Positions 1-64,000 of a stretch of DNA of 64,000 nt are shown here, in pieces. The number at the start of each line of letters is the position of its first letter. Position 1 is the stretch's first letter. The notes beneath the pieces are model-generated. The model had not been told where the DNA came from, did no database searches, and saw only the letters and a list, made by a program, of their open reading frames with translations. This stretch comes from Rhodospirillaceae bacterium. GTDB taxonomy: Bacteria; Pseudomonadota; Alphaproteobacteria; MPNO01; VGEU01. The stretch covers positions 21,316 through 85,315 of the forward strand of contig JBFWQM010000001.1 of the NCBI GenBank assembly GCA_050249455.1, written 5' to 3'. The position numbers and the translations under genes were made by a program.

Positions 1-866
1 GCAGCCGCGCCCTGTTCGGCTCGTGTCTCTACATCCTGACCGACATCCTGCCGCGCTACGGCGTCGAGACCGTGATCGTCGACGGCACCGACTACGACCA
101 GTGGGAGCGCGCGCTGTCGAAGCCGACCGCGCTGACCTTCCTGGAGACGCCGTCCAACCCCGGGCTGGAGATCATCGACCTGCGCCGGGTCGCCGACCTG
201 ACCCACAAGGCCGGCGGCAAGCTGATCGTGGACAACGTCTTCGCCTCGCCGATCCTGCAGCGGCCGATGGAGTACGGCGCCGACATCGTCGTCTACTCCG
301 CCACCAAGCATATCGACGGCCAAGGCCGCTGCATGGGCGGCGCGCTGCTCGCAAGCAAGGAGTTCTGCGACAAGACCCTGATGCCCTACATGCGCCACAC
401 CGGCCCGGCGATGAGCCCGTTCAACGCCTGGGTGCTGCTCAAGGGCCTGGAGACCCTGGAGCTGAGGGTGCGCCGGCATTGCGAGAACGCGCGCAAGATG
501 GCCGACTTCCTGACCGGCCTCGCCGACGTCACGCGCGTGGTCTATCCCGGCCTCGGCCAGCATCCGCAGCACGCCCTGGCCAAGGCGCAGATGGATGATT
601 TCGGTAGCGTCATCACGTTCGAGGTCGCAGGCGGCAAGGAACGCGCGTTCCGCTTCCTCAACGCGCTCAGGCTGGTCGACATCTCCAACAACCTGGGCGA
701 CACCAAGAGCCTGGTCACCCATCCTGCGACCACGACGCACCAGCGGCTCAGCCCGGAAGACCGCGCCAAGCTCGGCATCACCGACGGCGTCGTGCGCATC
801 TCGGTCGGGTTGGAGGACGTGGAGGACGTCAAGGACGACGTCGCCGCGGCGCTCAAGGTCGGCTAA
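1..866 (+). CDS. metZ: O-succinylhomoserine sulfhydrylase / Cys-Met-metabolism PLP enzyme, 5'-truncated by window edge
   Basis: Open in frame from nt 3 to TAA 864-866. The translation has the PLP-lysine motif [11 protein letters not shown] and the C-terminal [17 protein letters not shown] typical of the MetZ/MetB family. The N-terminus lies outside the window. Confidence 0.85.
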
Positions 867-886
867 GGCGCTGTTATCAGGAGGGT

Positions 887-914
887 TTGACAGCGCGGGC
901 CGGCGCTATAGAGT
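887..914 (+). promoter_or_regulatory. putative sigma70-like promoter upstream of apaG (TTGACA-N16-TAGAGT)
   Basis: TTGACA at 887-892 and TAGAGT at 909-914, in the 115-nt gap between metZ and apaG. Sequence match only. Confidence 0.3.
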
Positions 915-981
915 CGCGCCGTTGGCCGGCCCGCCCCGCACCCCGTGCGGGCGCCGGGCCGGCAGCGGAGGAAGAGCCCCG

Positions 982-1374
982 ATGTACAGCCGCACGACCC
1001 GCGAGATCCGCGTCACGGTAAAGCCGACCTACCTGGAAGACCAGTCCACCCCGGGCGAGGCGCATTTCGTGTGGGCCTATCATGTCCGGATCGAGAACGA
1101 GGGCGAGGCCACGGTTCAGCTGCTCAGCCGCTACTGGCACATCACCGATTCGATGGGCCGCGTGCAGGAAGTGCGCGGCGCCGGCGTGGTCGGCGAGCAG
1201 CCGACCCTGAAGCCCGGCGAGTCCTACGAGTACACCAGCGGCACCCCGCTGCCGACGCCGTCCGGGATCATGCACGGAACCTACGAGATGCGCACCGCCG
1301 CGGGCGAGCGTTTCGCGGTCGATATTCCCGCTTTCTCGCTCGACAGCCCGCACCAGAAGCGCCAACTGAACTGA
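982..1374 (+). CDS. apaG: ApaG (DUF525) protein
   Basis: 130 aa from ATG 982, inside track ORF 595..1374, with GGAGG about 10 nt upstream. [40 protein letters not shown] and [17 protein letters not shown] match ApaG. Confidence 0.9.
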
Positions 1375-1427
1375 AGAGCCAGCCGGAGCGTATAGAAAGC
1401 CTCCGCACCCAGGACGAGGATCGCGCC

Positions 1428-2075
1428 GTGACGCCTTCGAAGCCAGCCGACGCCGAGATACGTGCCTTGCGGGCCGACAAGCGGCCGAGCAAGCAGGAAG
1501 CGATGGATGCCGTGCGTACCCTGCTGAGCTACGCCGGCGACGATCCGGGGCGCGAAGGCCTGCGCGACACGCCCGACCGCGTGGTGCGCGCCTACGAGGA
1601 ATGGTTCGCCGGCTACCGCACCGATCCCACCGAGTTCCTGTCGCGCACGTTCGAGGAGATCGACGGCTACGACGAGATGGTGGTGCTGCGCAACATCCGC
1701 TTCGAGTCGCACTGCGAGCACCACCTCGCCGCGATCATCGGCCAGGCGCATGTCGCCTACCTGCCGGAAAAGCGCGTGGTCGGCATCTCCAAGCTGTCGC
1801 GGCTGGTCGACGTGTTCGCCAAGCGGCTGCAGATCCAGGAGAAGATGACCAGCCAGATCGCCAACACGATCCAGGACGTCCTCAAGCCCAAGGGCGTCGC
1901 CGTGGTGATCGAGGCGGCGCACCAGTGCATGTCGACGCGCGGCGTGCACAAGGCCGGCATGACCATGGTGACCAGCCAGATGATCGGCGCCTTCCGCGAC
2001 GATCCGGCGACGCGGCGCGAGTTCCTCGCCGTCATCGGCAACCCGACCACCGGGCACCAGCTCAACCTGGCCTGA
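1428..2075 (+). CDS. folE: GTP cyclohydrolase I
   Basis: C-terminal part of track ORF 945..2075. Contains [18 protein letters not shown] and HQCMSTRGV motifs. Start is GTG 1428 (alternative ATG 1503). Confidence 0.9.
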
Positions 2076-2120
2076 CGCCGCGTTCGGACGGCGGGCGGAT
2101 CGTCTGCAAGAAGGCAGTCA

Positions 2121-3569
2121 ATGCCCGACCTTCGCCCCGTCCTGTTCGTGCTCGGCGTGCTGCTGACGACGCTCGCCGTCGGCATGGCGGTGCCGGCGAT
2201 CGTCGACCTGATCAACGCGCACGACGACTGGCGGGTGTTCGCGATCTCGGCGGCGGTGACGCTGTTCGTCGGCGTGTCGCTGATGCTGACGCACGCGGCG
2301 GGCGGCGCGCGGCTGAGCATCCGGCAGGCGTTCATCCTGACGACGGTGAGCTGGATCGCCGTCACCGCCTTCGCCGCGCTGCCGTTCGTCTTCGCCGACC
2401 TCAAGATGAGCTACGCCGACGCCTTCTTCGAGGCGATGTCGGGCATCACCACCACGGGGTCCACGGTGATCTCGGGACTCGACACCCTGCCGGAAGGCAT
2501 CCTGCTGTGGCGCGCGATCCTGCACTGGTTCGGCGGCATCGGCATCATCGCGGTCAGCGTGGCGATCCTGCCGATGCTGCAGGTCGGCGGCATGCAGCTG
2601 TTCCGCATGGAATCCTCAGACCGGTCGGAGAAGGTGATGCCGCGGGCGCAGCAGATCGCCTCGGGCATCGGCCTGGTCTATATCGGCCTGTCGGTCACCT
2701 GCGCGATCCTGCTGTGGGCCTGCGGCATGTCGCTGCTCGATTCCGTCACGCACGCCATGGCGACCGTGTCGACCGGCGGGTTCTCGACCAAGGACTCCTC
2801 GGTGGGGTATTTCGACAACGCGTACGCCGAGGTCGTGATCATCGTCTTCATGCTGCTGGGCGCGCTGCCGTTCGTCGTCTACCTGCGGCTGATGAACCGC
2901 AACTTCGCGGCGCTCTATCGCGACCAGCAGGTGCGCACCTACGTCGTCGGCATCGTCGTCGCGATCGTCGCGCTGGCGCTGTGGCGCCACGCCAACAGCG
3001 GCGATTCCTTCGGCAACGCGCTGCGCGAGACGGCGTTCAACCTGATCTCGATCCTGACCACCACCGGCTTCGTCACCACCAACTACGAGGCCTGGGGCGC
3101 CTTCCCGGCCGGGCTGTTCCTGGTCGCCACCTTCATCGGCGGCTGCTCCGGCTCGACCTCGGGCGGGCTCAAGGTCTACCGGTTCCAGATCCTGTTCGCC
3201 GCCGCGAAGACCGAGATCTACCGGCTGATCCAGCCGCACGGCATCCGCGTGGCGCGGTTCAACGGCCGGCCGATCGACGAGGAGGTCGTGCGTTCGGTGA
3301 TGGCCTATTTCTACCTCTACGTCATCGCGTTCTGCGGGCTGACGGTCGGCCTCGCGTTCTGCGGCCTCGACACGCTCACGGCGGTGTCGGGCGCGGCGAC
3401 GGCGATCGGCAACGTCGGTCCCGGCCTCGGCGCCATCATCGGGCCGGACGGCAACTTCTCGACCCTGTCCGACCTTGCGAAGTGGATGCTGTCGGCCGGC
3501 ATGCTGCTGGGCCGGCTCGAGATCTTCACCGTGATCGTGCTGTTCTCCCGCACCTTCTGGCGCGGCTGA
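2121..3569 (+). CDS. trkH: TrkH-family potassium uptake protein
   Basis: 482-aa polytopic membrane protein with four pore-loop-like motifs (SGITTTGST, TVSTGGFST, ILTTTGFVT, GSTSGGLK) characteristic of TrkH/KtrB. Confidence 0.9.
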   Translation: MPDLRPVLFVLGVLLTTLAVGMAVPAIVDLINAHDDWRVFAISAAVTLFVGVSLMLTHAAGGARLSIRQAFILTTVSWIAVTAFAALPFVFADLKMSYADAFFEAMSGITTTGSTVISGLDTLPEGILLWRAILHWFGGIGIIAVSVAILPMLQVGGMQLFRMESSDRSEKVMPRAQQIASGIGLVYIGLSVTCAILLWACGMSLLDSVTHAMATVSTGGFSTKDSSVGYFDNAYAEVVIIVFMLLGALPFVVYLRLMNRNFAALYRDQQVRTYVVGIVVAIVALALWRHANSGDSFGNALRETAFNLISILTTTGFVTTNYEAWGAFPAGLFLVATFIGGCSGSTSGGLKVYRFQILFAAAKTEIYRLIQPHGIRVARFNGRPIDEEVVRSVMAYFYLYVIAFCGLTVGLAFCGLDTLTAVSGAATAIGNVGPGLGAIIGPDGNFSTLSDLAKWMLSAGMLLGRLEIFTVIVLFSRTFWRG

Positions 3570-3575
3570 GGACGG

Positions 3576-4433
3576 CTACCGCCTGCGCCGGCCTTCCTTC
3601 TCCGCGAAGGCGTCGTAGAGCGCGCGGGCGCGCGCCATCATCGGGCCGGGCTCGAACCCGCGGTCCTCGATGCGGATGCACGGCACCACCTTGGCGTAGT
3701 TGCCGGTGGCGAACACCTCATCGGCCGTCAGCAGGTCGGCGAAGCCGAGCGCGCATTCCTCCACCGCCACGCCGTCGTCGCGCAGCAGGCCGATCACCCG
3801 CGCGCGCGTGATGCCGGCCAGGAACGTGCCGTTGGCCGCCGGAGTCCGGACCACGCCGTCCTTCGCCATGAACAGGTTCGCGGTCGCGAACTCCGCGACG
3901 TGGCCCAGCGGGTCGAGCGCGACGGCGGTGTCGACGCCCCGGGACCGCGCCTCGCGCAGCATGCGCGCCACGTTGGGATAGAGCGCGCCCGTCTTCGCCT
4001 CGGTCGGCGCCATGTCGGGGGCGGGGCGGCGGAACGACGACAGGCAGGCGGTCAGCCGCCGTTCGGCCGGCATCGGCGCCTCCACGATCGTCATCACGAA
4101 GCGCGTGGATTCGGGCTTTGCGACGATGAAGCCTTCCTCGGCCCAGAACATCGGGCGGATGTAGAGCGCGGTGCCGGGCGGGAACCGCTCGATGCCCTCC
4201 CAGGCGATCGCCTCGATCTCGCCGGGCGACAGCATCGGCTCCAGGCCCATCGCGAGCGCCGAGCGCACCACACGGGCGCAGTGCCGGTCGAGGTCGGGCG
4301 CCAGGCCGCGATAGGCGCGCGCGCCGTCGAACACCGACGACGCCATCCACACCGAATGCGACATCGGCCCGATCACCGGCGGGTTGCCGTCGATCCAGCG
4401 GCCGTCGATGTAGTTGACCTTGCGACCTTCCAT
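3576..4433 (-). CDS. fold-type IV PLP aminotransferase (branched-chain/D-amino-acid aminotransferase family)
   Basis: 285 aa from ATG at 4433, inside track ORF 3576..5075. [18 protein letters not shown] and [14 protein letters not shown] fit class IV aminotransferases. The upstream part of the track ORF is Arg/Pro-rich off-frame-like sequence. Confidence 0.85.
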
Positions 4434-4495
4434 GGCGCGTCGACCGTAAGGCTGTTGCGGCAGGGGCGAACGCCCGCCGCCACGATAGCGCGATC

Positions 4496-4960
4496 TCAGT
4501 GCAGCGTCGCGGGGTCCACGACCGCCTGGTCGGCATGGCCGGCGAACGCCTCGGCATAGGCCTTGATGCGCCGGATCATGGCGTGCAGCCCGTTGGCGCG
4601 GCTGCCGGTCAGGTGGGAGCCGAGCTCGATGCGGGCCAGGAAATCGGGGGGCGTCGCCAGGATCTCGGCCGGCGCGCGCCCGGAATAGACCCGCAGAAGC
4701 AGCGCGATCAGCCCCTTGACGATCAGCGCGTCGGAATCCGCCACGAAATGGATGCGTCCGCCGTCGCGCCAGGCATGGAACCAGACCCGCGACTGGCAAC
4801 CCTGCACCCGGTGCGCCTCGTCGCGATAGGCCTCCTCCAGCGGCGGCAGGGCGCGGCCGAGGTCGACCAGGTACTCGTAGCGGCCGGTCCAGTCGTCGAA
4901 CAGCGAGAACTCCTCGACGATCCGGTCGGTTTCTTCCGCGATGGTGTCGCTGTCGCCCAT
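4496..4960 (-). CDS. sufE: SufE-like cysteine desulfuration (sulfur acceptor) protein
   Basis: 154 aa from ATG at 4960. Has the conserved-Cys motif HRVQGCQSRVW and LTGSRANGL typical of SufE/CsdE. Confidence 0.85.
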   Translation of the reverse strand: MGDSDTIAEETDRIVEEFSLFDDWTGRYEYLVDLGRALPPLEEAYRDEAHRVQGCQSRVWFHAWRDGGRIHFVADSDALIVKGLIALLLRVYSGRAPAEILATPPDFLARIELGSHLTGSRANGLHAMIRRIKAYAEAFAGHADQAVVDPATLH

Positions 4961-5147
4961 GGTCCCCGCCGGGTGGCTTGCTGGCATCGATATAGTCGGG
5001 GCGGCGCGGCCGATCAACACGGCGCGCCGCAATTGCCACGGCCGGCGGAATCCGGCTTAATCGTTCGCAAGGCACAAAGCCGCCGCCGCCGCAGGCCGCC
5101 GATGAACGGCCGGGCGTCGCGATACAACCAGCCGGGAGGGAATCGTC

Positions 5148-6113
5148 ATGCGGGACTTCGCGTCACGTGTCTTCGGCGTTTGCGTCGCACTCGGGACGGC
5201 GGCCGGCGCCGCCGGCGCCCAGACCGTCGGCTTCGCCACCGGGCCGCAGGCGACGCCGACCAACGCCACCGGATCGGCCATCGCCAAGGTGGTCAACGAG
5301 GCCTCGGGCCTGCAGACGCGGGCGGTGCCGCACACCTCCAACGAGGTATCGCTCGGGCCGCTCAACCGCGGCCAGGTCGAATTCGCCATCGCCAACGTCG
5401 ATGTCGCGACCAGCGCCCTCCAGGGCATCGAGATCTTCGACGGCCGCAAGCACGACCAGCTCCGCGTGGTCGCCCGGCTGTTTCCGCTCAACGTCGGGAT
5501 CGTCGTGCGCAAGGATTCGCCGATCCGCAGCGCGGCCGACCTGAAGGGCCGCTGCTTCCCGACCGAGTACACGGCCCAGAAGGGCCTCCTCAAGGTCGTC
5601 GACGCGCTGCTGGGCAACGCCGGGCTGACGCTGGCCGACATCAAGGGATCGCCGGTCCCCAACACCACCCGCGGCGGCGAGGACTTCGTCCAGGGCAAGT
5701 GCGACAGCGCGGTGATGGCGCTCGGCGCGGCGCGGCTGAAGCAGACCGACGCCCAGGTCGGCGGCGTGCGCATCCTGCCGATCGACACCTCGGCCGACGC
5801 CATGGCGCGCATGCGCAAGCACCTGCCGGTCGCCGTCGCCTACAGCCTCAAGCCGGGCGAGCTGCCCGGGGCGGACGTGGCGACACCGATCATGTCCTAC
5901 GACACCCTGCTGGTCGCCGGCGCCCAGACCAAGGACGACGTCGTCTACCAGACCGTCAAGGCGATGCACATCGGCAAGGACAAGCTGGTCGCCATCACCC
6001 CGGTGCTGCGCGACTTCGAGCCGGCGAAGATGCACACGAAGTACGTCGGGCTGCAGTACCACCCCGGCGCGGTGAAATACTATGGGGAGGCCGGCGTCGC
6101 GCTGACCGACTGA
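5148..6113 (+). CDS. TAXI-family TRAP transporter solute-binding protein
   Basis: 321 aa with a signal peptide (VALGTAAGAAGAQ). GGGAGGG lies upstream of the ATG. It sits 12 nt upstream of a fused TRAP permease. Family assignment is by recall of TAXI receptors. Confidence 0.8.
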   Translation: MRDFASRVFGVCVALGTAAGAAGAQTVGFATGPQATPTNATGSAIAKVVNEASGLQTRAVPHTSNEVSLGPLNRGQVEFAIANVDVATSALQGIEIFDGRKHDQLRVVARLFPLNVGIVVRKDSPIRSAADLKGRCFPTEYTAQKGLLKVVDALLGNAGLTLADIKGSPVPNTTRGGEDFVQGKCDSAVMALGAARLKQTDAQVGGVRILPIDTSADAMARMRKHLPVAVAYSLKPGELPGADVATPIMSYDTLLVAGAQTKDDVVYQTVKAMHIGKDKLVAITPVLRDFEPAKMHTKYVGLQYHPGAVKYYGEAGVALTD

Positions 6114-6125
6114 CGGCGACCGGCC

Positions 6126-8096
6126 GTGGCCGACGCGCGCGACGAGGCGGCGCTTGAGCTCGGCGAAGGGCCGGTCTCGCGCGCCCCCGGGGCCGCCCGC
6201 GTGGCGATCGTGGTGGCGGCGGGCGCGCTCACCGTCGCCGCGATCGTGCGCTCGCTCGACCTCGACCGCGCCGTCGGCATCCTGCTCCATACCGAGCAGT
6301 TCCTGTTCGGCATGCTCGGCGTCGGCTACTTCCTGGTGTTCCTGCATCTCGGCGCCGACCGCCGGCCGCGGACCGGCCCGGTGCCGTGGTACGACGTCGC
6401 GCTGGCGCTGATCGGCGCGGCGACCGGCTTCTGGCTCGCCGTGCGCTACCCGCAGCTCGCCGACATCGTGTTCGACGAGCCGCCGGAGGCGCTGGTCACC
6501 GGCACGATCATCTTCTTCCTGACGATCGAGGGGCTGCGGCGGACCGCCGGCCCGATCCTGCTCGCGGTGCTGCTGTTCTTCATCGCCTTCGGCGTCGCCG
6601 GCCAGTTCGTGCCCGGCCAGCTCCAGGGCCGGCCGATCGCGTTCGGCCAGCTCGTCAGCTACCTGACCTTCGACACCAACTCGCTGATCGGCACGCCGAT
6701 CAAGGTCGTCACCACCGTCGTCGTCGCGTTCCTGCTGTTCGGGGCGCTGCTGTTCCGCTCCGGCGGCTCGGCGTTCTTCACCGACCTCGCCACGGCGGCG
6801 ATGGGGCGCACCCGCGGCGGGTCGGCCAAGATCGCGGTGATCGCCTCCAGCCTGTTCGGCACCATCTCGGGCAGCGCCGTCTCCAACGTCCTGTCGACCG
6901 GCGTCATCACCATCCCCCTGATGCGCAACGCCGGCTATCGGCCGCATTCCGCGGCGGCGATCGAGGCGGTGGCGTCCACCGGCGGCCAGCTGATGCCGCC
7001 GGTGATGGGCGCGGTCGCCTTCGTGATGGCCGAATACCTCAACGTCTCCTACACCGACGTGGTCATCGCGGCGGTCGTGCCGTCGCTCCTCTACTATGTC
7101 GCGCTGTTCATCCAGGCCGACCTGGAGGCCGCGCGCGAAGGCATCGCCCCGGTGCCGCAGTCGCTGATCCCGCGGCTCGCGCCGGTGCTGAAGGGCGGCT
7201 GGCCGTTCGTCGCGCCGTTCTTCGTCCTGATCTACGGCATGTTCGCGCTCAACCTCGCGCCGGAGACCGCGGCGCTCTACGCCTGCGCGGTCCTGCTGCT
7301 GATCGGCCTGTTCGTCGGCTACCGCGGCCGGCGCATGCGGCTCGGCGACCTGCCGGCGATGCTGGCGCAGACCGGCGTCCTGGTGCTCGACCTCGTCATG
7401 ATCGGCGCCGCGGTCGGGCTGATCATCGGCATCCTGAACCAGTCCGGGCTCGGCTTCGCGCTGACCCTGATGCTGGTCAACATGGGCGGCGGCAGCCTGC
7501 TGCTGCTGCTGCTGCTCGCCGGGCTGGTCTGCTTCGTGCTGGGGATGGGGATGCCGACGCTCGCCGTCTACATCCTGGTCGCCACCCTGATCGCGCCGGC
7601 GATGGTGGAGACCGGCATCAACCCGATGGCGGCGCACATGTTCGTGCTCTACCTCGGGATGCTGTCGTTCATCACCCCGCCGGTGTGCATCGCCGCCTTC
7701 GCCGCCGCCAACCTGGCCCGCGCCGACCCGATGCGCACCGGCTTCGCCGCGACCCGGTTCGGCTGGGCGGCCTTCGTGGTGCCGTTCCTGTTCGTGTTCG
7801 AGCCCAGCCTCATCCTGCAGGGCACGGCGTTGGAGCTGGTCCACGACGTCGGCACCGCGATCGCTGGGGTGTGGATCGCGACCATGGGCATCGCCGGCTA
7901 TTCGCTGCGCCGCATCGGCTGGGCGGCGCGGATCGGCTATACGGCTGCCGGCCTGCTGCTGCTGATCCCGGCCAGCCTGCTGCCGGGCGACAACGTGACC
8001 ACTTATGTCGGCGTCGCCGCGGCGGCGGCGCTTCTGGCGCGGGACTGGATGAAGGCCGGCCGGTCCCGCCGGGCCGGCGCGGCGGTCGCCGAATAG
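6126..8096 (+). CDS. TRAP transporter fused 4TM/12TM permease (TAXI type)
   Basis: 656-aa highly hydrophobic protein with many TM segments. Its size and adjacency to the TAXI receptor fit the fused DctQM-like permease. Confidence 0.85.
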   Translation: MADARDEAALELGEGPVSRAPGAARVAIVVAAGALTVAAIVRSLDLDRAVGILLHTEQFLFGMLGVGYFLVFLHLGADRRPRTGPVPWYDVALALIGAATGFWLAVRYPQLADIVFDEPPEALVTGTIIFFLTIEGLRRTAGPILLAVLLFFIAFGVAGQFVPGQLQGRPIAFGQLVSYLTFDTNSLIGTPIKVVTTVVVAFLLFGALLFRSGGSAFFTDLATAAMGRTRGGSAKIAVIASSLFGTISGSAVSNVLSTGVITIPLMRNAGYRPHSAAAIEAVASTGGQLMPPVMGAVAFVMAEYLNVSYTDVVIAAVVPSLLYYVALFIQADLEAAREGIAPVPQSLIPRLAPVLKGGWPFVAPFFVLIYGMFALNLAPETAALYACAVLLLIGLFVGYRGRRMRLGDLPAMLAQTGVLVLDLVMIGAAVGLIIGILNQSGLGFALTLMLVNMGGGSLLLLLLLAGLVCFVLGMGMPTLAVYILVATLIAPAMVETGINPMAAHMFVLYLGMLSFITPPVCIAAFAAANLARADPMRTGFAATRFGWAAFVVPFLFVFEPSLILQGTALELVHDVGTAIAGVWIATMGIAGYSLRRIGWAARIGYTAAGLLLLIPASLLPGDNVTTYVGVAAAAALLARDWMKAGRSRRAGAAVAE

Positions 8097-8231
8097 CGCG
8101 CCCGCGGGGGTCCCGCGGCCTTGTTCCGACTCTCCCGTTCGGGTTAGGTTGCCGAACGGGCCGGACTCCCTCGCGGCCGGCGAAAACGCGGCGTTTTCCC
8201 TGATGGACTGCCTCACCGTGGCGCTGGCGTC

Positions 8232-9344
8232 ATGACCGATCCCTACACCCTCCTGGGACCGCTGATCCGTGCGCTGCCGCCCGAGGCCGCCCATCGCCTG
8301 GCCATCGCGGCGCTGCGCCGCGGCCTGGTCCGCGCGCCGGCCGTTCCCGACGACCTGGTCCTCGCCGTCCGGCTGTGGGACATGACCTTCCCCAACCCGG
8401 TCGGCCTCGCCGCCGGCTTCGACAAGGGGGCGGAGGTCCCGGACGCCATGCTGGCGCTGGGCTTCGGCTTCGTGGAGGCGGGCACGGTGACCCCGCGGCC
8501 GCAGCCCGGCAACCCCAAGCCGCGGCTGTTCCGACTGTCGGCCGACCATGCGGTCATCAACCGCCTCGGCTTCAACAGCGAGGGGCTGGAGGCGGTGGCC
8601 GTGCGCCTGGCCGCGCGCCGCGGCCGGCCCGGCATCGTCGGCGCCAACGTGGGCCGCAACGCCGAGACGGCGGACGCGGTGGGCGACTTCGTGCAGGGCG
8701 TCGAACGGCTGGCGCCGCTGGCCGACTACGTGGTGGTCAACATCTCCTCGCCCAACACCAAGGGCCTGCGCGACATGCAGCGGCGGGCGAGCCTCGATGC
8801 GCTGGTGCGCCAGGTGGTCGCCGCGCGCGACCGCGCCGCCACCGCCGGCCGCCGGCCGCCGCTCCTGGTCAAGATCGCGCCCGACCTGGATGCCGAGGCG
8901 CGCGCCGACGTCGCCGCGGTCGTGCTGGCGCGCGGCGCCGACGGCCTGATCGTGTGCAACACGACGGTGGAGCGTCCGGCCACGCTGGCGGACCCGCAGC
9001 GGGGCGAGGCCGGCGGCCTGTCCGGCCGGCCGCTGTTCCCGATGGCGCTGGCGGCGGTCGCCGATATGTACCGGCTGACCGAAGGGCGGCTGCCGATCGT
9101 CGGCTCCGGCGGGATCGGCTCGGGCGAGGACGCCTACCGGATGATCCGCGCCGGCGCCTCGCTGGTGCAGTTCTACAGCGCGCTGGTGTTCGAAGGGCCC
9201 GGCCTGGCCGGGCGGATCAAGCGCGAGCTCGCCCAGCGCCTGCGCGCCGACGGGTTCCGCTCGGTCGCCGAGGCCGTCGGCGCCGATGCGCAACAGGTTG
9301 CCGAACAGGGTTTCCGGTCCGTTAACGCAATCTCAAGACCCTGA
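8232..9344 (+). CDS. pyrD: dihydroorotate dehydrogenase (quinone), class 2
   Basis: Motifs GFVEAGTVTPRPQPGNPKPRLFRL, INRLGFNSEG, NISSPNT and IVGSGGI. Confidence 0.9.
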   Translation: MTDPYTLLGPLIRALPPEAAHRLAIAALRRGLVRAPAVPDDLVLAVRLWDMTFPNPVGLAAGFDKGAEVPDAMLALGFGFVEAGTVTPRPQPGNPKPRLFRLSADHAVINRLGFNSEGLEAVAVRLAARRGRPGIVGANVGRNAETADAVGDFVQGVERLAPLADYVVVNISSPNTKGLRDMQRRASLDALVRQVVAARDRAATAGRRPPLLVKIAPDLDAEARADVAAVVLARGADGLIVCNTTVERPATLADPQRGEAGGLSGRPLFPMALAAVADMYRLTEGRLPIVGSGGIGSGEDAYRMIRAGASLVQFYSALVFEGPGLAGRIKRELAQRLRADGFRSVAEAVGADAQQVAEQGFRSVNAISRP

Positions 9345-9383
9345 AGGGAAAGTCGCCCGGCCAATGCCGTATTCCCAGTTCAG

Positions 9384-10700
9384 ATGGCTTTCGTTCGACA
9401 CGTCTTCATAGCGCTGGCCTACGCGGTGCTCGCGGCCGGCGTAGCGCTCGCGCTTCCCATTTTCGTGCCCGCGATCCCGGGGCCGGTGGCGCTGGTGCTG
9501 GGCGCCACCGTGCTGGTCGCGGCGGCGCTGCTGCACGAGGTGTTCGCCCGCCAGGAAGAAGGCGGGCGCATCAGCGACGAGATCCACGAGCTGCGCCAGC
9601 AGAACGGCCGCATCATGCGCGAGTTGACCCGCGCGCGCGAGGAGGCGACCCGGCTGCAGGCCTCGATCACCGACCAGCTCGCGCGCAAGCCGGCGAAGGA
9701 CTGGGAGAAGGAGATCGACACCGTCGTCGCCGAGGTCCGCGTGTTGCAGACCCTGGTCGAGGAGATCACCGAGAACCGGCGCGCCGAGCAGGAGGCGACG
9801 GCCCGCGTGCCGGCGATGGTCGGCGCCGGCAACGGCGCCCCGCCGCCGCGGCCCGCCGCTGCCGCCCCGGCGGCGCCGGCCGTCCCGGCAGCCGCGCCGG
9901 CACCGGCGCCGTCGCCCACCGCCCCGCTCAAATATGCGCCGCGCGACCTCGACGACTCGACCGTCCTCGGCATCATCCGCGACGGCCTGCGCTCCGACCG
10001 GGTCGACCTGTTCCTGCAGCCGGTGGTCAGCCTGCCGCAGCGCAAGCGCCGCTACTTCGAGGCGTTCACCCGCATCCATACGCCCGAAGGCCTGATCGTG
10101 GCGCCGGAGCAGTACATCGCGCTGGCCGAGCGCGAGGGCCTGGTCGCGGCGCTGGACAACCTGCTCCTTTTCCGCTGCATCCAGCTTCTGCGCAAGCACC
10201 AGCGGCGGGCGGAGAGCTTCGGCTTCTTCTGCAACATCTCACCGCATACCATCGCCGACCGCACCTTCTTCCGCGACTTCGTGGACTTCATGGGCGAGAA
10301 CAGCCAGCTCGCGCCGCGGCTGGTGTTCGAGATGCCGCAGGCGACCCTGTTCGGCGCCGACGAAGACCTGGCGGAAGCGCTGCGCCGGCTGTCGGCGGCC
10401 AGCTTCCGCTTCTCGATGGACCAGGTGACCAACCTCGACATCGACTTCGCGGCGCTGTCGGCGCGCAACATCCGCTTCGTGAAGGTCGACGCCCGGCAGC
10501 TCGTGGCCGAGCTCGAGCACCCAACCTTGCGCTTCCCGCCGCAGGAGCTGAAGCGCAGGCTGGCCGGCCAGGGCATCGACCTGATCGCGACCAAGGTCGA
10601 AACGGAGGCCACCCTGCGCGACGTGCTCGACCTCGAGATCGACTACGGCCAGGGCTACCTGTTCGGCGAGCCCCGCCCCGGCTCGGACACCGCGCTGTGA
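9384..10700 (+). CDS. membrane-anchored coiled-coil EAL-domain protein (degenerate DDFGTG motif)
   Basis: 438 aa. It has an N-terminal hydrophobic region, a coiled-coil-like segment, a Pro/Ala linker, then an EAL domain (QPVVSL..RYFEAFTRI, FFCNISP, VFEMPQ, KVD, ATKVETE, QGYLFGEP). The usual DDFGTG is replaced by MDQVTN. Confidence 0.85.
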   Translation: MAFVRHVFIALAYAVLAAGVALALPIFVPAIPGPVALVLGATVLVAAALLHEVFARQEEGGRISDEIHELRQQNGRIMRELTRAREEATRLQASITDQLARKPAKDWEKEIDTVVAEVRVLQTLVEEITENRRAEQEATARVPAMVGAGNGAPPPRPAAAAPAAPAVPAAAPAPAPSPTAPLKYAPRDLDDSTVLGIIRDGLRSDRVDLFLQPVVSLPQRKRRYFEAFTRIHTPEGLIVAPEQYIALAEREGLVAALDNLLLFRCIQLLRKHQRRAESFGFFCNISPHTIADRTFFRDFVDFMGENSQLAPRLVFEMPQATLFGADEDLAEALRRLSAASFRFSMDQVTNLDIDFAALSARNIRFVKVDARQLVAELEHPTLRFPPQELKRRLAGQGIDLIATKVETEATLRDVLDLEIDYGQGYLFGEPRPGSDTAL

Positions 10701-11587
10701 TGGCGGCGATGCCGGACGCGATCCCGTTCCACGCCGGCGTGTCGCAGATCGCCGATCGCTACGACGGCTTCATCCTTGACGTGTGGGGCGTGATCCACGA
10801 CGGGATGAAGCTGTACCCCGGCGTCGTAGACTGCCTGACCCGCATGGCGGGCGCCGGCAAGCGCTTCGTCATGCTGTCCAACGCGCCCCGCCGCGCGCAT
10901 GCGATCGGCGAGGCGATGCGGGGCATGGGCGTGCCGGCGGATTTCTGTCGCGACATCATGTCGTCGGGCGAGGCGACCTACGAGGCGCTGGCGAAGCGCC
11001 CAGACGCCTGGTACGCCGCGCTCGGCAGGCGATGCCTGCACGTCGGGCCAAAGCGCGACGAGAATCTGTTCGAGGGCCTCGGCCTCACGCGCACGACCGG
11101 CGCGGAGGAGGCCGACTTCATCCTCAACACCGGGCCGTGGCGCGACGAGGAAACGGTCGCCGACTACGAGACGCTGCTGCAGGCCGGCGCGCGGCGCAAG
11201 CTGCCGATGATCTGCGCCAACCCCGACCTGGTGGTGATCCGCGGCGGCACCAAGATCATCTGCGCCGGTGCGCTGGCGCTGCGCTACGAGGCGCTGGGCG
11301 GCGACGTGCGCTGGCTCGGCAAGCCGCACGCCGACATCTACGACTTCTGCTTCTCCCGGCTCGGCATCGCCGACCGGCGCCGGATCGCCGCGATCGGCGA
11401 TTCGCTGCGCACCGACGTGGCCGGCGCCGCCGCCGCCGGGATTGACGCGATGCTGGCGACCGGCGGCATCCATGCCGACGAATTCGGCGTCGCGGCCGGC
11501 GTGCAGCCCGACGCCGCCAAGGTCCTCGCCGCGTGCGAACGCGAGGGCCACTTCCCGGCCGGCCTGCTGCCCGGCCTGGTCTGGTAG
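10697..11587 (+). CDS. HAD-superfamily hydrolase (subfamily IIA, TIGR01459-like)
   Basis: 296 aa with the DVWGVIHDG nucleophile motif, LSNAPR, and C-terminal AIGDSLRTDVAGA. Its start overlaps the EAL gene stop (GTGATG). Confidence 0.8.
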   Translation: MMAAMPDAIPFHAGVSQIADRYDGFILDVWGVIHDGMKLYPGVVDCLTRMAGAGKRFVMLSNAPRRAHAIGEAMRGMGVPADFCRDIMSSGEATYEALAKRPDAWYAALGRRCLHVGPKRDENLFEGLGLTRTTGAEEADFILNTGPWRDEETVADYETLLQAGARRKLPMICANPDLVVIRGGTKIICAGALALRYEALGGDVRWLGKPHADIYDFCFSRLGIADRRRIAAIGDSLRTDVAGAAAAGIDAMLATGGIHADEFGVAAGVQPDAAKVLAACEREGHFPAGLLPGLVW

Positions 11588-11644
11588 TCGCCGTCCGGCG
11601 CGCCCTGCGGCCGCCGGCGTTTCCGCTGATACGGTCGGACGAGG

Positions 11645-14600
11645 ATGGCACGGATGGCCGACACCCAGATGAAATTCGAAGGCGGGCACACCGCAACATT
11701 CTCCGCCGCGGCGTTCGCGGCGGGCGGACCGACCAGGACGGACCGGAAGATGAACCAGATTGCCAAGCGCCCCGACCCGGATGCGCGCGCGCAGGCCGCG
11801 CCCGACCCGACCGGCCTGTTCGCCGGCGTCGTCGCCTCAACGATCTGGGTGCTCCTGTGGGCGCTCTACATCCAGGCCAGCGTCGGCTGGGACCTCGTGA
11901 TGGCGCTCCTGCCGCACGAGGTCGCCGTCATCTTCCTGTCGATGGCGGTGCCGCTGGCGGTGATCTGGCTGATTGTCCTGTTTGTCCGTCGCACCCGCGC
12001 CGAATCGCGCGAGATCCGCACCGTGCGCGACGACGTGCGCCGGCTGCTGGCGCCGTCGGCCGTCGCCAACAGCGACCTCGCCACCCTGAACGAGGTGCTC
12101 CACGTCCGCATGCGCGAGATCGGCAATGCCGCCGACGAGGTCTCGGTCGACATCCGGATGCGCCTCGACGCCGTCGCCGACCAGCTGCGCCGCCAGATGA
12201 CCGACCTCAACCACGCCGCCGACGTTGCCGCCGGGCAGGCCGCGCAGCGCGTGCTCTCGGTCGGCGAGGCGTTGCGCCAGCAGACCGACGACCTGACCCA
12301 CGCCGTCGAGCGCGCCAACGCGCTGGCGGAGGAAAAGGCGCGTGCCATCGCCGAGGTGATGCGCGCGCGCATGCTCGAGGTCGCCGTCGCCTCCGACGAG
12401 GCGATCGCCGAGACCGAGGCGAAGGCCAGCGGCGTGGCCGACGCGCTGCGCCGCGAGATGCTGTCGATCGCCGCCGCGACCGACCAGGCGGCGGCCGAGG
12501 CGCGCGGGCGCATGCAGGCACTGGCCGAGGCGCTGCGCGACGAGCTGTCGGACCTCGAATCCGCGATCGAGCGCGCCAACGCCGCCGCGGCGGAGAAGGC
12601 GCAGGCGATCTCCGCCACGCTGCAGACCCAGACCCGCGAGATCGACAGCGTCGCCGACCAGGCGCTGCGCGCGACCGAGACCAAGGCGGTCGCCGTCGGC
12701 GAGATCCTGCGCAAGGCGGTGCTGTCGGTGGCCGACGCCTCCGACCAGGTCGCGATCGACTCGCGCGACAAGATCCTCTCGGTGGGCGATGCGCTGCGCG
12801 CCCAGTCCGACGCGCTGCACCGCTCGGTGGAAGCCGCCGGTACGCTGGCGGAGGAGAAGTCGCAGGCGATCGCCGCGCTGATGGACGACCAGGTGCGCGG
12901 CATCGCCGCCGCCTCCGAGCGCGCCGTCGCCGACACGGCGGCCCAGGCCGCCGCCGCCGCCCAGGCCCTGCACCGCACGCTCGAAGGCCAGGCGGAATCG
13001 CTGCGCCGGTCGCTCGATTCCACGGGCGCGCTGGCGGAAGACCGCGCGCGCTCCATCGGCGCGCTGATGGACGGCCAGGTGCTGAGCTTCGCCACCGCAT
13101 CAGACCGCATCATCGTCGATACGGAAGCGCGCGTGATCAAGGTCGGCGAGAGCCTGCGCCAGGCCGTGCAGTCGGTGGCCGATGCGGCCGACCGGGCCGC
13201 GGTCGAATCGCGCGACAAGGTGCTGTCGGTGCGCGAGGCGCTGAAGGCGCAGTCGGATGCGCTGGCGCGCGCGGTCGAGGCGGCCAACGCGCTGGCGGAG
13301 GAAAAGGCCCACGCCATCGGCGCGATCATGGAAGAGCAGGTGCGCGGCATCGCCGCCGCCTCCGACCTCATCGTCGCGGAAACGGAGGACAAGGCGCATG
13401 CCGTCGGCGACGTCATGCGCAAGGAGATGCTGGCGGTCGCGCTCGCCTCGGACCAGGCGGTCGCCGATGCGCGCGGCAAGGCGATGGCGGTCGGCGACGT
13501 GCTGCGCCATCAGATGAACGACGTGAACGCCGCCGTGGAGCTCGCCAGCGCCGAAGCCGAGACGCGCGTGCAGTCGATCGGCGAGGCGCTGCGGCGCGAG
13601 ATGGCGGCGATCGCCGACGCGACCGATGCCGCGTCGACCGACGCCCAGTCCCGCATCGACGCGCTCGGCGCCGCGCTGCGGCGCGAGATCGACGCCGCCG
13701 ACGAAGCGGTCCGCCACAGCACCGCGGCGACGACGGCGCGCGCGCGCGAGCTTGGCGCGGCGCTTGGCGAGCAGGTTGCCGCGATGACGGCGGCGTCCGA
13801 CCATGCGCTCGCCGACGCCGAAGCGAAGTCGCAGGCGATCGGCGAGATGCTGCGCCAGGAGGTGATCTCGATCGCCACCGCGGCGGAGCAGGGCGCCGGC
13901 GAGGCGCGGCGCAAGGTGGTCACCGTCGGCGAAGCGCTGAGCGCGCAGATGGAGGAGCTCAACGCCGCGGTGCAGCGCGCCGCCGCGCTGGCCGAGGACC
14001 GCGCCCGCGCGTTCGGCGCCGCGTTCGAGACGCGGGTGGCGGAGATCGCCGCCGCGGCGGACCGGGCGGCTGCCGATACCGAAGGAAAGACCCAGGCCAT
14101 CTCCGCGCTGCTGCGCCGCGAGGCTGCCGACATGGCCGTCGCGGCGGACCGCGCGGCGGCCGAGGCGCGCGCCAAGGTGGAGGCGATCGGCGAGACCCTG
14201 CGCCACGAGATGGATGGCCTCGCCACCGCGATCGACCGGACCAACGTGCTGGCGGAGGAGCGCGCCCGCGCCATCGGCATCGTGCTGCGCAGCCAGGTCC
14301 ACGACATTGCCGCCGCGTCCGACGAGGCGGTGGCGGAGACCGAGACGCGCGCCCACGCCGTCCAGGAGATCCTGCGCCGCCACGTGCTGGCGATCGGCGA
14401 CAGCCTGCGCCAGGAGACCGACGGCTTCGCCACGACGCTCGACCACGCCAACGCGCAGGCGGAGGAACGCGCCCGCGCATTCGGCGCCATCCTGCGCGGC
14501 CAGGTCCGCGACATTGCCGCCGCGTCCGGCGAGGCGGTGGCCGAGACCGAGGCGCGCGCCCAGGCGGTTCAGGAGATCCTGCGCCGCCAGGTGGAGGCGA

Positions 14601-17542
14601 TCGCCGTCTCCGCCGACCAGGCCTCGGGGGAGGCGCGCGCGAAGGTGCAGGCGCTCGGCGAATCGCTGCGCGTCGAGATGCAGTCGGTGACCGAGACGTC
14701 GACGCGGCTGGCGACCGACGCCACGGCGCGCATCCAGTCGGCGTCCGACGTCCTGCTCGACCAGGTCAACACGCTGACCATGGCGTCCGAGCGCGCGGCG
14801 AGCCAGGCCGAGGTGCTGCACGACATGCTCGACCGGCAGACCGAGCGGCTGGAGCACGCGTCCGCCAACGCGGCGCAGACCACCGAGACGGCGCGCGAGC
14901 TGATCGAGCGCCACGCCCGCGACCTGGAGCAGGTGACGGCGGCGGCGATGACCCGCGTCACCGACCTGGGCGATGCGGTGCGCGCCCAGATCGATGCGTT
15001 CATCGCGGCGACCGAGACCGCGGCGGACGGCGCGCGCGCCACCACCGACGACGTGCGCGCGCAGATCACCGAACTGTCCGCCGACTTCCGCATGGTGGCC
15101 AACGACGTCGATTCGACCGCGGCGGCGATGAACGCGCATGCGCGCGCGCTGGCCGCCGCCTCGCACGAGGCGATCGCCTCGCTGCGCGAGGTGGGCGAGC
15201 TGATGCAGAGCCAGGGCGACGGCGTGGGCGCCGCCTCGACCAAGGCGGTCGCCTCGGTGTACGAGGTGAACGCGCTGCTCAACCGCTCCTCCGGCGACAT
15301 GGCGGGCGCCGCCGACCGGCTGACCGCGAAGGTGCGCGACGCCGGCACGGCGCTGCGCACGGAAGCCGGCGCCTTCGACGCCGCGACCGACCGCGTCGCG
15401 GAGCGCGTCGCCGCATTCGCGGCGCTGGCCGGCGAGCGTCATGCGGCGTTCGCCGCCGCCTGCGATGCCGCGGTCAACCAGGCCGCCGCCAGCATCGACG
15501 CCATCGGCACCCGCGCGCACGAAGCGGCGGGCGCGCTGGCGACCGCCAGCGAGGCGATGGCCCTGCGCGCTGGCGACACCGCGGCGCGCATCGTCGCCGA
15601 CGTCGATGCGGCGGCGCAGCGCTTCGATGCCGGTGCGGGCGCGCTGATCGACCGCGCGGCCGGCCGGCTCAACCGGCTGGGCCAGGACATCGCCGCCCGC
15701 GCCGCCGACGCGACGACCGCGAGCGACGATGCGGCCGAGCGCACGACCGCGGCGATCGCCGCCCTCGCGGCGGAGCTGCGGGCGCGGTCGGCCGAGTTCA
15801 TCGCGGTCGCCGAGCAGGTCGCGGCGGAAGCCGGCGGCCGGCTGGACGCGGTCGGCGCCGCGGTGCGCCGCAACGCCGAGGGCGCCGACGCGGCGATCGA
15901 CCGCACCGCCGCGCACGTCGAGGCAAAGGTCATCGACATCGAGGGCCGCCTGCGCCAGCACGCCGAGCAGGTGGAGCGCGGGGTCGAGGAGACCGTCGCC
16001 CGCGCCGCCGGCCGGGTGGAGGCGCTCAACACCGGCGTCCAGCAGCAGGCCAGCCGCATCGCCGGCCTGTCCGCCGAGACCGCGCAGAACCTGGCGGTCG
16101 CGCTCGAGTCCGTCGGCGAATCGGTGCGCGCGCACAGCCAGTCGCTGGAATCGTCGATGGCGCGCGCCGGAGACGTCGCCGCCGCCGCCGCCGAACAGGT
16201 GCAGCGCGACGTGACGGGACGGCTGTCGGAGATCGGCATCGCGCTGGAGGCGCAGGCGGCTGCGGTGCGCGGCGCCGCCGACGAAGCCGTGGCGCATGTC
16301 CTGGCGCGCAGCGACGAGGCGGGCGCGGCGCTGCACCTGCGCGCGGATGCGATCGTCACCGCGACCGACCTCGCGTCGCAGCGCATCGCCGCCGCCGGGG
16401 AATCGCTGGAGCGTCAGGCGGCGGTCATGGCCGAGGCCGCAGGCACGGCGCAGGAGCGGGCGGCGGACGTCGGCGACACCTTCGCACGCCAGGCCGGCGC
16501 GCTTATGTCGGCGTCGCAGGACGCGGTGTCGCGCGCCGCGCAGGTGCGCGACCTGCTGACCAGCCAGGGCGAGACGCTGCAGCGCATCCTGTCCGACGTG
16601 GATTCGCGCGGCGCCAGCATCGGCGGCGCGCTGGGCGACCAGTTCGAGCGGCTGTCGGCCACCGCGGCGACCGCCGCCAGCGCCGTCGACGCGCTCGGCG
16701 CGGAGATCGGGCGCCAGGCCGGGGCGCTCGCCGCGGCCTCGCAGGATTCGGTCGGGCGGCTGGAGGCCGTGATGGCGGCGTGCCGCGAGACCGCGACCGG
16801 CATGGCCGGCGTCGCCGCCAGGGCGGCCACCGACGTCGAGACCCTGGCCGGCGCGCTGAAGGACCAGTCCGGCAGCATCGAGACCGCCGCGCAGGTGGCG
16901 GAAGAACGGGTCGCCGGCATCGGCAGGGTGTTTGGCCAGCAGGCCGACGACCTCAACGCCGCCGCCGACAAGGCGAGCGCCCAGGCGGCCCGCTTCGGCG
17001 AGCAGCTGCGCCAGCACGTGCTGGAGCTCGCCGAATCGCTCGACCGCATCACCGCGCAGTCTGGCTCGATCGGCGACACCTTCAAGGAGCAGGCGCAGAA
17101 GCTGGTCGACGCCGCGGCCGAGGCCGAGAAGCAGGCCCGCGTCATCCGCGAGAACGCGTTCGACGCCCGCCGCGACGCCTTCCTCAGCACCGCCAAGTTC
17201 GTGGTGGAGGACCTGCAGTCGACGTCGATCGACATCACCCGGGTGATCGACCAGCAGAAGGCGCAGAAGCTCTGGAACAAGTTCACCAAGGGCGACCGCG
17301 GCATCTTCGTGCGCACCATGCTGTCCGACGACGAGCGCCGCGCCCGCACGGTGATCGGCGAGAAGTACGAGCGCGACGAGACGTTCCGCCGCTACGTGAC
17401 CCGCTACCTCGACCACTTCGAGAAGCTGATCAACGAGGCGCATGAGAGCGACCCCGACAACCTGCTCGCCTCCACGTTCCTTTCCGCCGACGTCGGCAAG
17501 CTGTATACGCTGCTCGCCAAGTCGGTCGGCCGGATGAACTGA
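11645..17542 (+). CDS. giant (1,965 aa) membrane-anchored Ala/Glu/Arg-rich repeat protein, unknown function
   Basis: Two hydrophobic segments near the N-terminus (LFAGVVASTIWVLLWALYI, VAVIFLSMAVPLAVIWLIVLFV). About 30 regular 29-residue repeats follow, then degenerate repeats. A non-repetitive C-terminal domain ends ...LSADVGKLYTLLAKSVGRMN. This frame has protein-like composition and G/C-rich third positions, unlike the overlapping open frames. Confidence 0.8.
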   Translation: MARMADTQMKFEGGHTATFSAAAFAAGGPTRTDRKMNQIAKRPDPDARAQAAPDPTGLFAGVVASTIWVLLWALYIQASVGWDLVMALLPHEVAVIFLSMAVPLAVIWLIVLFVRRTRAESREIRTVRDDVRRLLAPSAVANSDLATLNEVLHVRMREIGNAADEVSVDIRMRLDAVADQLRRQMTDLNHAADVAAGQAAQRVLSVGEALRQQTDDLTHAVERANALAEEKARAIAEVMRARMLEVAVASDEAIAETEAKASGVADALRREMLSIAAATDQAAAEARGRMQALAEALRDELSDLESAIERANAAAAEKAQAISATLQTQTREIDSVADQALRATETKAVAVGEILRKAVLSVADASDQVAIDSRDKILSVGDALRAQSDALHRSVEAAGTLAEEKSQAIAALMDDQVRGIAAASERAVADTAAQAAAAAQALHRTLEGQAESLRRSLDSTGALAEDRARSIGALMDGQVLSFATASDRIIVDTEARVIKVGESLRQAVQSVADAADRAAVESRDKVLSVREALKAQSDALARAVEAANALAEEKAHAIGAIMEEQVRGIAAASDLIVAETEDKAHAVGDVMRKEMLAVALASDQAVADARGKAMAVGDVLRHQMNDVNAAVELASAEAETRVQSIGEALRREMAAIADATDAASTDAQSRIDALGAALRREIDAADEAVRHSTAATTARARELGAALGEQVAAMTAASDHALADAEAKSQAIGEMLRQEVISIATAAEQGAGEARRKVVTVGEALSAQMEELNAAVQRAAALAEDRARAFGAAFETRVAEIAAAADRAAADTEGKTQAISALLRREAADMAVAADRAAAEARAKVEAIGETLRHEMDGLATAIDRTNVLAEERARAIGIVLRSQVHDIAAASDEAVAETETRAHAVQEILRRHVLAIGDSLRQETDGFATTLDHANAQAEERARAFGAILRGQVRDIAAASGEAVAETEARAQAVQEILRRQVEAIAVSADQASGEARAKVQALGESLRVEMQSVTETSTRLATDATARIQSASDVLLDQVNTLTMASERAASQAEVLHDMLDRQTERLEHASANAAQTTETARELIERHARDLEQVTAAAMTRVTDLGDAVRAQIDAFIAATETAADGARATTDDVRAQITELSADFRMVANDVDSTAAAMNAHARALAAASHEAIASLREVGELMQSQGDGVGAASTKAVASVYEVNALLNRSSGDMAGAADRLTAKVRDAGTALRTEAGAFDAATDRVAERVAAFAALAGERHAAFAAACDAAVNQAAASIDAIGTRAHEAAGALATASEAMALRAGDTAARIVADVDAAAQRFDAGAGALIDRAAGRLNRLGQDIAARAADATTASDDAAERTTAAIAALAAELRARSAEFIAVAEQVAAEAGGRLDAVGAAVRRNAEGADAAIDRTAAHVEAKVIDIEGRLRQHAEQVERGVEETVARAAGRVEALNTGVQQQASRIAGLSAETAQNLAVALESVGESVRAHSQSLESSMARAGDVAAAAAEQVQRDVTGRLSEIGIALEAQAAAVRGAADEAVAHVLARSDEAGAALHLRADAIVTATDLASQRIAAAGESLERQAAVMAEAAGTAQERAADVGDTFARQAGALMSASQDAVSRAAQVRDLLTSQGETLQRILSDVDSRGASIGGALGDQFERLSATAATAASAVDALGAEIGRQAGALAAASQDSVGRLEAVMAACRETATGMAGVAARAATDVETLAGALKDQSGSIETAAQVAEERVAGIGRVFGQQADDLNAAADKASAQAARFGEQLRQHVLELAESLDRITAQSGSIGDTFKEQAQKLVDAAAEAEKQARVIRENAFDARRDAFLSTAKFVVEDLQSTSIDITRVIDQQKAQKLWNKFTKGDRGIFVRTMLSDDERRARTVIGEKYERDETFRRYVTRYLDHFEKLINEAHESDPDNLLASTFLSADVGKLYTLLAKSVGRMN
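12080..14820 (+). repeat. in-frame tandem 87-nt (29-codon) coding repeats, arranged in 3-unit super-repeats
   Basis: Hand-counted consecutive units are exactly 29 aa. Examples: KARAIAEVMRARMLEVAVASDEAIAETEA, KASGVADALRREMLSIAAATDQAAAEARG, KAHAVGDVMRKEMLAVALASDQAVADARG. Confidence 0.85.
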
Positions 17543-17581
17543 AGGCGGCCGGCGGCTGACAAGTTTCGGCGCGGACGCGCC

Positions 17582-17662
17582 GGGGGCCCCCCCCCCCCCA
17601 CCCCCCCCCGGGGGGGGGGGGAGATCCCCCACCCCACCGGGGTGGGGTGTGGGGGGGGGGGG
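17582..17662. repeat. cluster of long C and G homopolymer runs with palindromic character
   Basis: G5, C13 (17587-17599), A, C9 (17601-17609), G12 (17610-17621), AGAT, CCCCCACCCCACC (17626-17638), GG, then GGTGGGGTGT plus G12 (17651-17662). Confidence 0.9.
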
Positions 17663-17689
17663 TCTCAACCAGTCGATGCCGGAGCCGCC

Positions 17690-18877
17690 GTGACGCCCCT
17701 GTTCCTGACCGTCCTCGTCGACATGGTCGGGTTCGGCATCGTGATCCCGCTGCTGCCGTTCTATGCCCAGAAGTTCGGCGCCTCGCCCGACCTGGTGACC
17801 CTGACGGTCGCCGCCTACACCCTGACCCAGTTCGTGTTTGCGCCGCTGTGGGGCCGGATCAGCGACCGCTACGGCCGCCGGCCGGTGCTGCTGGTCACCC
17901 TGGCCGGCACCGCGCTGTCCTATGTGTGGACGGGGCTGGTCGAGTCGCTGGCCATGCTGTTCGTCGCGCGCGCCTTCGCCGGCGCCTGCGCGGCCAACAT
18001 GGCGGTGGCGCACGCCTATGTCGCCGACGTCTCGGCGCCGGAGCACCGGGCGCGCGACATGGGCCGCATCGGGGCGGCATTCGGCATGGGCTTCGTGCTC
18101 GGGCCGGCGATCGGCGGGTTCCTCGCGGGGCCGGGCGGCGAGCCGGACTTCGCGTCGCCGTTCTGGTTCGCCGCCGGCCTGTCCGCGGTCGCCTGGGCGC
18201 TGGCGTGGCTGCGGCTGCGCGAGACCACCGACCCGGCGATGCGTCAGGCCGCGGCCGCCGCGCCGCGGCAGGGGCGGCTGGCCGCCCTGCTTGCGGGCGC
18301 GCGCCAGCCGCGGCTCGGCCGCCTGATCGGCCTAGCCTTCATGATGCCGTTCGTGTTCTCCGGGGTGGAGACGACGTTCGCCCTGTGGTCGGAGCGGGCG
18401 CTGGGCTGGGGCCCGGCGGAGAACGGCTACGTCTACACCTACATGGGCGTCGTCGCGGTGCTGGCGCAGGGGCTGGCAGTCGGCCGGCTGGTCCGCGCGG
18501 TGGGGGAGCGGCGGGCGGTGACGATCGGGGCGGCCGCCGTGCTGGCCGGCTGCCTGCTGCTGCCGTTCGCGTTGACCATCGCGCCGCTGCTGGCCGCGCT
18601 GGGGCTGATCGTGTTCGGGGTGTGCATCACCGGCTCGTCGCTCAACAGCCTGATCTCGCTCGAATCCGCCGCCCATGCCCGCGGCGCGACCCTGGGCCTC
18701 GGCCAGGCGTCCTCGGGCCTCGCCCGCATCCTGGGGCCGGCGCTCAACGGATTCGCCTTCGTCGGGCTGGGGCGCGATGCGCCCTATTTCCTCGGCGCGG
18801 TCGTGATGGTCGTCATGCTGGTCCTCGCCCGCGGCATCGTGGCGCCGGCCCGGCCCCGCGGCGGCGAAGAAACTTGA
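17690..18877 (+). CDS. MFS transporter (Tet/drug-H+ antiporter-like)
   Basis: Typical MFS N-terminus LTVLVDMVGFGIVIPLLPFY and the loop motif GRISDRYGRRPVLL. Start is set to GTG 17690 because GGAG lies 5 nt upstream. The track start at 17642 lies inside the G-run. Confidence 0.8.
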   Translation: MTPLFLTVLVDMVGFGIVIPLLPFYAQKFGASPDLVTLTVAAYTLTQFVFAPLWGRISDRYGRRPVLLVTLAGTALSYVWTGLVESLAMLFVARAFAGACAANMAVAHAYVADVSAPEHRARDMGRIGAAFGMGFVLGPAIGGFLAGPGGEPDFASPFWFAAGLSAVAWALAWLRLRETTDPAMRQAAAAAPRQGRLAALLAGARQPRLGRLIGLAFMMPFVFSGVETTFALWSERALGWGPAENGYVYTYMGVVAVLAQGLAVGRLVRAVGERRAVTIGAAAVLAGCLLLPFALTIAPLLAALGLIVFGVCITGSSLNSLISLESAAHARGATLGLGQASSGLARILGPALNGFAFVGLGRDAPYFLGAVVMVVMLVLARGIVAPARPRGGEET

Positions 18878-18954
18878 CCCGGCCGGCCCCGGCGGCTTAA
18901 AAGCACCGTTTCCGGGCCGCAAGGTCCGCTTTTCGTATTTCGGGGACCGATCCG

Positions 18955-19257
18955 ATGTCCAGGCGTTGCAGCATCACCGGCAAGGGCGTGCTCACCGGCA
19001 ACAACGTCAGCCATGCCAACAACAAGACCCGCCGCCGCTTCCTGCCCAACCTGCAGGAGACCGCGCTGCTGTCGGACGCGCTCGGCCAGATGGTCCGCCT
19101 GCGCCTGTCCACCCGCGCGATCCGCACCATCGAGCACAATGGCGGCCTCGACGCCTTCCTTCTCGGCACCTCCAACCTGAAGCTGCCGGAAGACGCCCAG
19201 CGCCTGAAGCGCCGCATCGCCAAGGCGAAGGCCGCGCGCGACGGCGCCGCGGCCTAG
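18955..19257 (+). CDS. rpmB: 50S ribosomal protein L28
   Basis: [34 protein letters not shown] is the canonical L28 N-terminus. Confidence 0.95.
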
Positions 19258-19284
19258 GCCGGCGCCCACGTTCCAGACGGATGC

Positions 19285-19311
19285 TCCGCAGGGGCGGGTC
19301 TCGGACCCGCC
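19285..19311. repeat. 27-nt hairpin repeat, family A (TCCGCAGGGGCGGGTCTCGGACCCGCC)
   Basis: Identical 27-mer at 50590-50616 and an inverted 25/27 copy at 50664-50690. Confidence 0.85.
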
Positions 19312-19318
19312 CTTTTGC
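19292..19318 (+). terminator. Rho-independent terminator of rpmB
   Basis: 9-bp GC stem GGGCGGGTC / GACCCGCCC with a 3-nt loop, followed by TTTTGCTT. It lies 35 nt after the rpmB stop. Confidence 0.6.
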
Positions 19319-19334
19319 TTTCGTGGGATGGTGA

Positions 19335-19417
19335 GAGGATCGGGGGCAGACACCAAACCCGATGGTCAAGCCGGCTTGGGCGGGCGATCGGGGTCTGGTG
19401 TCTGACCCCGATCCTCT
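19335..19417. repeat. hairpin repeat, family B (core GGGG(T/C)CAGACACCAAACCC), imperfect ~29-bp arms
   Basis: Left arm 19335-19363 and right arm 19387-19417, between convergent rpmB and cobT. Same core as 59171-59255. Confidence 0.8.
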
Positions 19418-19420
19418 TTT

Positions 19421-21310
19421 CTACGCCCGCGCCCTGGCCGGCTGGGCCGGCGGGCGGTGGCCGCGCGGGGCGGCGGCGCGCTCGTCCTCCTCGAACAGCT
19501 CGGCGAGCTTCTCCATCACCGTGCCGCCGAGCTGCTCGGCGTCCATGATCGTGACGGCGCGGCGGTAGTAGCGGGTCACGTCGTGGCCGATGCCGATGGC
19601 GATCAGCTCGACCGGCGAGCGGGTCTCGATCCACTCGATGGTCTCGCGCAGATGGCGCTCCAGGAAGTTGCCCGGGTTCACCGACAGCGTCGAATCGTCC
19701 ACCGGCGCGCCGTCGGAGATCACCATCAGGATGCGCCGCTGCTCCGGCCGCGCGATCAGCCGGTTGTGCGCCCACAAGAGCGCCTCGCCGTCGATGTTCT
19801 CCTTCAGGAGGCCTTCGCGCAGCATCAGGCCGAGGCTGCGCCGCGCCCGCCGCCACGGCGCGTCGGCGCCCTTGTAGACGATGTGGCGCAGGTCGTTGAG
19901 CCGGCCGGGGTTGGGCGGCTTGCCGGCGGCGAGCCACTTCTCGCGCGACTGCCCGCCCTTCCAGGCGCGGGTGGTGAAGCCCAGGATCTCGACCTTGACC
20001 GCGCAGCGCTCCAGGGTGCGGGCCAGGATGTCGGCGCTCATCGCCGCCACGGTGATCGGCCGCCCGCGCATCGAGCCCGAGTTGTCGATCAGCAGGGTCA
20101 CCACGGTGTCGCGGAAGGTGGTGTCCTTCTCCACCTTGAACGACAGCGGGTGCATCGGGTTGACCACCACGCGCGACAGCCGGCCGGTGTCGAGCAGGCC
20201 TTCCTCCAGGTCGAATTCCCACGCCCGGTTCTGCTTGGCCATCAGGCGGCGCTGCAGCCGGTTGGCGAGCTTGCCGACGACGGCCTGCAGGTGCGAGAGT
20301 TGCTGGTCCAGATGGTGGCGCAGCCGGGCGAGCTCCTCCGGCTCGCACAGCTCGGTCGCCTCCACGGTCTCGTCGTACTCGGCGGTGTAAGGCTGGTAGG
20401 GGCGCTCGCGCGGCTCGTTGGACATCGGGCCCTGCTGGCGGCGCCGGCGGCTGGTCGGGTCGGTGCCCTCCTCGCCGGTGCCGGGCGCCATCTCCTCCTC
20501 GGCCTCGCTGCGGGTCGCCTGCTCGCCTTCCTCCGATTCGCTGTCGGAGGATTCCTCGCCCGAGGCGCCCGACGCCTCGGCGCTGGAGCCTTCCATCTGC
20601 GCCTCTTCGGACTCGGCCTGCTCGCTCGCCTCGTCGTCGGATTCGTCGCCTTCGGATTCTTCCGCCTCCGGCGAGCCCGGCTCCTCGTCCAGGAGGTCGA
20701 GGTGGAACAGGAGCTTGTTCGACGCCAGCGCATAGGCCGACTGGTCGCCGATCGCGGACTCCAGATCGGCGACGTCGGCGGCGATCTTCTTGTCGAGCAG
20801 CGGGCGCCACTGGTCGACCAGCTTCTGCGCCGACGGCGGCAGCGCCGACGGCATCAGCGCTTCGCGCGCCATCAGGCCCAGCACGTCGGGCAGCAGGTTC
20901 TCGTCGCGCGCATCGATGCGGTCGTAGCCGCGGGCGAGGCAGCGCTCGCGCAGCGCGGCGGCCAGGTTCTCGGCCACGCCTTCCATCTGGCGGGCGCCGA
21001 TCGCTTCCACCCGCACCTGCTCCAGCGCCTCGAACACCGCGCGCGCGGTGTCGCCCTGCGGCGCGCGGCTGGCATGCAGCTTGTCGTCGTGGTGCTTCAG
21101 GCGCAGCGCCATCGCGTCGGACTCGCCGCGCAGCTGCGCCACTTCCTCGGCCGTCATCTCGCGCGACGGCACCGGCAGCCGCGCCTGGGTATCGACCAGG
21201 CGCGCCTCGGCGCTGTAGGTGACCGAGATGTCGTTGCGCTCCGCGATGGCGCGCATCGCGGCCGCGGTCACCCGGCGGAAGGCGTCGGCAGTGCTTTCGT
21301 TGGAGGCCAT
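19421..21310 (-). CDS. cobT: cobaltochelatase subunit CobT-like (acidic region plus VWA domain)
   Basis: 629 aa with a central poly-acidic stretch ([19 protein letters not shown]...) and a C-terminal VWA/MIDAS region ([14 protein letters not shown]). Matches CobT as I recall it. Confidence 0.85.
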
Positions 21311-21320
21311 GCGGGTTCCG

Positions 21321-22322
21321 TCAGCGGCGCGCCTGGACGGTCGCCTCTGCGAGATCTTCCTTGAAGCAGCGCTGGTAGTATTCCGCCACCGTCGGCCGCT
21401 CCAGCTCGTCGCACTTGTTCAGGAACGTCATGCGGAACGCCTTGCCGACGTCCTTGAACAGGATCGCGTTCTGCGCCCAGGTGATGACCGTGCGCGGCGA
21501 CATGACGGTGGAGATGTCGCCGGCGATGAAGCCCGACCGGGTCAGGTCGGCGACCGAGACCATGGCGCTGATCTTCTTGCGCCCGTCCTCGTTGTCGTAG
21601 GTCGGCGACTTCGCCAGCACGATCTTCACCTCCGCGTCGTGCGGCAGGTAGTTCAGCGTGCACACCAGGTTCCAGCGGTCGAGCTGGCCCTGGTTGATCT
21701 GCTGCGTGCCGTGATAGAGCCCGGTGGTGTCGCCCAGGCCGATGGTGTTGGCGGTCGCAAACAGACGGAACGCCTTGTGCGGCCGGATCACGCGGCTCTG
21801 GTCCAGCAGCGTCATCTTGCCGTCGACCTCCAGCACGCGCTGGATGACGAACATCACGTCCGGGCGGCCGGCGTCGTACTCGTCGAACACCAGCGCGACC
21901 GGGTTCTGCAGCGCCCACGGCAGGATGCCCTCGCGGAACTCGGTCACCTGCTTGCCGTCGCGGATGACGATGGCGTCCTTGCCGATCAGGTCGATGCGGC
22001 TGATGTGGCTGTCCAGGTTGACGCGCACGCACGGCCAGTTCAGCCGGGCGGCGACCTGTTCGATGTGGGTCGACTTGCCGGTGCCGTGGTAGCCCTGGAT
22101 CAGGAGCCGCCGGTTGTGCGCGAAGCCGACCAGGATCGCCATCGTGGTGTCATGGTCGAACCGGTACGTCTCGTCGATCTCCGGCACGTGCTCCGACGGC
22201 TTGGAGAATGCGGGCACCATCATGTCGGAATCGAGCCCGAAGACCTGCCGGACCGAAACCTCGATGTCCGGCCCGTCAAGGCTGTGGGCGCGTTCGTTGT
22301 GCGTAACCTGCTGCGCAGACAT
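21321..22322 (-). CDS. cobS: cobaltochelatase subunit CobS-like AAA+ (MoxR-type) ATPase
   Basis: 333 aa from ATG at 22322, inside track ORF 21321..22886. Walker [10 protein letters not shown] and Walker B LVFDEYD. It lies 10 nt upstream of cobT. Confidence 0.9.
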
Positions 22323-22357
22323 ACAACCAGTTTTCCTGAATCTAGTGTCGGATGGCG

Positions 22358-23029
22358 TCAGGCGAATTGGGCGTTCTTGAGCGTCGAATAGGCACGGTTG
22401 ACGAGTTTTAGCCTTTCCTCGGCGTTCTTGTCGCCCCCGTTCGCGTCGGGGTGCAGTTGTTTGACGAGCTCCAGGTAGCGCGCCTTGATGCGCTTGCGCG
22501 TGATCGGCGGGGCTAGTTCCAGCACCGCCAGCGCCCGTTCCTCGTCGGTCAGCGCGCGCGACGGCCGGCGCCCCGGGTCGGCGTCGCCGCCGGGCGGCCG
22601 CTGCGACGCCGGCTCCTCGCCGAACAGGTTCAGCGTGTCGGCGAACCACACCCGCCCGTCGCGCATGCCGCGCATCCCGAAACCGAGCGGCCAGGTCGGG
22701 CGCCACCACGTGGTGTCGGCGCGGATGTGGCGCTCGATGTCGGCTTCGTTCATGCCGGCGTAGTAGTTCCACGCCGCATTGTATTCGCGCACGTGCGTCA
22801 GGCAGAACCAGTGGTATTCGCGCAGATGGTCGCGCGACCGCGGCGCCGGAAAGTCGCCCGCGGCAGCGCACCCTGGCGCCTCGCACGGTCGCGTTCCGAG
22901 CCCGTTCGGAAAGGGATTTGCCCTGGATCCCGCGTTGCGCTGCCGTTTCACTGCCACAGTATGGTCAGCCCCCCGGAACCTGACAAGGCCCGCGCGCCGT
23001 TCGGCCGCGCCGCGGTCGTTCGATGTCAA
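22358..23029 (-). CDS. J-domain (DnaJ-like) protein
   Basis: The C-terminal J domain has [20 protein letters not shown] (HPD motif). A central Cys/His-containing region reads CEAPGC...[13 protein letters not shown]. The start codon is uncertain. Confidence 0.75.
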
Positions 23030-23110
23030 TCGATCGGGCGGCGACGGGCGGGCTCGCCGCTTGACGCGGCCGCCGGGCCGAACCTATCTAGGCGACCGCT
23101 GGAGGGCGCC

Positions 23111-23386
23111 ATGACCACCGTCGCATCGACCATCGAGGCCAAGCTGCGCGCCGCGCTGTCGCCGGTGCGGCTGGACATCGTCGACGAGTCGGCGCTGCAC
23201 GCCGGCCACGCCGGGGCGCGCGACGGCGGCGAGACCCATTTCCGGGTCGAGGTCGTGGCGCAGGCGTTCGCCGGCAAGTCGCGGCTGGAACGCCAGCGGC
23301 TGGTCTACGGCGTGCTGGCGGACGAGCTGGCGGGTCCGGTGCATGCCTTGAGCGTGCGCGCCCTGACCCCGTCCGAGCGCGCGTAA
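23111..23386 (+). CDS. BolA-family protein
   Basis: 91 aa from ATG 23111. LDIVDESALHAGHAG...HFRVEVVAQAFAGKSRLERQRLVY fits BolA. Confidence 0.85.
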   Translation: MTTVASTIEAKLRAALSPVRLDIVDESALHAGHAGARDGGETHFRVEVVAQAFAGKSRLERQRLVYGVLADELAGPVHALSVRALTPSERA

Positions 23387-23528
23387 CGCAGGGCATACAT
23401 ACAACGCTCGGTTGCGCCTGCGGCCGATTATCTATACACTTTCAAGTTGAGCGATCCGCCGAATATTCACCTACGGCGGGCGTGGGTCGTATTCGCTGTC
23501 GTCCGGCAATTTCAGGGATCGTAGCAAT

Positions 23529-23834
23529 ATGGCGTCGTCGCTTGTGAGCAGGAACATTACCGTATCCGGGCATCGGACCAGCATGCGGCTCGAGCCGGCG
23601 ATGTGGGACGCCTTGCACGAGGTGGCCCGAAGAGAAGGCAAGACCATCAACGAAATATGCACGATGGTGGACGCGCGCCGCCGTGAATCGAGCCTCACGG
23701 CGGCGCTCCGCGTCTACATCGTCGCCTATTTCCGCGCCGCCGCGACGGAGCACGGCCATCTGCGCGCGGGCCACGGCGCCGGGCTGGCGGAAGACGCGCC
23801 CTTATGGCCGGCCGGCCGCGATCTGGCCGCCTGA
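23529..23834 (+). CDS. ribbon-helix-helix domain protein (RHH_4-like)
   Basis: 101 aa. SGHRTSMRLEPAMWDALHEVARREGKTINEICTMVD resembles the stand-alone RHH family common in alphaproteobacteria. It is preceded by a lower-GC intergenic region. Confidence 0.7.
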   Translation: MASSLVSRNITVSGHRTSMRLEPAMWDALHEVARREGKTINEICTMVDARRRESSLTAALRVYIVAYFRAAATEHGHLRAGHGAGLAEDAPLWPAGRDLAA

Positions 23835-23838
23835 ACGT

Positions 23839-24384
23839 TCAACCACCGGTATAGTATTCGGGGTAGTGGGCCTTCACGACCTGGCCGTCGCTGGCCCAGG
23901 CGTGACAGGTGTCGATCGGCGGGCGGACCTTCTCGGTGCGCGGCCGGTCGGGGTCGCTGCGCGACCAGCGCACGCTGTGGAAGGCGACCGTCGCCATCGG
24001 GCCCAGCAGGTCGACCAGGTGCGTGCAGCCCCGGGTGCCCCCCAGCAGCCCGAACACGACCTTGCGCCAGCCCGGCTTGATCTGGGTGCCGACCAGCTTG
24101 CGGAACGCCGGCGCGATCGCCGGGCAGATGGCGAACGGCCCGGCGTCGGTCACCGCCTCGACGTCGCGCACCACGATGTCGCGGTCCACGGTCAGGCGCA
24201 GCTTCATGTCGTGGATCGGCTCCCCGGCCTGGATCTCGCCGCGGAAGGCGTTGGGAAAGGGGTACGACTTCACGTCGGTCAGGTGACCTTCGATGTCCCA
24301 CATCCCGTCGTCGCGGGCGTAGCTGGAGCAGGTGATCGCGCGGGTGTGGATCGGCTTGCGCGCCACGGGCGGCGACAGGGGCAT
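23839..24384 (-). CDS. DUF2889-family protein
   Basis: 181 aa from ATG at 24384, inside track ORF 23839..25353. The conserved-looking GGTRGCTHLVDLLGPMA motif is as I recall for DUF2889. Confidence 0.7.
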   Translation of the reverse strand: MPLSPPVARKPIHTRAITCSSYARDDGMWDIEGHLTDVKSYPFPNAFRGEIQAGEPIHDMKLRLTVDRDIVVRDVEAVTDAGPFAICPAIAPAFRKLVGTQIKPGWRKVVFGLLGGTRGCTHLVDLLGPMATVAFHSVRWSRSDPDRPRTEKVRPPIDTCHAWASDGQVVKAHYPEYYTGG

Positions 24385-24440
24385 CGGGCGGGCTCCTCGG
24401 GAATGGGACGCTCGCCCGACTATAGCGCGCCGCTGCCGGA

Positions 24441-25526
24441 TCAGGCGTCGTCGAACCGCACGAAGGTGATCGGCGGCAGCCGCGCGTCGGGGGCGGCCCA
24501 ATGGTCGCCGCCGTCCTCCGACACCCACAGCCCACCGCTGGTGGAGCCGATCGCGACCGCGGCGCCGGACGCATCGACCCCCAGGCCGTGGCGATAGACC
24601 AGGTCGTAGGCATGGCGCTGCGGCAGGCCGTCGCGCAGCACCTCGAAACTGCGGCCGCCGTCGCGGGTGCGCGCCACCGCCATCTGGGCGTCGACCGGGA
24701 TGCGCCGTTCGTCCTTCGCCGCCGGGACGAACCAGGCGGTGTCCGGGTCGCGCGGGTGGGCGGCGACCGCGAAGCCGAAATTCGACGGGCGGATGGCGGC
24801 CAGCTCGGTCCAGTTCTCGCCGCCGTCGGTGGAGCGGTAGGCGGTGCTGTGGTGCTGGCACCACAGGACGTCGGGCGCGCCGCGGCACTGCGCGAACTGG
24901 TGGATGTCCTGCGACATCGGGTCGTCGCGCAGCTCCGGCGGCATGTATTCGTTGTGCATGCCGCGGTTGATGATGCGCCACGACCGCCCCTCGTCGGCGG
25001 TCGCCCAGACGCCGCCGGTGGCGATGCCGATGCGGATCGCCTTCGGGTCGCGGGGATCGACCAGCAGGCCGCTGACCCCCGGCTGCTCGCCGCCGGCGAC
25101 GCCGAACCACTTGCGCCGGTCCGGCATCGTCCACAGCGGCTCGTTCAGCGCCCACGTCGCGCCGTCGTCGTCGGACCGGAACACGGCGCCCGGCATCGTC
25201 CCGGCCCACACCCGCCCCGGCACGCCGCCCGGCTCCAACGCCCAAATGCGGCCCAGCGACCACGGGTGCGGGTCGTCCGCCGCGTCGGCGGGCTTGGGCG
25301 GGAACGCCGGGGTCGTCAGCTCCTGGCGCGACCCGTCCGCCGCCACCCGCCACAGCTTGGCCCCGAAGTGGCCGAGGTCGAGCGCGACCAGCGCCGATTC
25401 CGCCCGCGGCAGCACCGCCGTCACCGGGTCGCCCAGGAAATGCGTCTCCGCCACGTCCCAGCCGCCGCCGCGGCGCGCCAGCACGAACAGGCCCTTGCGG
25501 GTGCCGACGAAAAGTCGCTGCGCCAT
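24441..25526 (-). CDS. BNR/sialidase-like beta-propeller protein
   Basis: 361 aa with repeated S-x-D-x-G-x-(T/S)-W motifs (SDDDGATW, TADEGRSW, STDGGENW, TRDGGRSF, SEDGGDHW). Confidence 0.8.
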   Translation of the reverse strand: MAQRLFVGTRKGLFVLARRGGGWDVAETHFLGDPVTAVLPRAESALVALDLGHFGAKLWRVAADGSRQELTTPAFPPKPADAADDPHPWSLGRIWALEPGGVPGRVWAGTMPGAVFRSDDDGATWALNEPLWTMPDRRKWFGVAGGEQPGVSGLLVDPRDPKAIRIGIATGGVWATADEGRSWRIINRGMHNEYMPPELRDDPMSQDIHQFAQCRGAPDVLWCQHHSTAYRSTDGGENWTELAAIRPSNFGFAVAAHPRDPDTAWFVPAAKDERRIPVDAQMAVARTRDGGRSFEVLRDGLPQRHAYDLVYRHGLGVDASGAAVAIGSTSGGLWVSEDGGDHWAAPDARLPPITFVRFDDA

Positions 25527-25550
25527 CGAACTACTCCCTCGCTGCTGCCG

Positions 25551-25820
25551 TCAGCCGCCGGTCAGCGCCTGCAGCACGAACACCTCGTCGCTCGGCCCGA
25601 CCGGGTCGCTCAAGCCGCTGCGGTCGCGCACCAGCGTCCCGTTGACGTAGACCGCGACGTGGCGGCGCAGCGCGCCCTGGTCGTCCAGCACATAGCCCCG
25701 CAGCACCGGCCGGGTCGCGAACACGTCGTTCAGCGTCTCGCCCAGCGTCGTGCCGGCCGCCGTCACGGTCGGCGCCTCCACGAAGCGTTCCAGGGCGCGG
25801 GTGAACGTCACGACGGGCAT
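25551..25820 (-). CDS. MoaD/ThiS-family ubiquitin-like small protein (C-terminal Gly-Gly)
   Basis: 89 aa from ATG at 25820, ending ...VFVLQALTGG followed by the stop. Its stop is 24 nt upstream of the BNR gene start. Confidence 0.7.
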   Translation of the reverse strand: MPVVTFTRALERFVEAPTVTAAGTTLGETLNDVFATRPVLRGYVLDDQGALRRHVAVYVNGTLVRDRSGLSDPVGPSDEVFVLQALTGG

Positions 25821-25840
25821 GCGGCGGCGGGCTCCGGCGG

Positions 25841-25881
25841 TTGACAGAATCGTTGATATCAACATAATACCGACGTGTCAA
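25841..25881. promoter_or_regulatory. face-to-face divergent sigma70-like promoters sharing a perfect 12-bp palindrome (probable MarR operator)
   Basis: Plus strand has TTGACA 25841-46, N16, CATAAT 25863-68. Minus strand has TTGACA (complement of 25876-81), N17, TATCAA (complement of 25853-58). The palindrome GTTGATATCAAC is at 25852-25863. Confidence 0.5.
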
Positions 25882-26339
25882 ACGTCGACGTCCCGCCCTG
25901 CGCCGAAACCCTGCCCCGCGAGGTCACCCTCGCCGTGCGCGACGCGTGCCTGTGCCTGCACGTGCAGCGGGCGGCGCGGGCGGTGGCGCGCCGGTTCGAC
26001 GAGGCGCTGCGTCCCGTCGGCCTGACCAACCAGCAGTTCTCGCTGCTGATGTCGCTCAACCGGCCGGTGCCGCCGACAATGGGGCAGGTGGCGGCCGGGC
26101 TCGGCATGGACCGCACGACCGTCACCGCCAACCTGAAGCCGCTGGTCCGCCGCGGTTTGGCGCGGGTGGACGCGGACCCGGCCGATCGGCGCACCCGCCG
26201 CCTGGTACTGGCCGATGCCGGACGGTCGCTGCTGGCGGCGGCGATGCCGCTGTGGCGCGCCGCCCAGGACGCCAACGAGGAGCTGGTCCCCGACGGGGAT
26301 CCCGACCGCCTGCGCGTCAGCCTGCGCGCGCTATCCTGA
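25875..26339 (+). CDS. MarR-family transcriptional regulator
   Basis: 154 aa. GLTNQQFSLLMSL...MGQVAAGLGMDRTTVTANLKPLVRRGL...DRRTRRL is a winged-HTH MarR pattern. Start is GTG at 25875. Confidence 0.8.
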   Translation: MSNVDVPPCAETLPREVTLAVRDACLCLHVQRAARAVARRFDEALRPVGLTNQQFSLLMSLNRPVPPTMGQVAAGLGMDRTTVTANLKPLVRRGLARVDADPADRRTRRLVLADAGRSLLAAAMPLWRAAQDANEELVPDGDPDRLRVSLRALS

Positions 26340-26385
26340 CTGCGACGCCCGGGCGATCCCGCCGCGGGCATGGGGGAGATGCGAG

Positions 26386-27174
26386 ATGTCCGACAACCAC
26401 GGCCGCTTCGTCTGGTACGAGCTCCTGACCACCGATCCCGCCGCGGCGGCGGCGTTCTACAGCCACGTCGTCGGGTGGACGACGGAGGCCATGAGCGTCC
26501 CCGGCATCGACATGCCCTACACGATGTTCAAGCGCGGCGACGCGCCGGTGTGCGGCCTGATGGCCCAGCCGCCGGAGGCGCGGTCGGCCGGCGCGCCGCC
26601 CGCCTGGCTCGGCTATGTCGGGGTCGATGACGTCGATGCCGCGGCGGCGCACGCGAAGGACCTCGGCGGGGCATGGCTGATGCCCCCGATGGACATCCCG
26701 ACCGTCGGGCGCTTCGCGGTCGTCGCCGACCCGCAGGGCGCGGCGCTGGGCGTCTTCCGCTACACCTGCGAGAACCCGCCGCCGGCGCCCGAAATGATGG
26801 CAACTGGCACGGTCGGTTGGCACGAGCTCGTGACCGACGGCTGGCAGAAGGCGTTCGACCACTACGCCGCGCGGTTCGGCTGGACCAAGGCCGAGGCGAT
26901 GGACATGGGCCCGATGGGCACCTACCAGCTGTTCGCCGCTGGCGCGCACCCGATCGGCGGCATGATGAACCGGCCGCCCGGCGTGCCGGCGTCGTTCTGG
27001 CTCTACTACTTCGTGGTCGACGACATTGACGCGGCGATCGCGCGCCTGGGCGAACGCGGCGGCCAGGTCGTCAACGGGCCGATGGAGGTGCCGGGCGGCG
27101 CCTGGATCGTCCAGGCGCTCGACCCGCAGGGCGCCCTGTTCGCGCTGGTGGGCCAGCGGCGCGCCGCCGGTTGA
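26386..27174 (+). CDS. VOC (glyoxalase/bleomycin-resistance fold) family protein, two tandem domains
   Basis: 262 aa from ATG 26386. Two similar halves (FVWYELLTTD... and VGWHELVTDG...), each ending in DPQGAxFxL-like strands. Confidence 0.8.
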   Translation: MSDNHGRFVWYELLTTDPAAAAAFYSHVVGWTTEAMSVPGIDMPYTMFKRGDAPVCGLMAQPPEARSAGAPPAWLGYVGVDDVDAAAAHAKDLGGAWLMPPMDIPTVGRFAVVADPQGAALGVFRYTCENPPPAPEMMATGTVGWHELVTDGWQKAFDHYAARFGWTKAEAMDMGPMGTYQLFAAGAHPIGGMMNRPPGVPASFWLYYFVVDDIDAAIARLGERGGQVVNGPMEVPGGAWIVQALDPQGALFALVGQRRAAG

Positions 27175-27235
27175 CCGCCGCCGCCTGCTGTCGTTGACTC
27201 CCGTCCGGACGGCCGGCCGGGCGGGAGAGACGACG

Positions 27236-28270
27236 ATGTTCCTCAACAATGCGTGGTACGTGGCGGCGTGGGCCGACGAGATCGGGCCGGCGCCGCTCGG
27301 GCGCACGTTTCTGAACCAGCCGGTGGTGCTGTTCCGCACCGCCGACGGCGCCGCCGCGGCGCTGGAGGACCGCTGCTGCCATCGCCATCTGCCGCTGTCG
27401 ATGGGCAAGGTGGTGGGCGCCGAGCTCGAATGCGGCTACCACGGCCTGCACTTCGACCGCACCGGGCGCTGCGTCGCGGTGCCGGGCCAGCCTCGGGTGC
27501 CGCCCGGCGCTGCGGTGCGCGCCTATCCCCTGGTCGAGCGCTGGGGCTGGGTGTGGATCTGGATGGGCGATCCGTCGCGCGCCGACCCGGCGCTGATCCC
27601 GGACTGGTGGTTCATGGACCATCCCGACTGGAAGGTCGTGCCGGGCAACGGCAGCAAGCCGATCCATGCCCGCTGCAACTACCAGCTCATCACCGACAAC
27701 CTGCTCGACCTCAGCCACGTCGGCTACGTCCACGTCGACACCATCGGCAGCGACTCGATCATGCGCTTCCCGATCCGCACCGACCGCGGCGCCGACCGTG
27801 TGACGATGTCGCGCCTGATGCCCGACGTGACGCCGCCGCCGCTGCACCGCACCGCCGGCGGCTTCAAGGGCAACGTCGACCGCTGGATGATCGTCGAGGC
27901 GCGGGTGCCCTGCTATGTCGACGTCGACGTCGGCAGCGCCGAGGTTGGGTGCGGCGCGCTGGAAGGCAACCGGCTGCAGGGCATCGCCTACCACGCGCTC
28001 AACGTGCCGACGCCGGAGACCGCGACGACGACGCACTTTTTCTACGGGCACGCGCGCTACTACCTGACCGACAGCGCCGCGATCGACGAGATGTACCGCC
28101 GCGACTTCCTGAAGATCTTCATGGAGGACGTGGTGGTGATGGAGGCGCAGCAGGCGGCGATGGACCGCATGCCCGACCGCCCGTGCGTCGACGTCAACGG
28201 CGACGCGCCCACCATCGCGATGCGCCGCCTCCTCGGCGACCGCATTGCAGCAGAGGCGGCGGGAGCCTGA
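27236..28270 (+). CDS. Rieske [2Fe-2S] non-heme-iron oxygenase, VanA-like alpha subunit
   Basis: 344 aa from ATG 27236. Rieske motif CCHRHLPLS...CGYHGLHF, and a C-terminal catalytic domain with NLLDLSHVGYVH. Confidence 0.85.
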   Translation: MFLNNAWYVAAWADEIGPAPLGRTFLNQPVVLFRTADGAAAALEDRCCHRHLPLSMGKVVGAELECGYHGLHFDRTGRCVAVPGQPRVPPGAAVRAYPLVERWGWVWIWMGDPSRADPALIPDWWFMDHPDWKVVPGNGSKPIHARCNYQLITDNLLDLSHVGYVHVDTIGSDSIMRFPIRTDRGADRVTMSRLMPDVTPPPLHRTAGGFKGNVDRWMIVEARVPCYVDVDVGSAEVGCGALEGNRLQGIAYHALNVPTPETATTTHFFYGHARYYLTDSAAIDEMYRRDFLKIFMEDVVVMEAQQAAMDRMPDRPCVDVNGDAPTIAMRRLLGDRIAAEAAGA

Positions 28271-28374
28271 ACGCGGCGCCGGCCGTCGAGCAATTGCCTT
28301 GACTCGTGAACGATATTCACCTGTGCTTCGGGTCAGAAGGGCCGACAGGCCCCGCAAGACAGGGAGTGATCACG

Positions 28375-29457
28375 ATGGGCAATCCTCAATTGCGCAGTGC
28401 GTTGCTTTGTCTCGTGGGGGCCGCGGCCCTGTTCGCCGCCGGCGCGCCGGCCCGCGCGCAGCAGACCCTCAACCTGACCGCCGTCGACGGCTACCCGCCG
28501 AAATCGTCGTGGGTGCGCGACTTCATCCACTACTTCATCCCTGAGGTCGACAAGCGGCTCGCCCAGCAGGGCAAGTACAAGATCGCCTGGAACCAGGCGT
28601 GGAGCGGCCAGATCACCAAGGTCCGCTACGTGCTGGAAGGCCTGCAGAAGGGGCTCGGCGACATCGGCATCGTCACCTCCGTCTTCCATGCCGACAAGGT
28701 GCCGCTGCAGAACATCTCCTACGTCGTGCCGTTCGTCAGCGCCGACCCGCGCGTGATGACGCGCATTATGGACGACCTCGCGGCGAAGTTCCCGGCGTTC
28801 AAGGACGCATGGGCGCCGTACAACCAGGTCTACCTGACCAACGGCTGCGTGCTCGATTCCTACCAGCTCTTCACCAAGCAGCCGGTCAAGGCGCTCGACG
28901 ACCTGCGCGGCATGAAGATCGCCGGTGCCGGCGAGAACCTGCGCTACATCCACGGCCTCGGCGCCGCCGGCGTGTCGACCAGCCTGGTGGAGAACTACAA
29001 CAAGCTGCAGACCGGCGTCGTAAACGGCGCCATGCTGTGGGCGGAATCGGTGGTGCAGTTCAAGCTGGTGGAGGTCGCGCCGCACATGCTGCAGGCCGAC
29101 ATCGGCGCCGCCTGCTCCAAGACCATCACGATGAACGCCGATGCGTGGAAGAAGCTGCCGGCGGAGGTGCGCGACGTCATCGCCGCCGTCGCCATCGGCT
29201 ACCGCGACGTGATGGCCTCGAACGCGGTGAAGGAAGGCCAGGAGGCGCTGGACGATTTCAGGAAGGCGGGCGGCAAGATCGTCGAGCTGCCGCGCGCCCA
29301 GCGCGAGGCGTGGGCCAAGAGCATGCCCAACCTCGCCGAGGAATGGGTCGGGCGGCTGGAGCCGAAGGGCATTCCGGCACGCCAGATCCTGGCGGCCTAC
29401 ATGGATGCGATGCGCGCCGCCAACCAGCCGATCGTCCGCCACTGGGACCGCGAGTAG
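28375..29457 (+). CDS. TRAP transporter substrate-binding protein (DctP family)
   Basis: 360 aa from ATG 28375, with AGGGAG upstream and a signal peptide ending APARAQQ. DctP-like core (LRGMKIAGAGEN, YNKLQTGVVNGAM). Followed by small and large TRAP permeases. Confidence 0.8.
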   Translation: MGNPQLRSALLCLVGAAALFAAGAPARAQQTLNLTAVDGYPPKSSWVRDFIHYFIPEVDKRLAQQGKYKIAWNQAWSGQITKVRYVLEGLQKGLGDIGIVTSVFHADKVPLQNISYVVPFVSADPRVMTRIMDDLAAKFPAFKDAWAPYNQVYLTNGCVLDSYQLFTKQPVKALDDLRGMKIAGAGENLRYIHGLGAAGVSTSLVENYNKLQTGVVNGAMLWAESVVQFKLVEVAPHMLQADIGAACSKTITMNADAWKKLPAEVRDVIAAVAIGYRDVMASNAVKEGQEALDDFRKAGGKIVELPRAQREAWAKSMPNLAEEWVGRLEPKGIPARQILAAYMDAMRAANQPIVRHWDRE

Positions 29458-29476
29458 GGGCGCGCGGGCGCGCACC

Positions 29477-30025
29477 GTGTCCGCGGTCGCGCCGCGGGAG
29501 GAACGGCAAGGCGCCGCCTCCCGCGCGCTGGTCCTCGTCCTGTCGGCGCTCAACGGCCTCGGCACGCTGTGGGTGCTGCTGCTGCTGGTGCTGATCAACG
29601 CTGACGTCGTGTCGCGCAACCTGTTCAACGCCCCGATCGACGGGGTGATCGAGATCATCGAGCTGTCGCTGGTCGCCATCGTCTTCCTGCAGCTGGGCGA
29701 CGCGACGCGGCGCGGCCGGCTGACCCGCTCCGACAGCTTCCTCGCGCTCCTGATGGCGCGATCGCCGCGCGCCGGCCGCATGCTCGCGGCCGCCTTCGAC
29801 CTGCTGGGCGCGACGTTCATGGCTATCATCCTGTACGGGACGTGGCCGCTGTTCCTCGACGCGGCGCAGAAGGGGCATTACGTCGGCAACGCCGGCGTGT
29901 TCACCGCGCCGACTTGGCCGATCAAGCTCATCATGATGATCGGCTGCGTGATGACGATCCTGCAGTTCGCGTCGGTCGCCTGGCGGCTGATGCGTGGCGT
30001 GGAGGGCCGGCATGGGGCCGCTTGA
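29477..30025 (+). CDS. TRAP transporter small permease (DctQ family)
   Basis: About 182 aa, four hydrophobic segments, located between dctP-like and dctM-like genes. GTG 29477 is the proposed start. Confidence 0.7.
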   Translation: MSAVAPREERQGAASRALVLVLSALNGLGTLWVLLLLVLINADVVSRNLFNAPIDGVIEIIELSLVAIVFLQLGDATRRGRLTRSDSFLALLMARSPRAGRMLAAAFDLLGATFMAIILYGTWPLFLDAAQKGHYVGNAGVFTAPTWPIKLIMMIGCVMTILQFASVAWRLMRGVEGRHGAA

Positions 30026-31334
30026 GATCAGCCTCGCGTCGATCATCGTCATCATTGTCCTGATCTATTCCGGCCTCTACATCGCGGTCGCGCTCGGCCT
30101 GGTGTCGTTCGTCGGCGTCTGGATCATGCGCGGCAACATCGACCTGCCGGTCAACCTGCTGGCGCTCGCCGCCGCCGATACGGTGTCGCACGAGGTGTTC
30201 GCCGCCGTGCCGCTGTTCGCGCTGATGGGATTGTTCGTCAGCCGCGCCGGCATCGGCGCCGACATCTATCGGGTCGCCAACTTCGTGTTCTTCCACATCC
30301 GCGGCGGGCTGGGGATCGCCACGGTGGCGGCGAACGCGGTGTTCGCCTCGATCACCGGCTCGTCGATCGCCTCGGCGTCGGTGTTCACCCGGGTCTCGGT
30401 CCCGGAGATGCGGCGGTTCAACTACGGCACGCGGTTCTCGCTCGGCGTCGTCGCCGGCAGCTCGGTGCTCGGCATGCTGATCCCGCCCAGCGTGATGATG
30501 ATCATCTACGGCATCGTCACCGAGCAGTCGATCGGCCACCTGTTCATCGCCGGGATCATCCCGGGCCTCGTGCTGGCGGCCGCCTACAGCGTCGCCATCG
30601 TCGGCATGGCCTATGCCTTCCCGCAATTCGTCGGCGGACGGCGCGAGGCCGCGGCGGACGGCGGCGACGGCTGGGCGCCGCTGTCGGCGTGGGACGTGGC
30701 GGTCAACCTGTTCCCGGTCGGCCTCCTGGTCGTCGTCGTGCTGGGCGGCATCTACGGCGGCATCGTGACGCCGACCGAGGCGGGCGCCGCCGGCGCGGCG
30801 CTGGCGCTCCTGATCGCGCTGGCGCGGCGGCGGCTCGACTGGCGCGGGTTCTGGGAGTGCCTGGTCGAGACCGGCTACATCACCTCGACCATCCTGTTCC
30901 TGATCATCGCCGCCTCGATCTACAGCCGCATGCTCGGCATCGCCGGGCTGCCGACGATGTTCGGGGCGTGGCTGGAAGGCCTCGACCTCGACCTCGTGAC
31001 GGTGATGGTGTTCTACGTGATCCTCTTGATTATCCTCGGCACCATCATCGACACCGCCTCGATCATCCTGGTCGTGGTGCCGCTGTTCATGCCGGCGCTG
31101 GAGCCGTTCAACATCAACCTGATATGGTTCGGCGTGGTCACCGTGATCGGGGCGGAGATCGGGCTCCTCACCCCGCCGTTCGGCATCTCGTGCTTCGTGA
31201 TCAAGAGCACGCTCGACGATCCGTCGATCAAGCTCGGCGACATCTTCTACGGCGCGCTGCCGTTCGCGGCGATCATGCTGGCGGTGCTGATCCTGATCAT
31301 CGCCTACCCGCAGCTCAGCCTCGCGCTGCTGTGA
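30012..31334 (+). CDS. TRAP transporter large permease (DctM family)
   Basis: About 440-aa polytopic membrane protein. ATG 30012 is preceded by GGAGGG and overlaps the dctQ-like stop. Confidence 0.85.
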   Translation: MGPLEISLASIIVIIVLIYSGLYIAVALGLVSFVGVWIMRGNIDLPVNLLALAAADTVSHEVFAAVPLFALMGLFVSRAGIGADIYRVANFVFFHIRGGLGIATVAANAVFASITGSSIASASVFTRVSVPEMRRFNYGTRFSLGVVAGSSVLGMLIPPSVMMIIYGIVTEQSIGHLFIAGIIPGLVLAAAYSVAIVGMAYAFPQFVGGRREAAADGGDGWAPLSAWDVAVNLFPVGLLVVVVLGGIYGGIVTPTEAGAAGAALALLIALARRRLDWRGFWECLVETGYITSTILFLIIAASIYSRMLGIAGLPTMFGAWLEGLDLDLVTVMVFYVILLIILGTIIDTASIILVVVPLFMPALEPFNINLIWFGVVTVIGAEIGLLTPPFGISCFVIKSTLDDPSIKLGDIFYGALPFAAIMLAVLILIIAYPQLSLALL

Positions 31335-31899
31335 CGCCGGCGTTGAACGTGACCCCCAGCTTCTCCAGCGTTCCCGGCGCCGCCGGGTCGATCGCGGCGA
31401 CCGTCGCGCGCGTCGCCGGCGTGTAGTCCACGCCGTCGGCCTGGCTCAGGTCGCCCGACGCGATGATCTGCAGCATGCCCTCGCCGTCGCCGACGTTGCG
31501 GAACGATCGGCACACGCCCGGCGGGATGGATATGGCGTCGAGCCGGCCCAGCACGACGCCTTCGGAGCCGTCGTCGTTCCAGCGGAACTCGAAGCGCCCC
31601 TCCATCACGGTGAACGTCTCGTAGCTGTGGTAGTGCGCGTGCAGCGATGCGCCCTGGCCGGCCGGGCAGATGGCGTAGGAGATGCGCATCTCCCCGGCGC
31701 CTGTGATCGGCGCCTGGCTGTTCATCGTCACCCCGCGGCCGCCGGCCATGCCGACCACCGGCAGGATGGTGCGCGCCCAGATCAGGTCGGTGGCGGCCTG
31801 CGGCGCCACGTTGGCCGCCTGCGCCGGCAGCCGCTTCAGTTCGCCGTAGCGCGCGATCCGCGGCGCCATCTCCGCGGCGGTCATTCGTTCCGTCTTCAT
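31315..31899 (-). CDS. cupin-domain protein
   Basis: 194 aa from ATG at 31899. Metal-site-like GQGASLHAHYHSYETF and IPPGVCRSFRNVG are typical of a cupin barrel. Its 3' end overlaps dctM by 20 nt. Confidence 0.65.
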   Translation of the reverse strand: MKTERMTAAEMAPRIARYGELKRLPAQAANVAPQAATDLIWARTILPVVGMAGGRGVTMNSQAPITGAGEMRISYAICPAGQGASLHAHYHSYETFTVMEGRFEFRWNDDGSEGVVLGRLDAISIPPGVCRSFRNVGDGEGMLQIIASGDLSQADGVDYTPATRATVAAIDPAAPGTLEKLGVTFNAGVTAARG

Positions 31900-32054
31900 G
31901 GGCGCGCTCTCCTTGTCGTGCCGGTGCGTCTGCGATGTTGACCGCAAGCCGGGCCGACGGCAATCCCGCGGTGCGGGCCTGCGCCAAGGTCCGATTTGCC
32001 GGTGCGCGGACGCAGGTGCATTATCGGCTCATAAAAAGCCAGGGGGAGGCGGCG

Positions 32055-33110
32055 ATGAGCGACTGGCGGACGAACGCGATGGCGGCACTTGCGTGCGGGG
32101 CGGTGGCGATGGCGCAGCCGGCGGTCCACGCCGAAACGGTCGACGAACTCTACCAGAAGGCCAGGGCCGAGCAGGCGCTGGTCTTCTACAGCGGCGGGCC
32201 TGTGGCCCCCTACGAGCAGTGGGCCAAGGAATTCAAGGAGCGCTTCCCCGGGATCACCGTCTCGATCAGCGGCGGGTTCAGCAACGTGCTGAACGAAAAG
32301 ATCAACCAGCAGCTTGCCGCCGGGAAGCTCGAGGTCGACCTGGCGATCCTGCAGACCGCGCAGGATTTCGTGGCATGGAAGAAGGTCGGCGCGCTGATGC
32401 GCTTCGAGCCGGAAGGCATCGAAAAGGTCGACCCGCGCTTCCGCGACGCCGACGGCACGTTCACTGCAACCAGCGTGATCCTGCTGTCCTACGCCTACAA
32501 TCCCAAGCTGGTGGCCGCCGGCGACGTGCCCAAGGGCGCCCTCGAATTCCTCAAGCCGCAGTTCGCCGGCAAGGTCGTCGCCGCTTACCCGCACGATGAC
32601 GATGCGACGATGTTCGTGTTCCACGACATCGTGAAGAAGCATGGCTGGGACTACATGACGAAGTTCATGGCGACCAAGCCGACCTTCATCCAGGGCCATC
32701 TCGGCGTGCTGCGCAGCATCGCCGAGGGAAAGCATACCGTAACGTTCGATTCCACCAGCTCGACAACCGCCGGCCTCAAGGCCGCCGGCCAGCCGATCGA
32801 ATTCGCGTTCCCGGAATCGGAGATCATGCCGGTGTTCTACGTCACCGCGGGCATCTTCAAGGACGCGCCGCATCCCAATGCGGCGAAGCTCTTTCTCACT
32901 TGGTACCTGGCGAAGGAGCAGCAGAGCCGGCTCAGCTCGTACTCGCCGCGAACCGACGTGCCGCCGCCGGCCGGCCTGAAGCCCCTGTCGGCCCTGAACA
33001 TCGACTATGGCTACCGCGACTTCGTAACCGACGAGGCGCTGATGGCCGACCTGCGCAAGCGCTTCGAGGCGTATACCGGGCCCGTCGTGAATCGCGGCGG
33101 CGTGCGCTGA
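32055..33110 (+). CDS. periplasmic solute-binding protein (ABC family-1 / iron(III)-type SBP-like), orphan
   Basis: 351 aa from ATG 32055, with GGGGGAGG upstream and a signal peptide ...AMAQPAVHA. No cognate permease or ATPase gene is adjacent. Confidence 0.7.
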   Translation: MSDWRTNAMAALACGAVAMAQPAVHAETVDELYQKARAEQALVFYSGGPVAPYEQWAKEFKERFPGITVSISGGFSNVLNEKINQQLAAGKLEVDLAILQTAQDFVAWKKVGALMRFEPEGIEKVDPRFRDADGTFTATSVILLSYAYNPKLVAAGDVPKGALEFLKPQFAGKVVAAYPHDDDATMFVFHDIVKKHGWDYMTKFMATKPTFIQGHLGVLRSIAEGKHTVTFDSTSSTTAGLKAAGQPIEFAFPESEIMPVFYVTAGIFKDAPHPNAAKLFLTWYLAKEQQSRLSSYSPRTDVPPPAGLKPLSALNIDYGYRDFVTDEALMADLRKRFEAYTGPVVNRGGVR

Positions 33111-33136
33111 GGCGCCGGCGTCGCGCCGGTCGCGCG

Positions 33137-34438
33137 CTATCGCGCCCGGCTGCGCACCGATTCCGCCGCTGCTTCGGCCGGCGGCGTGACGCGGACGGAG
33201 GTGATCTGGTTGCGCTGGCGGCGCAGCACCTCGAAGCGGAAGCCGTGGAAGATGAAGGTCTGGTTGACCTCCGGGATGATCCTGGCCTGGTGGATGACCA
33301 GTCCGGCAACGGTCGCCGCGACGTCGTCGGGCAGGTCCCATTCGAACAGCCGGTTGAGGTCGCGCACGGTGACGCTGCCGTCCACCAGGTAGCTGCCGTC
33401 GCGCTGCGGGCGCACGCCGATCGGCACGATGTCGTGCTCGTCGGCGATGTCGCCGACGATCTCCTCCAATATGTCCTCCAGGGTCACGTGGCCCATCAGC
33501 GAGCCGTATTCGTCCACCACCAGCGCAAAGTGCTCGCGCCGCTGGCGGAAGCTCTGGAGTTGGCGCAGGAGGGACGTCGATTCCGGGATGAACCACGGCT
33601 CCGCCGCCATGCCGGCCACGTCCAGCGTCTCCACGCCGCCCTGGTGCGACCACACCGCGCGCAGCACCGCGCGCGCATGCAGCACGCCGATGATGTTGTC
33701 GGGGTCGTCGCGCCACAGCGGGATGCGGCTGTAGGGGCTCGCCACCACCTGCTCGACGATGGCGCGGGCGCCCAGGTCGGCGTCGATCGTCATCGTGTCG
33801 CGGCGATGGCGCATCACCTGCGCGACCCCGACCTCGTCCAGGTCGAGCACGCTGCGCAGCATCGCGCGCTCCTGGCGCACCGTCGCGCCTTCGCCGCGGT
33901 GCAGCTCGATCATGCCGCGCAGCTCCTCCGGCGTCGCCGCGAGCTCCTTCTCGGTGGCGATGCGCACGCCGAACAGGCCGAACACGCCGCGGATCGCCAC
34001 CAGCAGCGTGTGCGTGACCGGCGACAGGAGGCGCACCAGCGGCCACAGCGGCCGCGACGCCGCTAGCGCGACCCCGTCGGAATGATGCAGGGCGTAGGTC
34101 TTCGGCATCACCTCGCCGAACACCAGGATCAGCAGGGTCATCGCGATCGTCGCGTAGACCACCCCGGCGTCGCCGAACATCTGGATCAGCGCGCTGGTCG
34201 CCAGCGCCGAGGCCAGGATGTTGACCGCGTTGTTGCCCAGCAGGATCGCGCCGATCACCCGCTCGCGATGCTCGCTCAGCCGGTTGACCAGCCTCGCGCG
34301 GCGGTTGCCGGCGCGCTCGAGCTGGTACATCCGCGCCCGCGACGCGGCGGTGATCGCGGTCTCGGAGGCGGAGAAGAAGGCGCTGGCGCCGACCAGCAGC
34401 AGGACGGCGGCGACGGTGGCGATGGGAATGTCGTGCAT
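33137..34438 (-). CDS. HlyC/CorC-family transporter (DUF21-CBS pair-CorC_HlyC)
   Basis: 433 aa from ATG at 34438. The N-terminal DUF21 region has FFSASETAI. CBS-pair region follows, then C-terminal CorC domain (DGSYLVDGSVTVRDLN...). Confidence 0.85.
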   Translation of the reverse strand: MHDIPIATVAAVLLLVGASAFFSASETAITAASRARMYQLERAGNRRARLVNRLSEHRERVIGAILLGNNAVNILASALATSALIQMFGDAGVVYATIAMTLLILVFGEVMPKTYALHHSDGVALAASRPLWPLVRLLSPVTHTLLVAIRGVFGLFGVRIATEKELAATPEELRGMIELHRGEGATVRQERAMLRSVLDLDEVGVAQVMRHRRDTMTIDADLGARAIVEQVVASPYSRIPLWRDDPDNIIGVLHARAVLRAVWSHQGGVETLDVAGMAAEPWFIPESTSLLRQLQSFRQRREHFALVVDEYGSLMGHVTLEDILEEIVGDIADEHDIVPIGVRPQRDGSYLVDGSVTVRDLNRLFEWDLPDDVAATVAGLVIHQARIIPEVNQTFIFHGFRFEVLRRQRNQITSVRVTPPAEAAAESVRSRAR

Positions 34439-34460
34439 CTCGTCTCCGCGGTTGGGCGGA

Positions 34461-35576
34461 TCAGGCGGCGAGCGCGGCCCGCAGCAGCGCGGCGACATCG
34501 CCTTCGGCGACGTCCTGGGTCAGGTACGCCTGGCCAATGCCGCGCGCCAGCACGAAGGTGAGCCGGCCGTCCTGCACCTTCTTGTCCTGGCGCATGTGGT
34601 CGATCAGCGCCTCCGGCGCCGCGCGCGCCGCCGCGGTCCGCGCCGGCGCCGTCGGCAGGCCGACGGCCGACAGGTGGCGGCGCACCCGCGCGGCGTCCGC
34701 CGCCGGGCACAGCCCCAGCCGCGCCGACAGGTCGAACGCCAGCACCATGCCCAGCGCGACGCCCTCGCCGTGCAGCAGCGCGTCCCCGAACCCGGTCTCG
34801 GCCTCCAGCGCGTGCCCGAACGTATGGCCGAGGTTAAGCAGCGCGCGGCCCGCCGCCTCGCGCTCGTCGGCGCCGACGATGCGCGCCTTCGACGCGACGC
34901 TGGTGACCACCGCGCGGCGCACCGCCGCCTCGTCGCCGCCGATCACGCTTTGTCCGGCGCGCTCCAGCCAGTCGAAGAATGGCGCGTCGTCGATCAGCCC
35001 GTACTTGGCGACCTCGGCGTAGCCGGCGCGCAGCTCGCGCGGCGGCAGGGTGCGCAGTACCTGGGTGTCGGCGAGCACCAGCCGCGGCTGGTAGAACGCG
35101 CCGACCAGGTTCTTGCCGTGGCGGGTGTCGATCGCGGTCTTGCCGCCGACCGAGCTGTCGACCTGCGCCAGCAGGGTCGTCGGCACCTGGATGAAGTCGA
35201 TGCCGCGCAGGATGATGCTGGCGGCGAAGCCGGCCAGGTCGCCGATCACCCCGCCGCCCAGCGCGATCAGGGTCGACCGCCGCTCCGGCCGGGTGTCGAG
35301 GACCGCCTCCACCAAATGCTGCAGCCCGGCGAACGACTTCGCCTGCTCGCCCGGGGCGATCTCGATGACGTGCGTTTCCACCCCGGCGGCGGCGAGCGAG
35401 GCGCGGAACGGCGCCAAATGCAGCGCCGCGACGTTGCTGTCGGTGATCACGATCGCCGGCATCCGGCGCACGAACGGGCGGATCAGCGCGCCGGCCCGCG
35501 CGATCAGGTCGTTGCCGACCACGACGTCGTAGCTGCGCGGGCCCAGCTCGACGCGGATCGTCTCGGCCGCGCTCAC
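34461..35576 (-). CDS. aroB: 3-dehydroquinate synthase
   Basis: 371 aa. GGGVIGDLAGFAA, VPTTLLAQVDSSVGGKT and LNLGHTFGHALE motifs. Confidence 0.9.
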   Translation of the reverse strand: MSAAETIRVELGPRSYDVVVGNDLIARAGALIRPFVRRMPAIVITDSNVAALHLAPFRASLAAAGVETHVIEIAPGEQAKSFAGLQHLVEAVLDTRPERRSTLIALGGGVIGDLAGFAASIILRGIDFIQVPTTLLAQVDSSVGGKTAIDTRHGKNLVGAFYQPRLVLADTQVLRTLPPRELRAGYAEVAKYGLIDDAPFFDWLERAGQSVIGGDEAAVRRAVVTSVASKARIVGADEREAAGRALLNLGHTFGHALEAETGFGDALLHGEGVALGMVLAFDLSARLGLCPAADAARVRRHLSAVGLPTAPARTAAARAAPEALIDHMRQDKKVQDGRLTFVLARGIGQAYLTQDVAEGDVAALLRAALAA

Positions 35577-36130
35577 GTCGCCGCCTCGGTGCGCGCGGCG
35601 TGGTCGCGCAGCGCCTCGATCACGCGGTCGACGGTGGCGTCCGGCGGCTCGCGCGTCCCGTCCACCACGAGGTCGGCCTCGGCATAGGCCGGATAGCGCT
35701 CGGCCATCAGCCGCTTCAGCACCTCGCGCGGGTCGCCCTTCTTGAGCAGCGGGCGGTTGTTGCGCCGCCCCACCCGGTTGAGCAGCAGGTCGAGGTCGGC
35801 GCGCAGCCAGATCGACGTCGCGTGCGCCTTCACCGCGGCGCGGGTCTCCTGGTCCATGAACGCGCCGCCGCCGGTGGCGATCACCTTCACCGGCCCGCTC
35901 AGCAGCCGCGCGATCACCCGGCGCTCGACGTCGCGGAACGCCGGCTCGCCGTAGATCACGAAAATGTCCTCGATGGAACAGCCGGCCGCCGCCTCGATCT
36001 CGGTGTCGGCGTCGGCGAATTCGAGCCCCAGCCGCTCGGCCAGGCGCGCGCCGATGCAGGTCTTGCCGGCGCCCATCAGGCCGACCAGCACGACCGGGCG
36101 CAATATCGGCGGGTTCGGGGCCGGGGACAT
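35573..36130 (-). CDS. aroK: shikimate kinase
   Basis: 185 aa from ATG at 36130. P-loop GLMGAGKT, DTEIE, and GGGA. Overlaps the aroB start by 4 nt. Confidence 0.9.
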   Translation of the reverse strand: MSPAPNPPILRPVVLVGLMGAGKTCIGARLAERLGLEFADADTEIEAAAGCSIEDIFVIYGEPAFRDVERRVIARLLSGPVKVIATGGGAFMDQETRAAVKAHATSIWLRADLDLLLNRVGRRNNRPLLKKGDPREVLKRLMAERYPAYAEADLVVDGTREPPDATVDRVIEALRDHAARTEAAT

Positions 36131-36179
36131 CGCGTCGTCAGGACCAGTGGACCGGGCCGGTTTCGCAGGGCCAGTGTCG

Positions 36180-36208
36180 TTGAACGGAATCAGGCCGGCC
36201 GCTACACT
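36180..36208 (+). promoter_or_regulatory. putative sigma70-like promoter (TTGAAC-N17-TACACT)
   Basis: Lies in the divergent aroK / small-ORF intergenic region. Sequence match only. Confidence 0.3.
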
Positions 36209-36334
36209 GCGGCCGCACCACGGGTCATGCCCGGGGCCGAAAATATAGGACGATTCACCGGCCGTGTCGCCCCTCTTTCGGCCCGATCCCCCCGCCGGCC
36301 CGGGTGGCGAACGGCCGGGTTGCCGGAGTCCGAC

Positions 36335-36475
36335 ATGATGAAGTTTACGGCGATGGTCGTCGTCGTCGCGGTCGTGGCGCTGCTCGGCGGGCTGGTGTTC
36401 CTGTCGATGTGGGACATCCCGCCGCCGTCGAAGCAGGTGGAGAAGGTCATCCCGAATGACCGCTTCCAGCGCTAG
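36335..36475 (+). CDS. small (46 aa) single-pass membrane protein
   Basis: [46 protein letters not shown] has one clean TM helix plus a polar tail. It overlaps the next gene's start by 20 nt. It is the 3' end of an otherwise off-frame-looking track ORF. Confidence 0.5.
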   Translation: MMKFTAMVVVVAVVALLGGLVFLSMWDIPPPSKQVEKVIPNDRFQR

Positions 36476-38318
36476 GCGACCCGGCGCGGCGCGCGCGGCA
36501 TTGGCCGCGGCGGCGTTTGCGGCCGGTCTTCTCGGCGCGGCGGCCGCAGCGCAGGACGCGCCGGGGCCGCCCGTTCGGCTGGTGCCGGCCCGGCCCGGCG
36601 CCGCGCCCGCGCCTCCGGCCGCCGCGGCGCCGGCGCCGACGGTCACCCCGCGCGCGGCGCCCCCGGACGGGCCGGCTGCCGCGTCTTCGCCCGCCCGCCC
36701 CGGCCGCAGCATCGAAGCGGTGCCGCTCGGCGCGCCCGACCCGGATTCGGTCGGCACGCTTGACACCGCCCAGGGCGGCTTCGGCGTCGACATGTGGGCC
36801 GAAACCGACCGCGCGGTGGTGGAGGCGCTGCTGCCGGCGCTGCCCGAGGCCTCCTCGCGCGCCGCCGCGGCGATGGCCCGCCGGCTCCTGCTCAGCCGCG
36901 CTGTCGCGCCCGCGGGCGCGCGGGGCGACGGCGTGCCCGCGGGCGCGCGGGGCGAAAGCCTGCTCGCGCTGCGCGCCGAGCGGCTGATCGCGATGGCCGA
37001 CGCCCGGGGCGCCGCGGCGCTGCTCGCCGCCGCGCCGCGCAGCGACGACGAGCGGCTGTCGCTGGCCGAGGCGGAGGCGCTGTTCCTCGCCAAGGACGAG
37101 AACGCCGCCTGCGCGCGGGTGCGCGCCGCGCCGCGCAGCTTCGCCAGCCCCTATTGGCAGCAGGCCGACGCGTTCTGCCTGGCGCTGACCGGCGACCATG
37201 CGCGCGCCGCGCTGAGCGCCAGCGTGCTGCGCGAACGCAGCCGCGAGGTGCCGGAAGGGTTCTTCGCCCTGATCGAGGCGCTGGGCGGCGACAAGCGGGT
37301 GGAAGTCGGGAAGCTGGAGCCGCCGCGCGCGCTGTACGGCGCGATGCTGCGCGCCGCCGCGGTGAAGCCGCCGCGCGCGCTGGCGGAAAGCAGGTCGCCG
37401 CTGCTGCTGCGTGCGGTCGCCGAAAGCGCCGCCGCCGATCCCGAGCAGCGGCTGGAGGCGGCGGAGCGCGCGGCGCGCCTGGGCATCCTGTCGCCGGAAG
37501 AGCTGGTCGCCGCCTACGAGGCGGTGACGCTCGATGCCAACGAGATGGCCGATCCGCTGACCGCCGCGGCGCGCAAGTGGGGGCCGCGGGCGCGTGCGCT
37601 GCTGCTGCGCGCGGTGTCGGTGCAGGTCACCCCGCAGGCCAAGGCGAGCCTGCTCAAGGCGGCGCTCGACCTCGCGCGCGGGCGCGACGGCCGCGACGTC
37701 CTGCTGCTCGGCGCCGGCGTCGGGCTGCGCGGCCTGCGGCCCGAGCAGTCGGTGGCGCCGGTCGCGGCGGATGCGGCGCGCGCGCTGATGCTCGGCGGAC
37801 GCATCGACGACGCGCTCGCATGGGTGCGCCTGGCGCGTGACGGCGCGCGCTTCGACCGCGACGTCGCCGCGGCGTGGCAGGCTTTGGTGCCGCTGGTGCT
37901 GATCGCCGAGCCCGACGACGACCCGGTGGGCGACAAGGCGACGATCGATCGCGCCCTGGCGCTGCCGGCGGATGCGGACGCCGCGGCCGTGCGCCGGCAA
38001 TTCCTGCGGCTCGCCGCGCTCGACGGCTTCGAGCGCGCGATCGGCACGCCGCGCTGGCTGGCGCTCAGCCGCGCCATGCGCGCCGCCCCGGTTGCCGCGC
38101 TCGCCGATCCGGCGCTGCTGCTGGCGCTGCGCGAGGCGGCCGCCGAAGGCAGGGTCGGCGAAACCGTCCTGCTCGCGCTGGTCGTGCTCGGCGGCGACGG
38201 CGCGGCCGCGGTGCAGCCGCCGACGCTCAACGCCGTCGTCGCGGCGCTGCGCACCGCCGGACTCGAGGCGGAGGCGCAGGCGATCGCCCTCGAAACGATG
38301 ATCCTGGCCGGCGACTAG
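36456..38318 (+). CDS. secreted Ala/Leu-rich helical-repeat protein, unknown function
   Basis: 620 aa with a signal-peptide-like N-terminus ([18 protein letters not shown]), a Pro/Ala linker, then a long helical region. Preferred over the antisense Arg/Gly-rich ORF 36447..38477. Confidence 0.65.
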
Positions 38319-38320
38319 CG

Positions 38321-39244
38321 ATGGCGGACGCGGCGGACGGCCGGCTGATCGAGGCGTTCCTGGAGATGATGGTGGCCGAGCGCGGGGCCGCGGCGAACAC
38401 CGTGGATTCCTACCGCCGCGACCTCGCCGACGCGGCGCGCCTGCTGGCTGCGCGCGGCGTCGCGCTGGAGAACGCAACGGCGGCCGACGTGCGCGACTAC
38501 CTCAACCACCTCGCAGTTGGCGGCCGCGCTGCGCCGACGGCGAGCCGGCGGCTTTCGGCGCTGCGCCAGTTCTTCCGCTTCCTGGTGTCCGACGGCCGGC
38601 GGCCGGACGACCCGACCGCGGCGGTCGACGCGCCGCGCCGCGGCCGGCCGCTGCCCAAGATCCTCACCGAGGCGGAGGTCGAGGCGCTGCTCGCCGCCGC
38701 CGCCGCGCGCGAAGGCCGCGCCGGCCGCCGCATCGAGGCGTTGCTCGAGATTCTGTATGCGACCGGCATGCGCGTGTCGGAGCTCGTCGGGCTGCCGGCG
38801 GGCGCGATCGCGCGCGACCGCCGCTTCGTCCTGATCCGCGGCAAGGGCGGCAAGGAGCGCATGGTACCGCTGTCGGAACCGGCACAGCGCGCGCTCGCCG
38901 CGTGGCTGGATGCGTCGGCGCGGCGCGGCGCGGCGTCGCGCTGGGTGTTCCCGTCGCATGGCGACACGGGCCACCTGACGCGCCAGCGCTTCGCACAGCT
39001 CCTTAAGGACATCGCCGCGGACGCCGGTATTGACCCCGGGCGGGTATCCCCGCATGTTGTGCGCCACGCGTTCGCCAGCCATCTCCTTGCGCACGGCGCG
39101 GATCTCCGAACGGTTCAGCAGATGCTCGGTCACGCCGATATCGCCACGACCCAGATCTACACCCATGTGCTCGACGAGCGCCTCAACGCGCTGGTTCGCG
39201 CGCATCACCCGCTGGCGCGCCGCGGCGCGCGCGCGCGCGACTGA
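38321..39244 (+). CDS. xerD: site-specific tyrosine recombinase XerD
   Basis: 307 aa from ATG 38321. [39 protein letters not shown] (catalytic R..HxxR..Y pattern). Confidence 0.9.
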
Positions 39245-39259
39245 GCGTCGGACGGTTCC

Positions 39260-40237
39260 GTGGCCGAAACAAGCCGCTCGATGCTGAGCCACCTCGACTT
39301 CGAGCAGTCGATCGTCGAGCTCGAGACCAAGATCGAGGAGCTGCGCCACCTGTCGGACGCCAGCGACCTCAAGATCGCCGGCGAAGTGTCGCGGCTGCAG
39401 GCGCGCCTCGACCGCATGCTGCGCCAGGCCTACGCCAAGCTCAGCCCCTGGCAGAAGGTGCAGGTCGCACGCCATCCGCGCCGGCCGCATTGCCAGGACT
39501 TCATCGACGGCCTGATCACCGACTTCACGCCGCTGGCCGGCGACCGCGGCTTCGCCGAGGACGCAGCCATCGTCGGCGGGCTCGGCCGGTTCCGCGGCGA
39601 GAGCGTCGTGGTGATCGGCCAGGAGAAGGGCGCCGACACCGACTCTCGGGTGAAGCACAATTTCGGCATGGCCAAGCCCGAAGGCTACCGCAAGGCGCAG
39701 CGCCTGATGCAGCTCGCGGAGCGCTTCGGCCTGCCGGTCGTCACGCTGGTCGACACCCCCGGCGCCTATCCCGGCGTCGGCGCGGAGGAGCGCGGCCAGG
39801 CCGAGGCGATCGCGCGCTCGATCGACGTGTGCCTGTCGCTGCAGGTGCCGGTCGTCGCCACCGTGATCGGCGAAGGCGGCTCCGGCGGCGCCATCGCGCT
39901 CGCCGCCGCGGACAGGGTGCTGATGCTGGAGCACGCGGTCTATTCGGTGATCTCGCCGGAAGGCTGCGCCTCGATCCTGTGGCGCAACGGCGCCAATGCG
40001 AAGGAGGCGGCGGAGGCGCTGAAGCTCACCGCTTCCGACCTGCTGCAGCTGCGCGTGATCGACGAGGTGGTGCCGGAGCCGGTCGGCGCCGCGCACCGCA
40101 GCCCTGAGGAGGCGATCCGCCGCACCGGCGATGCGATCGAAGCGGCGCTGCGTCCGCTCGCGGCCGAGGACGGGCCGGCGCTCAAGGCGCGCCGGCGCGA
40201 CAAGTTCCTTGCCATCGGCGCGCAGTTCGTCCTTTAG
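39260..40237 (+). CDS. accA: acetyl-CoA carboxylase carboxyltransferase alpha subunit
   Basis: [48 protein letters not shown]-like [12 protein letters not shown]. An alternative ATG start is at 39281. Confidence 0.9.
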
Positions 40238-40250
40238 CGCGGAGCCGCGG

Positions 40251-41771
40251 GTGGGCCGTTGGCTCGCGCTCGGGCTGTTCGCTGTCGCGCTGCCCGCCGC
40301 CAAGGCCGCGCTCATCTACCTCGCCGGCCACGCCAACCACGACGTCGCGTGGCTTCTGGTCGCCGCCGAGCGGCTGTTCGACGGCGGGCGCTACTACCAC
40401 GACATCCTGGAGCCAAACCCGCCGGTGACGCTGGCGGTGATGGCGCCCGGCCTGGTCATCGACGACCTGCTCGACATCGCGACCTATCCCGCCTACCTCG
40501 CCTGGGTCGTCGCGCTGATCGCCTTGTCGTCGCTGCTAACGTGGCGCAGCCTGCCGCGCGCGCTCGGCCGCGGCCCGTCCGACCCGCTGCCGGAGGCTTG
40601 GCTGGTGCCGGCGGCCCTGTGCCTGTTCCCGTGGTACGGCTTCGGCCAGCGCGAGCACCTGTTCGTCATCCTCTATCTGCCGGCCCTGGCGATGTTCCAG
40701 GCCGAGTGCCGCGGCCCCGGCCGCACGCGCGCGGCGTTCGCGGTGCCGGTGATGGCGCTGGCGACCTTCGGCCTGCTGATGAAGCCGTACTGGCTGCTGA
40801 TCCCCGCCGCGCAGGTCGCCCTGGCGCTGGTCGATGGCCGGCCGGTCCGGCGGTTCGTGCTGCTGGCGGCGCCGACCGCGACGGCGGTGGTCGCCGTCCT
40901 GGCCGCGCTCAACTGGTCGCTGCTCCACGAGTGGCTGAGCGTCGTGCCGCTGGCGACCGCGGTGTACGACGCCTATGACGACCCGCTGTGGCTGCCCAAG
41001 CTGCTGCCGCACGCGGCGATGATCGCGCTGGTCTGGGCGGCGCATCGCTACATGGTGCGCGACCGCGGCTCGACCGCGGTGGTCGTGCGCGACACGCTCG
41101 CCGCGGCGGCGGCGGCACTGGTGGTGGTGTTCCTGCAGCGCAAGGCGTTCCCCTATCACCTGCTGCCGACCATCCAGCTCACCGCGCTGGCCGCCGGCGT
41201 CGTGCTGCTGCGGCTCCTGAGCGACGGCGTCGCGCTGCGCCGCCCGGCCGTCACGCCGCGCGCGGCGGTGGCGCTGGTGTGCGCCGGCCTGGTGTTCCAG
41301 GCGGCGCCGGTGCTCTACCGCGCGTTCCGGCCCGTCCCGGCGGAGGAGCGCGAGCTGATCGCGCTGGCCGCGGGACCGGCGGCGGGACGGCCGTTCCTCG
41401 CCGTGTCGACCAGCGTGTGGCCCGCGTTCCCGATGGCGCTCGACAGCGGCGCGCAGTGGGTGGGCCGGGTCGGCTGCCAGTGGATGATCCCCGGTGCGCT
41501 GCGCCTGTCGCAGGGCGCGAGCGACGGCGACCGCGCGCAGGGCGCGCACTATGCCGGCATCGCGCTGGCCATGCTGGCCGAGGACATCGCCCGCGGCCGC
41601 CCGGCGGTGCTGGCGGTCGCGATCGGCGCGGACGGGCAGGGCCTCGACGGCCCGTTCGACCTGCTGGCCTACCTGCGCAGCCACGACGGCCTGCGCGGCG
41701 AGCTCGATGCCTACCGCGAGCGCGCCCGCGGCGCCTACTGGGCGGTCTACGACCGCGTGTCGCCGGGCTGA
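40251..41771 (+). CDS. polytopic membrane protein, paralogue 1 of 3 (GT-C-glycosyltransferase-like loop motifs)
   Basis: 506 aa from GTG 40251, with GGAG 6 nt upstream. Shares motifs with the two downstream ORFs: H-x-NHD-x-x-WL, E-x-x-PP, PEAWLV, FGQ(R/K)EHLF, LMKPYWLL, Q(R/L)K-x-x-x-YH-x-LP, WPAFP, QW-x-x-PGA. Confidence 0.7.
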   Translation: MGRWLALGLFAVALPAAKAALIYLAGHANHDVAWLLVAAERLFDGGRYYHDILEPNPPVTLAVMAPGLVIDDLLDIATYPAYLAWVVALIALSSLLTWRSLPRALGRGPSDPLPEAWLVPAALCLFPWYGFGQREHLFVILYLPALAMFQAECRGPGRTRAAFAVPVMALATFGLLMKPYWLLIPAAQVALALVDGRPVRRFVLLAAPTATAVVAVLAALNWSLLHEWLSVVPLATAVYDAYDDPLWLPKLLPHAAMIALVWAAHRYMVRDRGSTAVVVRDTLAAAAAALVVVFLQRKAFPYHLLPTIQLTALAAGVVLLRLLSDGVALRRPAVTPRAAVALVCAGLVFQAAPVLYRAFRPVPAEERELIALAAGPAAGRPFLAVSTSVWPAFPMALDSGAQWVGRVGCQWMIPGALRLSQGASDGDRAQGAHYAGIALAMLAEDIARGRPAVLAVAIGADGQGLDGPFDLLAYLRSHDGLRGELDAYRERARGAYWAVYDRVSPG

Positions 41772-41834
41772 TCGGCAACCGAAAGTAAACCTTGTCGGCG
41801 TATCGATGCCGGCCGAAGGCAGCACGCCCAAGCC

Positions 41835-43397
41835 ATGGCATCGACCGCCCACACCCACGGCCTCACGCCCGGCGCGACGCGCCGGACGTCTTCCCAGCAG
41901 CTGGCGCTGGCCGTGTTCGCGGTGGCGCTCGCCGGCGCCGCGGCCGCGGTGCTGGCGCGTTACGGTCACGTCAACCACGACACCGTCTGGCTGGTCATGG
42001 CGGCCGAGCGCCTGCTCGACGGCGGACGCTATATCGACGACGTCCTGGAGCTGAGCCCGCCGGTCCTGCTGGCCGCCTACATGCCCGGCGCGGTCGCCGG
42101 CCGCGTGTTCGGGATCGACCCCTATGCCGCCCATCTCGGCTGGGTCGCGCTGCTGATCGCGGGGGCGACCCTGCTGTGCCGGCCCGGGCTGCAGCGCCTG
42201 TTCGACCGGGCCGACGGCCAGCCGCTGCCGGAAGCCTGGCTGGTGCCAGTCGTGCTCGCGGCGATGCCGGGCTACGACTTCGGCCAGAAGGAGCATCTGT
42301 TCGTCATCCTGTCCCTGCCGGCGCTGGTGCTGCTGGCCGCGGAACGGCAGCGGCCGGGGACGCCGGCCGGCCTGGTGATCGCCGCGACCGTGCCGGCGGC
42401 GGTGGCGCTGACGATGAAGCCGTACTGGCTGCTGGTGCCCGCGGCGCTCGTCGCGTGGGCGGCGCTCGGCCCCAGGGTCGGACGCCGGTTCGCGGCCGTC
42501 GCGCTTGCGGCCGCTGCCGCCGCGGTCGCCGCCATAGCCGTCGCGACCCTGGCCGGATACGCCGGCTGGGCGACGATCGCCGGCTGGGCGACGGAGCTGC
42601 ACGATGCGTTCGGCGTCGCGCCGGCGCGGCTCGCGCGGCGGACGGAGACGGCGGCGATCGTGCTGGTCTTCGCGGCCGCGGCGACCGGCGCCTTCCTGCC
42701 GCGCGGCACGGCCGCGCGCACGCTCGCGGGAGGGCTCGTCGTCGCGGCCGCCGCGGCGTTCGCCGCGGCGCTGCTCCAGCGCAAGGGCTGGGCCTACCAC
42801 CTGCTGCCCGTGGTGCAGTGCGCGACGCTGGCGATCGGCCTGGTGGTGCTCCGCCTCCTGCGCGACCGCGACGTGCCGCGACGGCTTGCCGGCGGCCTTC
42901 TCGTCGCGGTCGCGATGACGACCGTCGTGCAGCACGTCTACCTCGCGGTGAACCGGGCGTTCCGGTCGGACCCCGCGTTCGTCGGCGAATTCGCGGCGCA
43001 CCTGCGCGACCATGCCGCCGGCCGCAGCTTCCTCGCGATCTCCACAAACCAATGGCCGGCGTTTCCCGCGGTGGTCCTGGCCGGCGCGCGCTGGGTGTCG
43101 CGTGCGCCGCATCAGTGGATGTTCCCCGGCGCCGTGCGCCTACTCTCCGGCGACGCCGAACAGCGGGCGCGCGGCGCGCATTACCGCGACATGGCGCTGG
43201 CCATGATCGCCGACGACATCGAGCGCCACCGCCCGCACGCCATCGCGATCGACGTCGGCGCCGACCAGCAGGGCGTCGGCGATGGCTTCGACATGCCGGG
43301 CTTCCTGCGCCAGGATCCGCGGCTGCGCGCGCTGCTCGACGGCTATCGCGAGGTCGCGCGCGACGACCGCTGGGTCTTCTATGTCGCCGGCCCGTGA
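41835..43397 (+). CDS. polytopic membrane protein, paralogue 2 of 3
   Basis: 520 aa with the same motif set and length as paralogue 1. The start is uncertain because there is no strong RBS. Confidence 0.7.
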   Translation: MASTAHTHGLTPGATRRTSSQQLALAVFAVALAGAAAAVLARYGHVNHDTVWLVMAAERLLDGGRYIDDVLELSPPVLLAAYMPGAVAGRVFGIDPYAAHLGWVALLIAGATLLCRPGLQRLFDRADGQPLPEAWLVPVVLAAMPGYDFGQKEHLFVILSLPALVLLAAERQRPGTPAGLVIAATVPAAVALTMKPYWLLVPAALVAWAALGPRVGRRFAAVALAAAAAAVAAIAVATLAGYAGWATIAGWATELHDAFGVAPARLARRTETAAIVLVFAAAATGAFLPRGTAARTLAGGLVVAAAAAFAAALLQRKGWAYHLLPVVQCATLAIGLVVLRLLRDRDVPRRLAGGLLVAVAMTTVVQHVYLAVNRAFRSDPAFVGEFAAHLRDHAAGRSFLAISTNQWPAFPAVVLAGARWVSRAPHQWMFPGAVRLLSGDAEQRARGAHYRDMALAMIADDIERHRPHAIAIDVGADQQGVGDGFDMPGFLRQDPRLRALLDGYREVARDDRWVFYVAGP

Positions 43398-44892
43398 GGC
43401 GCGCGCGCTGAGCGCAGGCCGCAGCCGGTCGGTCGACGCCGTGGCGGCGGCGGCGTTCTCGCTTGCGGTCGCGGTGGCGGCGGCGGGCGCGCTGCTGCTG
43501 TTCGGGCACCTCAACCACGACGTCGCGTGGCTGCTGGTGGCCGCCGGACGGCTGGCGGCCGGGGGCCGCTACGGCCTCGACCTCGTGGAGCCCACGCCGC
43601 CGCTCGCGCTCGTGGTCATGGCGCCGGCGCTCGCGCTGCGCGACCTTGCCGGCATCGCGCTCTACCCGGCGTACCTCGCCTGGGTGTGCGTCCTGGTCGC
43701 CGGCGCCGCGGCGCTGTCGCGGCCGATGCTGCGCGCCGCGCTGGGCCGCGCCGCGGACGGGCCGTTGCCGGAGGCGTGGCTGGTCGCGCCGGCGCTGGCG
43801 CTGCTGCCGGGCTACGATTTCGGCCAGAAGGAGCATTTGTTCGCCGTGCTCGCGACGCCGGCGGTGCTGTTGTTCGCCGCGCGCGGACCGGTGGCGCCGG
43901 CGCCGGCGCTGGCCGCGCTCGTGATCGGCGCTGTCGCCGTCCTGATGAAGCCCTACTGGCTCGTGGTCCCGGCCGTGGTCGCCGCCGCGGCGCTCGCGGA
44001 GCGCCGTCTCGACCGCCGGCGGGCGGCGCAGGCCGCCGCCATGTTCGCGGTCGCCGCGGCGGGCGTCGTCGCCGGCACGCTCGCGTGGTTCGGCGAATGG
44101 CTGGCCGTGGCGCGCCTCGCCGTCGACGTCTATGCCGCCTACGACCTCGCGCCCGTCGCGCTGGCGGCGACTGCCGCCGCCTATGCCGGCATGGTCGCGC
44201 TCGCGTGGTTCGCCGCCGGCCAGGCCGCGCCCGGCGATGGGGCCGTGCGCACCCTGCTGGTCGCCGCGGGGGCGGCCGTCGTCGCGGCGGCGGCGCAGCT
44301 CAAGGGCTGGCCGTACCACTACCTGCCGGCGGTGCTGTTCGCCGCGCTGGCGACCGGGATCGCGCTGGTGAACGGCGCGCGGCGCTCGCGCGCGGCGTCG
44401 CTCACGCTTGCCGCGCTGATCGCCGCGGTCGCGTTCACGCCGCTCACGCGCGCCTTCGCGCCCGAACCGGCGGATGTCGCGGAGTTCCGCGAGATGGTGC
44501 GCCGCCACGCGGCGGGCCAGCGGTTCCTGGCGCTCGACACCGACCTGTGGCCGGCATTCCCCGCGGCGGTGGAGGCGGGGGCGCGCTGGGCGTCGCGCGC
44601 CCCGGCGCAGTGGCTGGTCCCCGGCGCGGCGGCGCTGGTGGCCGGCGACGCCGCGGCGCGCGCGCGCGCCGATGCGGTGCGCACGCAGGCGCTCGACATG
44701 CTGGCGGAGGATCTGGCGCGCTACCGGCCGGCCGTGATCGCAGTGCGCATCGCGCCGCCGTTCCGCGGCCTGCCCGACGGCTTCGACCTAGCGGGTTGGC
44801 TGCGGCAGGACCCGCGCATCGCGGCGGCGCTCGACGGCTGCCGCCCGGTCGCGCGCGGCGCGGCGTGGACGTTCTGCAGGACAGGCGGCTGA
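43381..44892 (+). CDS. polytopic membrane protein, paralogue 3 of 3
   Basis: 503 aa from ATG 43381, overlapping paralogue 2 by 17 nt. Same motif set. Confidence 0.7.
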   Translation: MSPAREARALSAGRSRSVDAVAAAAFSLAVAVAAAGALLLFGHLNHDVAWLLVAAGRLAAGGRYGLDLVEPTPPLALVVMAPALALRDLAGIALYPAYLAWVCVLVAGAAALSRPMLRAALGRAADGPLPEAWLVAPALALLPGYDFGQKEHLFAVLATPAVLLFAARGPVAPAPALAALVIGAVAVLMKPYWLVVPAVVAAAALAERRLDRRRAAQAAAMFAVAAAGVVAGTLAWFGEWLAVARLAVDVYAAYDLAPVALAATAAAYAGMVALAWFAAGQAAPGDGAVRTLLVAAGAAVVAAAAQLKGWPYHYLPAVLFAALATGIALVNGARRSRAASLTLAALIAAVAFTPLTRAFAPEPADVAEFREMVRRHAAGQRFLALDTDLWPAFPAAVEAGARWASRAPAQWLVPGAAALVAGDAAARARADAVRTQALDMLAEDLARYRPAVIAVRIAPPFRGLPDGFDLAGWLRQDPRIAAALDGCRPVARGAAWTFCRTGG

Positions 44893-44902
44893 GCCGCCCG
44901 GC

Positions 44903-47716
<2,814 letters not shown>

Positions 47717-47976
47717 AAAAAGGTGTCCCCAAAAAGGGCGCAGTCGCGGACGCGACGGGCGAGGCCGCGCGCGAAAGCCACTGGACAGATAAGGGCGGGG
47801 TGGGGGTGTGTCAACGACGGCGTCCGGCGGCTGGACTGGCCGCGCGGTCCCTTGTGCGCGGCCCGGCAATATGCAAGATGCCGGTTGAAATTCGGTTACA
47901 GGCCAAAGATTTGCAGGCCTGCGGCGCGCCTCGGCCGTCGCCGACGGCAAGCCGCGCCTGCGCGAGAGGACACGTC

Positions 47977-48837
47977 ATGGTGAAGGACTGGTTGCGGTCG
48001 GCGGCGCTCGCCGCCGCTTTGGGTTGTGCGCCGCTCGCCGTGGCGGCCCAGGCCGCCGGTGCCGACCCGGTGGTCGCCCGGGTCAACGGCCAGGACATCA
48101 TGCGCTCGCAGGTGGACTCGATCCGCCAGATGCTGCCGCCGCAGTACCGCGAGCTGCCGATGAAGGACCTGTTCCCGGTGCTGCTCCGCCAGATGGTCGA
48201 CACCAAGCTGATGGCCGACGCGGCGCGGGCGGCGAAGCTGGACCAGGACGAGGCGGTCAAGCGCCGGCTGGCCATGTCGGCCGACCGGGTGCTGGAGCAG
48301 GCCTATGTCGACGACCAGCTCAAGCGTCAGGTGACCGACGAGGTGCTGAAGGCCCGCTACGCCGAGGCGTCGAAGGAGTTCAAGCCGACTGCCCAGGTGC
48401 GGGCGCGCCACATCCTGGTCGCCACCGAGCGCGATGCGCGCGGGGTCATCGCCGACCTGGAGAAGGGCGGCGACTTCGCCAAGCTGGCGCAGGAGCACTC
48501 GCGCGACGGCGCCGCGGCCAAGGGCGGCGACCTCGGCTATTTCGGCCAGGGCGACATGGTGCCGGCGTTCGCCGAGGCGGCGTTCAAGATGAAGCCGGGC
48601 GAGGTGTCCAAGGCGCCGGTGCAGACCCAGTTCGGCTGGCACGTGATCAAGGTGGAGGACCGGCGCACCTATGCCGGCCCGTCGTTCGAGGAGGCGCGCG
48701 AGGAGCTGTTCGCCGCCGTCTCGCAGGAGGCGATGGACAAGGTGCTGGAAGACCTGCGCGAAAAGGCGCAGATCGAGACGTTCGGCCCCGATGGCCCCGA
48801 CGCCGCGCCGGAGATCCGGCTGGTGCCGCGCCGATAG
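47977..48837 (+). CDS. periplasmic parvulin-type peptidyl-prolyl isomerase (SurA/PpiC-like)
   Basis: 286 aa from ATG 47977 with a signal peptide. Parvulin core: ARHILV...GGDLGYFGQGDMVPAFAEAAF...FGWHVIKVED. Confidence 0.85.
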   Translation: MVKDWLRSAALAAALGCAPLAVAAQAAGADPVVARVNGQDIMRSQVDSIRQMLPPQYRELPMKDLFPVLLRQMVDTKLMADAARAAKLDQDEAVKRRLAMSADRVLEQAYVDDQLKRQVTDEVLKARYAEASKEFKPTAQVRARHILVATERDARGVIADLEKGGDFAKLAQEHSRDGAAAKGGDLGYFGQGDMVPAFAEAAFKMKPGEVSKAPVQTQFGWHVIKVEDRRTYAGPSFEEAREELFAAVSQEAMDKVLEDLREKAQIETFGPDGPDAAPEIRLVPRR

Positions 48838-48854
48838 GCTCGCTTTCCTCTGGT

Positions 48855-48888
48855 TATGGCCGGGTCAAGCCCGGTCATGACGATATCA
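48855..48888. repeat. short GC hairpin repeat (GGCCGGGTCAAGCCCGGTCATGAC type)
   Basis: The CCGGGTCAAGCCCGG core resembles the CTCCGGCTTGACCGGAG / CTCCGGTCAAGCCGGAG arm cores at 60333-60445. Intergenic, upstream of argJ. Confidence 0.4.
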
Positions 48889-48929
48889 GGACCTTCCCCG
48901 ACCCCGTTGCAACCAGCCGCTCGCTCGCC

Positions 48930-50159
48930 ATGGCCACCGCAAAGATCTCGCCGCTCGCGCCTGCCCGGTTCCCCGCCCTTCCCGTGATCGCCGGCGTCAG
49001 GCTGGGCAGCGCCGCCTGCGGGCTGCGCTACCGCGGCCGCACCGACCTCCTGTTCGTCGAACTCGCGCCCGGCACCACCGTCGCCGGCACGTTCACCCGC
49101 TCGCTGACGTCGTCGGCGCCGGTGGACTGGTGCCGCAAGGCGCTGGCCCGCGGCACGGCGCGGGCGATCGTCGTCAACTCGGGCAACGCCAACGCCTTCA
49201 CCGGCCGCGCCGGCGACGAATCGGTGGCGCGCACGGTGGATGCGGCGGCCAAGCTGCTCGGCGTCGCGCGGGAGGAGGTGTTCGTCGCCTCCACCGGGGT
49301 GATCGGCGAGCCGCTGGCCGACCACAAGATCACCGCCGTGCTGCCCGACCTGCGGCCGAAGCTCGCGGCCAACGGGTGGGAAGCCGCGGCGGCGGCGATC
49401 ATGACCACCGACACCTTCCCCAAGGCCGCGACCCGCAAGGCGACGATCGGCGGCACGACCGTCACCATCAACGGCATCGCCAAGGGCTCGGGCATGATCG
49501 CGCCCGACCTCGCCACCATGCTGGCGTTCGTCTTCACCGACGCGGCGATCCCGGCGCCGCTGCTGCAGAAGCTGTGCGCCGCGGCCTCCGACCGCTCGTT
49601 CAACGCGATCACGGTGGACGGCGACACCTCGACCAGCGACACGGTGCTTCTGTGCGCGACGGGCGAGGCCGGCAACCCGCCGCCGGGGGACGCGGCCGCC
49701 CTGCGCGACTTCGCCCGCGCCCTCGACGCGGTGATGATCGACCTCGCGCAGCAGGTGGTGAAGGACGGCGAGGGCGCCTCGAAGTTCATCGCCGTCACCG
49801 TGACCGGCGCGGCCTCGGCCGGCGCGGCGCGCCGGATCGGGCTCGCCATCGCCAACTCGCCGCTGGTCAAGACCGCGATCGCCGGCGAGGACGCCAACTG
49901 GGGCCGCATCGTCATGGCGGTCGGCAAGTCGGGCCAGAAGGCCGACCGCGACAAGCTCGCCATTTGCATCGGCGGCGTGCAGGTGACGGAGAACGGCATG
50001 GTCCGCGCCGGCTACGACGAGGCGCCGGTGGTCGCCCACATGAAGGGCACCGACATCGACATCGCCGTCGACGTCGGCATCGGCCGCGGCAAGGCGACCG
50101 TGTGGACCTGCGACCTGACCCACGGCTATATCGACATCAACGGCTCGTACCGGAGCTGA
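48930..50159 (+). CDS. argJ: bifunctional glutamate N-acetyltransferase / amino-acid acetyltransferase
   Basis: 409 aa from ATG 48930. NSGNANAFTG, KGSGMIAPDLATMLAF (autoprocessing ATML site), and the C-terminal INGSYRS. Confidence 0.9.
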   Translation: MATAKISPLAPARFPALPVIAGVRLGSAACGLRYRGRTDLLFVELAPGTTVAGTFTRSLTSSAPVDWCRKALARGTARAIVVNSGNANAFTGRAGDESVARTVDAAAKLLGVAREEVFVASTGVIGEPLADHKITAVLPDLRPKLAANGWEAAAAAIMTTDTFPKAATRKATIGGTTVTINGIAKGSGMIAPDLATMLAFVFTDAAIPAPLLQKLCAAASDRSFNAITVDGDTSTSDTVLLCATGEAGNPPPGDAAALRDFARALDAVMIDLAQQVVKDGEGASKFIAVTVTGAASAGAARRIGLAIANSPLVKTAIAGEDANWGRIVMAVGKSGQKADRDKLAICIGGVQVTENGMVRAGYDEAPVVAHMKGTDIDIAVDVGIGRGKATVWTCDLTHGYIDINGSYRS

Positions 50160-50163
50160 CGGC

Positions 50164-50574
50164 ATGGCGGCGCCGCTGCCGATCGTCCTCGTCGCCGCGG
50201 TGGCGCTGGTCGATGCCGACGGCCGGGTGCTGATCGCGCGCCGGCCGCAGGGCAAGGCGATGGCGGGACTGTGGGAATTCCCCGGCGGCAAGGTCGATCC
50301 CGGCGAGACGCCGGAAACCGCGCTGATCCGCGAGCTGAAGGAGGAGCTCGGCATCGACGTGACCGAGCGCTGCCTGGCGCCGTTCACCTTCGCCTCGCAC
50401 CGCTACGAGGCCTTCCACCTGCTGATGCCGCTCTATGTCTGCCGGGTCTGGCAGGGCGACGTTAAGGCGCTGGAGCACGAGGCGCTGGCGTGGGTGCGCC
50501 CGGTGCGCCTCGGCGACTACGACATGCCGCCGGCCGACAAGCCGCTCCTCGCCATGCTGCGCGACCTGCTGTAG
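50164..50574 (+). CDS. mutT: NUDIX hydrolase (MutT-like 8-oxo-dGTP diphosphatase)
   Basis: 136 aa with the NUDIX box GGKVDPGETPETALIRELKEELGI. Confidence 0.8.
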   Translation: MAAPLPIVLVAAVALVDADGRVLIARRPQGKAMAGLWEFPGGKVDPGETPETALIRELKEELGIDVTERCLAPFTFASHRYEAFHLLMPLYVCRVWQGDVKALEHEALAWVRPVRLGDYDMPPADKPLLAMLRDLL

Positions 50575-50589
50575 CAAATGAACCGGTGA

Positions 50590-50690
50590 TCCGCAGGGGC
50601 GGGTCTCGGACCCGCCTGCGATTTGGCCGCGCGAAAACGGCCGACCGGTGCGTGCGGCGAAAGAGCGGGTCCGAGACCCGCCCCTACGGA
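50590..50690. repeat. two inverted copies of family-A hairpin repeat (50590-50616 and 50664-50690)
   Basis: The first copy is identical to 19285-19311. The second is its reverse complement with 2 mismatches. Together they form a ~100-nt inverted-repeat structure. Confidence 0.8.
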
Positions 50691-50773
50691 ATGGCGGGGT
50701 GTCGAATTCCGCACGACAACAATCGACGCAGCACCGTAAGAATCGGTTGCGTGCGCAGACACGGAGCATCGCC

Positions 50774-52222
50774 ATGATCAGGACCGGCAAGGACTATCTG
50801 GAGAGCATCCGCGACGGGCGCGAGATCTATGTCGGCGCCGAGCGGGTGAAGGACCAGACGGCGCACCCGGCGTTCGCTGACGGCGCGCGCACCTATGCCG
50901 CGCTCTACGACATGAAGGCCGACCCGGCCAACCGCGATGTGATGACGGTGGAGGACGGCGGCGACCGCTACAGCACCTACTACCTGCAGCCCAGGACGCC
51001 GGCCGACCTAGTGCGGCGCAACGCGGCGCACCGCAGGATCACCGAGTTCTGCTACGGCCTGATGGGCCGCACGCCCGACGCGGTCGCCGGCAACATCACC
51101 GGACTCGCCATCAAGTCGGAGGTGTTCGACAGCGAGGACGGCGGCTACCGGAGGAACCTGCTCGCGATCTACGAGCACATGAGGAAGGACGACATCTTCG
51201 CGACCTACGCCGTGGTGCCGCCGCCCGGCGCCCGCAGCCGCGACTACTACCAGTCGGCCGGCGTCGCGATCCCGGCGGCGCGGGTGACGCGCGAGACCGA
51301 CAAGGGCGTCATCGTCAACGGCATGAAGATGCTGGCGACCGGCGCCGCCTACGCGCACGAGGTGCTGGTCGGCAACATCATGCCGCTGGCGCCTGACCAG
51401 AAGAACGAGTCGATCACCTGCGTCATCCCGCTGGCGCTGCCCGGCCTCAAGCTGGTCTCGCGCGCGCCGTTCAACCGCGCCGGCATGCGCGACTTCGACG
51501 GGCCGCTGACCCGGCGCTACGACGAATCCGACTGCATGCTGGTGTTCACCGACGCGCTGGTGCCGTGGGAGAAGGTGATCGTCCACAACAACGCGCCCTT
51601 GTCGCGCAACATCTACGTCCAGACGCCGGCGCACGTCATCGCCAACCACCAGTCGACGGTGCGCTTCCACACCAAGCTGCGCTTCCTGGTCGGCATCGCC
51701 AGCCTGGTGACGAAGTTCACCGGCGCGCGCGACATCCCTGCGGTGCGCGACACGCTTGCCCGCCTCGCCGCGATGGAGGCAGGCTACGGCGCCATGGTCG
51801 ACGCCCAGGTGCTGGTGCCGGAGATGCTGGAACCCGGCGTCTGCGTCTACAACCGGCGCTATCTCTACGCCGCGCTGCACTGGGCGATGGAGAACCACTC
51901 GGCGGTGCTCGACATCGTGCGCGAGCTGATGGGCGGCGGACAGTTCCAGTTCCCCGCCACCATCGCGATGACCGACGATCCCGAGCTCAAGGCGCTGTTC
52001 GAGACCTACTGGGCGGCCGGCCCGCACAGCGCGGTCGACCGGATGAAGCTGTTCAAGCTCGCCTGGGACCTCGTCGGGTCCGAGCACGCCAGCCGCGCCG
52101 CGTCCTACGAGAAGTTCTTCGTCGGCCCGGCGCACGCGCTGCGCAACTACAACTTCGTCAACGCCCCGTGGGACGAGCTGCACGGCATCGCGGAAGGGCT
52201 GATGGCGACGTATGAGCCGTGA
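50774..52222 (+). CDS. 4-hydroxyphenylacetate 3-monooxygenase oxygenase-component family (HpaB-like, two-component flavin monooxygenase)
   Basis: 482 aa from ATG 50774. The N-terminus MIRTGKDYLESIRDGREIYVGAERV and overall length fit the HpaB family as I recall it. No reductase gene is adjacent. Confidence 0.8.
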   Translation: MIRTGKDYLESIRDGREIYVGAERVKDQTAHPAFADGARTYAALYDMKADPANRDVMTVEDGGDRYSTYYLQPRTPADLVRRNAAHRRITEFCYGLMGRTPDAVAGNITGLAIKSEVFDSEDGGYRRNLLAIYEHMRKDDIFATYAVVPPPGARSRDYYQSAGVAIPAARVTRETDKGVIVNGMKMLATGAAYAHEVLVGNIMPLAPDQKNESITCVIPLALPGLKLVSRAPFNRAGMRDFDGPLTRRYDESDCMLVFTDALVPWEKVIVHNNAPLSRNIYVQTPAHVIANHQSTVRFHTKLRFLVGIASLVTKFTGARDIPAVRDTLARLAAMEAGYGAMVDAQVLVPEMLEPGVCVYNRRYLYAALHWAMENHSAVLDIVRELMGGGQFQFPATIAMTDDPELKALFETYWAAGPHSAVDRMKLFKLAWDLVGSEHASRAASYEKFFVGPAHALRNYNFVNAPWDELHGIAEGLMATYEP

Positions 52223-52243
52223 GGCATCTCCTTCGCGGCAGGC

Positions 52244-52328
52244 GCCCCCTCCCCCAACCCCCTCCCACGAGGGGAGGGGGCTAGAATCTTCCCCTCCCCT
52301 CGTGGGAGGGGGTCGGGGGGGAGGGGGC
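52244..52328. repeat. nested C-rich/G-rich palindrome (~37-bp arms, 10-nt spacer)
   Basis: GCCCCCTCCCCCAACCCCCTCCCACGAGGGGAGGGGG, then ctagaatctt, then CCCCTCCCCTCGTGGGAGGGGGTCGGGGGGGAGGGGGC. Each arm also folds on itself (CCCCTCCC..GGGAGGGG). Confidence 0.85.
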
Positions 52329-52396
52329 CTCTCCGCCCCTCGACTTTCGATAGTCATGATATGAATTCCGTTCCCCGCCGCTCCGAGGACTGACCG

Positions 52397-53650
52397 ATGT
52401 TGCGTGAGGTGTACCGGGCCAACCCGTATGGCTGGCTCGTGGTGGGTCTCAGTTTCTTCATCCTGGCGTTCATCTTCTCCGCCCGCTCGGCACTCGGGCT
52501 GTACATGCCGTACTGGGAGCAGGACCTCGGGTGGAGCCGCAGCTTCATCTCGACCGGCGCGGCGGTGGTGCTGATCGTGATGGCGGTGTCCTCGCCGTTC
52601 GGCGGCAACCTGCTCGACCGCTTCGGGCCGCGGCTGGTGTTCGCCGGCGGGCTGATGCTGATCGGGGTCAGCGTGCTGGCGACCGGGGCGATGCACGCGC
52701 CGTGGCAGTTCATCATCGTGTTCTGCGTCATGGGCGGCATCGGCTACGGCGCCACCTCGCTGCCGCAGGTGGCGGCGACCACGGCGCAGCTGTTCGACCG
52801 CTACCGCGGGCTCGCCACCGGCGTCGCCTCGGCGGGCGCGACCGGCGGCCAGCTCCTGGTGCTGCCGGTGCTGGCGCTGGTGATCGCCGCGCTCGGCTGG
52901 CGCACGTCGGTGGCGGCGTTCGGCGTTATCATGATCGCCGTCGCCGTGGTGGTGTGGTTCGTGTTCGGCCCGGCCAAGGCACGGGTCGCGGCGCCGGACG
53001 ACGGCGGCCCCTCGGTCGACGCGGCGATGGGGACCAAGCTGCGCTTCCTGTTCCGCGACCGCACGTTCTGGCTGCTCGGCGTCGGCTTCTGGATCTGCGG
53101 CTTCACCACGACGGGCGTGGTGGAGATGCACCTGATCCCCTACGCCGCGACCTGCGGCTTCACCCCGACCGAGGGCGCGACGGCCTATGGCGTCATGTCG
53201 GCGGTCAACATGGGCGGCATCATCCTGGCCGGCTTCCTGGCCGACCGCATGAGCCGGCCAATGCTGCTGGCCGGCGTGTACTTCGTGCGCGGCCTGACGT
53301 TCATCCTGCTGATGTTCATCGCCGGCGACTCGATGCTCCTGTTCCTGTTCGCGGTGGTGTTCGGCGCGTCGAACTACGCCGCCATGCCGGTGGTGGCCAG
53401 CATGGTCGCCAGCCATATCGGCGTGCGCATCATGGGCCTGACCCTCGGCCTCCTGTTCGGGCTGCACTCGGTGGGCGGCGCGGCGGGTGCGTTCATGGCC
53501 GGCAAGCTGTTCGACCTGCTCGCGACCTACGACTGGACGTGGATCGCCGCCCTGGTGCTGGCGATGCTGGCCGGCGTGCTGACGCTCTGCATCGAGGAGC
53601 GCCGCGCCCCGGCGCCGATGCAGCCGGTCCCGGTGCCGCAGCCGGCGTGA
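52397..53650 (+). CDS. MFS transporter
   Basis: 417 aa, about 12 hydrophobic segments. Has the MFS loop-like GGNLLDRFGPRLV. Confidence 0.8.
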   Translation: MLREVYRANPYGWLVVGLSFFILAFIFSARSALGLYMPYWEQDLGWSRSFISTGAAVVLIVMAVSSPFGGNLLDRFGPRLVFAGGLMLIGVSVLATGAMHAPWQFIIVFCVMGGIGYGATSLPQVAATTAQLFDRYRGLATGVASAGATGGQLLVLPVLALVIAALGWRTSVAAFGVIMIAVAVVVWFVFGPAKARVAAPDDGGPSVDAAMGTKLRFLFRDRTFWLLGVGFWICGFTTTGVVEMHLIPYAATCGFTPTEGATAYGVMSAVNMGGIILAGFLADRMSRPMLLAGVYFVRGLTFILLMFIAGDSMLLFLFAVVFGASNYAAMPVVASMVASHIGVRIMGLTLGLLFGLHSVGGAAGAFMAGKLFDLLATYDWTWIAALVLAMLAGVLTLCIEERRAPAPMQPVPVPQPA

Positions 53651-53654
53651 GGCG

Positions 53655-54557
53655 TCACGGCTGCGGCTTGTCGCCGGCCGGCTTCTCCTCCGCCTCCAGC
53701 GCATCGGCCAGGCGGGCGGCGGCGCTGCCGGGTCTCAGCGCCCGCGGCTGCGCCGCGTGCGGCGCCCAGCCGGTCAGCGTCAGCACCTCGAACGTCGCCG
53801 GGATGCGCCCGTCCGCGCCGGCATAGAGCGCGTGGTAGCGCGCCGCCGCTGCCATCAGGGTCGCGCGCCGGGTCGGGTTGCGGCGGCGGGCGACGGTCGC
53901 GTTCGTCTCCGCCATGCCGCGCAGGTCGCGCATCAGCGCGAAGGCATCCGCGTAGGTCACCGTGATGGTGTCGGAATCGACCACCGGCAGCGCGAACCCG
54001 GCGCGCTGCAGCAGCGCGCCGGCGTCGCGAACGTCGGCGACCGGGGAGGTGCGCGGGCTGGCGCCGCCTTCGACCTCGGTTTCACCTTCGATCAGCGCGC
54101 GGCGCAGCTCGACCAGGGTGTCGCCGCCCAGCATCGCGGCGACGAACAGCCCGTCCGGCTTCAGCGCGCGGCGGATCTGGATCAGCGCGCCGGGCAGGTC
54201 GTTGACCCAGTGCAGGTCCATCGCCGAGACCACCAGGTCGAACGCGCCGTCGGCGAAAGGCAGCGCCTCCGCGTCCGCCGCCACGCCGCCGCCGGCGCGG
54301 CGCACCATCGCCTCGGACAGGTCGCAGCCGACCAGCGTCTCGATCCCGCCGCGTCCGGCCAGCGCCCGCGCCAGCCCGCCGGTGCGGCAGCCGAGGTCGA
54401 GCGCCGCCGGGAACGCGCGCCGCACGTCGTCCAGCCGCTCTGCCACCCGCGCGGCGATCTCCTCGAACAGGAAGCCGTGCGCCGCGAACCCCGCCGCCGC
54501 GCGGTCGCGGTGCCGGCGCACCAGCTTGCGGTCGAAGATCGTGATGTCCGGCGCCAT
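53655..54557 (-). CDS. class I SAM-dependent methyltransferase (NDUFAF5/BioC-like)
   Basis: 300 aa from ATG at 54557. SAM motif ALDLGCRTGG, and VVSAMDLHWVNDLPG. Confidence 0.8.
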   Translation of the reverse strand: MAPDITIFDRKLVRRHRDRAAAGFAAHGFLFEEIAARVAERLDDVRRAFPAALDLGCRTGGLARALAGRGGIETLVGCDLSEAMVRRAGGGVAADAEALPFADGAFDLVVSAMDLHWVNDLPGALIQIRRALKPDGLFVAAMLGGDTLVELRRALIEGETEVEGGASPRTSPVADVRDAGALLQRAGFALPVVDSDTITVTYADAFALMRDLRGMAETNATVARRRNPTRRATLMAAAARYHALYAGADGRIPATFEVLTLTGWAPHAAQPRALRPGSAAARLADALEAEEKPAGDKPQP

Positions 54558-54596
54558 GGACGCTATATGGCATGGCGGCATGGCGGTGGACAGGAC

Positions 54597-54750
54597 CCAA
54601 CCCTCTCCGCCCTTCAGGGGATCGACGAGCAACGCTCGTCGATGGGTGCGAGCGCAGCGAGCGGGTGAGGTGGGTGCCGCCGCTGCGCGGTGTTCGACGG
54701 CGTTCCCCCACCTCACCCTGTCCCTCTCCGCCCCGCGGGGCGCAGAGGGA
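54597..54750. repeat. intergenic cluster of hairpins and short direct repeats
   Basis: CCCTCTCCGCCC occurs at 54601-12 and 54722-33. A 9-bp stem ATCGACGAG/CTCGTCGAT spans 54621-43. A 12-bp IR GGGTGAGGTGGG / CCCACCTCACCC lies at 54663-74 and 54707-18. An imperfect hairpin spans 54721-50. Confidence 0.75.
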
Positions 54751-54820
54751 ACGTGCGCGATGGCCGGTGCCACGGCGGCGCGCTACACTTCGGCGGCGAC
54801 AGGAACAGGGAGCATCGGCG

Positions 54821-56416
54821 ATGGCGGCGAAGACGGTCACGGCGGCGGAGTTGAAGCGGCGGCTGACGGGGACGGACGAGCTCGCCTTGCTCGACGTGCG
54901 CGAGGAAGGGACGTTCTCCGAGCGCCATTTGCTGCACGCGCGCACGCTGCCCTTGAGCCGGCTGGAGCTCGGGCTCGCCCACCTCGTGCCGCGGCGCGAC
55001 ACGCCGGTCGTGCTGTGCGACGACGGCGACGGGCTGGCGGAACGCGCGGCGGCGCGGATGAACGCGCTGGGCTGGACCGACGTCGCGGTCCTGCAGGGCG
55101 GCGTCGGCGGCTGGGCGGCGGCGGGCAACGAGGTGTTCAGCGGCGTCTACGTGCCGTCGAAGGCGTTCGGCGAGTTCGTCGAGCACGAGTCCGGCACGCC
55201 GTCGGTCTCCGCCGAGGAGCTCAAGGCGATGATGGACCGCGGCGAGAAGATGATCGTCCTCGACAGCCGGCCCTACGACGAATTCCACCGCATGAACATC
55301 CCGACCGGCATCGATTGCCCCGGCGCCGAGCTGGCGCTGCGCGTCCACGACCTCGCGCCGTCGCCCGACACCACGGTGGTGGTGAACTGCGCCGGCCGCA
55401 CCCGCTCGATCATCGGCGCGCAGTCGCTGATCAACGCCGGCATCCCCAACAAGGTCGTCGCGCTGCGCAACGGCACGATGGGCTGGGAGCTCGCCGGCTT
55501 CCAGTGCGAGCGCGGCCAGACCCGGCGCGCCGGCGCCGTCACCGCCGGCGGCCTCGCCCGCGCCCAGGGCGTGGCGCAGCACGTCGCGCAGCGCTTCGGC
55601 GTCAAGACGATCTATCTCGACCAGCTCGGCCCGATGCTCGCGGACACCCGCCGCACCACCCTGGTCTTCGACGTGCGCAGCCCGGAGGAGTACGAGGCCG
55701 GCCACCTGTCCGGCTCGCGCCCCGCGCCGGGCGGCCAGCTCGTGCAGGCGACCGACCTCTATGTCGGCACGCTCAACGCCCGCATCGTCCTGGTCGACGA
55801 CAACGGCGTGCGCGCCACCATGACGGCGTCGTGGCTGCTGCAGATGGGCTGGCCGGACGTCTACGTCCTGGCCGGCGCGCTGCTCAACGACGCGCTGGAG
55901 AAGGGCCGCTACGTCCCGCCGGTGCTCGGCCTCGACGGCCTGGTGACCGAGGACATCGATCCTGCCGGGCTGAAGGCGCTGCTGGAGCGGGGCGAGGCCG
56001 CGGTGGTCGACCTCGCGCGCAGCCCGGCCTACCGCAAGGGCCACGTCCCCGGCGCGTGGTTCGCGGTGCCGTCGCGGCTCGCCGCCGGCATCGCCAAGGT
56101 GCCGCCGGCGCGCCACCTGGTGCTGACGTCGGAGGACGGGACGGTGGCGCGGCTCAACGCGCGCGCGGCCTCGGCCGCCCGCGGCGGCGGGGTGAAGGTG
56201 CTGGCGGGCGGCACCGCGGCGTGGATCGCCGCCGGCCTGCCGCTCGCGGAGGGGGAGGAGAACATGGCCGACGTCACCGACGACGTCTGGCTGCGCCCCT
56301 ACGAGCGCAAGGGCGACCAGCGCGCGGCGGCGCTGGAATATCTGTCGTGGGAGGTCGACCTCGTCGCGCAGATCAAGCGCGACGGCACCACCCGCTTCCG
56401 CCATGTCCCCGGCTGA
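54821..56416 (+). CDS. multi-rhodanese-domain sulfurtransferase-like protein
   Basis: 531 aa from ATG 54821 with several rhodanese-like modules. One has a canonical active-site loop NCAGRTRS. The start is chosen at the first ATG after repeat-derived sequence. Confidence 0.75.
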   Translation: MAAKTVTAAELKRRLTGTDELALLDVREEGTFSERHLLHARTLPLSRLELGLAHLVPRRDTPVVLCDDGDGLAERAAARMNALGWTDVAVLQGGVGGWAAAGNEVFSGVYVPSKAFGEFVEHESGTPSVSAEELKAMMDRGEKMIVLDSRPYDEFHRMNIPTGIDCPGAELALRVHDLAPSPDTTVVVNCAGRTRSIIGAQSLINAGIPNKVVALRNGTMGWELAGFQCERGQTRRAGAVTAGGLARAQGVAQHVAQRFGVKTIYLDQLGPMLADTRRTTLVFDVRSPEEYEAGHLSGSRPAPGGQLVQATDLYVGTLNARIVLVDDNGVRATMTASWLLQMGWPDVYVLAGALLNDALEKGRYVPPVLGLDGLVTEDIDPAGLKALLERGEAAVVDLARSPAYRKGHVPGAWFAVPSRLAAGIAKVPPARHLVLTSEDGTVARLNARAASAARGGGVKVLAGGTAAWIAAGLPLAEGEENMADVTDDVWLRPYERKGDQRAAALEYLSWEVDLVAQIKRDGTTRFRHVPG

Positions 56417-57185
56417 GGCGGCCGCCGCCCTCGCGCCCGCGCTCCGCCGCGCGGCCGCCCGGCTCGGCCGCGCCGCGCTCGACACCGTGCTGCCGCCGCG
56501 CTGCCTCGCCTGCCGGGCCGAGGTCGCGGCGCCCGGCACCCTGTGCCACGCCTGCTGGCAGAAGCTCGCCTTCCTGGGGCCGCCGCACTGCGCGTCCTGC
56601 GGCCTGCCGTTCCCGTTCGACCCCGGCCCCGGCACGCGCTGCGCCGACTGCCTGCGCGACCCGCCGCCGTGGGGCCGGGCCCGCGCCGTGCTGCGCTACG
56701 ACGACGCCAGCCGCGGCCTCGCCGTCTCGTTCAAGCACGCCGACCGCACCGACATGGCGCCGGCACTCGGCGCCTGGCTCGCCCGCGCCGGGGTCGAACT
56801 GCTGGCCGACGCCGACGTCCTGGTGCCGGTGCCGCTGCACCGCTTCCGGCTGATCGCCCGGCGCTACAACCAGGCGGCGCTGCTGGCGCTGGCCGCCGGC
56901 AAGGCGGCCGGGGTGGCGGTGGTCCCGGACGCACTGGTGCGCACCCGCAACACCCCGTCGCAGGGCCGGCTGAAGCCGGGCGAGCGGGCGAGGAACGTGC
57001 GCGGCGCCTTCGCCGTCCGCCCTGGGCGCGTCGATGCGGTCGCCGGCCGCCGGGTGGTCCTGGTCGACGACGTGCTGACCACCGGCGCGACGGCGGAGGC
57101 CTGCACCCGCGCGCTCATGAAGGCCGGGGCGGCGGCGGTCGACGTGCTGACCCTGGCGCGGGTGATTCGGTCCGGCGTGGCCTGA
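56403..57185 (+). CDS. ComF-family protein (zinc-ribbon plus phosphoribosyltransferase domain)
   Basis: 260 aa. CxxC pairs (CLAC...CHAC, CASC...CADC) and the PRTase motif VVLVDDVLTTGAT. Confidence 0.8.
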   Translation: MSPAEAAAALAPALRRAAARLGRAALDTVLPPRCLACRAEVAAPGTLCHACWQKLAFLGPPHCASCGLPFPFDPGPGTRCADCLRDPPPWGRARAVLRYDDASRGLAVSFKHADRTDMAPALGAWLARAGVELLADADVLVPVPLHRFRLIARRYNQAALLALAAGKAAGVAVVPDALVRTRNTPSQGRLKPGERARNVRGAFAVRPGRVDAVAGRRVVLVDDVLTTGATAEACTRALMKAGAAAVDVLTLARVIRSGVA

Positions 57186-57258
57186 CAAATTAACCAGCCC
57201 GTCGCATATTAGAAATGTTCGCGCCCGCCGCGGGCGCATTGCGATACGGAAACATGCC

Positions 57259-57516
57259 GTGACCGAGGTCCTGATCTACTCCAGTTCCTGGTGTCCGTTC
57301 TGCCACCGGGCCAAGCGTCTCCTGACCAACAAGGGCGTGGCGTTCACCGAGATCGACGTCGACGGCAAACCCGACCTGCGCCGCGAGATGGTGGACAAAG
57401 CCGGCGGCCGCTCCACCGTGCCGCAGATCTTCATCGGCGGCGCCCATGTCGGCGGCTGCGACGACCTCTACGCGCTCGACCGCGCCGGCAAGCTCGACGC
57501 CATGCTGGCGGCATGA
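57259..57516 (+). CDS. grxC: glutaredoxin 3
   Basis: 85 aa. Active site CPFC, TVPQIFIGGAHVGGCDDL. GTG start. Confidence 0.9.
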   Translation: MTEVLIYSSSWCPFCHRAKRLLTNKGVAFTEIDVDGKPDLRREMVDKAGGRSTVPQIFIGGAHVGGCDDLYALDRAGKLDAMLAA

Positions 57517-58370
57517 CCGCCTTCCGCCTCGCCTGCGTCCAGGCGACCACCGGCAACGACATGGCCGCCAACCTGGCGGCCGCGTGCGCCGCGGGGCGGT
57601 CGGCGCGGGACGGCGGGGCGGACCTGATCGCCTATCCGGAGGTCGTGGCGATGATGGAGCCCGACCGCGCGCTGGCCGTGCAGAAGGCCGCGCCCGCCGC
57701 CGACCACCCGGCGCTGCGCGCCTTCCAGGCGCTGGCGGCGGAAACCGGGGCCTGGGTGCTCGCCGGGTCGATCACCGTGCGCCACGCCGACGGCACCCTG
57801 GGCAATCGGTCGTATCTGCTGGACGCCGGCGGCGGCATCGTCGCGTCCTACGACAAGATCCATATGTTCGACGTCGATCTCGCCGGCGGCGAAAGCTACC
57901 GCGAGTCGGCGACCTACCGGCCGGGCAGCGAGGCGGTGGTCGCCGACACGCCGTGGGGCCGGCTCGGCATGACGGTGTGCTACGACCTGCGCTTTCCGCA
58001 CCTCTACCGCGACCTGGCAAAGGCCGGCGCCGACTTTCTGTCGGTGCCGTCCGCCTTCACCGTCCCGACCGGGGAGGCGCACTGGCACGTCCTGCTGCGC
58101 GCGCGGGCGATCGAGACCGGCGCCTGGGTGTTCGCGCCGGCGCAGTGCGGCACCCACGCCGGCGGCCGGCGCACCTATGGCCATTCGCTGGTGGTCGACC
58201 CGTGGGGCCGGATCGTGGCCGACGGCGGCGACGCGCCCGGCATCACTTTCGCCGACATCGACCCGGCGGCGGTGGCCCCCGCCCGCCGCGCCGTGCCGTC
58301 GCTGACCCACGACCGCCCCTATGGCCTGACCGCGCCCGCCGCGACCGCGCGCCGCGCCGCCGGCGGCTGA
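57513..58370 (+). CDS. carbon-nitrogen hydrolase (nitrilase superfamily)
   Basis: 285 aa from ATG 57513 (ATGA overlap with grxC). Catalytic-triad context: YPE, YDKIHMFD, MTVCYDLRFP. Confidence 0.85.
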   Translation: MTAFRLACVQATTGNDMAANLAAACAAGRSARDGGADLIAYPEVVAMMEPDRALAVQKAAPAADHPALRAFQALAAETGAWVLAGSITVRHADGTLGNRSYLLDAGGGIVASYDKIHMFDVDLAGGESYRESATYRPGSEAVVADTPWGRLGMTVCYDLRFPHLYRDLAKAGADFLSVPSAFTVPTGEAHWHVLLRARAIETGAWVFAPAQCGTHAGGRRTYGHSLVVDPWGRIVADGGDAPGITFADIDPAAVAPARRAVPSLTHDRPYGLTAPAATARRAAGG

Positions 58371-58375
58371 CCGGC

Positions 58376-59152
58376 ATGGAAGCGCCGCGGGTCGCCATCG
58401 TGACCGGCGCCAGCCGCGGCATCGGCCGCGCCACTGCTGAAGGCCTGGCGCGCGCCGGCTTCGACCTCGCGCTCGCCGCGCGCGGCGCCGCTGATCTCGA
58501 AGCGGTGGCGGACGCGATCCGCACGGAAACCGGCCGCCGCGTCGTGGTCCACGCCGCCGACCTGCGCGACCCGGCGGCGCCCGCGGCGCTGGCCGAAGCC
58601 GCGGTGGCGACGTTCGGGCGGATCGACCTCGTGGTCAACAACGCCGGCGCGACCAAGCGCGGCCCGTTCCTGGAGCTGACCGACGCCGACTGGGACGACG
58701 GCTTCGCGCTCAAGTTCTTCGGCGCGGTCCGGCTGGCCCGCGCCGCATGGCCGCATCTGCGCGCGACCAAGGGCCAGGTCATCAACATCGCCGGCACGGC
58801 GGGCCACCTCGCCTACGGCGAGTTCACCATCGGCGGCGCGGTCAATGCCGGCATCGACAACCTGACCAAGGCGCTGGCCGACTTCGGCCTGCGCGACGGC
58901 ATCCGGGTCAACGGCATCAGCCCCGGCCAGATCCGCACCGGCCGGCTCGACGCCCGCATCCGCAAGTATGCCGACAAGCACGGATTGTCGTTCGACGACG
59001 CGGCGGCCCAGATGAGCCAGCGGTCGCACGCCATCCGCTTCGGCGAGCCGGAGGAGGTGGCGGCCGTCGTCGTCTTCCTCGCCGCCGGCGGCGGCACCTA
59101 CCTCAACGGCGCCCTCATCGACGTCGACGGCGGGCTGACCCAGGGGCTGTAG
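58376..59152 (+). CDS. SDR-family oxidoreductase
   Basis: 258 aa from ATG 58376. TGASRGIG, NNAG, and the C-terminal YLNGALIDVDGG. Confidence 0.85.
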   Translation: MEAPRVAIVTGASRGIGRATAEGLARAGFDLALAARGAADLEAVADAIRTETGRRVVVHAADLRDPAAPAALAEAAVATFGRIDLVVNNAGATKRGPFLELTDADWDDGFALKFFGAVRLARAAWPHLRATKGQVINIAGTAGHLAYGEFTIGGAVNAGIDNLTKALADFGLRDGIRVNGISPGQIRTGRLDARIRKYADKHGLSFDDAAAQMSQRSHAIRFGEPEEVAAVVVFLAAGGGTYLNGALIDVDGGLTQGL

Positions 59153-59170
59153 CCGGGACGTGCACGGAGC

Positions 59171-59255
59171 AAGGGCTTGGGGTCAGACACCAAACCCGAC
59201 GATCGTGCCGAGATTGGGCAGTCGACCGGGGTTTGGTGTCTGACCCCAAGCCCTT
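59171..59255. repeat. hairpin repeat, family B: perfect 27-bp inverted repeat with 30-nt spacer
   Basis: AAGGGCTTGGGGTCAGACACCAAACCC at 59171-97 and its exact reverse complement at 59229-55. Located between convergent genes. The right arm overlaps the stop codon of the minus-strand methyltransferase. Confidence 0.9.
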
Positions 59256-59787
59256 ACAGCGCCGCCGGACCGGGTCCGTTCACCGCGCAGAGCCGCTGCA
59301 CCACCGCCGGCCGCTCCGTCACCCCGTGCTCGTAGGCGACCACAGTCAGGCGGCCCCGCACGGCGTCCAGCAGCTCGCCGGGGCGCAGCAGGAAGTCGGG
59401 GTTGCGCGGGCGGCCGAACCGCTCGTTGCCGGCGGCGAAGGTCTCGTAGATCAGGACCCCGCCGGGGGCGAGCGCGTCCAGGATCGCCGGGAACAGCGGC
59501 CGGTGCAGGTAGTTCGCCACCACCACGCCGGCGAACTGCCGGCCGGCCAGCGGCCACGTCCCGCCCTCCAGGTCGGCGGCGGTCGACTCCACCCCCGGCA
59601 CGGTCCGCAATGCGGCGATCGCATCCGAATCACGGTCGACCGCGGTCACCGGGTGGCCTCGGCCGGCCAGAAGCCGGGCATGCCGGCCGCCGCCGCAGGC
59701 GAGGTCGAGGCACGCCCCGCCCGGCGCGATCAGCGCCGCGAAGCGGACGACCCAGGCCGAGGGCGGTCCGTCATGCACCCGCGTCAC
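59254..59787 (-). CDS. class I SAM-dependent methyltransferase (small, TehB/SmtA-like)
   Basis: SAM motif CLDLACGGGRH, and GVLIYETF. The start is uncertain: GTG at 59787 is proposed, and the track ORF extends to 59853. Confidence 0.65.
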   Translation of the reverse strand: MTRVHDGPPSAWVVRFAALIAPGGACLDLACGGGRHARLLAGRGHPVTAVDRDSDAIAALRTVPGVESTAADLEGGTWPLAGRQFAGVVVANYLHRPLFPAILDALAPGGVLIYETFAAGNERFGRPRNPDFLLRPGELLDAVRGRLTVVAYEHGVTERPAVVQRLCAVNGPGPAAL

Positions 59788-59873
59788 CCCTGGCGACACT
59801 CTTGCAAAACAGTGACATCGGCCCAAGATAAGGACATCGTTTCGCCCGGCCAATGGTGCGTGGTGCCTCCCGG

Positions 59874-60317
59874 ATGATCCTCTACGATTTGCAGTGCAGC
59901 AAAGGTCACGTCTTCGAGGCGTGGTTCAAGGACAGCGACACCTACGAGGCGCAAGCCGCCCGCAAGGCGGTGGTCTGCCCGGCATGCGGCGGCAAGAAGG
60001 TGTCGAAGGCGCCGATGGCCCCGCGGGTCGCGAAGTCGCGCGAGGCCGCCCCGGCTGCCGCGCCCAAGCCCCCCGCCGCGCCGCCCAACCCCGAAGCCGT
60101 CAAGTACATGCAGATGCTGGGCGAGCTGCGCCAGAAGATCGAGGAGAACTGCGACTACGTCGGCCCCCAGTTCCCCGAGGAGGCGCGCAAGATCCACTAC
60201 GGCGAGGCCGAGGCGCGCAACATCTACGGCGAGGCCACCCCCGAGGAGGCCGAGACCCTGGCCGAGGAAGGAATCGAGTTCGGCAAAGTCCCCTGGGTTC
60301 CCCGCGGCGACGCGTAG
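59874..60317 (+). CDS. DUF1178-family zinc-ribbon protein
   Basis: 147 aa from ATG 59874. MILYDLQCSKGHVFEAWF...CPACGG matches DUF1178 as I recall it. Confidence 0.7.
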   Translation: MILYDLQCSKGHVFEAWFKDSDTYEAQAARKAVVCPACGGKKVSKAPMAPRVAKSREAAPAAAPKPPAAPPNPEAVKYMQMLGELRQKIEENCDYVGPQFPEEARKIHYGEAEARNIYGEATPEEAETLAEEGIEFGKVPWVPRGDA

Positions 60318-60332
60318 GGTAATCGCTTCAGT

Positions 60333-60445
60333 TTGCTGTTTTTTTAGTCGTTCTCCGGCTTGACCGGAGAACCCACCTTTCCGCGTGCCGATCCGTCCCC
60401 GCATGGGTCCTCCGGTCAAGCCGGAGGACGACAACCAAAAAAAGG
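60333..60445. repeat. MITE-like inverted repeat (~41-bp arms with T7/A7 ends, 30-nt spacer)
   Basis: Left arm TTGCTGTTTTTTTAGTCGTTCTCCGGCTTGACCGGAGAACCC. Right arm GGGTCCTCCGGTCAAGCCGGAGGACGACAACCAAAAAAAGG. Each arm contains its own CTCCGG..CCGGAG hairpin. Confidence 0.8.
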
Positions 60446-60466
60446 CGGCGTCGCCGGCCGGCGGGC

Positions 60467-61216
60467 CTACCCCGCCTTGGTCGCGAAGGCGAGGTAGTTG
60501 ACCGAGAGGTCGCCGCCGAGCCGCCATTCGTCGGTCAGGAGGTCGTAGCGCATCCCGGCCAGTTCGCCGAGCGCCAGGCCGTGGGACCGGAAGTGCCGGG
60601 CGAGCTCGGACGGGCGGACGAACTTGCGCCACTGGTGGGTGCCGCGCGGCAGCCAGTGCAGCACGTACTCGGCCCCGACGATGGCGAAGGCGAACGCCTT
60701 GGGCGTGCGGTTCAGGGTGGCGACCGCCATGGCCCCGCCCGGACGCACCACCGCGGCGCAGGCGCCAAGGAAGGCGTCGAGGTCGGCGACGTGCTCCACC
60801 ACCTCCAGCGCCACCACCGCGTCGAACCGCGCGCCGGCCGCGGCCAGATCCTCCGCCGCGGCGTGGCGGTAGTCGATGTCGAGGCCGACCGCCGCCGCAT
60901 GGCTGCGGGCGACGGCGACGTTGCGCTCCGCCGCGTCGATGCCGGTCACCCGCGCGCCCATCCGCGCCAGCGGCTCCGACACCAGCCCGCCGCCGCAGCC
61001 CACGTCGAGGACGGACAGTCCGTCCAGCGGTCGCAGCGCGTCGACAGGCCGCCCGAAGTGGGCGCACAGCCGGTCGCGCAGGAAGGCCAGCCGCGGCGGG
61101 TTGAACTTGTGCAGCGGTCGGAACTTGCCGTCGGGGTCCCACCACGCCTCCGCCATCGCCGCGAAGCGGGCGATCTCGGCGTCGTCGACGCTGGCGCGGG
61201 ACGGGGTCGGGTCCAT
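60467..61216 (-). CDS. ubiG: ubiquinone biosynthesis O-methyltransferase
   Basis: 249 aa from ATG at 61216. WWDPDGKFRPLHKFNPPRL, VLDVGCGGG and HWLPRGTHQW are UbiG hallmarks. Confidence 0.85.
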   Translation of the reverse strand: MDPTPSRASVDDAEIARFAAMAEAWWDPDGKFRPLHKFNPPRLAFLRDRLCAHFGRPVDALRPLDGLSVLDVGCGGGLVSEPLARMGARVTGIDAAERNVAVARSHAAAVGLDIDYRHAAAEDLAAAGARFDAVVALEVVEHVADLDAFLGACAAVVRPGGAMAVATLNRTPKAFAFAIVGAEYVLHWLPRGTHQWRKFVRPSELARHFRSHGLALGELAGMRYDLLTDEWRLGGDLSVNYLAFATKAG

Positions 61217-61377
61217 CAAAGCGGTCTCTGGCCTGGGGTGGCGCGGACTTGCCTGCGCCGTCGCCGAAAGAGTATGTATGCCGCCGATTGCCGCGGCAAC
61301 CCAGCCCCGTCCCGACCGGCGTTCCACAACGACGTTCCCGGCCGCTTGGTGCCGTCCGCCCTTCAGGGAATCCGCGC

Positions 61378-62598
61378 ATGGCGCGTATCGTCGTCAAGTT
61401 CGGCGGCACCTCGGTCGCCGATGTCGAGCGCATCAAGTCGGTCGCGCGCCGCATCAAGCGGGTGATCGACGACGGCAACGAGGTCGCGGTCGTCGTCTCG
61501 GCAATGTCCGGCGCGACCAACCAGCTGGTCGCCTGGACCCGTGAGATCGCGCCGCTGCACGATGCGCGCGAATACGACGTCGTCGTCGCCTCCGGCGAGC
61601 AGGTGACGGCGGGCCTCGTCGCGCTCGCGCTGCAGGAGATCGGCGTCAACGCGCGGTCCTGGCTCGGCTGGCAGATCCCGATCCGCACCGACGGCGCCCA
61701 CGGCAAGGCCCGCATCGAGGAGATCAAGGCGGAAGAGCTGGTGCGCCGGCTGAAGGACGGCCAGGTGCCGGTGTGCGCCGGCTTCCAGGGCATCGGCCCG
61801 GACGAGCGCATCACCACCCTGGGCCGCGGCGGGTCCGACACCTCGGCGGTGGCGCTGGCCGCCGCGCTGCACGCCGACCGCTGCGACATCTACACCGACG
61901 TCGACGGCGTCTACACGACCGACCCGCGCATCGTTGCCAAGGCCCGCAAGCTGTCTAAGATCACCTACGAGGAGATGCTGGAGCTCGCCTCGGTGGGGGC
62001 GAAGGTGCTGCAGACGCGCTCGGTCGAAATCGCCATGAACCACGGCGTGCGCGTCCAGGTGCTGTCGAGTTTCACCGACGAGCCGGGCACGCTCGTCGTC
62101 GACGAGGGGGAAATCGTGGAGCAAGAGGTCGTCTCCGGCATCGCCTACAGCCGCGACGAGGCGAAGATCACGCTGGTCAAGGTCGCCGACCGGCCGGGCG
62201 TGGCGGCGGCGATCTTCGGGCCGCTGGCCGATGCGAACATCAACGTCGACATGATCGTCCAGAACGTGTCGGAGGACGGCAAGGCGACCGACCTGACCTT
62301 CACCGTCTCCAAGGGCGACTACGAGCGCGCGGTGAAGGTGATCGAATCGCGCCGCGGCGAGATCGGCTTCGCCAAGATCCTGGGCGACACCAACGTCGCC
62401 AAGATCTCGGTGATCGGCGTCGGGATGCGCAGCCATGCCGGCATCGCGCTGCGCATGTTCACGGCGCTGGCGGAGAAGAACATCAACATCCAGGTCATCT
62501 CGACCTCGGAGATCAAGGTCAGCGTCCTGGTCGCCGAGGAATACACGGAGCTTGCGATCCGCGCCCTGCACACCGCGTATGGTCTCGACGCGGCCTGA
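61378..62598 (+). CDS. lysC: aspartate kinase
   Basis: 406 aa from ATG 61378. VVKFGGTSV, VVVSAMSG, and C-terminal ACT domains. Confidence 0.95.
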   Translation: MARIVVKFGGTSVADVERIKSVARRIKRVIDDGNEVAVVVSAMSGATNQLVAWTREIAPLHDAREYDVVVASGEQVTAGLVALALQEIGVNARSWLGWQIPIRTDGAHGKARIEEIKAEELVRRLKDGQVPVCAGFQGIGPDERITTLGRGGSDTSAVALAAALHADRCDIYTDVDGVYTTDPRIVAKARKLSKITYEEMLELASVGAKVLQTRSVEIAMNHGVRVQVLSSFTDEPGTLVVDEGEIVEQEVVSGIAYSRDEAKITLVKVADRPGVAAAIFGPLADANINVDMIVQNVSEDGKATDLTFTVSKGDYERAVKVIESRRGEIGFAKILGDTNVAKISVIGVGMRSHAGIALRMFTALAEKNINIQVISTSEIKVSVLVAEEYTELAIRALHTAYGLDAA

Positions 62599-62615
62599 CG
62601 CCTGGGAGGACGGCA

Positions 62616-63647
62616 ATGGACCGGACGGCAGCACGCCGTCAGCTTGACGCGCTGTGGCAGCGAGGGCGGGCCTTCCTGGGCGCCGACATCGCCGTCATGG
62701 GCGGGGCGATGACCTGGGTCTCGGAGCGCCGGCTGGTCTCGGCGCTGTCGAACGCCGGCGGCTTCGGCGTGCTGGCGTGCGGCGCGATGAGCCCGGACCT
62801 GCTGGCCGCCGAGATCGAGGGGACCTACGCACTGACCGGGCAGCCGTTCGGCGTCAACCTGATCATCATGCACCCCGACCTCGACCGGCTGATCGACGTC
62901 TGCACCGAGCGCAAGGTCGGCCACGTCGTGCTGGCCGGCGGCATGCCGGCGCAGCGCACCATCGCGCGGGTCAAGGAAGGCGGCGCCAAGGTGATCTGCT
63001 TCGCGCCCGCGCTCGGCATCGCCAAGCGCCTGGTGCGCCTGGGCGCCGACGCGATCGTGGTCGAGGGGTCGGAGGCCGGCGGCCACATCGGCCCGGTCGC
63101 GACCAGCGTGCTGGCGCAGGAGGTGCTGCCGCATCTGGCGGATGTGCCGGTGTTCGTCGCCGGCGGCATCGGGCGCGGCGACGCCATCCTCGGCTACCTG
63201 GAGATGGGCGCCGCCGGCTGCCAGCTCGGCACCCGCTTCGTCTGCGCCCATGAATCGATCGCCCACGCCAGGTTCAAGCAGGCGTTCGTGCGCGCCGCCG
63301 CGCGCGACGCGATGCCGTCGGTCCAGCTCGACCCGCAATTCCCGGTCATCCCGGTACGCGCGATCCAGAACAAGGGGACGGAGCTGTTCGCCGCCACCCA
63401 GCGCGAGGTCATCGACAAGGTGCGCCGCGGCGAGACCGACCAGGCGGCGGCGCAGCTTTCCATCGAGCATTTCTGGGCCGGCGCGCTGCGCCGCGCCGTG
63501 ATCGACGGCGACGTGGAGTACGGCTCGCTGATGGCCGGCCAGAGCGTCGGCATGGTGACCCGCGAGCAGTCGATCGCCGACATCCTCAAAGAGCTGGTCG
63601 ACCAGGCGCTCGACGCAATCGTCGCACGAAGCGCCGGCCGGAGCTGA
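62616..63647 (+). CDS. nitronate monooxygenase / FabK-like FMN oxidoreductase family
   Basis: 343 aa. GGMTWVS, VEGSEAGGHIG, and AGGIGRGD motifs. Confidence 0.8.
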   Translation: MDRTAARRQLDALWQRGRAFLGADIAVMGGAMTWVSERRLVSALSNAGGFGVLACGAMSPDLLAAEIEGTYALTGQPFGVNLIIMHPDLDRLIDVCTERKVGHVVLAGGMPAQRTIARVKEGGAKVICFAPALGIAKRLVRLGADAIVVEGSEAGGHIGPVATSVLAQEVLPHLADVPVFVAGGIGRGDAILGYLEMGAAGCQLGTRFVCAHESIAHARFKQAFVRAAARDAMPSVQLDPQFPVIPVRAIQNKGTELFAATQREVIDKVRRGETDQAAAQLSIEHFWAGALRRAVIDGDVEYGSLMAGQSVGMVTREQSIADILKELVDQALDAIVARSAGRS

Positions 63648-63654
63648 AGGCGCC

Positions 63655-64000
63655 ATGACCACGACCAACGTGAGCGGCGCCAGAAGGGTCCTCCGCCGCT
63701 TGCGGGGGATCATGGCCGCGCCGGCGCCGGCGCAGCAGCGCCTCGACGAGCTGGTGCGCGTGATCGCCGCCGAGATGGTGGCGGAGGTGTGCTCGATCTA
63801 CGTCATGCGCGCCGGCGAGGTGCTGGAGCTGTTCGCCACCCAGGGCCTCAACCCCAAGGCCGTGCACCTGACCCGGCTGCGGGTCGGCGAAGGCCTGGTC
63901 GGCACGGTGGCGCAGAACGCCGCGCCGCTCAGCCTGCCGGACGCGCAGGCGCACCCCAAGTTCGCCTACCGGCCGGAGACGGGCGAGGAGGTCTATCACT
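63655..64000 (+). CDS. ptsP: phosphoenolpyruvate-protein phosphotransferase PtsP (EI-Ntr), N-terminal GAF domain, 3'-truncated by window edge
   Basis: ATG 63655, open to the window end and not in the ORF track. LDELVRVIAAEMVAEVCSIYVMRAGEVLELFATQGL...RVGEGLVGTVA is the typical PtsP GAF N-terminus. Confidence 0.75.
   Translation, partial: MTTTNVSGARRVLRRLRGIMAAPAPAQQRLDELVRVIAAEMVAEVCSIYVMRAGEVLELFATQGLNPKAVHLTRLRVGEGLVGTVAQNAAPLSLPDAQAHPKFAYRPETGEEVYH

Follow-up and report, generated by a model that had tools for sequence, protein, structure and literature searches.

We analyzed a 64-kb stretch of DNA, here called the window, that contains a giant open reading frame (ORF) encoding a repetitive, membrane-anchored protein. 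This ORF is flanked by a HAD-IIA hydrolase gene and a TipF-like gene upstream and by an MFS transporter gene downstream. The features of the locus are as follows.

9322 to 9336, minus strand: CtrA-box-like motif from a motif scan, reading TTAACGCAATCTCAA on the plus strand and TTGA-N7-TTAAC on the minus strand
9384 to 10700, plus strand: TipF-like gene, 438 amino acids (Pfam EAL, 147.8 bits; NCBIfam NF051880)
10697 to 11587, plus strand: HAD-IIA hydrolase gene of the TIGR01459 family (184.8 bits against a cutoff of 103.75)
11645 to 17542, plus strand: giant ORF, a GPR/RgsE homolog with an ATG start and 1,965 amino acids (ORF listing)
11816 to 11986, plus strand: predicted membrane anchor of two transmembrane (TM) helices (residues ~58 to 80 and ~93 to 114) and a short loop (hydropathy)
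12113 to 14680, plus strand: array of 30 units of 29 residues (residues 157 to 1012), partly in 87-residue triplets (profile HMM, autocorrelation)
14167 to 14580, plus strand: tandem duplication inside the array, 207 nt (69 codons) at 84% identity (Tandem Repeats Finder score of 616; repeat family D3)
14681 to 17134, plus strand: degenerate, proline-free helical rod (residues 1013 to 1830; autocorrelation, hydrophobicity spectrum)
17135 to 17539, plus strand: predicted C-terminal globular all-alpha domain of seven helices (residues 1831 to 1965; profile search, AlphaFold2)
17642 to 18877, plus strand: downstream, syntenic MFS transporter gene (domain search, synteny)

The giant ORF and its membrane anchor

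The ORF of 1,965 amino acids at 11645 to 17542, on which the initial annotation of this DNA had centered, is real: it begins with ATG and its composition (GC3 of 0.95, GC2 of 0.51) is a coding signature in a genome of 72% GC. The long ORFs that overlap it in other frames do not pass the same GC3/GC2 test. Because both GC3 and the conservation of the product favor the giant ORF, we rejected a shadow-ORF or wrong-frame reading. A second potential start codon, ATG at 11654, has better Shine-Dalgarno spacing than the one at 11645.

The two hydrophobic helices that had been described at the N terminus are borne out by hydropathy, with window scores of 2.1 and 2.8 and peaks at residues 58 to 76 and 95 to 113. 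The short loop between them bears an IGW...LLPHE motif that is conserved in the clade, and both the hairpin and this motif are present in all syntenic orthologs read to the start codon. Regions rich in Arg and Lys lie on the N-terminal side of the hairpin and after the second helix. Judged from these sequence features, the giant protein is held in the inner membrane by a tight two-helix hairpin with a predicted topology.

Searches of Pfam, NCBIfam, and PDB sequences found no catalytic domain, in keeping with the initial annotation. The sole Pfam match of the whole protein was to Apolipoprotein, below threshold; NCBIfam and PDB sequences returned no match to the whole protein, and Pfam returned nothing for the isolated anchor or the isolated C-terminal domain. 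An exact-sequence lookup of the protein yielded no record.

A long helical rod and a conserved C-terminal domain

Residue autocorrelation, computed over residues 130 to 1050, averages 0.114 (standard deviation, 0.03) and is highest at lag 87 (0.299), followed by lag 29 (0.281). A profile HMM of the unit located 30 units; 27 of the 29 projected start-to-start intervals measure exactly 29 residues, in agreement with the roughly 30 strict units counted originally. The exceptions are a 33-residue interval near residues 447 to 451 and an 11-residue stub at residues 914 to 925, the latter caused by the 207-nt duplication. The copies of this duplication are more alike than the others, and it is therefore probably more recent. 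The unit consensus that we derived, xx(I/L/V)AaAsDrAxAeAEx(K/R)AxA(V/I)GeaLRxq(V/M), matches the one proposed before in a shifted register. The proposed grouping of units into 3-unit (87-residue) super-repeats holds in part: it stands out in the first 10 units, where identity reaches 0.37 to 0.40 at lags of 3 or 6 units versus 0.21 to 0.25 otherwise, and weak across the next 15.

The 29-residue period survived formal analysis of hydrophobicity as well as of residue identity. In the hydrophobicity spectrum, the strongest period is 3.627 residues (29/7.99), and its power of 632 compares with a maximum that averaged 71 ± 12 over 200 shuffles. A hydrophobic stripe thus recurs every 3.627 residues and not every 3.5, which fits the earlier proposal of 8 helical turns per unit and not a heptad. 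The core of the unit lies at positions 3, 7, 10, 14, 18, 21, 25, and 29, a 7+11+11 pattern with spacings of 4-3-4-4-3-4-4-3, and these 8 positions divide into 4 large and 4 small (Ala/Ser/Val) residues that form a narrow, Ala-rich stripe of ~100 degrees. Given a stripe period of 29/8 = 3.625, the helices of the rod should pack as almost untwisted bundles or fibers, and should neither supercoil as heptads do nor coat lipid as amphipathic helices; this fold is read from the periodicity analysis, and the predicted structures cover the C-terminal domain. Gruber and Lupas have reportedly catalogued non-heptad coiled-coil periodicities of 11/3, 18/5, 25/7, and 29/8, and the 8 core positions per 29 residues of the giant protein share this geometry, which is a description of geometry and not a protein family.

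A more degenerate half follows the array, as had been noted initially, with mixed lags of 25 and 29 residues and hydrophobic periods of 3.56 to 3.60 (residues ~1013 to 1830). No proline occurs from residue 138 to 1936, a span with a helical hydrophobic period, and the rod as a whole is acidic, proline-free, and ~1,710 residues long.

The protein ends in a strongly conserved domain of ~135 amino acids. The initial annotation had placed a unique domain of ~150 amino acids here; its existence stands, while its size is revised downward. A profile search with this domain retrieved 1,935 cluster representatives at an E value of ≤1e-3. Among the 150 matches listed, the domain nearly always closes the protein at its C terminus, preceded by helical regions that differ widely in length, and many family members in the profile search are 800 to 950 amino acids long. 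The cluster names of 20 family representatives are uninformative ("hypothetical," "kinesin," "SbcCD," "methyl-accepting chemotaxis protein"). AlphaFold2 modeled the domain with a pLDDT of 94 and a pTM of 0.86 from a 41-sequence alignment, whereas 11 close sequences gave a pLDDT of 58.5. A Foldseek search of this model against the PDB gave no significant match (best E value, 0.12; TM score, 0.27), and we dismissed the globin, Sso2, and P450 rows in its output as noise. The domain is thus widespread (~1,900 sequence clusters), yet no Pfam model covers it and no PDB fold matches it.

Relationship to GPR and RgsE

The last 117 residues of the giant protein align without gaps to the C terminus of Sinorhizobium meliloti RgsE (38% identity; E value, 7e-26), and the C terminus also aligns to the published sequence of the Agrobacterium growth-pole-ring protein, GPR (38% identity; E value, 5.6e-22). 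A tblastn search with the C-terminal region recovered matches in Sinorhizobium and Shinella at 38%. In a Sphingomonas homolog, both the C terminus and the N-terminal anchor (E value, 0.017) align with the giant protein. GPR and RgsE consist of a two-TM anchor and a helix of ~1,700 amino acids (PMC8262873, PMC7327166), and GPR requires its C terminus for function (PMC8262873). Given the C-terminal alignment together with the two-TM, long-helix architecture, the giant protein is, by sequence comparison, a distant Rhodospirillales member of the GPR/RgsE family. The kinship with GPR that had been suggested from architecture is now shown by C-terminal homology. This partial match to a characterized family lowers the novelty of the protein and does not contradict the initial interpretation. 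In Rhodospirillales, Krol et al. (2020) detected distant homologs of RgsE and none of its fellow Rgs proteins, and they suggested that the homologs serve another function in that order (PMC7327166).

In size, the giant protein is close to RgsE (SMc00190; 2,089 amino acids) and to GPR of Agrobacterium tumefaciens (Atu1348; 2,115 amino acids), and all three carry the homologous domain of ~117 amino acids at the extreme C terminus. The long helix of GPR and RgsE has similarity to Pfam family PF01442, to which the match of the giant protein is weak (54.7 bits; gathering cutoff of 90). Their repeats differ. Internal-repeat lags peak at 22 for GPR and at 44, 88, and 22 for the Rhizobium protein, consistent with a hendecad-based 22/44 repeat of ~3.65 residues per turn, whereas the giant protein peaks at 29 and 87 (7+11+11; 3.625 residues per turn) and does not follow the 22/44 pattern. 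Most of the family uses a 25/7 periodicity (median, 3.573). GPR also has a proline-rich disordered region (residues 1890 to 2000) before its C-terminal domain, whereas in the giant protein the rod runs straight into the domain.

The genomic setting is different as well. The giant protein is encoded by a Rhodospirillales MAG, from an order that lacks the other Rgs polar-growth proteins (PMC7327166), while GPR and RgsE belong to Rhizobiales. The SecA encoded in the window shows 100% identity to that of a "Rhodospirillales bacterium" MAG. Rhizobiales GPR/RgsE loci are Hpt linked; the giant locus has no upstream Hpt gene and has the TipF-like, HAD, and MFS genes instead. We rejected synteny with Rhizobiales: in Rhizobium and Sinorhizobium, the upstream genes are Hpt, Fer2, DUF922, and folP, and the downstream genes are isochorismatase or petABC. 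The 29/8 repeat, set against the 25/7 of the family or the 22/44 of Rhizobiales, appears to be an undescribed feature, as does a confident C-terminal model without a PDB fold match.

A TipF-like neighbor and a candidate role at the cell pole

The TipF-like protein has two N-terminal hydrophobic helices, a coiled coil (a heptad-like segment), an Ala/Pro linker, and a degenerate EAL domain, in which EAF replaces EAL and D-Q replaces the DD metal site. It matches NF051880, "flagella assembly c-di-GMP phosphodiesterase TipF," at 270 bits (E value, 2.5e-80); this score lies below the equivalog cutoff of 600, with the next EAL family at 76 bits, a margin of ~190 bits. In the PDB, it comes closest to LapD and FimX, two degenerate c-di-GMP receptors. 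TipF itself has two TM helices, a coiled coil, and a degenerate EAL domain with ESF and D-K, and binds c-di-GMP without cleaving it (PMC3792480). The upstream neighbor thus has the layout of TipF and is a predicted c-di-GMP receptor.

The HAD-IIA ORF overlaps the stop codon of the TipF-like gene by 4 nt. A terminator-like hairpin lies at 18913 to 18928, after the MFS gene, and no terminator-like site was found before the end of that gene. Rfam and tRNA scans of the 64-kb window returned nothing. The CtrA-box-like motif is situated 48 to 62 nt ahead of the start codon of the TipF-like gene, where it overlaps the end of the pyrD ORF. With one mismatch, it is the sole match to TTAA-N7-TTAA (≤1 mismatch) in the window, where 0.14 are expected. 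A similar box (≤1 mismatch) is present in all 11 close-clade loci with upstream DNA, against a background of 0.044 per 280 nt; these boxes are mostly of the form TTAAC-N6-TCAA and mostly lie ~60 nt before the TipF-like ortholog.

The order pyrD, TipF-like EAL, HAD, giant, MFS, rpmB is kept in more than 40 loci, whose C-terminal domains share 43 to 79% identity and whose GC contents range from 41 to 74%, and the TipF-like gene keeps a distance of at most two to three genes from the giant gene across this deep divergence. Cultivable relatives with this cluster include Tagaea, Azospirillum, and Telmatospirillum. Within the clade of the giant gene, then, an EAL gene is indeed always nearby, a question that had been raised at the outset, and it is TipF-like. 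The conserved pyrD/TipF-like/HAD/giant/MFS order with its CtrA-box-like motif appears to be undescribed. Such conservation could also reflect descent among housekeeping genes (pyrD, rpmB, cobT) without functional coupling. At the Rhizobium, Sinorhizobium, Govania, and Sphingomonas loci, the TipF linkage is missing and an Hpt gene lies upstream.

We propose, with a probability of roughly 0.6, that the giant protein is a polar or division-site landmark scaffold that works with the TipF-like protein. A TipF-like gene with a CtrA-type box lies near the giant gene across a deep clade, and hence we favor a role in flagellar or pole organization outside the Rhizobiales. In Caulobacter, TipN recruits TipF (PMC3792480), and Tol-Pal is required for the polar localization of TipN (PMC7391070); RgsE binds TolQ (PMC7327166). 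Like RgsE, GPR, and TipN, the giant protein would be placed at the site of division or at the new pole, probably through its anchor and Tol-Pal, and would then stay there as a landmark. The rod would serve as a long spacer or self-assembling scaffold, reaching up to ~250 nm if fully extended, with the C-terminal domain acting as a docking module at its far end. The client would probably be the TipF-like predicted c-di-GMP receptor encoded two genes upstream, and the two genes would apparently belong to one CtrA-type-controlled transcription unit. Such a system would position the flagellum or other pole functions and would not organize polar peptidoglycan growth.

Other roles have to be weighed against this landmark-scaffold reading. 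The clients of a polar or septal scaffold may be mainly nonflagellar (ParA and chromosome anchoring, Tol-Pal-linked envelope integrity, or a phosphorelay), with the TipF-like neighbor a coincidence. RgsE interacts with TolQ, RgsA, and RgsS (PMC7327166), TipN reportedly influences both chromosome segregation, via ParA, and cell envelope integrity (PMC10127582, PMC9731437), and an Hpt-domain gene, not tipF, is the conserved neighbor in four other lineages. However, the proximity of the TipF-like gene across deep divergence and the conserved CtrA-type box upstream of it speak against coincidence, and Pfam/NCBIfam annotation found no ParA, Tol, or Hpt gene at the giant locus; we consider this explanation unlikely. 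A role as a true functional ortholog of GPR/RgsE, forming a ring at the growing pole that organizes polar peptidoglycan and membrane synthesis, would account for the common C-terminal domain and overall architecture, and loss of GPR or RgsE yields round or misshapen cells (PMC8262873, PMC7327166). Yet the unipolar mode of growth has been described in Rhizobiales, a group without MreBCD (PMC8546619), and the host here is a Rhodospirillales MAG. The other Rgs polar-growth proteins were not found in that order, where Krol et al. propose a different role (PMC7327166), and three traits of the Rhizobiales genes, namely a Pro-rich linker, a 22/44-residue repeat, and an Hpt-linked setting, are missing here. 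We therefore regard polar growth as quite improbable, and less likely than a landmark-scaffold role.

The Pfam match to Apolipoprotein (PF01442; E value, 1.4e-14 over 9 stretches) raises the idea of a lipid binder whose amphipathic helices coat membrane or lipid droplet surfaces. Like the exchangeable apolipoproteins of PF01442 (apoA-I, apoA-IV, and apoE), the giant protein has long amphipathic helical runs in which Ala, Glu, and Arg abound, and GPR has been filed under this family with a hypothesized lipid role (PMC8262873). The score, however, falls short of the gathering cutoff, the stripe of ~100 degrees is coiled-coil-like and not a broad class-A lipid face, and the 11/22 unit and proline breaks of the apolipoproteins contrast with a 29-residue unit in a rod without proline punctuation. 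Unlike them, the giant protein is also membrane anchored and predicted to be cytoplasmic. We give this idea very little weight.

The scaffold reading invites comparison with TipN (882 amino acids), the new-pole "birth scar" landmark of Caulobacter crescentus, which has two N-terminal TM helices and a large cytoplasmic coiled-coil region (PMC4085708). The giant protein has the same layout of a two-TM anchor and a large predicted coiled-coil region; the likeness is one of architecture. GPR has been described as similar to TipN (PMC8546619), and TipN partners with TipF (PMC3792480), whose counterpart is the conserved neighbor of the giant gene. At 882 amino acids, TipN falls within the 800-to-950 range of many GPR/RgsE family members; the giant protein is about twice as long and highly repetitive. 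Scans of the giant protein and eight family members with NCBIfam, which holds a TipF model, gave no match to a TipN model. In Caulobacter, tipN is not known to lie next to tipF.

The linkage of a TipF-like gene and a CtrA-type box to a scaffold gene hints at a possible common origin of the TipN and GPR systems. A bolder version, which we offer tentatively and think doubtful as a whole, is that GPR/RgsE, the giant protein, and TipN form one ancient alphaproteobacterial family of birth-scar landmarks that ancestrally recruited a TipF-type c-di-GMP receptor for flagellum and pole assembly under CtrA control. The linkage would then survive as the Rhodospirillales cluster, Rhizobiales would have reused the scaffold for polar growth, and the rod would be a tunable ruler. 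If so, the geometry of the polar assembly would be dictated by rod length (~400 to 1,800 residues) together with a discrete class of periodicity (22/6, 25/7, or 29/8), and the 29/8 array would be an unusually straight fiber of ~130 nm.

The discrete variation in rod length and non-heptad periodicity (22, 25, or 29 residues) across the family constitutes a natural experiment in coiled-coil geometry. GPR/RgsE has so far been understood only as a Rhizobiales polar-growth factor, and the roles of its homologs elsewhere were raised explicitly by Krol et al. (2020) (PMC7327166). The giant locus provides a concrete lead on the role of these non-Rhizobiales homologs.

The giant gene and the growth-pole protein family

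The gene examined here stands in the ORF listing as follows.

11645..17542, + strand: giant gene, ATG start, 1,965 aa

Translation of this ORF agrees with the protein sequence quoted in the initial annotation. GC content is ~72% across the window, and the giant-gene frame, with a GC3 of 0.95 and a GC2 of 0.51, is the sole long ORF at the locus that passes the coding-signature filter. ORFs of 1,970 aa and 1,648 aa in other frames failed this filter and were rejected as shadow ORFs. Two in-frame ATGs, at 11645 and 11654, lie three codons apart, and a Shine-Dalgarno-like GAGG directly adjoins the first, leaving 9 nt between it and the second. Because this spacing suits the second ATG, the start may be 11654 (1,962 aa). 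Both N-terminal hydrophobic helices described initially were found, at residues ~58-80 and 93-114. Basic residues lie on the N-terminal side of this anchor and after TM2, so most of the protein should be cytoplasmic.

No catalytic domain had been recognized in the giant protein, and none emerged from Pfam (no match above threshold), from NCBIfam, or from a PDB sequence search (no match in either). An exhaustive search with a profile of the C-terminal domain (residues 1831-1965) identified 1,935 cluster representatives at E<=1e-3; among the 150 matches listed, the domain is nearly always C-terminal, in proteins of up to 1,900 aa. The last 116 residues of the Agrobacterium growth-pole protein GPR (published sequence, Zupan et al. 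2021, Fig. S3, machine-read) share 38% identity with the giant protein (E 5.6e-22). Its Sinorhizobium meliloti counterpart, RgsE, was taken from a plasmid-collection record (locus L062, 3082-9351; 2,089 aa, as published), where it is annotated "kinesin" and adjoins petABC. RgsE residues 1973-2089 align with giant-protein residues 1849-1965 at 38% identity and 61% positives with 0 gaps (E 7e-26). A 774-aa Sphingomonas homolog matches at its two ends, through the C-terminal domain (E 6e-22) and, with E 0.017, through the N-terminal anchor. The L062 record (CP090106.1) is titled "plasmid pSymB," yet, at 3.72 Mb and with folP, petABC, and rgsE among its genes, it looks like a wrongly labeled S. 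meliloti chromosome, which would explain a chromosomal rgsE in a plasmid collection.

GPR and RgsE combine a 2-TM anchor with a ~1,700-aa helix (PMC8262873, PMC7327166). Given this architecture and the C-terminal alignments, we put the probability that the giant protein is a GPR/RgsE-family scaffold at roughly 90%. What had been proposed as a likeness to the growth-pole-ring protein is thus homology, detected through the C-terminal domain. Among Emcibacterales and Rhodospirillales, Krol et al. reported "more distant homologs" of RgsE (PMC7327166), and the window SecA has 100% identity to its counterpart in a MAG labeled Rhodospirillales bacterium (next relatives, 94%, 81%, and ~75%). Since the family is partly characterized and Rhodospirillales homologs are in the literature, the protein is not categorically new.

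Conservation of the C-terminal domain is high: two glycines (G53 and G121 in domain numbering) never vary, and several positions occupied by Phe, Arg, or Asp are kept in at least 90% of sequences. An AlphaFold2 model built from 41 diverse sequences predicts a compact domain of seven helices (mean pLDDT 94, pTM 0.86). Foldseek found nothing convincing for this model in the PDB (best E 0.12, TM 0.27), no Pfam model covers the isolated domain, and no catalytic motif is apparent within it. C-terminal truncations of GPR abolish function and retain ring formation (PMC8262873). By analogy, this fits a C-terminal domain that would act as a docking or output module and a rod that would serve assembly.

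The repeat rod and its variation

Over residues 130-1050, identity autocorrelation is maximal at lags 87 (0.299) and 29 (0.281), with a mean of 0.114 and an sd of 0.03. A unit profile HMM located 30 repeat units at residues 157-1012, with a start-to-start spacing of 29 in 27 of the 29 intervals, which bears out the strict 29-residue unit first counted by hand. Of the two irregular intervals, one contains a 4-residue insertion (near residue 450), and the other comes from an 11-residue stub produced by a duplication within the array.

14167-14580: tandem duplication in the repeat array, 207 nt, 2.1 copies, 84% identity

This stub is the sole place where a partial unit breaks the 29-residue register. 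The remaining copies are just 60-78% alike as DNA, which argues that the array is old and its unit length maintained; the 207-nt duplication, its copies being more alike, is probably more recent. The 87-residue triplet super-repeat described initially is clear in units 1-10 and weak in later units, and the degenerate second half of the rod was recovered, with lags of 25 and 29 by autocorrelation.

Hydrophobicity over residues 157-910 has a single dominant peak at 3.627 residues (29/7.99), as the proposed helical period requires, with a power of 632; shuffling the sequence 200 times gave a maximum of 71 +/- 12. The unit consensus is xx(I/L/V)AaAsDrAxAeAEx(K/R)AxA(V/I)GeaLRxq(V/M), and its apolar positions 3, 7, 10, 14, 18, 21, 25, and 29 are spaced 4-3-4-4-3-4-4-3, which adds up to a heptad and two hendecads. 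Half of these eight positions are large (I/L/V/M) and half small (A/S/V), and they form a narrow stripe on a 3.625-residue wheel, a pattern that points to helix-helix packing with almost no supercoil. The rod thus bears the predicted signature of almost untwisted helix packing. Proline is absent from residues 138-1936, the rod carries ~-88 net charge, and its computed length is ~256 nm if it is one continuous helix, the 29-mer array accounting for ~128 nm.

Periodicity differs across the family. Autocorrelation peaks at lag 22 in GPR and at lags 44/88/22/11 in the Rhizobium homolog, in contrast to 29/87 in the giant protein, and GPR has a proline-rich linker that the giant protein lacks. The median hydrophobic period among 67 long family representatives is 3.573 (25/7), compared with 3.629 here. 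A 25-residue periodicity dominates in syntenic relatives such as the Tagaea group (1,772-1,977 aa); lag 29 or 58 is the top autocorrelation peak in related loci L001, L002, L007-L010, and L019. Three cluster representatives of ~1,270 aa (P0125, P0163, and P0133) keep a 25/7 period (3.571) coherent over >1,000 residues, with spectral power of ~950-1,170, above that of the giant protein. Rod length is hypervariable: ORFs that were traced to a start codon and measure at least 500 aa encode proteins of 544 to 2,032 aa. Related loci also hold miniature giant genes, which may reflect genuine loss of rod sequence, pseudogenization, or repeats collapsed during MAG assembly.

L030 9668-10408: 246 aa, 2-TM hairpin and C-terminal domain kept
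L057 9644-10171: 175 aa, hairpin and only the last ~40 domain residues kept
L025 9887-10408: in-frame stop

Gene neighborhood and the TipF-like protein

In the window, the gene order is TRAP transporter, pyrD, EAL gene, HAD-IIA gene, giant gene, MFS transporter, and rpmB, followed on the opposite strand by cobT and a DnaJ-domain gene.

9322-9336, - strand: CtrA-box-like site, TTGA-N7-TTAAC, ~60 nt upstream of the TipF-like start
9384-10700, + strand: EAL (TipF-like) gene
10697-11587, + strand: HAD-IIA hydrolase gene, TIGR01459 family, 4-nt overlap with the EAL stop

The stretch from the TipF-like gene through the MFS gene contains no terminator-like hairpin. By tblastn with the neighbor proteins, all or much of the block is kept in >40 of 58 related loci, including the distant Tagaea/Azospirillum/Telmatospirillum group, in which a methylmalonyl-CoA-mutase-like gene sits between the HAD and giant genes. 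This gene encodes 716 aa (L037 2271-4421 and other Tagaea-group loci, within the 25-residue-repeat clade). The proximity of an EAL gene, raised in the initial annotation, is nearly constant in the window's clade. Homologs in Rhizobium, Sinorhizobium, Govania, and Sphingomonas are found without the TipF-like/HAD context and have a small divergent Hpt-domain gene just upstream, which is absent from the window's clade.

L059 2658-3041: Hpt gene, Rhizobium
L062 2096-2464: Hpt gene, Sinorhizobium
L060 7542-7844: Hpt gene, Govania
L063 4661-4954: Hpt gene, Sphingomonas

A DUF2336 gene lies near the homolog in L060 and in another related locus, L061. Elsewhere in the window, three tandem paralogs (40131-41771, 41835-43397, and 43282-44892, + strand) encode multi-pass membrane proteins of ~520-546 aa with a common N-terminal H-x-NHD-x-WL...AA-x-RL..GGRY...P-x-PP motif and no Pfam match at E<=1e-5. 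A 620-aa Ala/Leu/Arg/Pro-rich protein (36456-38318, + strand), with a signal-peptide-like N terminus and a Pro/Ala-rich segment, likewise has no Pfam match.

The EAL protein matches the NCBIfam TipF model NF051880 at 270 bits (E 2.5e-80), short of the equivalog cutoff of 600 bits, versus <=76 bits for all other EAL families. Its two N-terminal hydrophobic helices are followed by a coiled coil and a degenerate EAL domain, with EAF for EAL and D-Q for the DD metal site. TipF shares this layout, with ESF and D-K instead, and binds c-di-GMP without cleaving it (PMC3792480). The closest solved relatives of the EAL protein are the degenerate receptors LapD and FimX. This neighbor is specifically TipF-like.

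The CtrA-box-like site is the sole match of its type in the 64-kb window (0.14 expected); it overlaps the final codons of the pyrD ORF. A TTAA-N7-TTAA box (<=1 mismatch; background, 0.044 per 280 nt) is present in 11/11 close-clade loci covering that region (L014, L015, L017, L018, L020, L022, L023, L026, L027, L028, and L057), mostly ~60 nt upstream of the TipF-like gene. In most loci this putative CtrA box reads TTAAC-N6-TCAA, in genomes of 52-72% GC, and L057 has two perfect TTAA-N7-TTAA copies upstream of its EAL gene.

Possible roles of the scaffold

By analogy with characterized systems, we lean toward a role for the giant protein as a polar landmark. It would be laid down at the closing septum and then kept at the new pole, serving as a polar or septal landmark. 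Analogous precedents are the dependence of TipN localization on Tol-Pal (PMC7391070) and the binding of TolQ by RgsE (PMC7327166). Straight bundles formed by self-association of the rod would keep the C-terminal domain at a distance from the membrane. For the window's lineage, we propose that the scaffold recruits the TipF-like protein in its c-di-GMP-loaded form and so sites the flagellum, as TipN recruits TipF in Caulobacter (PMC3792480); that the TipF-like protein is a direct client is a tentative proposal.

It is unlikely that the scaffold has a nonflagellar role and that its TipF-like neighbor is coincidental. The homology to GPR and RgsE might suggest a true polar-growth organizer, but this is quite improbable for the giant protein: the other Rgs proteins are absent from Rhodospirillales and Emcibacterales, and Krol et al. 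suggested a different role there (PMC7327166). The best Pfam match, Apolipoprotein PF01442 (54.7 bits versus a threshold of 90), raises the idea of an apolipoprotein-like lipid binder. We give this idea very little credence because the apolar stripe is only ~100 degrees wide and class-A helices that coat lipid have a broad one.

Three features appear to be undescribed within this family: the strict 29/8 repeat, which represents one among several discrete classes of periodicity; the confidently modeled, fold-orphan C-terminal domain; and the conserved TipF-like/HAD/scaffold cluster behind a putative CtrA-type box. This cluster offers a testable hypothesis for the role of RgsE homologs outside Rhizobiales.

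Follow-up and report, generated by a model that had tools for sequence, protein, structure and literature searches.

Three consecutive, diverged paralogues between accA and a convergent secA are likely to be inner-membrane GT-C glycosyltransferases that use a lipid-phosphate-sugar donor and modify a periplasmic envelope acceptor. They lie in the window, that is, the whole 64-kb stretch of Rhodospirillaceae DNA analysed here. Proposed in the first-pass annotation from sequence motifs, the GT-C assignment is now supported by four independent lines of evidence, namely the fold of a structure model, the predicted topology, the GT2 and flippase genes that neighbour relatives, and the fusion of some relatives to GtrA. 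The proposed mechanism is of a known kind, whereas the libraries searched contain no curated entry for the sequence family. The features of the locus are as follows.

39260-40237, + strand: accA (acetyl-CoA carboxylase carboxyltransferase alpha; Pfam ACCA, E 5e-139)
40251-41771, + strand: paralogue 1, GTG start, 506 aa; predicted GT-C membrane glycosyltransferase (ORF and alignment)
~40326-40481, + strand: first periplasmic loop (EL1) of paralogue 1, with N29-H30-D31
~41319-41768, + strand: C-terminal periplasmic domain of paralogue 1
41835-43397, + strand: paralogue 2, ATG start, 520 aa; copy used for the structure model (ORF and alignment)
41964-42119, + strand: EL1 of paralogue 2, residues 44-95 (D49, D69, P75-P76)
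42957-43394, + strand: C-terminal alpha/beta domain of paralogue 2, residues 375-520
43381-44892, + strand: paralogue 3, ATG start, 503 aa, stop TGA at 44890-44892 (ORF and alignment)
~43504-43659, + strand: EL1 of paralogue 3, with D47
~44449-44889, + strand: C-terminal domain of paralogue 3
44885-44910, no strand assigned: GC-rich hairpin, 11-bp stem and 4-nt loop (RNA fold -23.8 kcal/mol, z -2.8 vs shuffles)
44903-47716, - strand: secA, convergent, the downstream limit of the cluster (Pfam SecA domains)

The ORF coordinates confirm the arrangement described earlier, with three same-strand ORFs between accA and convergent secA, a 63-nt gap between paralogues 1 and 2 and a 17-nt overlap between paralogues 2 and 3. 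Direct reading of the 63-nt gap revealed no in-frame start codon for paralogue 2 upstream of 41835, and the start choices agree with those of the orthologues P0005, P0007, P0004 and P0008, which were called independently in other assemblies. Paralogue 1 begins 13 nt after the end of accA (40237), with GGAG 5' of its GTG start, and no promoter-like site was found within 39000-46000; accA and the three paralogues are probably co-transcribed, and the 17-nt overlap suggests translational coupling of paralogues 2 and 3. At the distal end, the stop codons of paralogue 3 and secA (the latter at 44903-44905) are 10 nt apart and both are covered by the hairpin at 44885-44910, which has no T-run and is a candidate bidirectional terminator. 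Pfam confirmed the identities of accA, secA, xerD, aroB, a PpiC-type rotamase and argJ, and the accA-to-paralogue spacing and secA synteny are identical in L004, which carries orthologues of the three copies.

The paralogues had been described as clearly related yet well diverged, which is borne out by full-length pairwise identities of 44-46%. Their relatedness is far beyond chance: scores against the family HMM are 645-688 bits (672 bits for paralogue 1). Alignment recovered all of the motifs listed previously in all three copies: H-x-NHD-x-x-WL (whose Asp is D31, D49 and D47 in copies 1, 2 and 3), GGRY, E-x-x-PP, (L)PEAWLV, Y-x-FGQ(R/K)EHLF, MKPYWL, Q-x-K-x-x-x-YH-x-LP, WPAFP, QW-x-x-PGA and D(I/L)-x-R-x-RP. 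The non-membrane C-terminal domain, put at ~150 aa, is likewise present at about 147-150 aa.

All three copies are under purifying selection, with dN/dS values against the L004 orthologues of 0.27 for paralogue 1 (87% identity), 0.40 for paralogue 2 (75%) and 0.42 for paralogue 3 (75%). These values exceed those of the flanking accA and secA (0.12-0.18), and constraint on the paralogues is therefore somewhat relaxed. The faster change of copies 2 and 3, together with the single copy per locus seen in most genomes with family members, would fit a redundant or decaying triplication in which one copy works and the others are drifting duplicates. We regard such redundancy or decay as quite improbable, since the reading frames are intact and the family-invariant residues retained in all three copies in two genomes diverged to dS 0.27-0.40. 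In addition, each copy forms a 1:1 pair with its orthologue in a neighbour-joining tree, and all three have therefore been retained since before the genomes split. Divergence between paralogues is also concentrated in TM5, TM7-TM8, EL4 and TM11, segments that are 46-91% conserved between orthologues versus 8-52% between paralogues. The triplication is specific to the source lineage, and one related metagenome contig preserves it as well.

Structural comparison of an AlphaFold2 model of paralogue 2 (pLDDT 85.5, pTM 0.86) with the PDB using Foldseek returned significant matches exclusively to GT-C proteins. The best 18 matches were all GT-C, with probability of at least 0.98 and E down to 2e-6, and included DPY19, AftA, PglB, AglB, AftD, STT3, ALG12, ALG3 and EmbA/B (7bvc, 6x0o, 7bx8), while matches beyond these were non-GT-C, with probability <0.25. 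TM-scores to the GT-C structures were moderate (0.35-0.51, query-normalised) and rmsd was high. Modelled separately, the C-terminal domain (pLDDT 91.1) best matched the C-terminal globular domain of AglB-S2 (3vu0), a weak match (probability 0.97, E 8e-3, TM 0.46) followed by generic Rossmann-like folds.

The helix map derived from the model comprises 11 TM helices with a cytoplasmic N-terminus, and predicted cytoplasmic loops carry 13.1 Lys and Arg residues versus 7.0 in periplasmic loops, a positive-inside bias found in 91 of 94 relatives. Taken with the positive-inside rule, this map places all conserved motifs on the periplasmic face, including the His-Asp and PP motifs, which fall in the first periplasmic loop as the glycosyltransferase reading predicted. 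In the model, EL1 is long (52 residues, with two short helices) and contains an invariant Asp straight after TM1, a PP turn and another Asp that is nearly invariant. The conserved polar or basic residues of FGQ(R/K)EH, (M/L)KP and Q-x-K-x-x-x-YH lie in three short periplasmic loops, and the C-terminal domain is a periplasmic alpha/beta domain of ~147 aa. The proteins are thus polytopic, resemble solved GT-C structures and carry conserved acidic residues in EL1, in line with a superfamily whose members have 7-13 TM helices, the first of them followed by an extracytoplasmic loop (PMC11127046).

Conservation measured over 94-144 representatives, 21-31% identical to the window protein, identified five invariant residues (D49, G63, P162, K195 and Y321 in paralogue 2 numbering) and nine conserved in at least 90% of representatives (D69, N74, P75, P76, Q151, E153, H154, Q315 and K317). 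All family-conserved residues are kept in the three window copies. The family comprises 6,647 clusters at 50% identity and is common in soil Alphaproteobacteria (Bradyrhizobium, Acetobacteraceae, Pseudolabrys and sphingomonads), with further members in Planctomycetota, Myxococcota, Gemmatimonadota, Verrucomicrobiota and Acidobacteriota; the few source annotations encountered read 'hypothetical protein'.

No family outside the glycosyltransferases was matched with confidence. Above cutoff, the proteins matched none of the Pfam or NCBIfam models, and no PDB chain was matched by sequence. Among the three window proteins and 94 relatives, PMT, PMT_2 and STT3 gave no Pfam match above cutoff, and neither did GT87/DUF2029-type models, DUF6056 or other Pfam GT-C DUFs. 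The WWDYG oligosaccharyltransferase motif is also absent, and comparison of the family profile with E. coli ArnT by hhalign gave a probability of 0.8%. Accordingly, we rejected membership of ArnT/GT83 or PMT/GT39 on the PMT, PMT_2 and hhalign results, of the oligosaccharyltransferases (GT66) on the STT3 and WWDYG results, and of GT87/DUF2029-type families on the lack of a Pfam match above the gathering score. The first-pass label of 'ArnT/PMT type' therefore holds at the level of the GT-C fold and fails by sequence profile and by best structures, which are DPY19, AftA and PglB.

The gene neighbourhoods of relatives bear on the donor. Surveyed across reference genomes, ~34 of 79 loci encode a GT2 within 2 kb of the homologue, and the flippase linkage is seen among these loci, whereas the 64-kb window has neither. 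A GT2-linked single homologue is usually accompanied by a class-I SAM methyltransferase and often by a flippase of the ArnE-like or GtrA type; in the surroundings of GT2-linked loci, Pfam identified 32 GT2, 13 small EamA proteins, 12 class-I methyltransferases and four GtrA. Along its entire length, the neighbouring GT2 matches both PgfS and ArnC (31% identity to E. coli ArnC, E 4e-45), and the small EamA neighbour resembles ArnE. Two of the closest relatives outside the clade (P0012 and P0011, 32-34% identity) adjoin a GT2 and a methyltransferase, P0011 also adjoining GtrA, and four relatives (P0054, P0066, P0115 and L069) are GtrA-GT-C fusions. Roughly half of the homologues lie amid housekeeping genes with no glycan-related neighbour, and GT87 genes neighbour relatives in three loci. 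From this context, we infer a lipid-phosphate-sugar donor class for the paralogues.

A GT-C-like fold could instead serve a protein that does not use polyprenyl-phosphate monosaccharides, such as an undecaprenyl-PP-oligosaccharide polymerase or ligase, a non-sugar transferase or a transporter. The failure to match any curated family, the many orphan members with no donor synthase nearby and a conserved methyltransferase partner that has no assigned role in the classic three-component scheme would all fit this alternative. We nevertheless judge it very improbable: linkage to ArnC/GtrB-type synthases and ArnE/GtrA flippases, reinforced by the GtrA fusions, is a signature of monosaccharide-phosphate-lipid donors rather than PP-linked oligosaccharides; the invariant Asp straight after TM1 fits the GT-C catalytic-loop pattern; and neither WaaL, Wzy nor SEDS proteins are among the Foldseek matches listed, in which transporters stay below a probability of 0.25.

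As noted in the first-pass annotation, the window itself encodes no donor synthase or flippase, and HMMs of GT2, ArnE-like and GtrA proteins built from relatives' neighbours matched no ORF in its 64 kb at E <= 10. A donor pathway elsewhere in the source genome is therefore assumed. Under the preferred GT-C reading, an ArnC/GtrB-type GT2 encoded elsewhere would charge polyprenyl phosphate with a monosaccharide on the cytoplasmic side, and a small ArnE-like or GtrA-type flippase would carry the lipid-linked sugar across the membrane. A paralogue would then bind the donor at the periplasmic membrane interface, with conserved Lys, Arg, His and Tyr residues contacting the phosphate and the EL1 Asp as the putative catalytic or acceptor-activating residue, and would pass the sugar to a periplasmic acceptor. 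The most likely acceptor is a glycoconjugate of the envelope (lipid A or core of LPS, or a polysaccharide); a protein is less likely.

The protein-acceptor alternative, which differs from the preferred explanation in the acceptor alone, would place the paralogues with PMT, PglB/AglB or DPY19 as O-, N- or C-glycosyltransferases of the periplasm, each recognising different protein targets or sequons. It draws on the presence of DPY19, PglB, AglB and STT3 among the top structure matches, although the glycan- or lipid-directed AftA, AftD, Emb and ALG12 score equally well, and on the AglB-S2 match of the isolated C-terminal domain, itself weak and followed only by generic folds. Matches to PMT_4TMC recur (E 0.01-0.5) but lie far below cutoff and concern three of 94 members. 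The associated GT2 is closest to PgfS, a donor synthase in a streptococcal protein-glycosylation system, the NCBIfam name being just 'glycosyltransferase PgfS'. Against a protein acceptor, too, stands the absence of WWDYG, and the local WPAFP is confined to the window clade, with its final Pro alone (P411) conserved family-wide. On balance, we consider a protein acceptor improbable.

Within the preferred reading of envelope glycosylation, the copies probably differ in the acceptor position or linkage that they serve, or else act together in a complex. Retention of the putative catalytic residues, purifying selection and divergence focused on TM5, TM7-TM8, EL4 and TM11 are consistent with the distinct substrates or acceptor sites suggested earlier for the triplication.

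Comparison with known systems places the family near, and apart from, several established schemes. A three-component periplasmic glycosylation scheme has been described (PMC11127046), and the loci of relatives encode the same logic as GtrA/GtrB/Gtr* in Shigella and Salmonella O-antigen glucosylation and CsbB/GtcA/YfhO in teichoic acids, in that a single locus combines a GtrB/ArnC-like GT2, a GtrA or ArnE-like flippase and a polytopic GT-C, with some GtrA-GT-C fusions. Unlike those systems, the window family shows no sequence-profile likeness to curated GT-C families, relatives have a conserved fourth partner in a class-I SAM methyltransferase, and the window carries the GT-C gene in triplicate, apart from any GT2 or flippase gene. 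Similarity to ArnC/ArnE-ArnF/ArnT, which modifies lipid A with aminoarabinose, extends from the ArnC-like GT2 and the small ArnE-like EamA protein to a polytopic GT-C of ~500-550 aa with a periplasmic C-terminal domain. ArnT belongs to CAZy GT83 and has 13 TM helices versus the 11 predicted here, and it differs further in lacking profile similarity to the window family, which has no PMT_2 match, and in not being among the top structure matches of the paralogue 2 model.

Three tandem, same-strand, diverged GT-C paralogues also occur in the mycobacterial embC-embA-embB operon (GT53), an arrangement of paralogous arabinosyltransferases in which EmbA and EmbB form a heterodimer; EmbA-EmbB (7bvc), 6x0o and 7bx8 are among the fold matches. 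The Emb proteins offer a precedent for paralogues that divide acceptor specificity or form hetero-oligomers, but they are ~1,050-1,100 aa long with large carbohydrate-binding periplasmic domains and use decaprenyl-P-arabinofuranose made via the PRPP pathway, whereas the window proteins, at ~500 aa, have a small alpha/beta domain, and their relatives are linked to GT2-type donor synthases. RgtA/RgtB/RgtC/RgtD (with RgtE) of Rhizobium and RgtF of Mesorhizobium are ArnT-like GT-C enzymes by which galacturonic acid is attached to lipid A or the LPS core; these alphaproteobacterial paralogues decorate different positions of one envelope glycolipid with a polyprenyl-P-sugar supplied by a GT2. By analogy, the Rgt set is a plausible functional counterpart of the window triple, but Rgt proteins lie in the ArnT superfamily, which the profile of the window family does not match; rgtF is recorded as an ArnT-superfamily gene (PMC8036547). 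The PglB/AglB/STT3 enzymes (GT66) share the GT-C fold with the model (E 3e-5 to 3e-4), the C-terminal domain match to AglB-S2 and an acidic EL1 residue after TM1, and differ in carrying WWDYG, in having 13 TM helices versus 11 predicted, and in gene context, since the window proteins' relatives are associated with synthases of polyprenyl-P-monosaccharide and not with genes for assembling PP-linked oligosaccharides.

A broader reading, which we offer tentatively and hold to be doubtful, is that the family is distinct enough for a new CAZy GT-C family and descends from an ancestral four-component module of an ArnE-like/GtrA flippase, an ArnC-like GT2, a dedicated SAM methyltransferase and a GT-C. 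In such a module, the methyltransferase might have either the lipid-linked sugar or the product as its substrate, and the Rhodospirillales triplication might provide three different decorations, possibly as a hetero-oligomer. One candidate target in the same speculative reading would be phosphate-free lipid A/core of the Acetobacteraceae kind, in which a mannose residue was given no candidate gene (PMC8036547).

GT-C periplasmic glycosylation shapes LPS, capsules, teichoic acids and glycoproteins, and through these has a bearing on resistance to antimicrobial peptides, on recognition by phages and the immune system, and on symbiosis. The present family is widespread yet has no curated Pfam or NCBIfam model, and knowing which donor and acceptor it uses would allow thousands of genes to be annotated. 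Characterisation could also reveal enzymes for unexplained envelope sugar decorations, such as those of phosphate-free lipid A in Acetobacteraceae, while the conserved methyltransferase partner hints at a variant of the classic three-component scheme. The tandem triple, in turn, offers a natural setting in which to follow the divergence of acceptor specificity among duplicated GT-C enzymes.

Three consecutive same-strand genes lie between accA and secA:

40251-41771, forward strand: ORF1 (copy 1), GTG start, 506 aa
41835-43397, forward strand: ORF2 (copy 2), ATG start, 520 aa
43381-44892, forward strand: ORF3 (copy 3), ATG start, 503 aa

The coordinates bear out the tandem arrangement, lengths and junctions described in the first-pass annotation. 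ORF1 and ORF2 are separated by a 63-nt gap, within which no in-frame start codon precedes 41835, and ORF2 overlaps ORF3 by 17 nt; all three start codons coincide with orthologue starts called independently in other assemblies. ORF1 follows the end of accA by 13 nt, its GTG preceded by GGAG, whereas ORF3 is convergent with secA, their stop codons being 10 nt apart. The flanking genes accA, secA, xerD, aroB, PpiC-type rotamase and argJ were confirmed with Pfam. Because G+C in the window is 67–77%, long, overlapping spurious ORFs abound in other frames and on the other strand; homology to other proteins and dN/dS below 1 mark the three forward-strand frames as the real genes. Pairwise identity among the three proteins is 44–46% over the full length, and alignment showed that every motif listed in the first-pass annotation is common to all three copies.

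Further features were recorded around the cluster. A hairpin at 44885-44910 (11-bp GC-rich stem, −23.8 kcal/mol, z −2.8) takes in the stop codons of ORF3 and of secA and, although lacking a T-run, may act as a bidirectional terminator. Upstream of xerD, 36456-38318 (forward strand) encodes a 620-aa Ala-rich protein with no Pfam match and, by eye, an N-terminal signal-like segment; a related metagenomic locus, L004, carries a 605-aa counterpart in the same position, likewise without a Pfam family. A putative 1,965-aa ORF at 11645-17542 (forward strand) gave only sub-threshold apolipoprotein-like helical-repeat matches; rival long ORFs run at 11533-17445 in a different frame and at 13100-18046 on the other strand.

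Judged by sequence, the window proteins belong to a large family that has no curated model in Pfam or NCBIfam. Neither database returned a match above cutoff for ORF1–ORF3, the sub-threshold noise comprising PMT_4TMC, DUF4233, an MptD family ECF transporter component and an antiporter subunit, and none of 94 relatives gave an above-cutoff match to Pfam GT-C families. An exhaustive HMMER profile search recovered 6,647 clusters at 50% identity (E ≤ 1e-3), of which 3,575 reach E ≤ 1e-30; of the top 150, almost all are full-length proteins (~490–660 aa). Word-indexed homologue searching, even with a profile, recovered only 14–15 proteins, far below the exhaustive search. The few source names seen read ‘hypothetical protein’, with one fusion protein called ‘putative flippase GtrA’, and a literature search found no paper describing the family. 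No family match was obtained by tblastn against plasmids, and scanning metagenome contigs for proteins close to the triple clade yielded only matches of ≤40% identity, the full-length ones at 27–32%. Across 94–144 representatives that are 21–31% identical to ORF2 (whose residue numbering is used here), D49, G63, P162, K195 and Y321 are invariant and D69, N74, P75, P76, Q151, R/K152, E153, H154, P196, Q315, K317 and P325 reach ≥90% conservation; every one of these residues is present in all three window copies.

Sequence searches against known structures and enzymes gave no assignment: the only PDB match to a three-paralogue profile was an unrelated viral protein (E 1.6), and the proteins were excluded from the ArnT family on the hhalign probability of 0.8% for the family profile against Escherichia coli ArnT. 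The AlphaFold2 model of ORF2, built from a 14-sequence alignment, was confident (pLDDT 85.5, pTM 0.86), and all 18 of its Foldseek matches in the PDB with probability ≥0.98 were GT-C glycosyltransferases, in agreement with the GT-C character proposed in the first-pass annotation. They include the C-mannosyltransferase DPY19 (E 2e-6), AftA, PglB, AglB, AftD, human and yeast STT3, ALG12, ALG3 and EmbA/EmbB; next in the list come transporters, at probability <0.25. Query-normalised TM-scores to the GT-C enzymes are moderate (0.35–0.51), so the resemblance of the modelled window proteins to GT-C glycosyltransferases is one of fold, not of close structural identity.

Crude Kyte–Doolittle prediction of transmembrane helices (TM) was uninterpretable in these Ala/Leu-rich proteins; topology was instead assigned from the AlphaFold2 helices and then checked by the positive-inside rule using loop charge counts. 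The ORF2 model predicts 11 TM with a cytoplasmic N-terminus, a first periplasmic loop (EL1, residues 44–95) containing two short helices, and a periplasmic C-terminal domain (residues 375–520). Among 94 diverse relatives, predicted cytoplasmic loops carry on average 13.1 Lys and Arg residues versus 7.0 in the periplasmic loops, which are longer, and the bias is seen in 91 of them. Helix map and charge bias together therefore place all of the conserved motifs (NHD, GGR, D69, PP, FGQ(R/K)EH, KP and Q-x-K-x-x-x-YH) on the predicted periplasmic face, as expected of the conserved loop motifs in the first-pass annotation. The basic residues outside are mostly the conserved ones, R/K152, K195 and K317, and their modelled placement fits a putative role in phosphate binding at the membrane interface.

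Modelled separately, the C-terminal domain forms a small alpha/beta unit (pLDDT 91.1). In the PDB it comes closest to the short oligosaccharyltransferase AglB-S2, matching the C-terminal globular domain of that enzyme (3vu0; probability 0.97, E 8e-3, TM 0.46); its other structural matches are generic Rossmann-like methyltransferases. Identity as an oligosaccharyltransferase was rejected, as WWDYG, the defining motif of those enzymes, is absent from the window proteins. The WPAFP motif is confined to the window clade, with only its final Pro conserved family-wide.

HMMs of the GT2, ArnE-like and GtrA proteins encoded next to relatives match nothing in the window, even at E ≤ 10, upholding the earlier observation that it contains no donor-synthase or flippase gene. 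The survey of neighbourhoods across taxa, proposed in the first-pass annotation, located such genes beside relatives. Among 79 loci from GTDB species representatives, a GT2 gene lies within 2 kb of the family gene in ~34, usually with a methyltransferase gene between or beside them. Pfam counts over called neighbours of the reference-genome loci gave Glycos_transf_2 32, small EamA 13, class-I methyltransferase 12 and GtrA 4. The neighbouring GT2 matches PgfS and ArnC end to end (31% identity to E. coli ArnC over 308 residues, C-terminal membrane helices included), and the small EamA proteins (110–114 aa) are ArnE-like. The genes for P0012 and P0011, which are among the closest relatives outside the clade (32–34% identity), are divergent from adjoining GT2 and class-I methyltransferase genes, with GtrA also near P0011. 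In P0054, P0066 and P0115 (650–663 and 610 aa) and at L069:4028-5974, an N-terminal GtrA_DPMS_TM flippase domain is fused to the GT-C body, so that flippase and transferase are physically linked. Such neighbourhoods carry the hallmarks of the three-component systems for periplasmic glycosylation described in PMC11127046. At loci without GT2, the family gene sits among housekeeping genes (GrpE/HrcA, PanC, MipZ, HemY), as in the window, and these neighbours gave no clue to the acceptor. Pooled Pfam counts also placed a GT87 (DUF2029-type) GT-C gene next to the family gene in three GT2-less loci.

Relatives' loci differ from the classic three-component scheme in adding a conserved methyltransferase, which has no assigned role in that scheme. 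The resulting module joins the GT-C gene to genes for an ArnC-like GT2, a class-I SAM methyltransferase and either a small ArnE-like EamA protein or GtrA; it is conserved at L011:3022-6816, L057:7632-11437, L018:7871-11512, L002:6962-10787 and ~30 other loci. This methyltransferase represents a distinct subfamily, whose members score 170–300 bits with the subfamily HMM, and its C-terminal segment is hydrophobic. The window encodes two class-I SAM methyltransferases:

53658-54773, reverse strand: class-I SAM methyltransferase
60470-61327, reverse strand: class-I SAM methyltransferase

Both were rejected as module partners, scoring ~40–50 bits versus 170–300 for true members and sharing only a generic SAM-binding segment with the module subfamily.

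Most genomes carry one family gene per locus. Of the loci surveyed, the window and L004 alone have three; L004 is a JGI metagenome contig that shares the window's synteny (aroK-aroB ... xerD-accA-[three genes]-secA-rotamase-argJ). In the neighbour-joining tree, the six proteins of the window and L004 form one clade, whose sister group includes L006 and L008, both with the GT2–methyltransferase module. Within the clade, window and L004 copies pair off one to one; the triplication is therefore lineage-specific and older than the split between the two. Four Bradyrhizobium/Tardiphaga loci (L026:3232-6368, L078:8457-11533, L039:7214-11431 and L048:9881-16507) also carry two family genes each, whether tandem, divergent or spaced. 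The members of a pair belong to different tree subclades, which makes these duplications older than, and separate from, the window triplication.

NG86 dN/dS estimates against the L004 orthologues, approximate at such G+C, were 0.27 for copy 1, 0.40 for copy 2 and 0.42 for copy 3, versus 0.12 for accA and 0.18 for secA. Divergence between paralogues is concentrated in TM5, TM7–TM8, the long periplasmic loop EL4, IL4 and TM11 (8–52% identity), whereas the motif loops EL2, EL3 and EL5 remain 50–100% identical; the segments that diverge are for the most part well conserved in orthologue comparisons (46–91%). With two to three sequences per orthologue group, this pattern is suggestive of retained catalysis combined with diverged substrate handling.

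The most likely scheme for the window proteins is that an ArnC/GtrB-class GT2, encoded elsewhere in the genome, would make a polyprenyl-P-monosaccharide, which a small flippase would expose to the periplasm; each paralogue would then move the sugar onto an acceptor in the periplasm, and catalysis would depend chiefly on the EL1 Asp. By default, the acceptor would be an envelope glycoconjugate; phosphate-free lipid A or core is a speculative candidate. In Acetobacteraceae, mannose and glucuronic acid are terminal sugars of lipid A, and PMC8036547 proposes no candidate gene for the mannose. A protein acceptor is possible. The Emb arabinosyltransferases, encoded by the tandem embCAB genes, are likewise tandem GT-C paralogues, and the EmbA–EmbB complex (7bvc) is among the fold matches; by this analogy, a hetero-oligomer of the window copies is conceivable.

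GT-C enzymes supplied by lipid-phosphate-sugar donors are already a well-known kind of system. What is new, or at least uncurated, is the large, widespread sequence family itself, unnamed in Pfam and NCBIfam, together with its recurrent methyltransferase partner and the lineage-specific tandem triple of the window. While no surprise to a specialist, the family has value for annotation and is a sensible choice for experiments.
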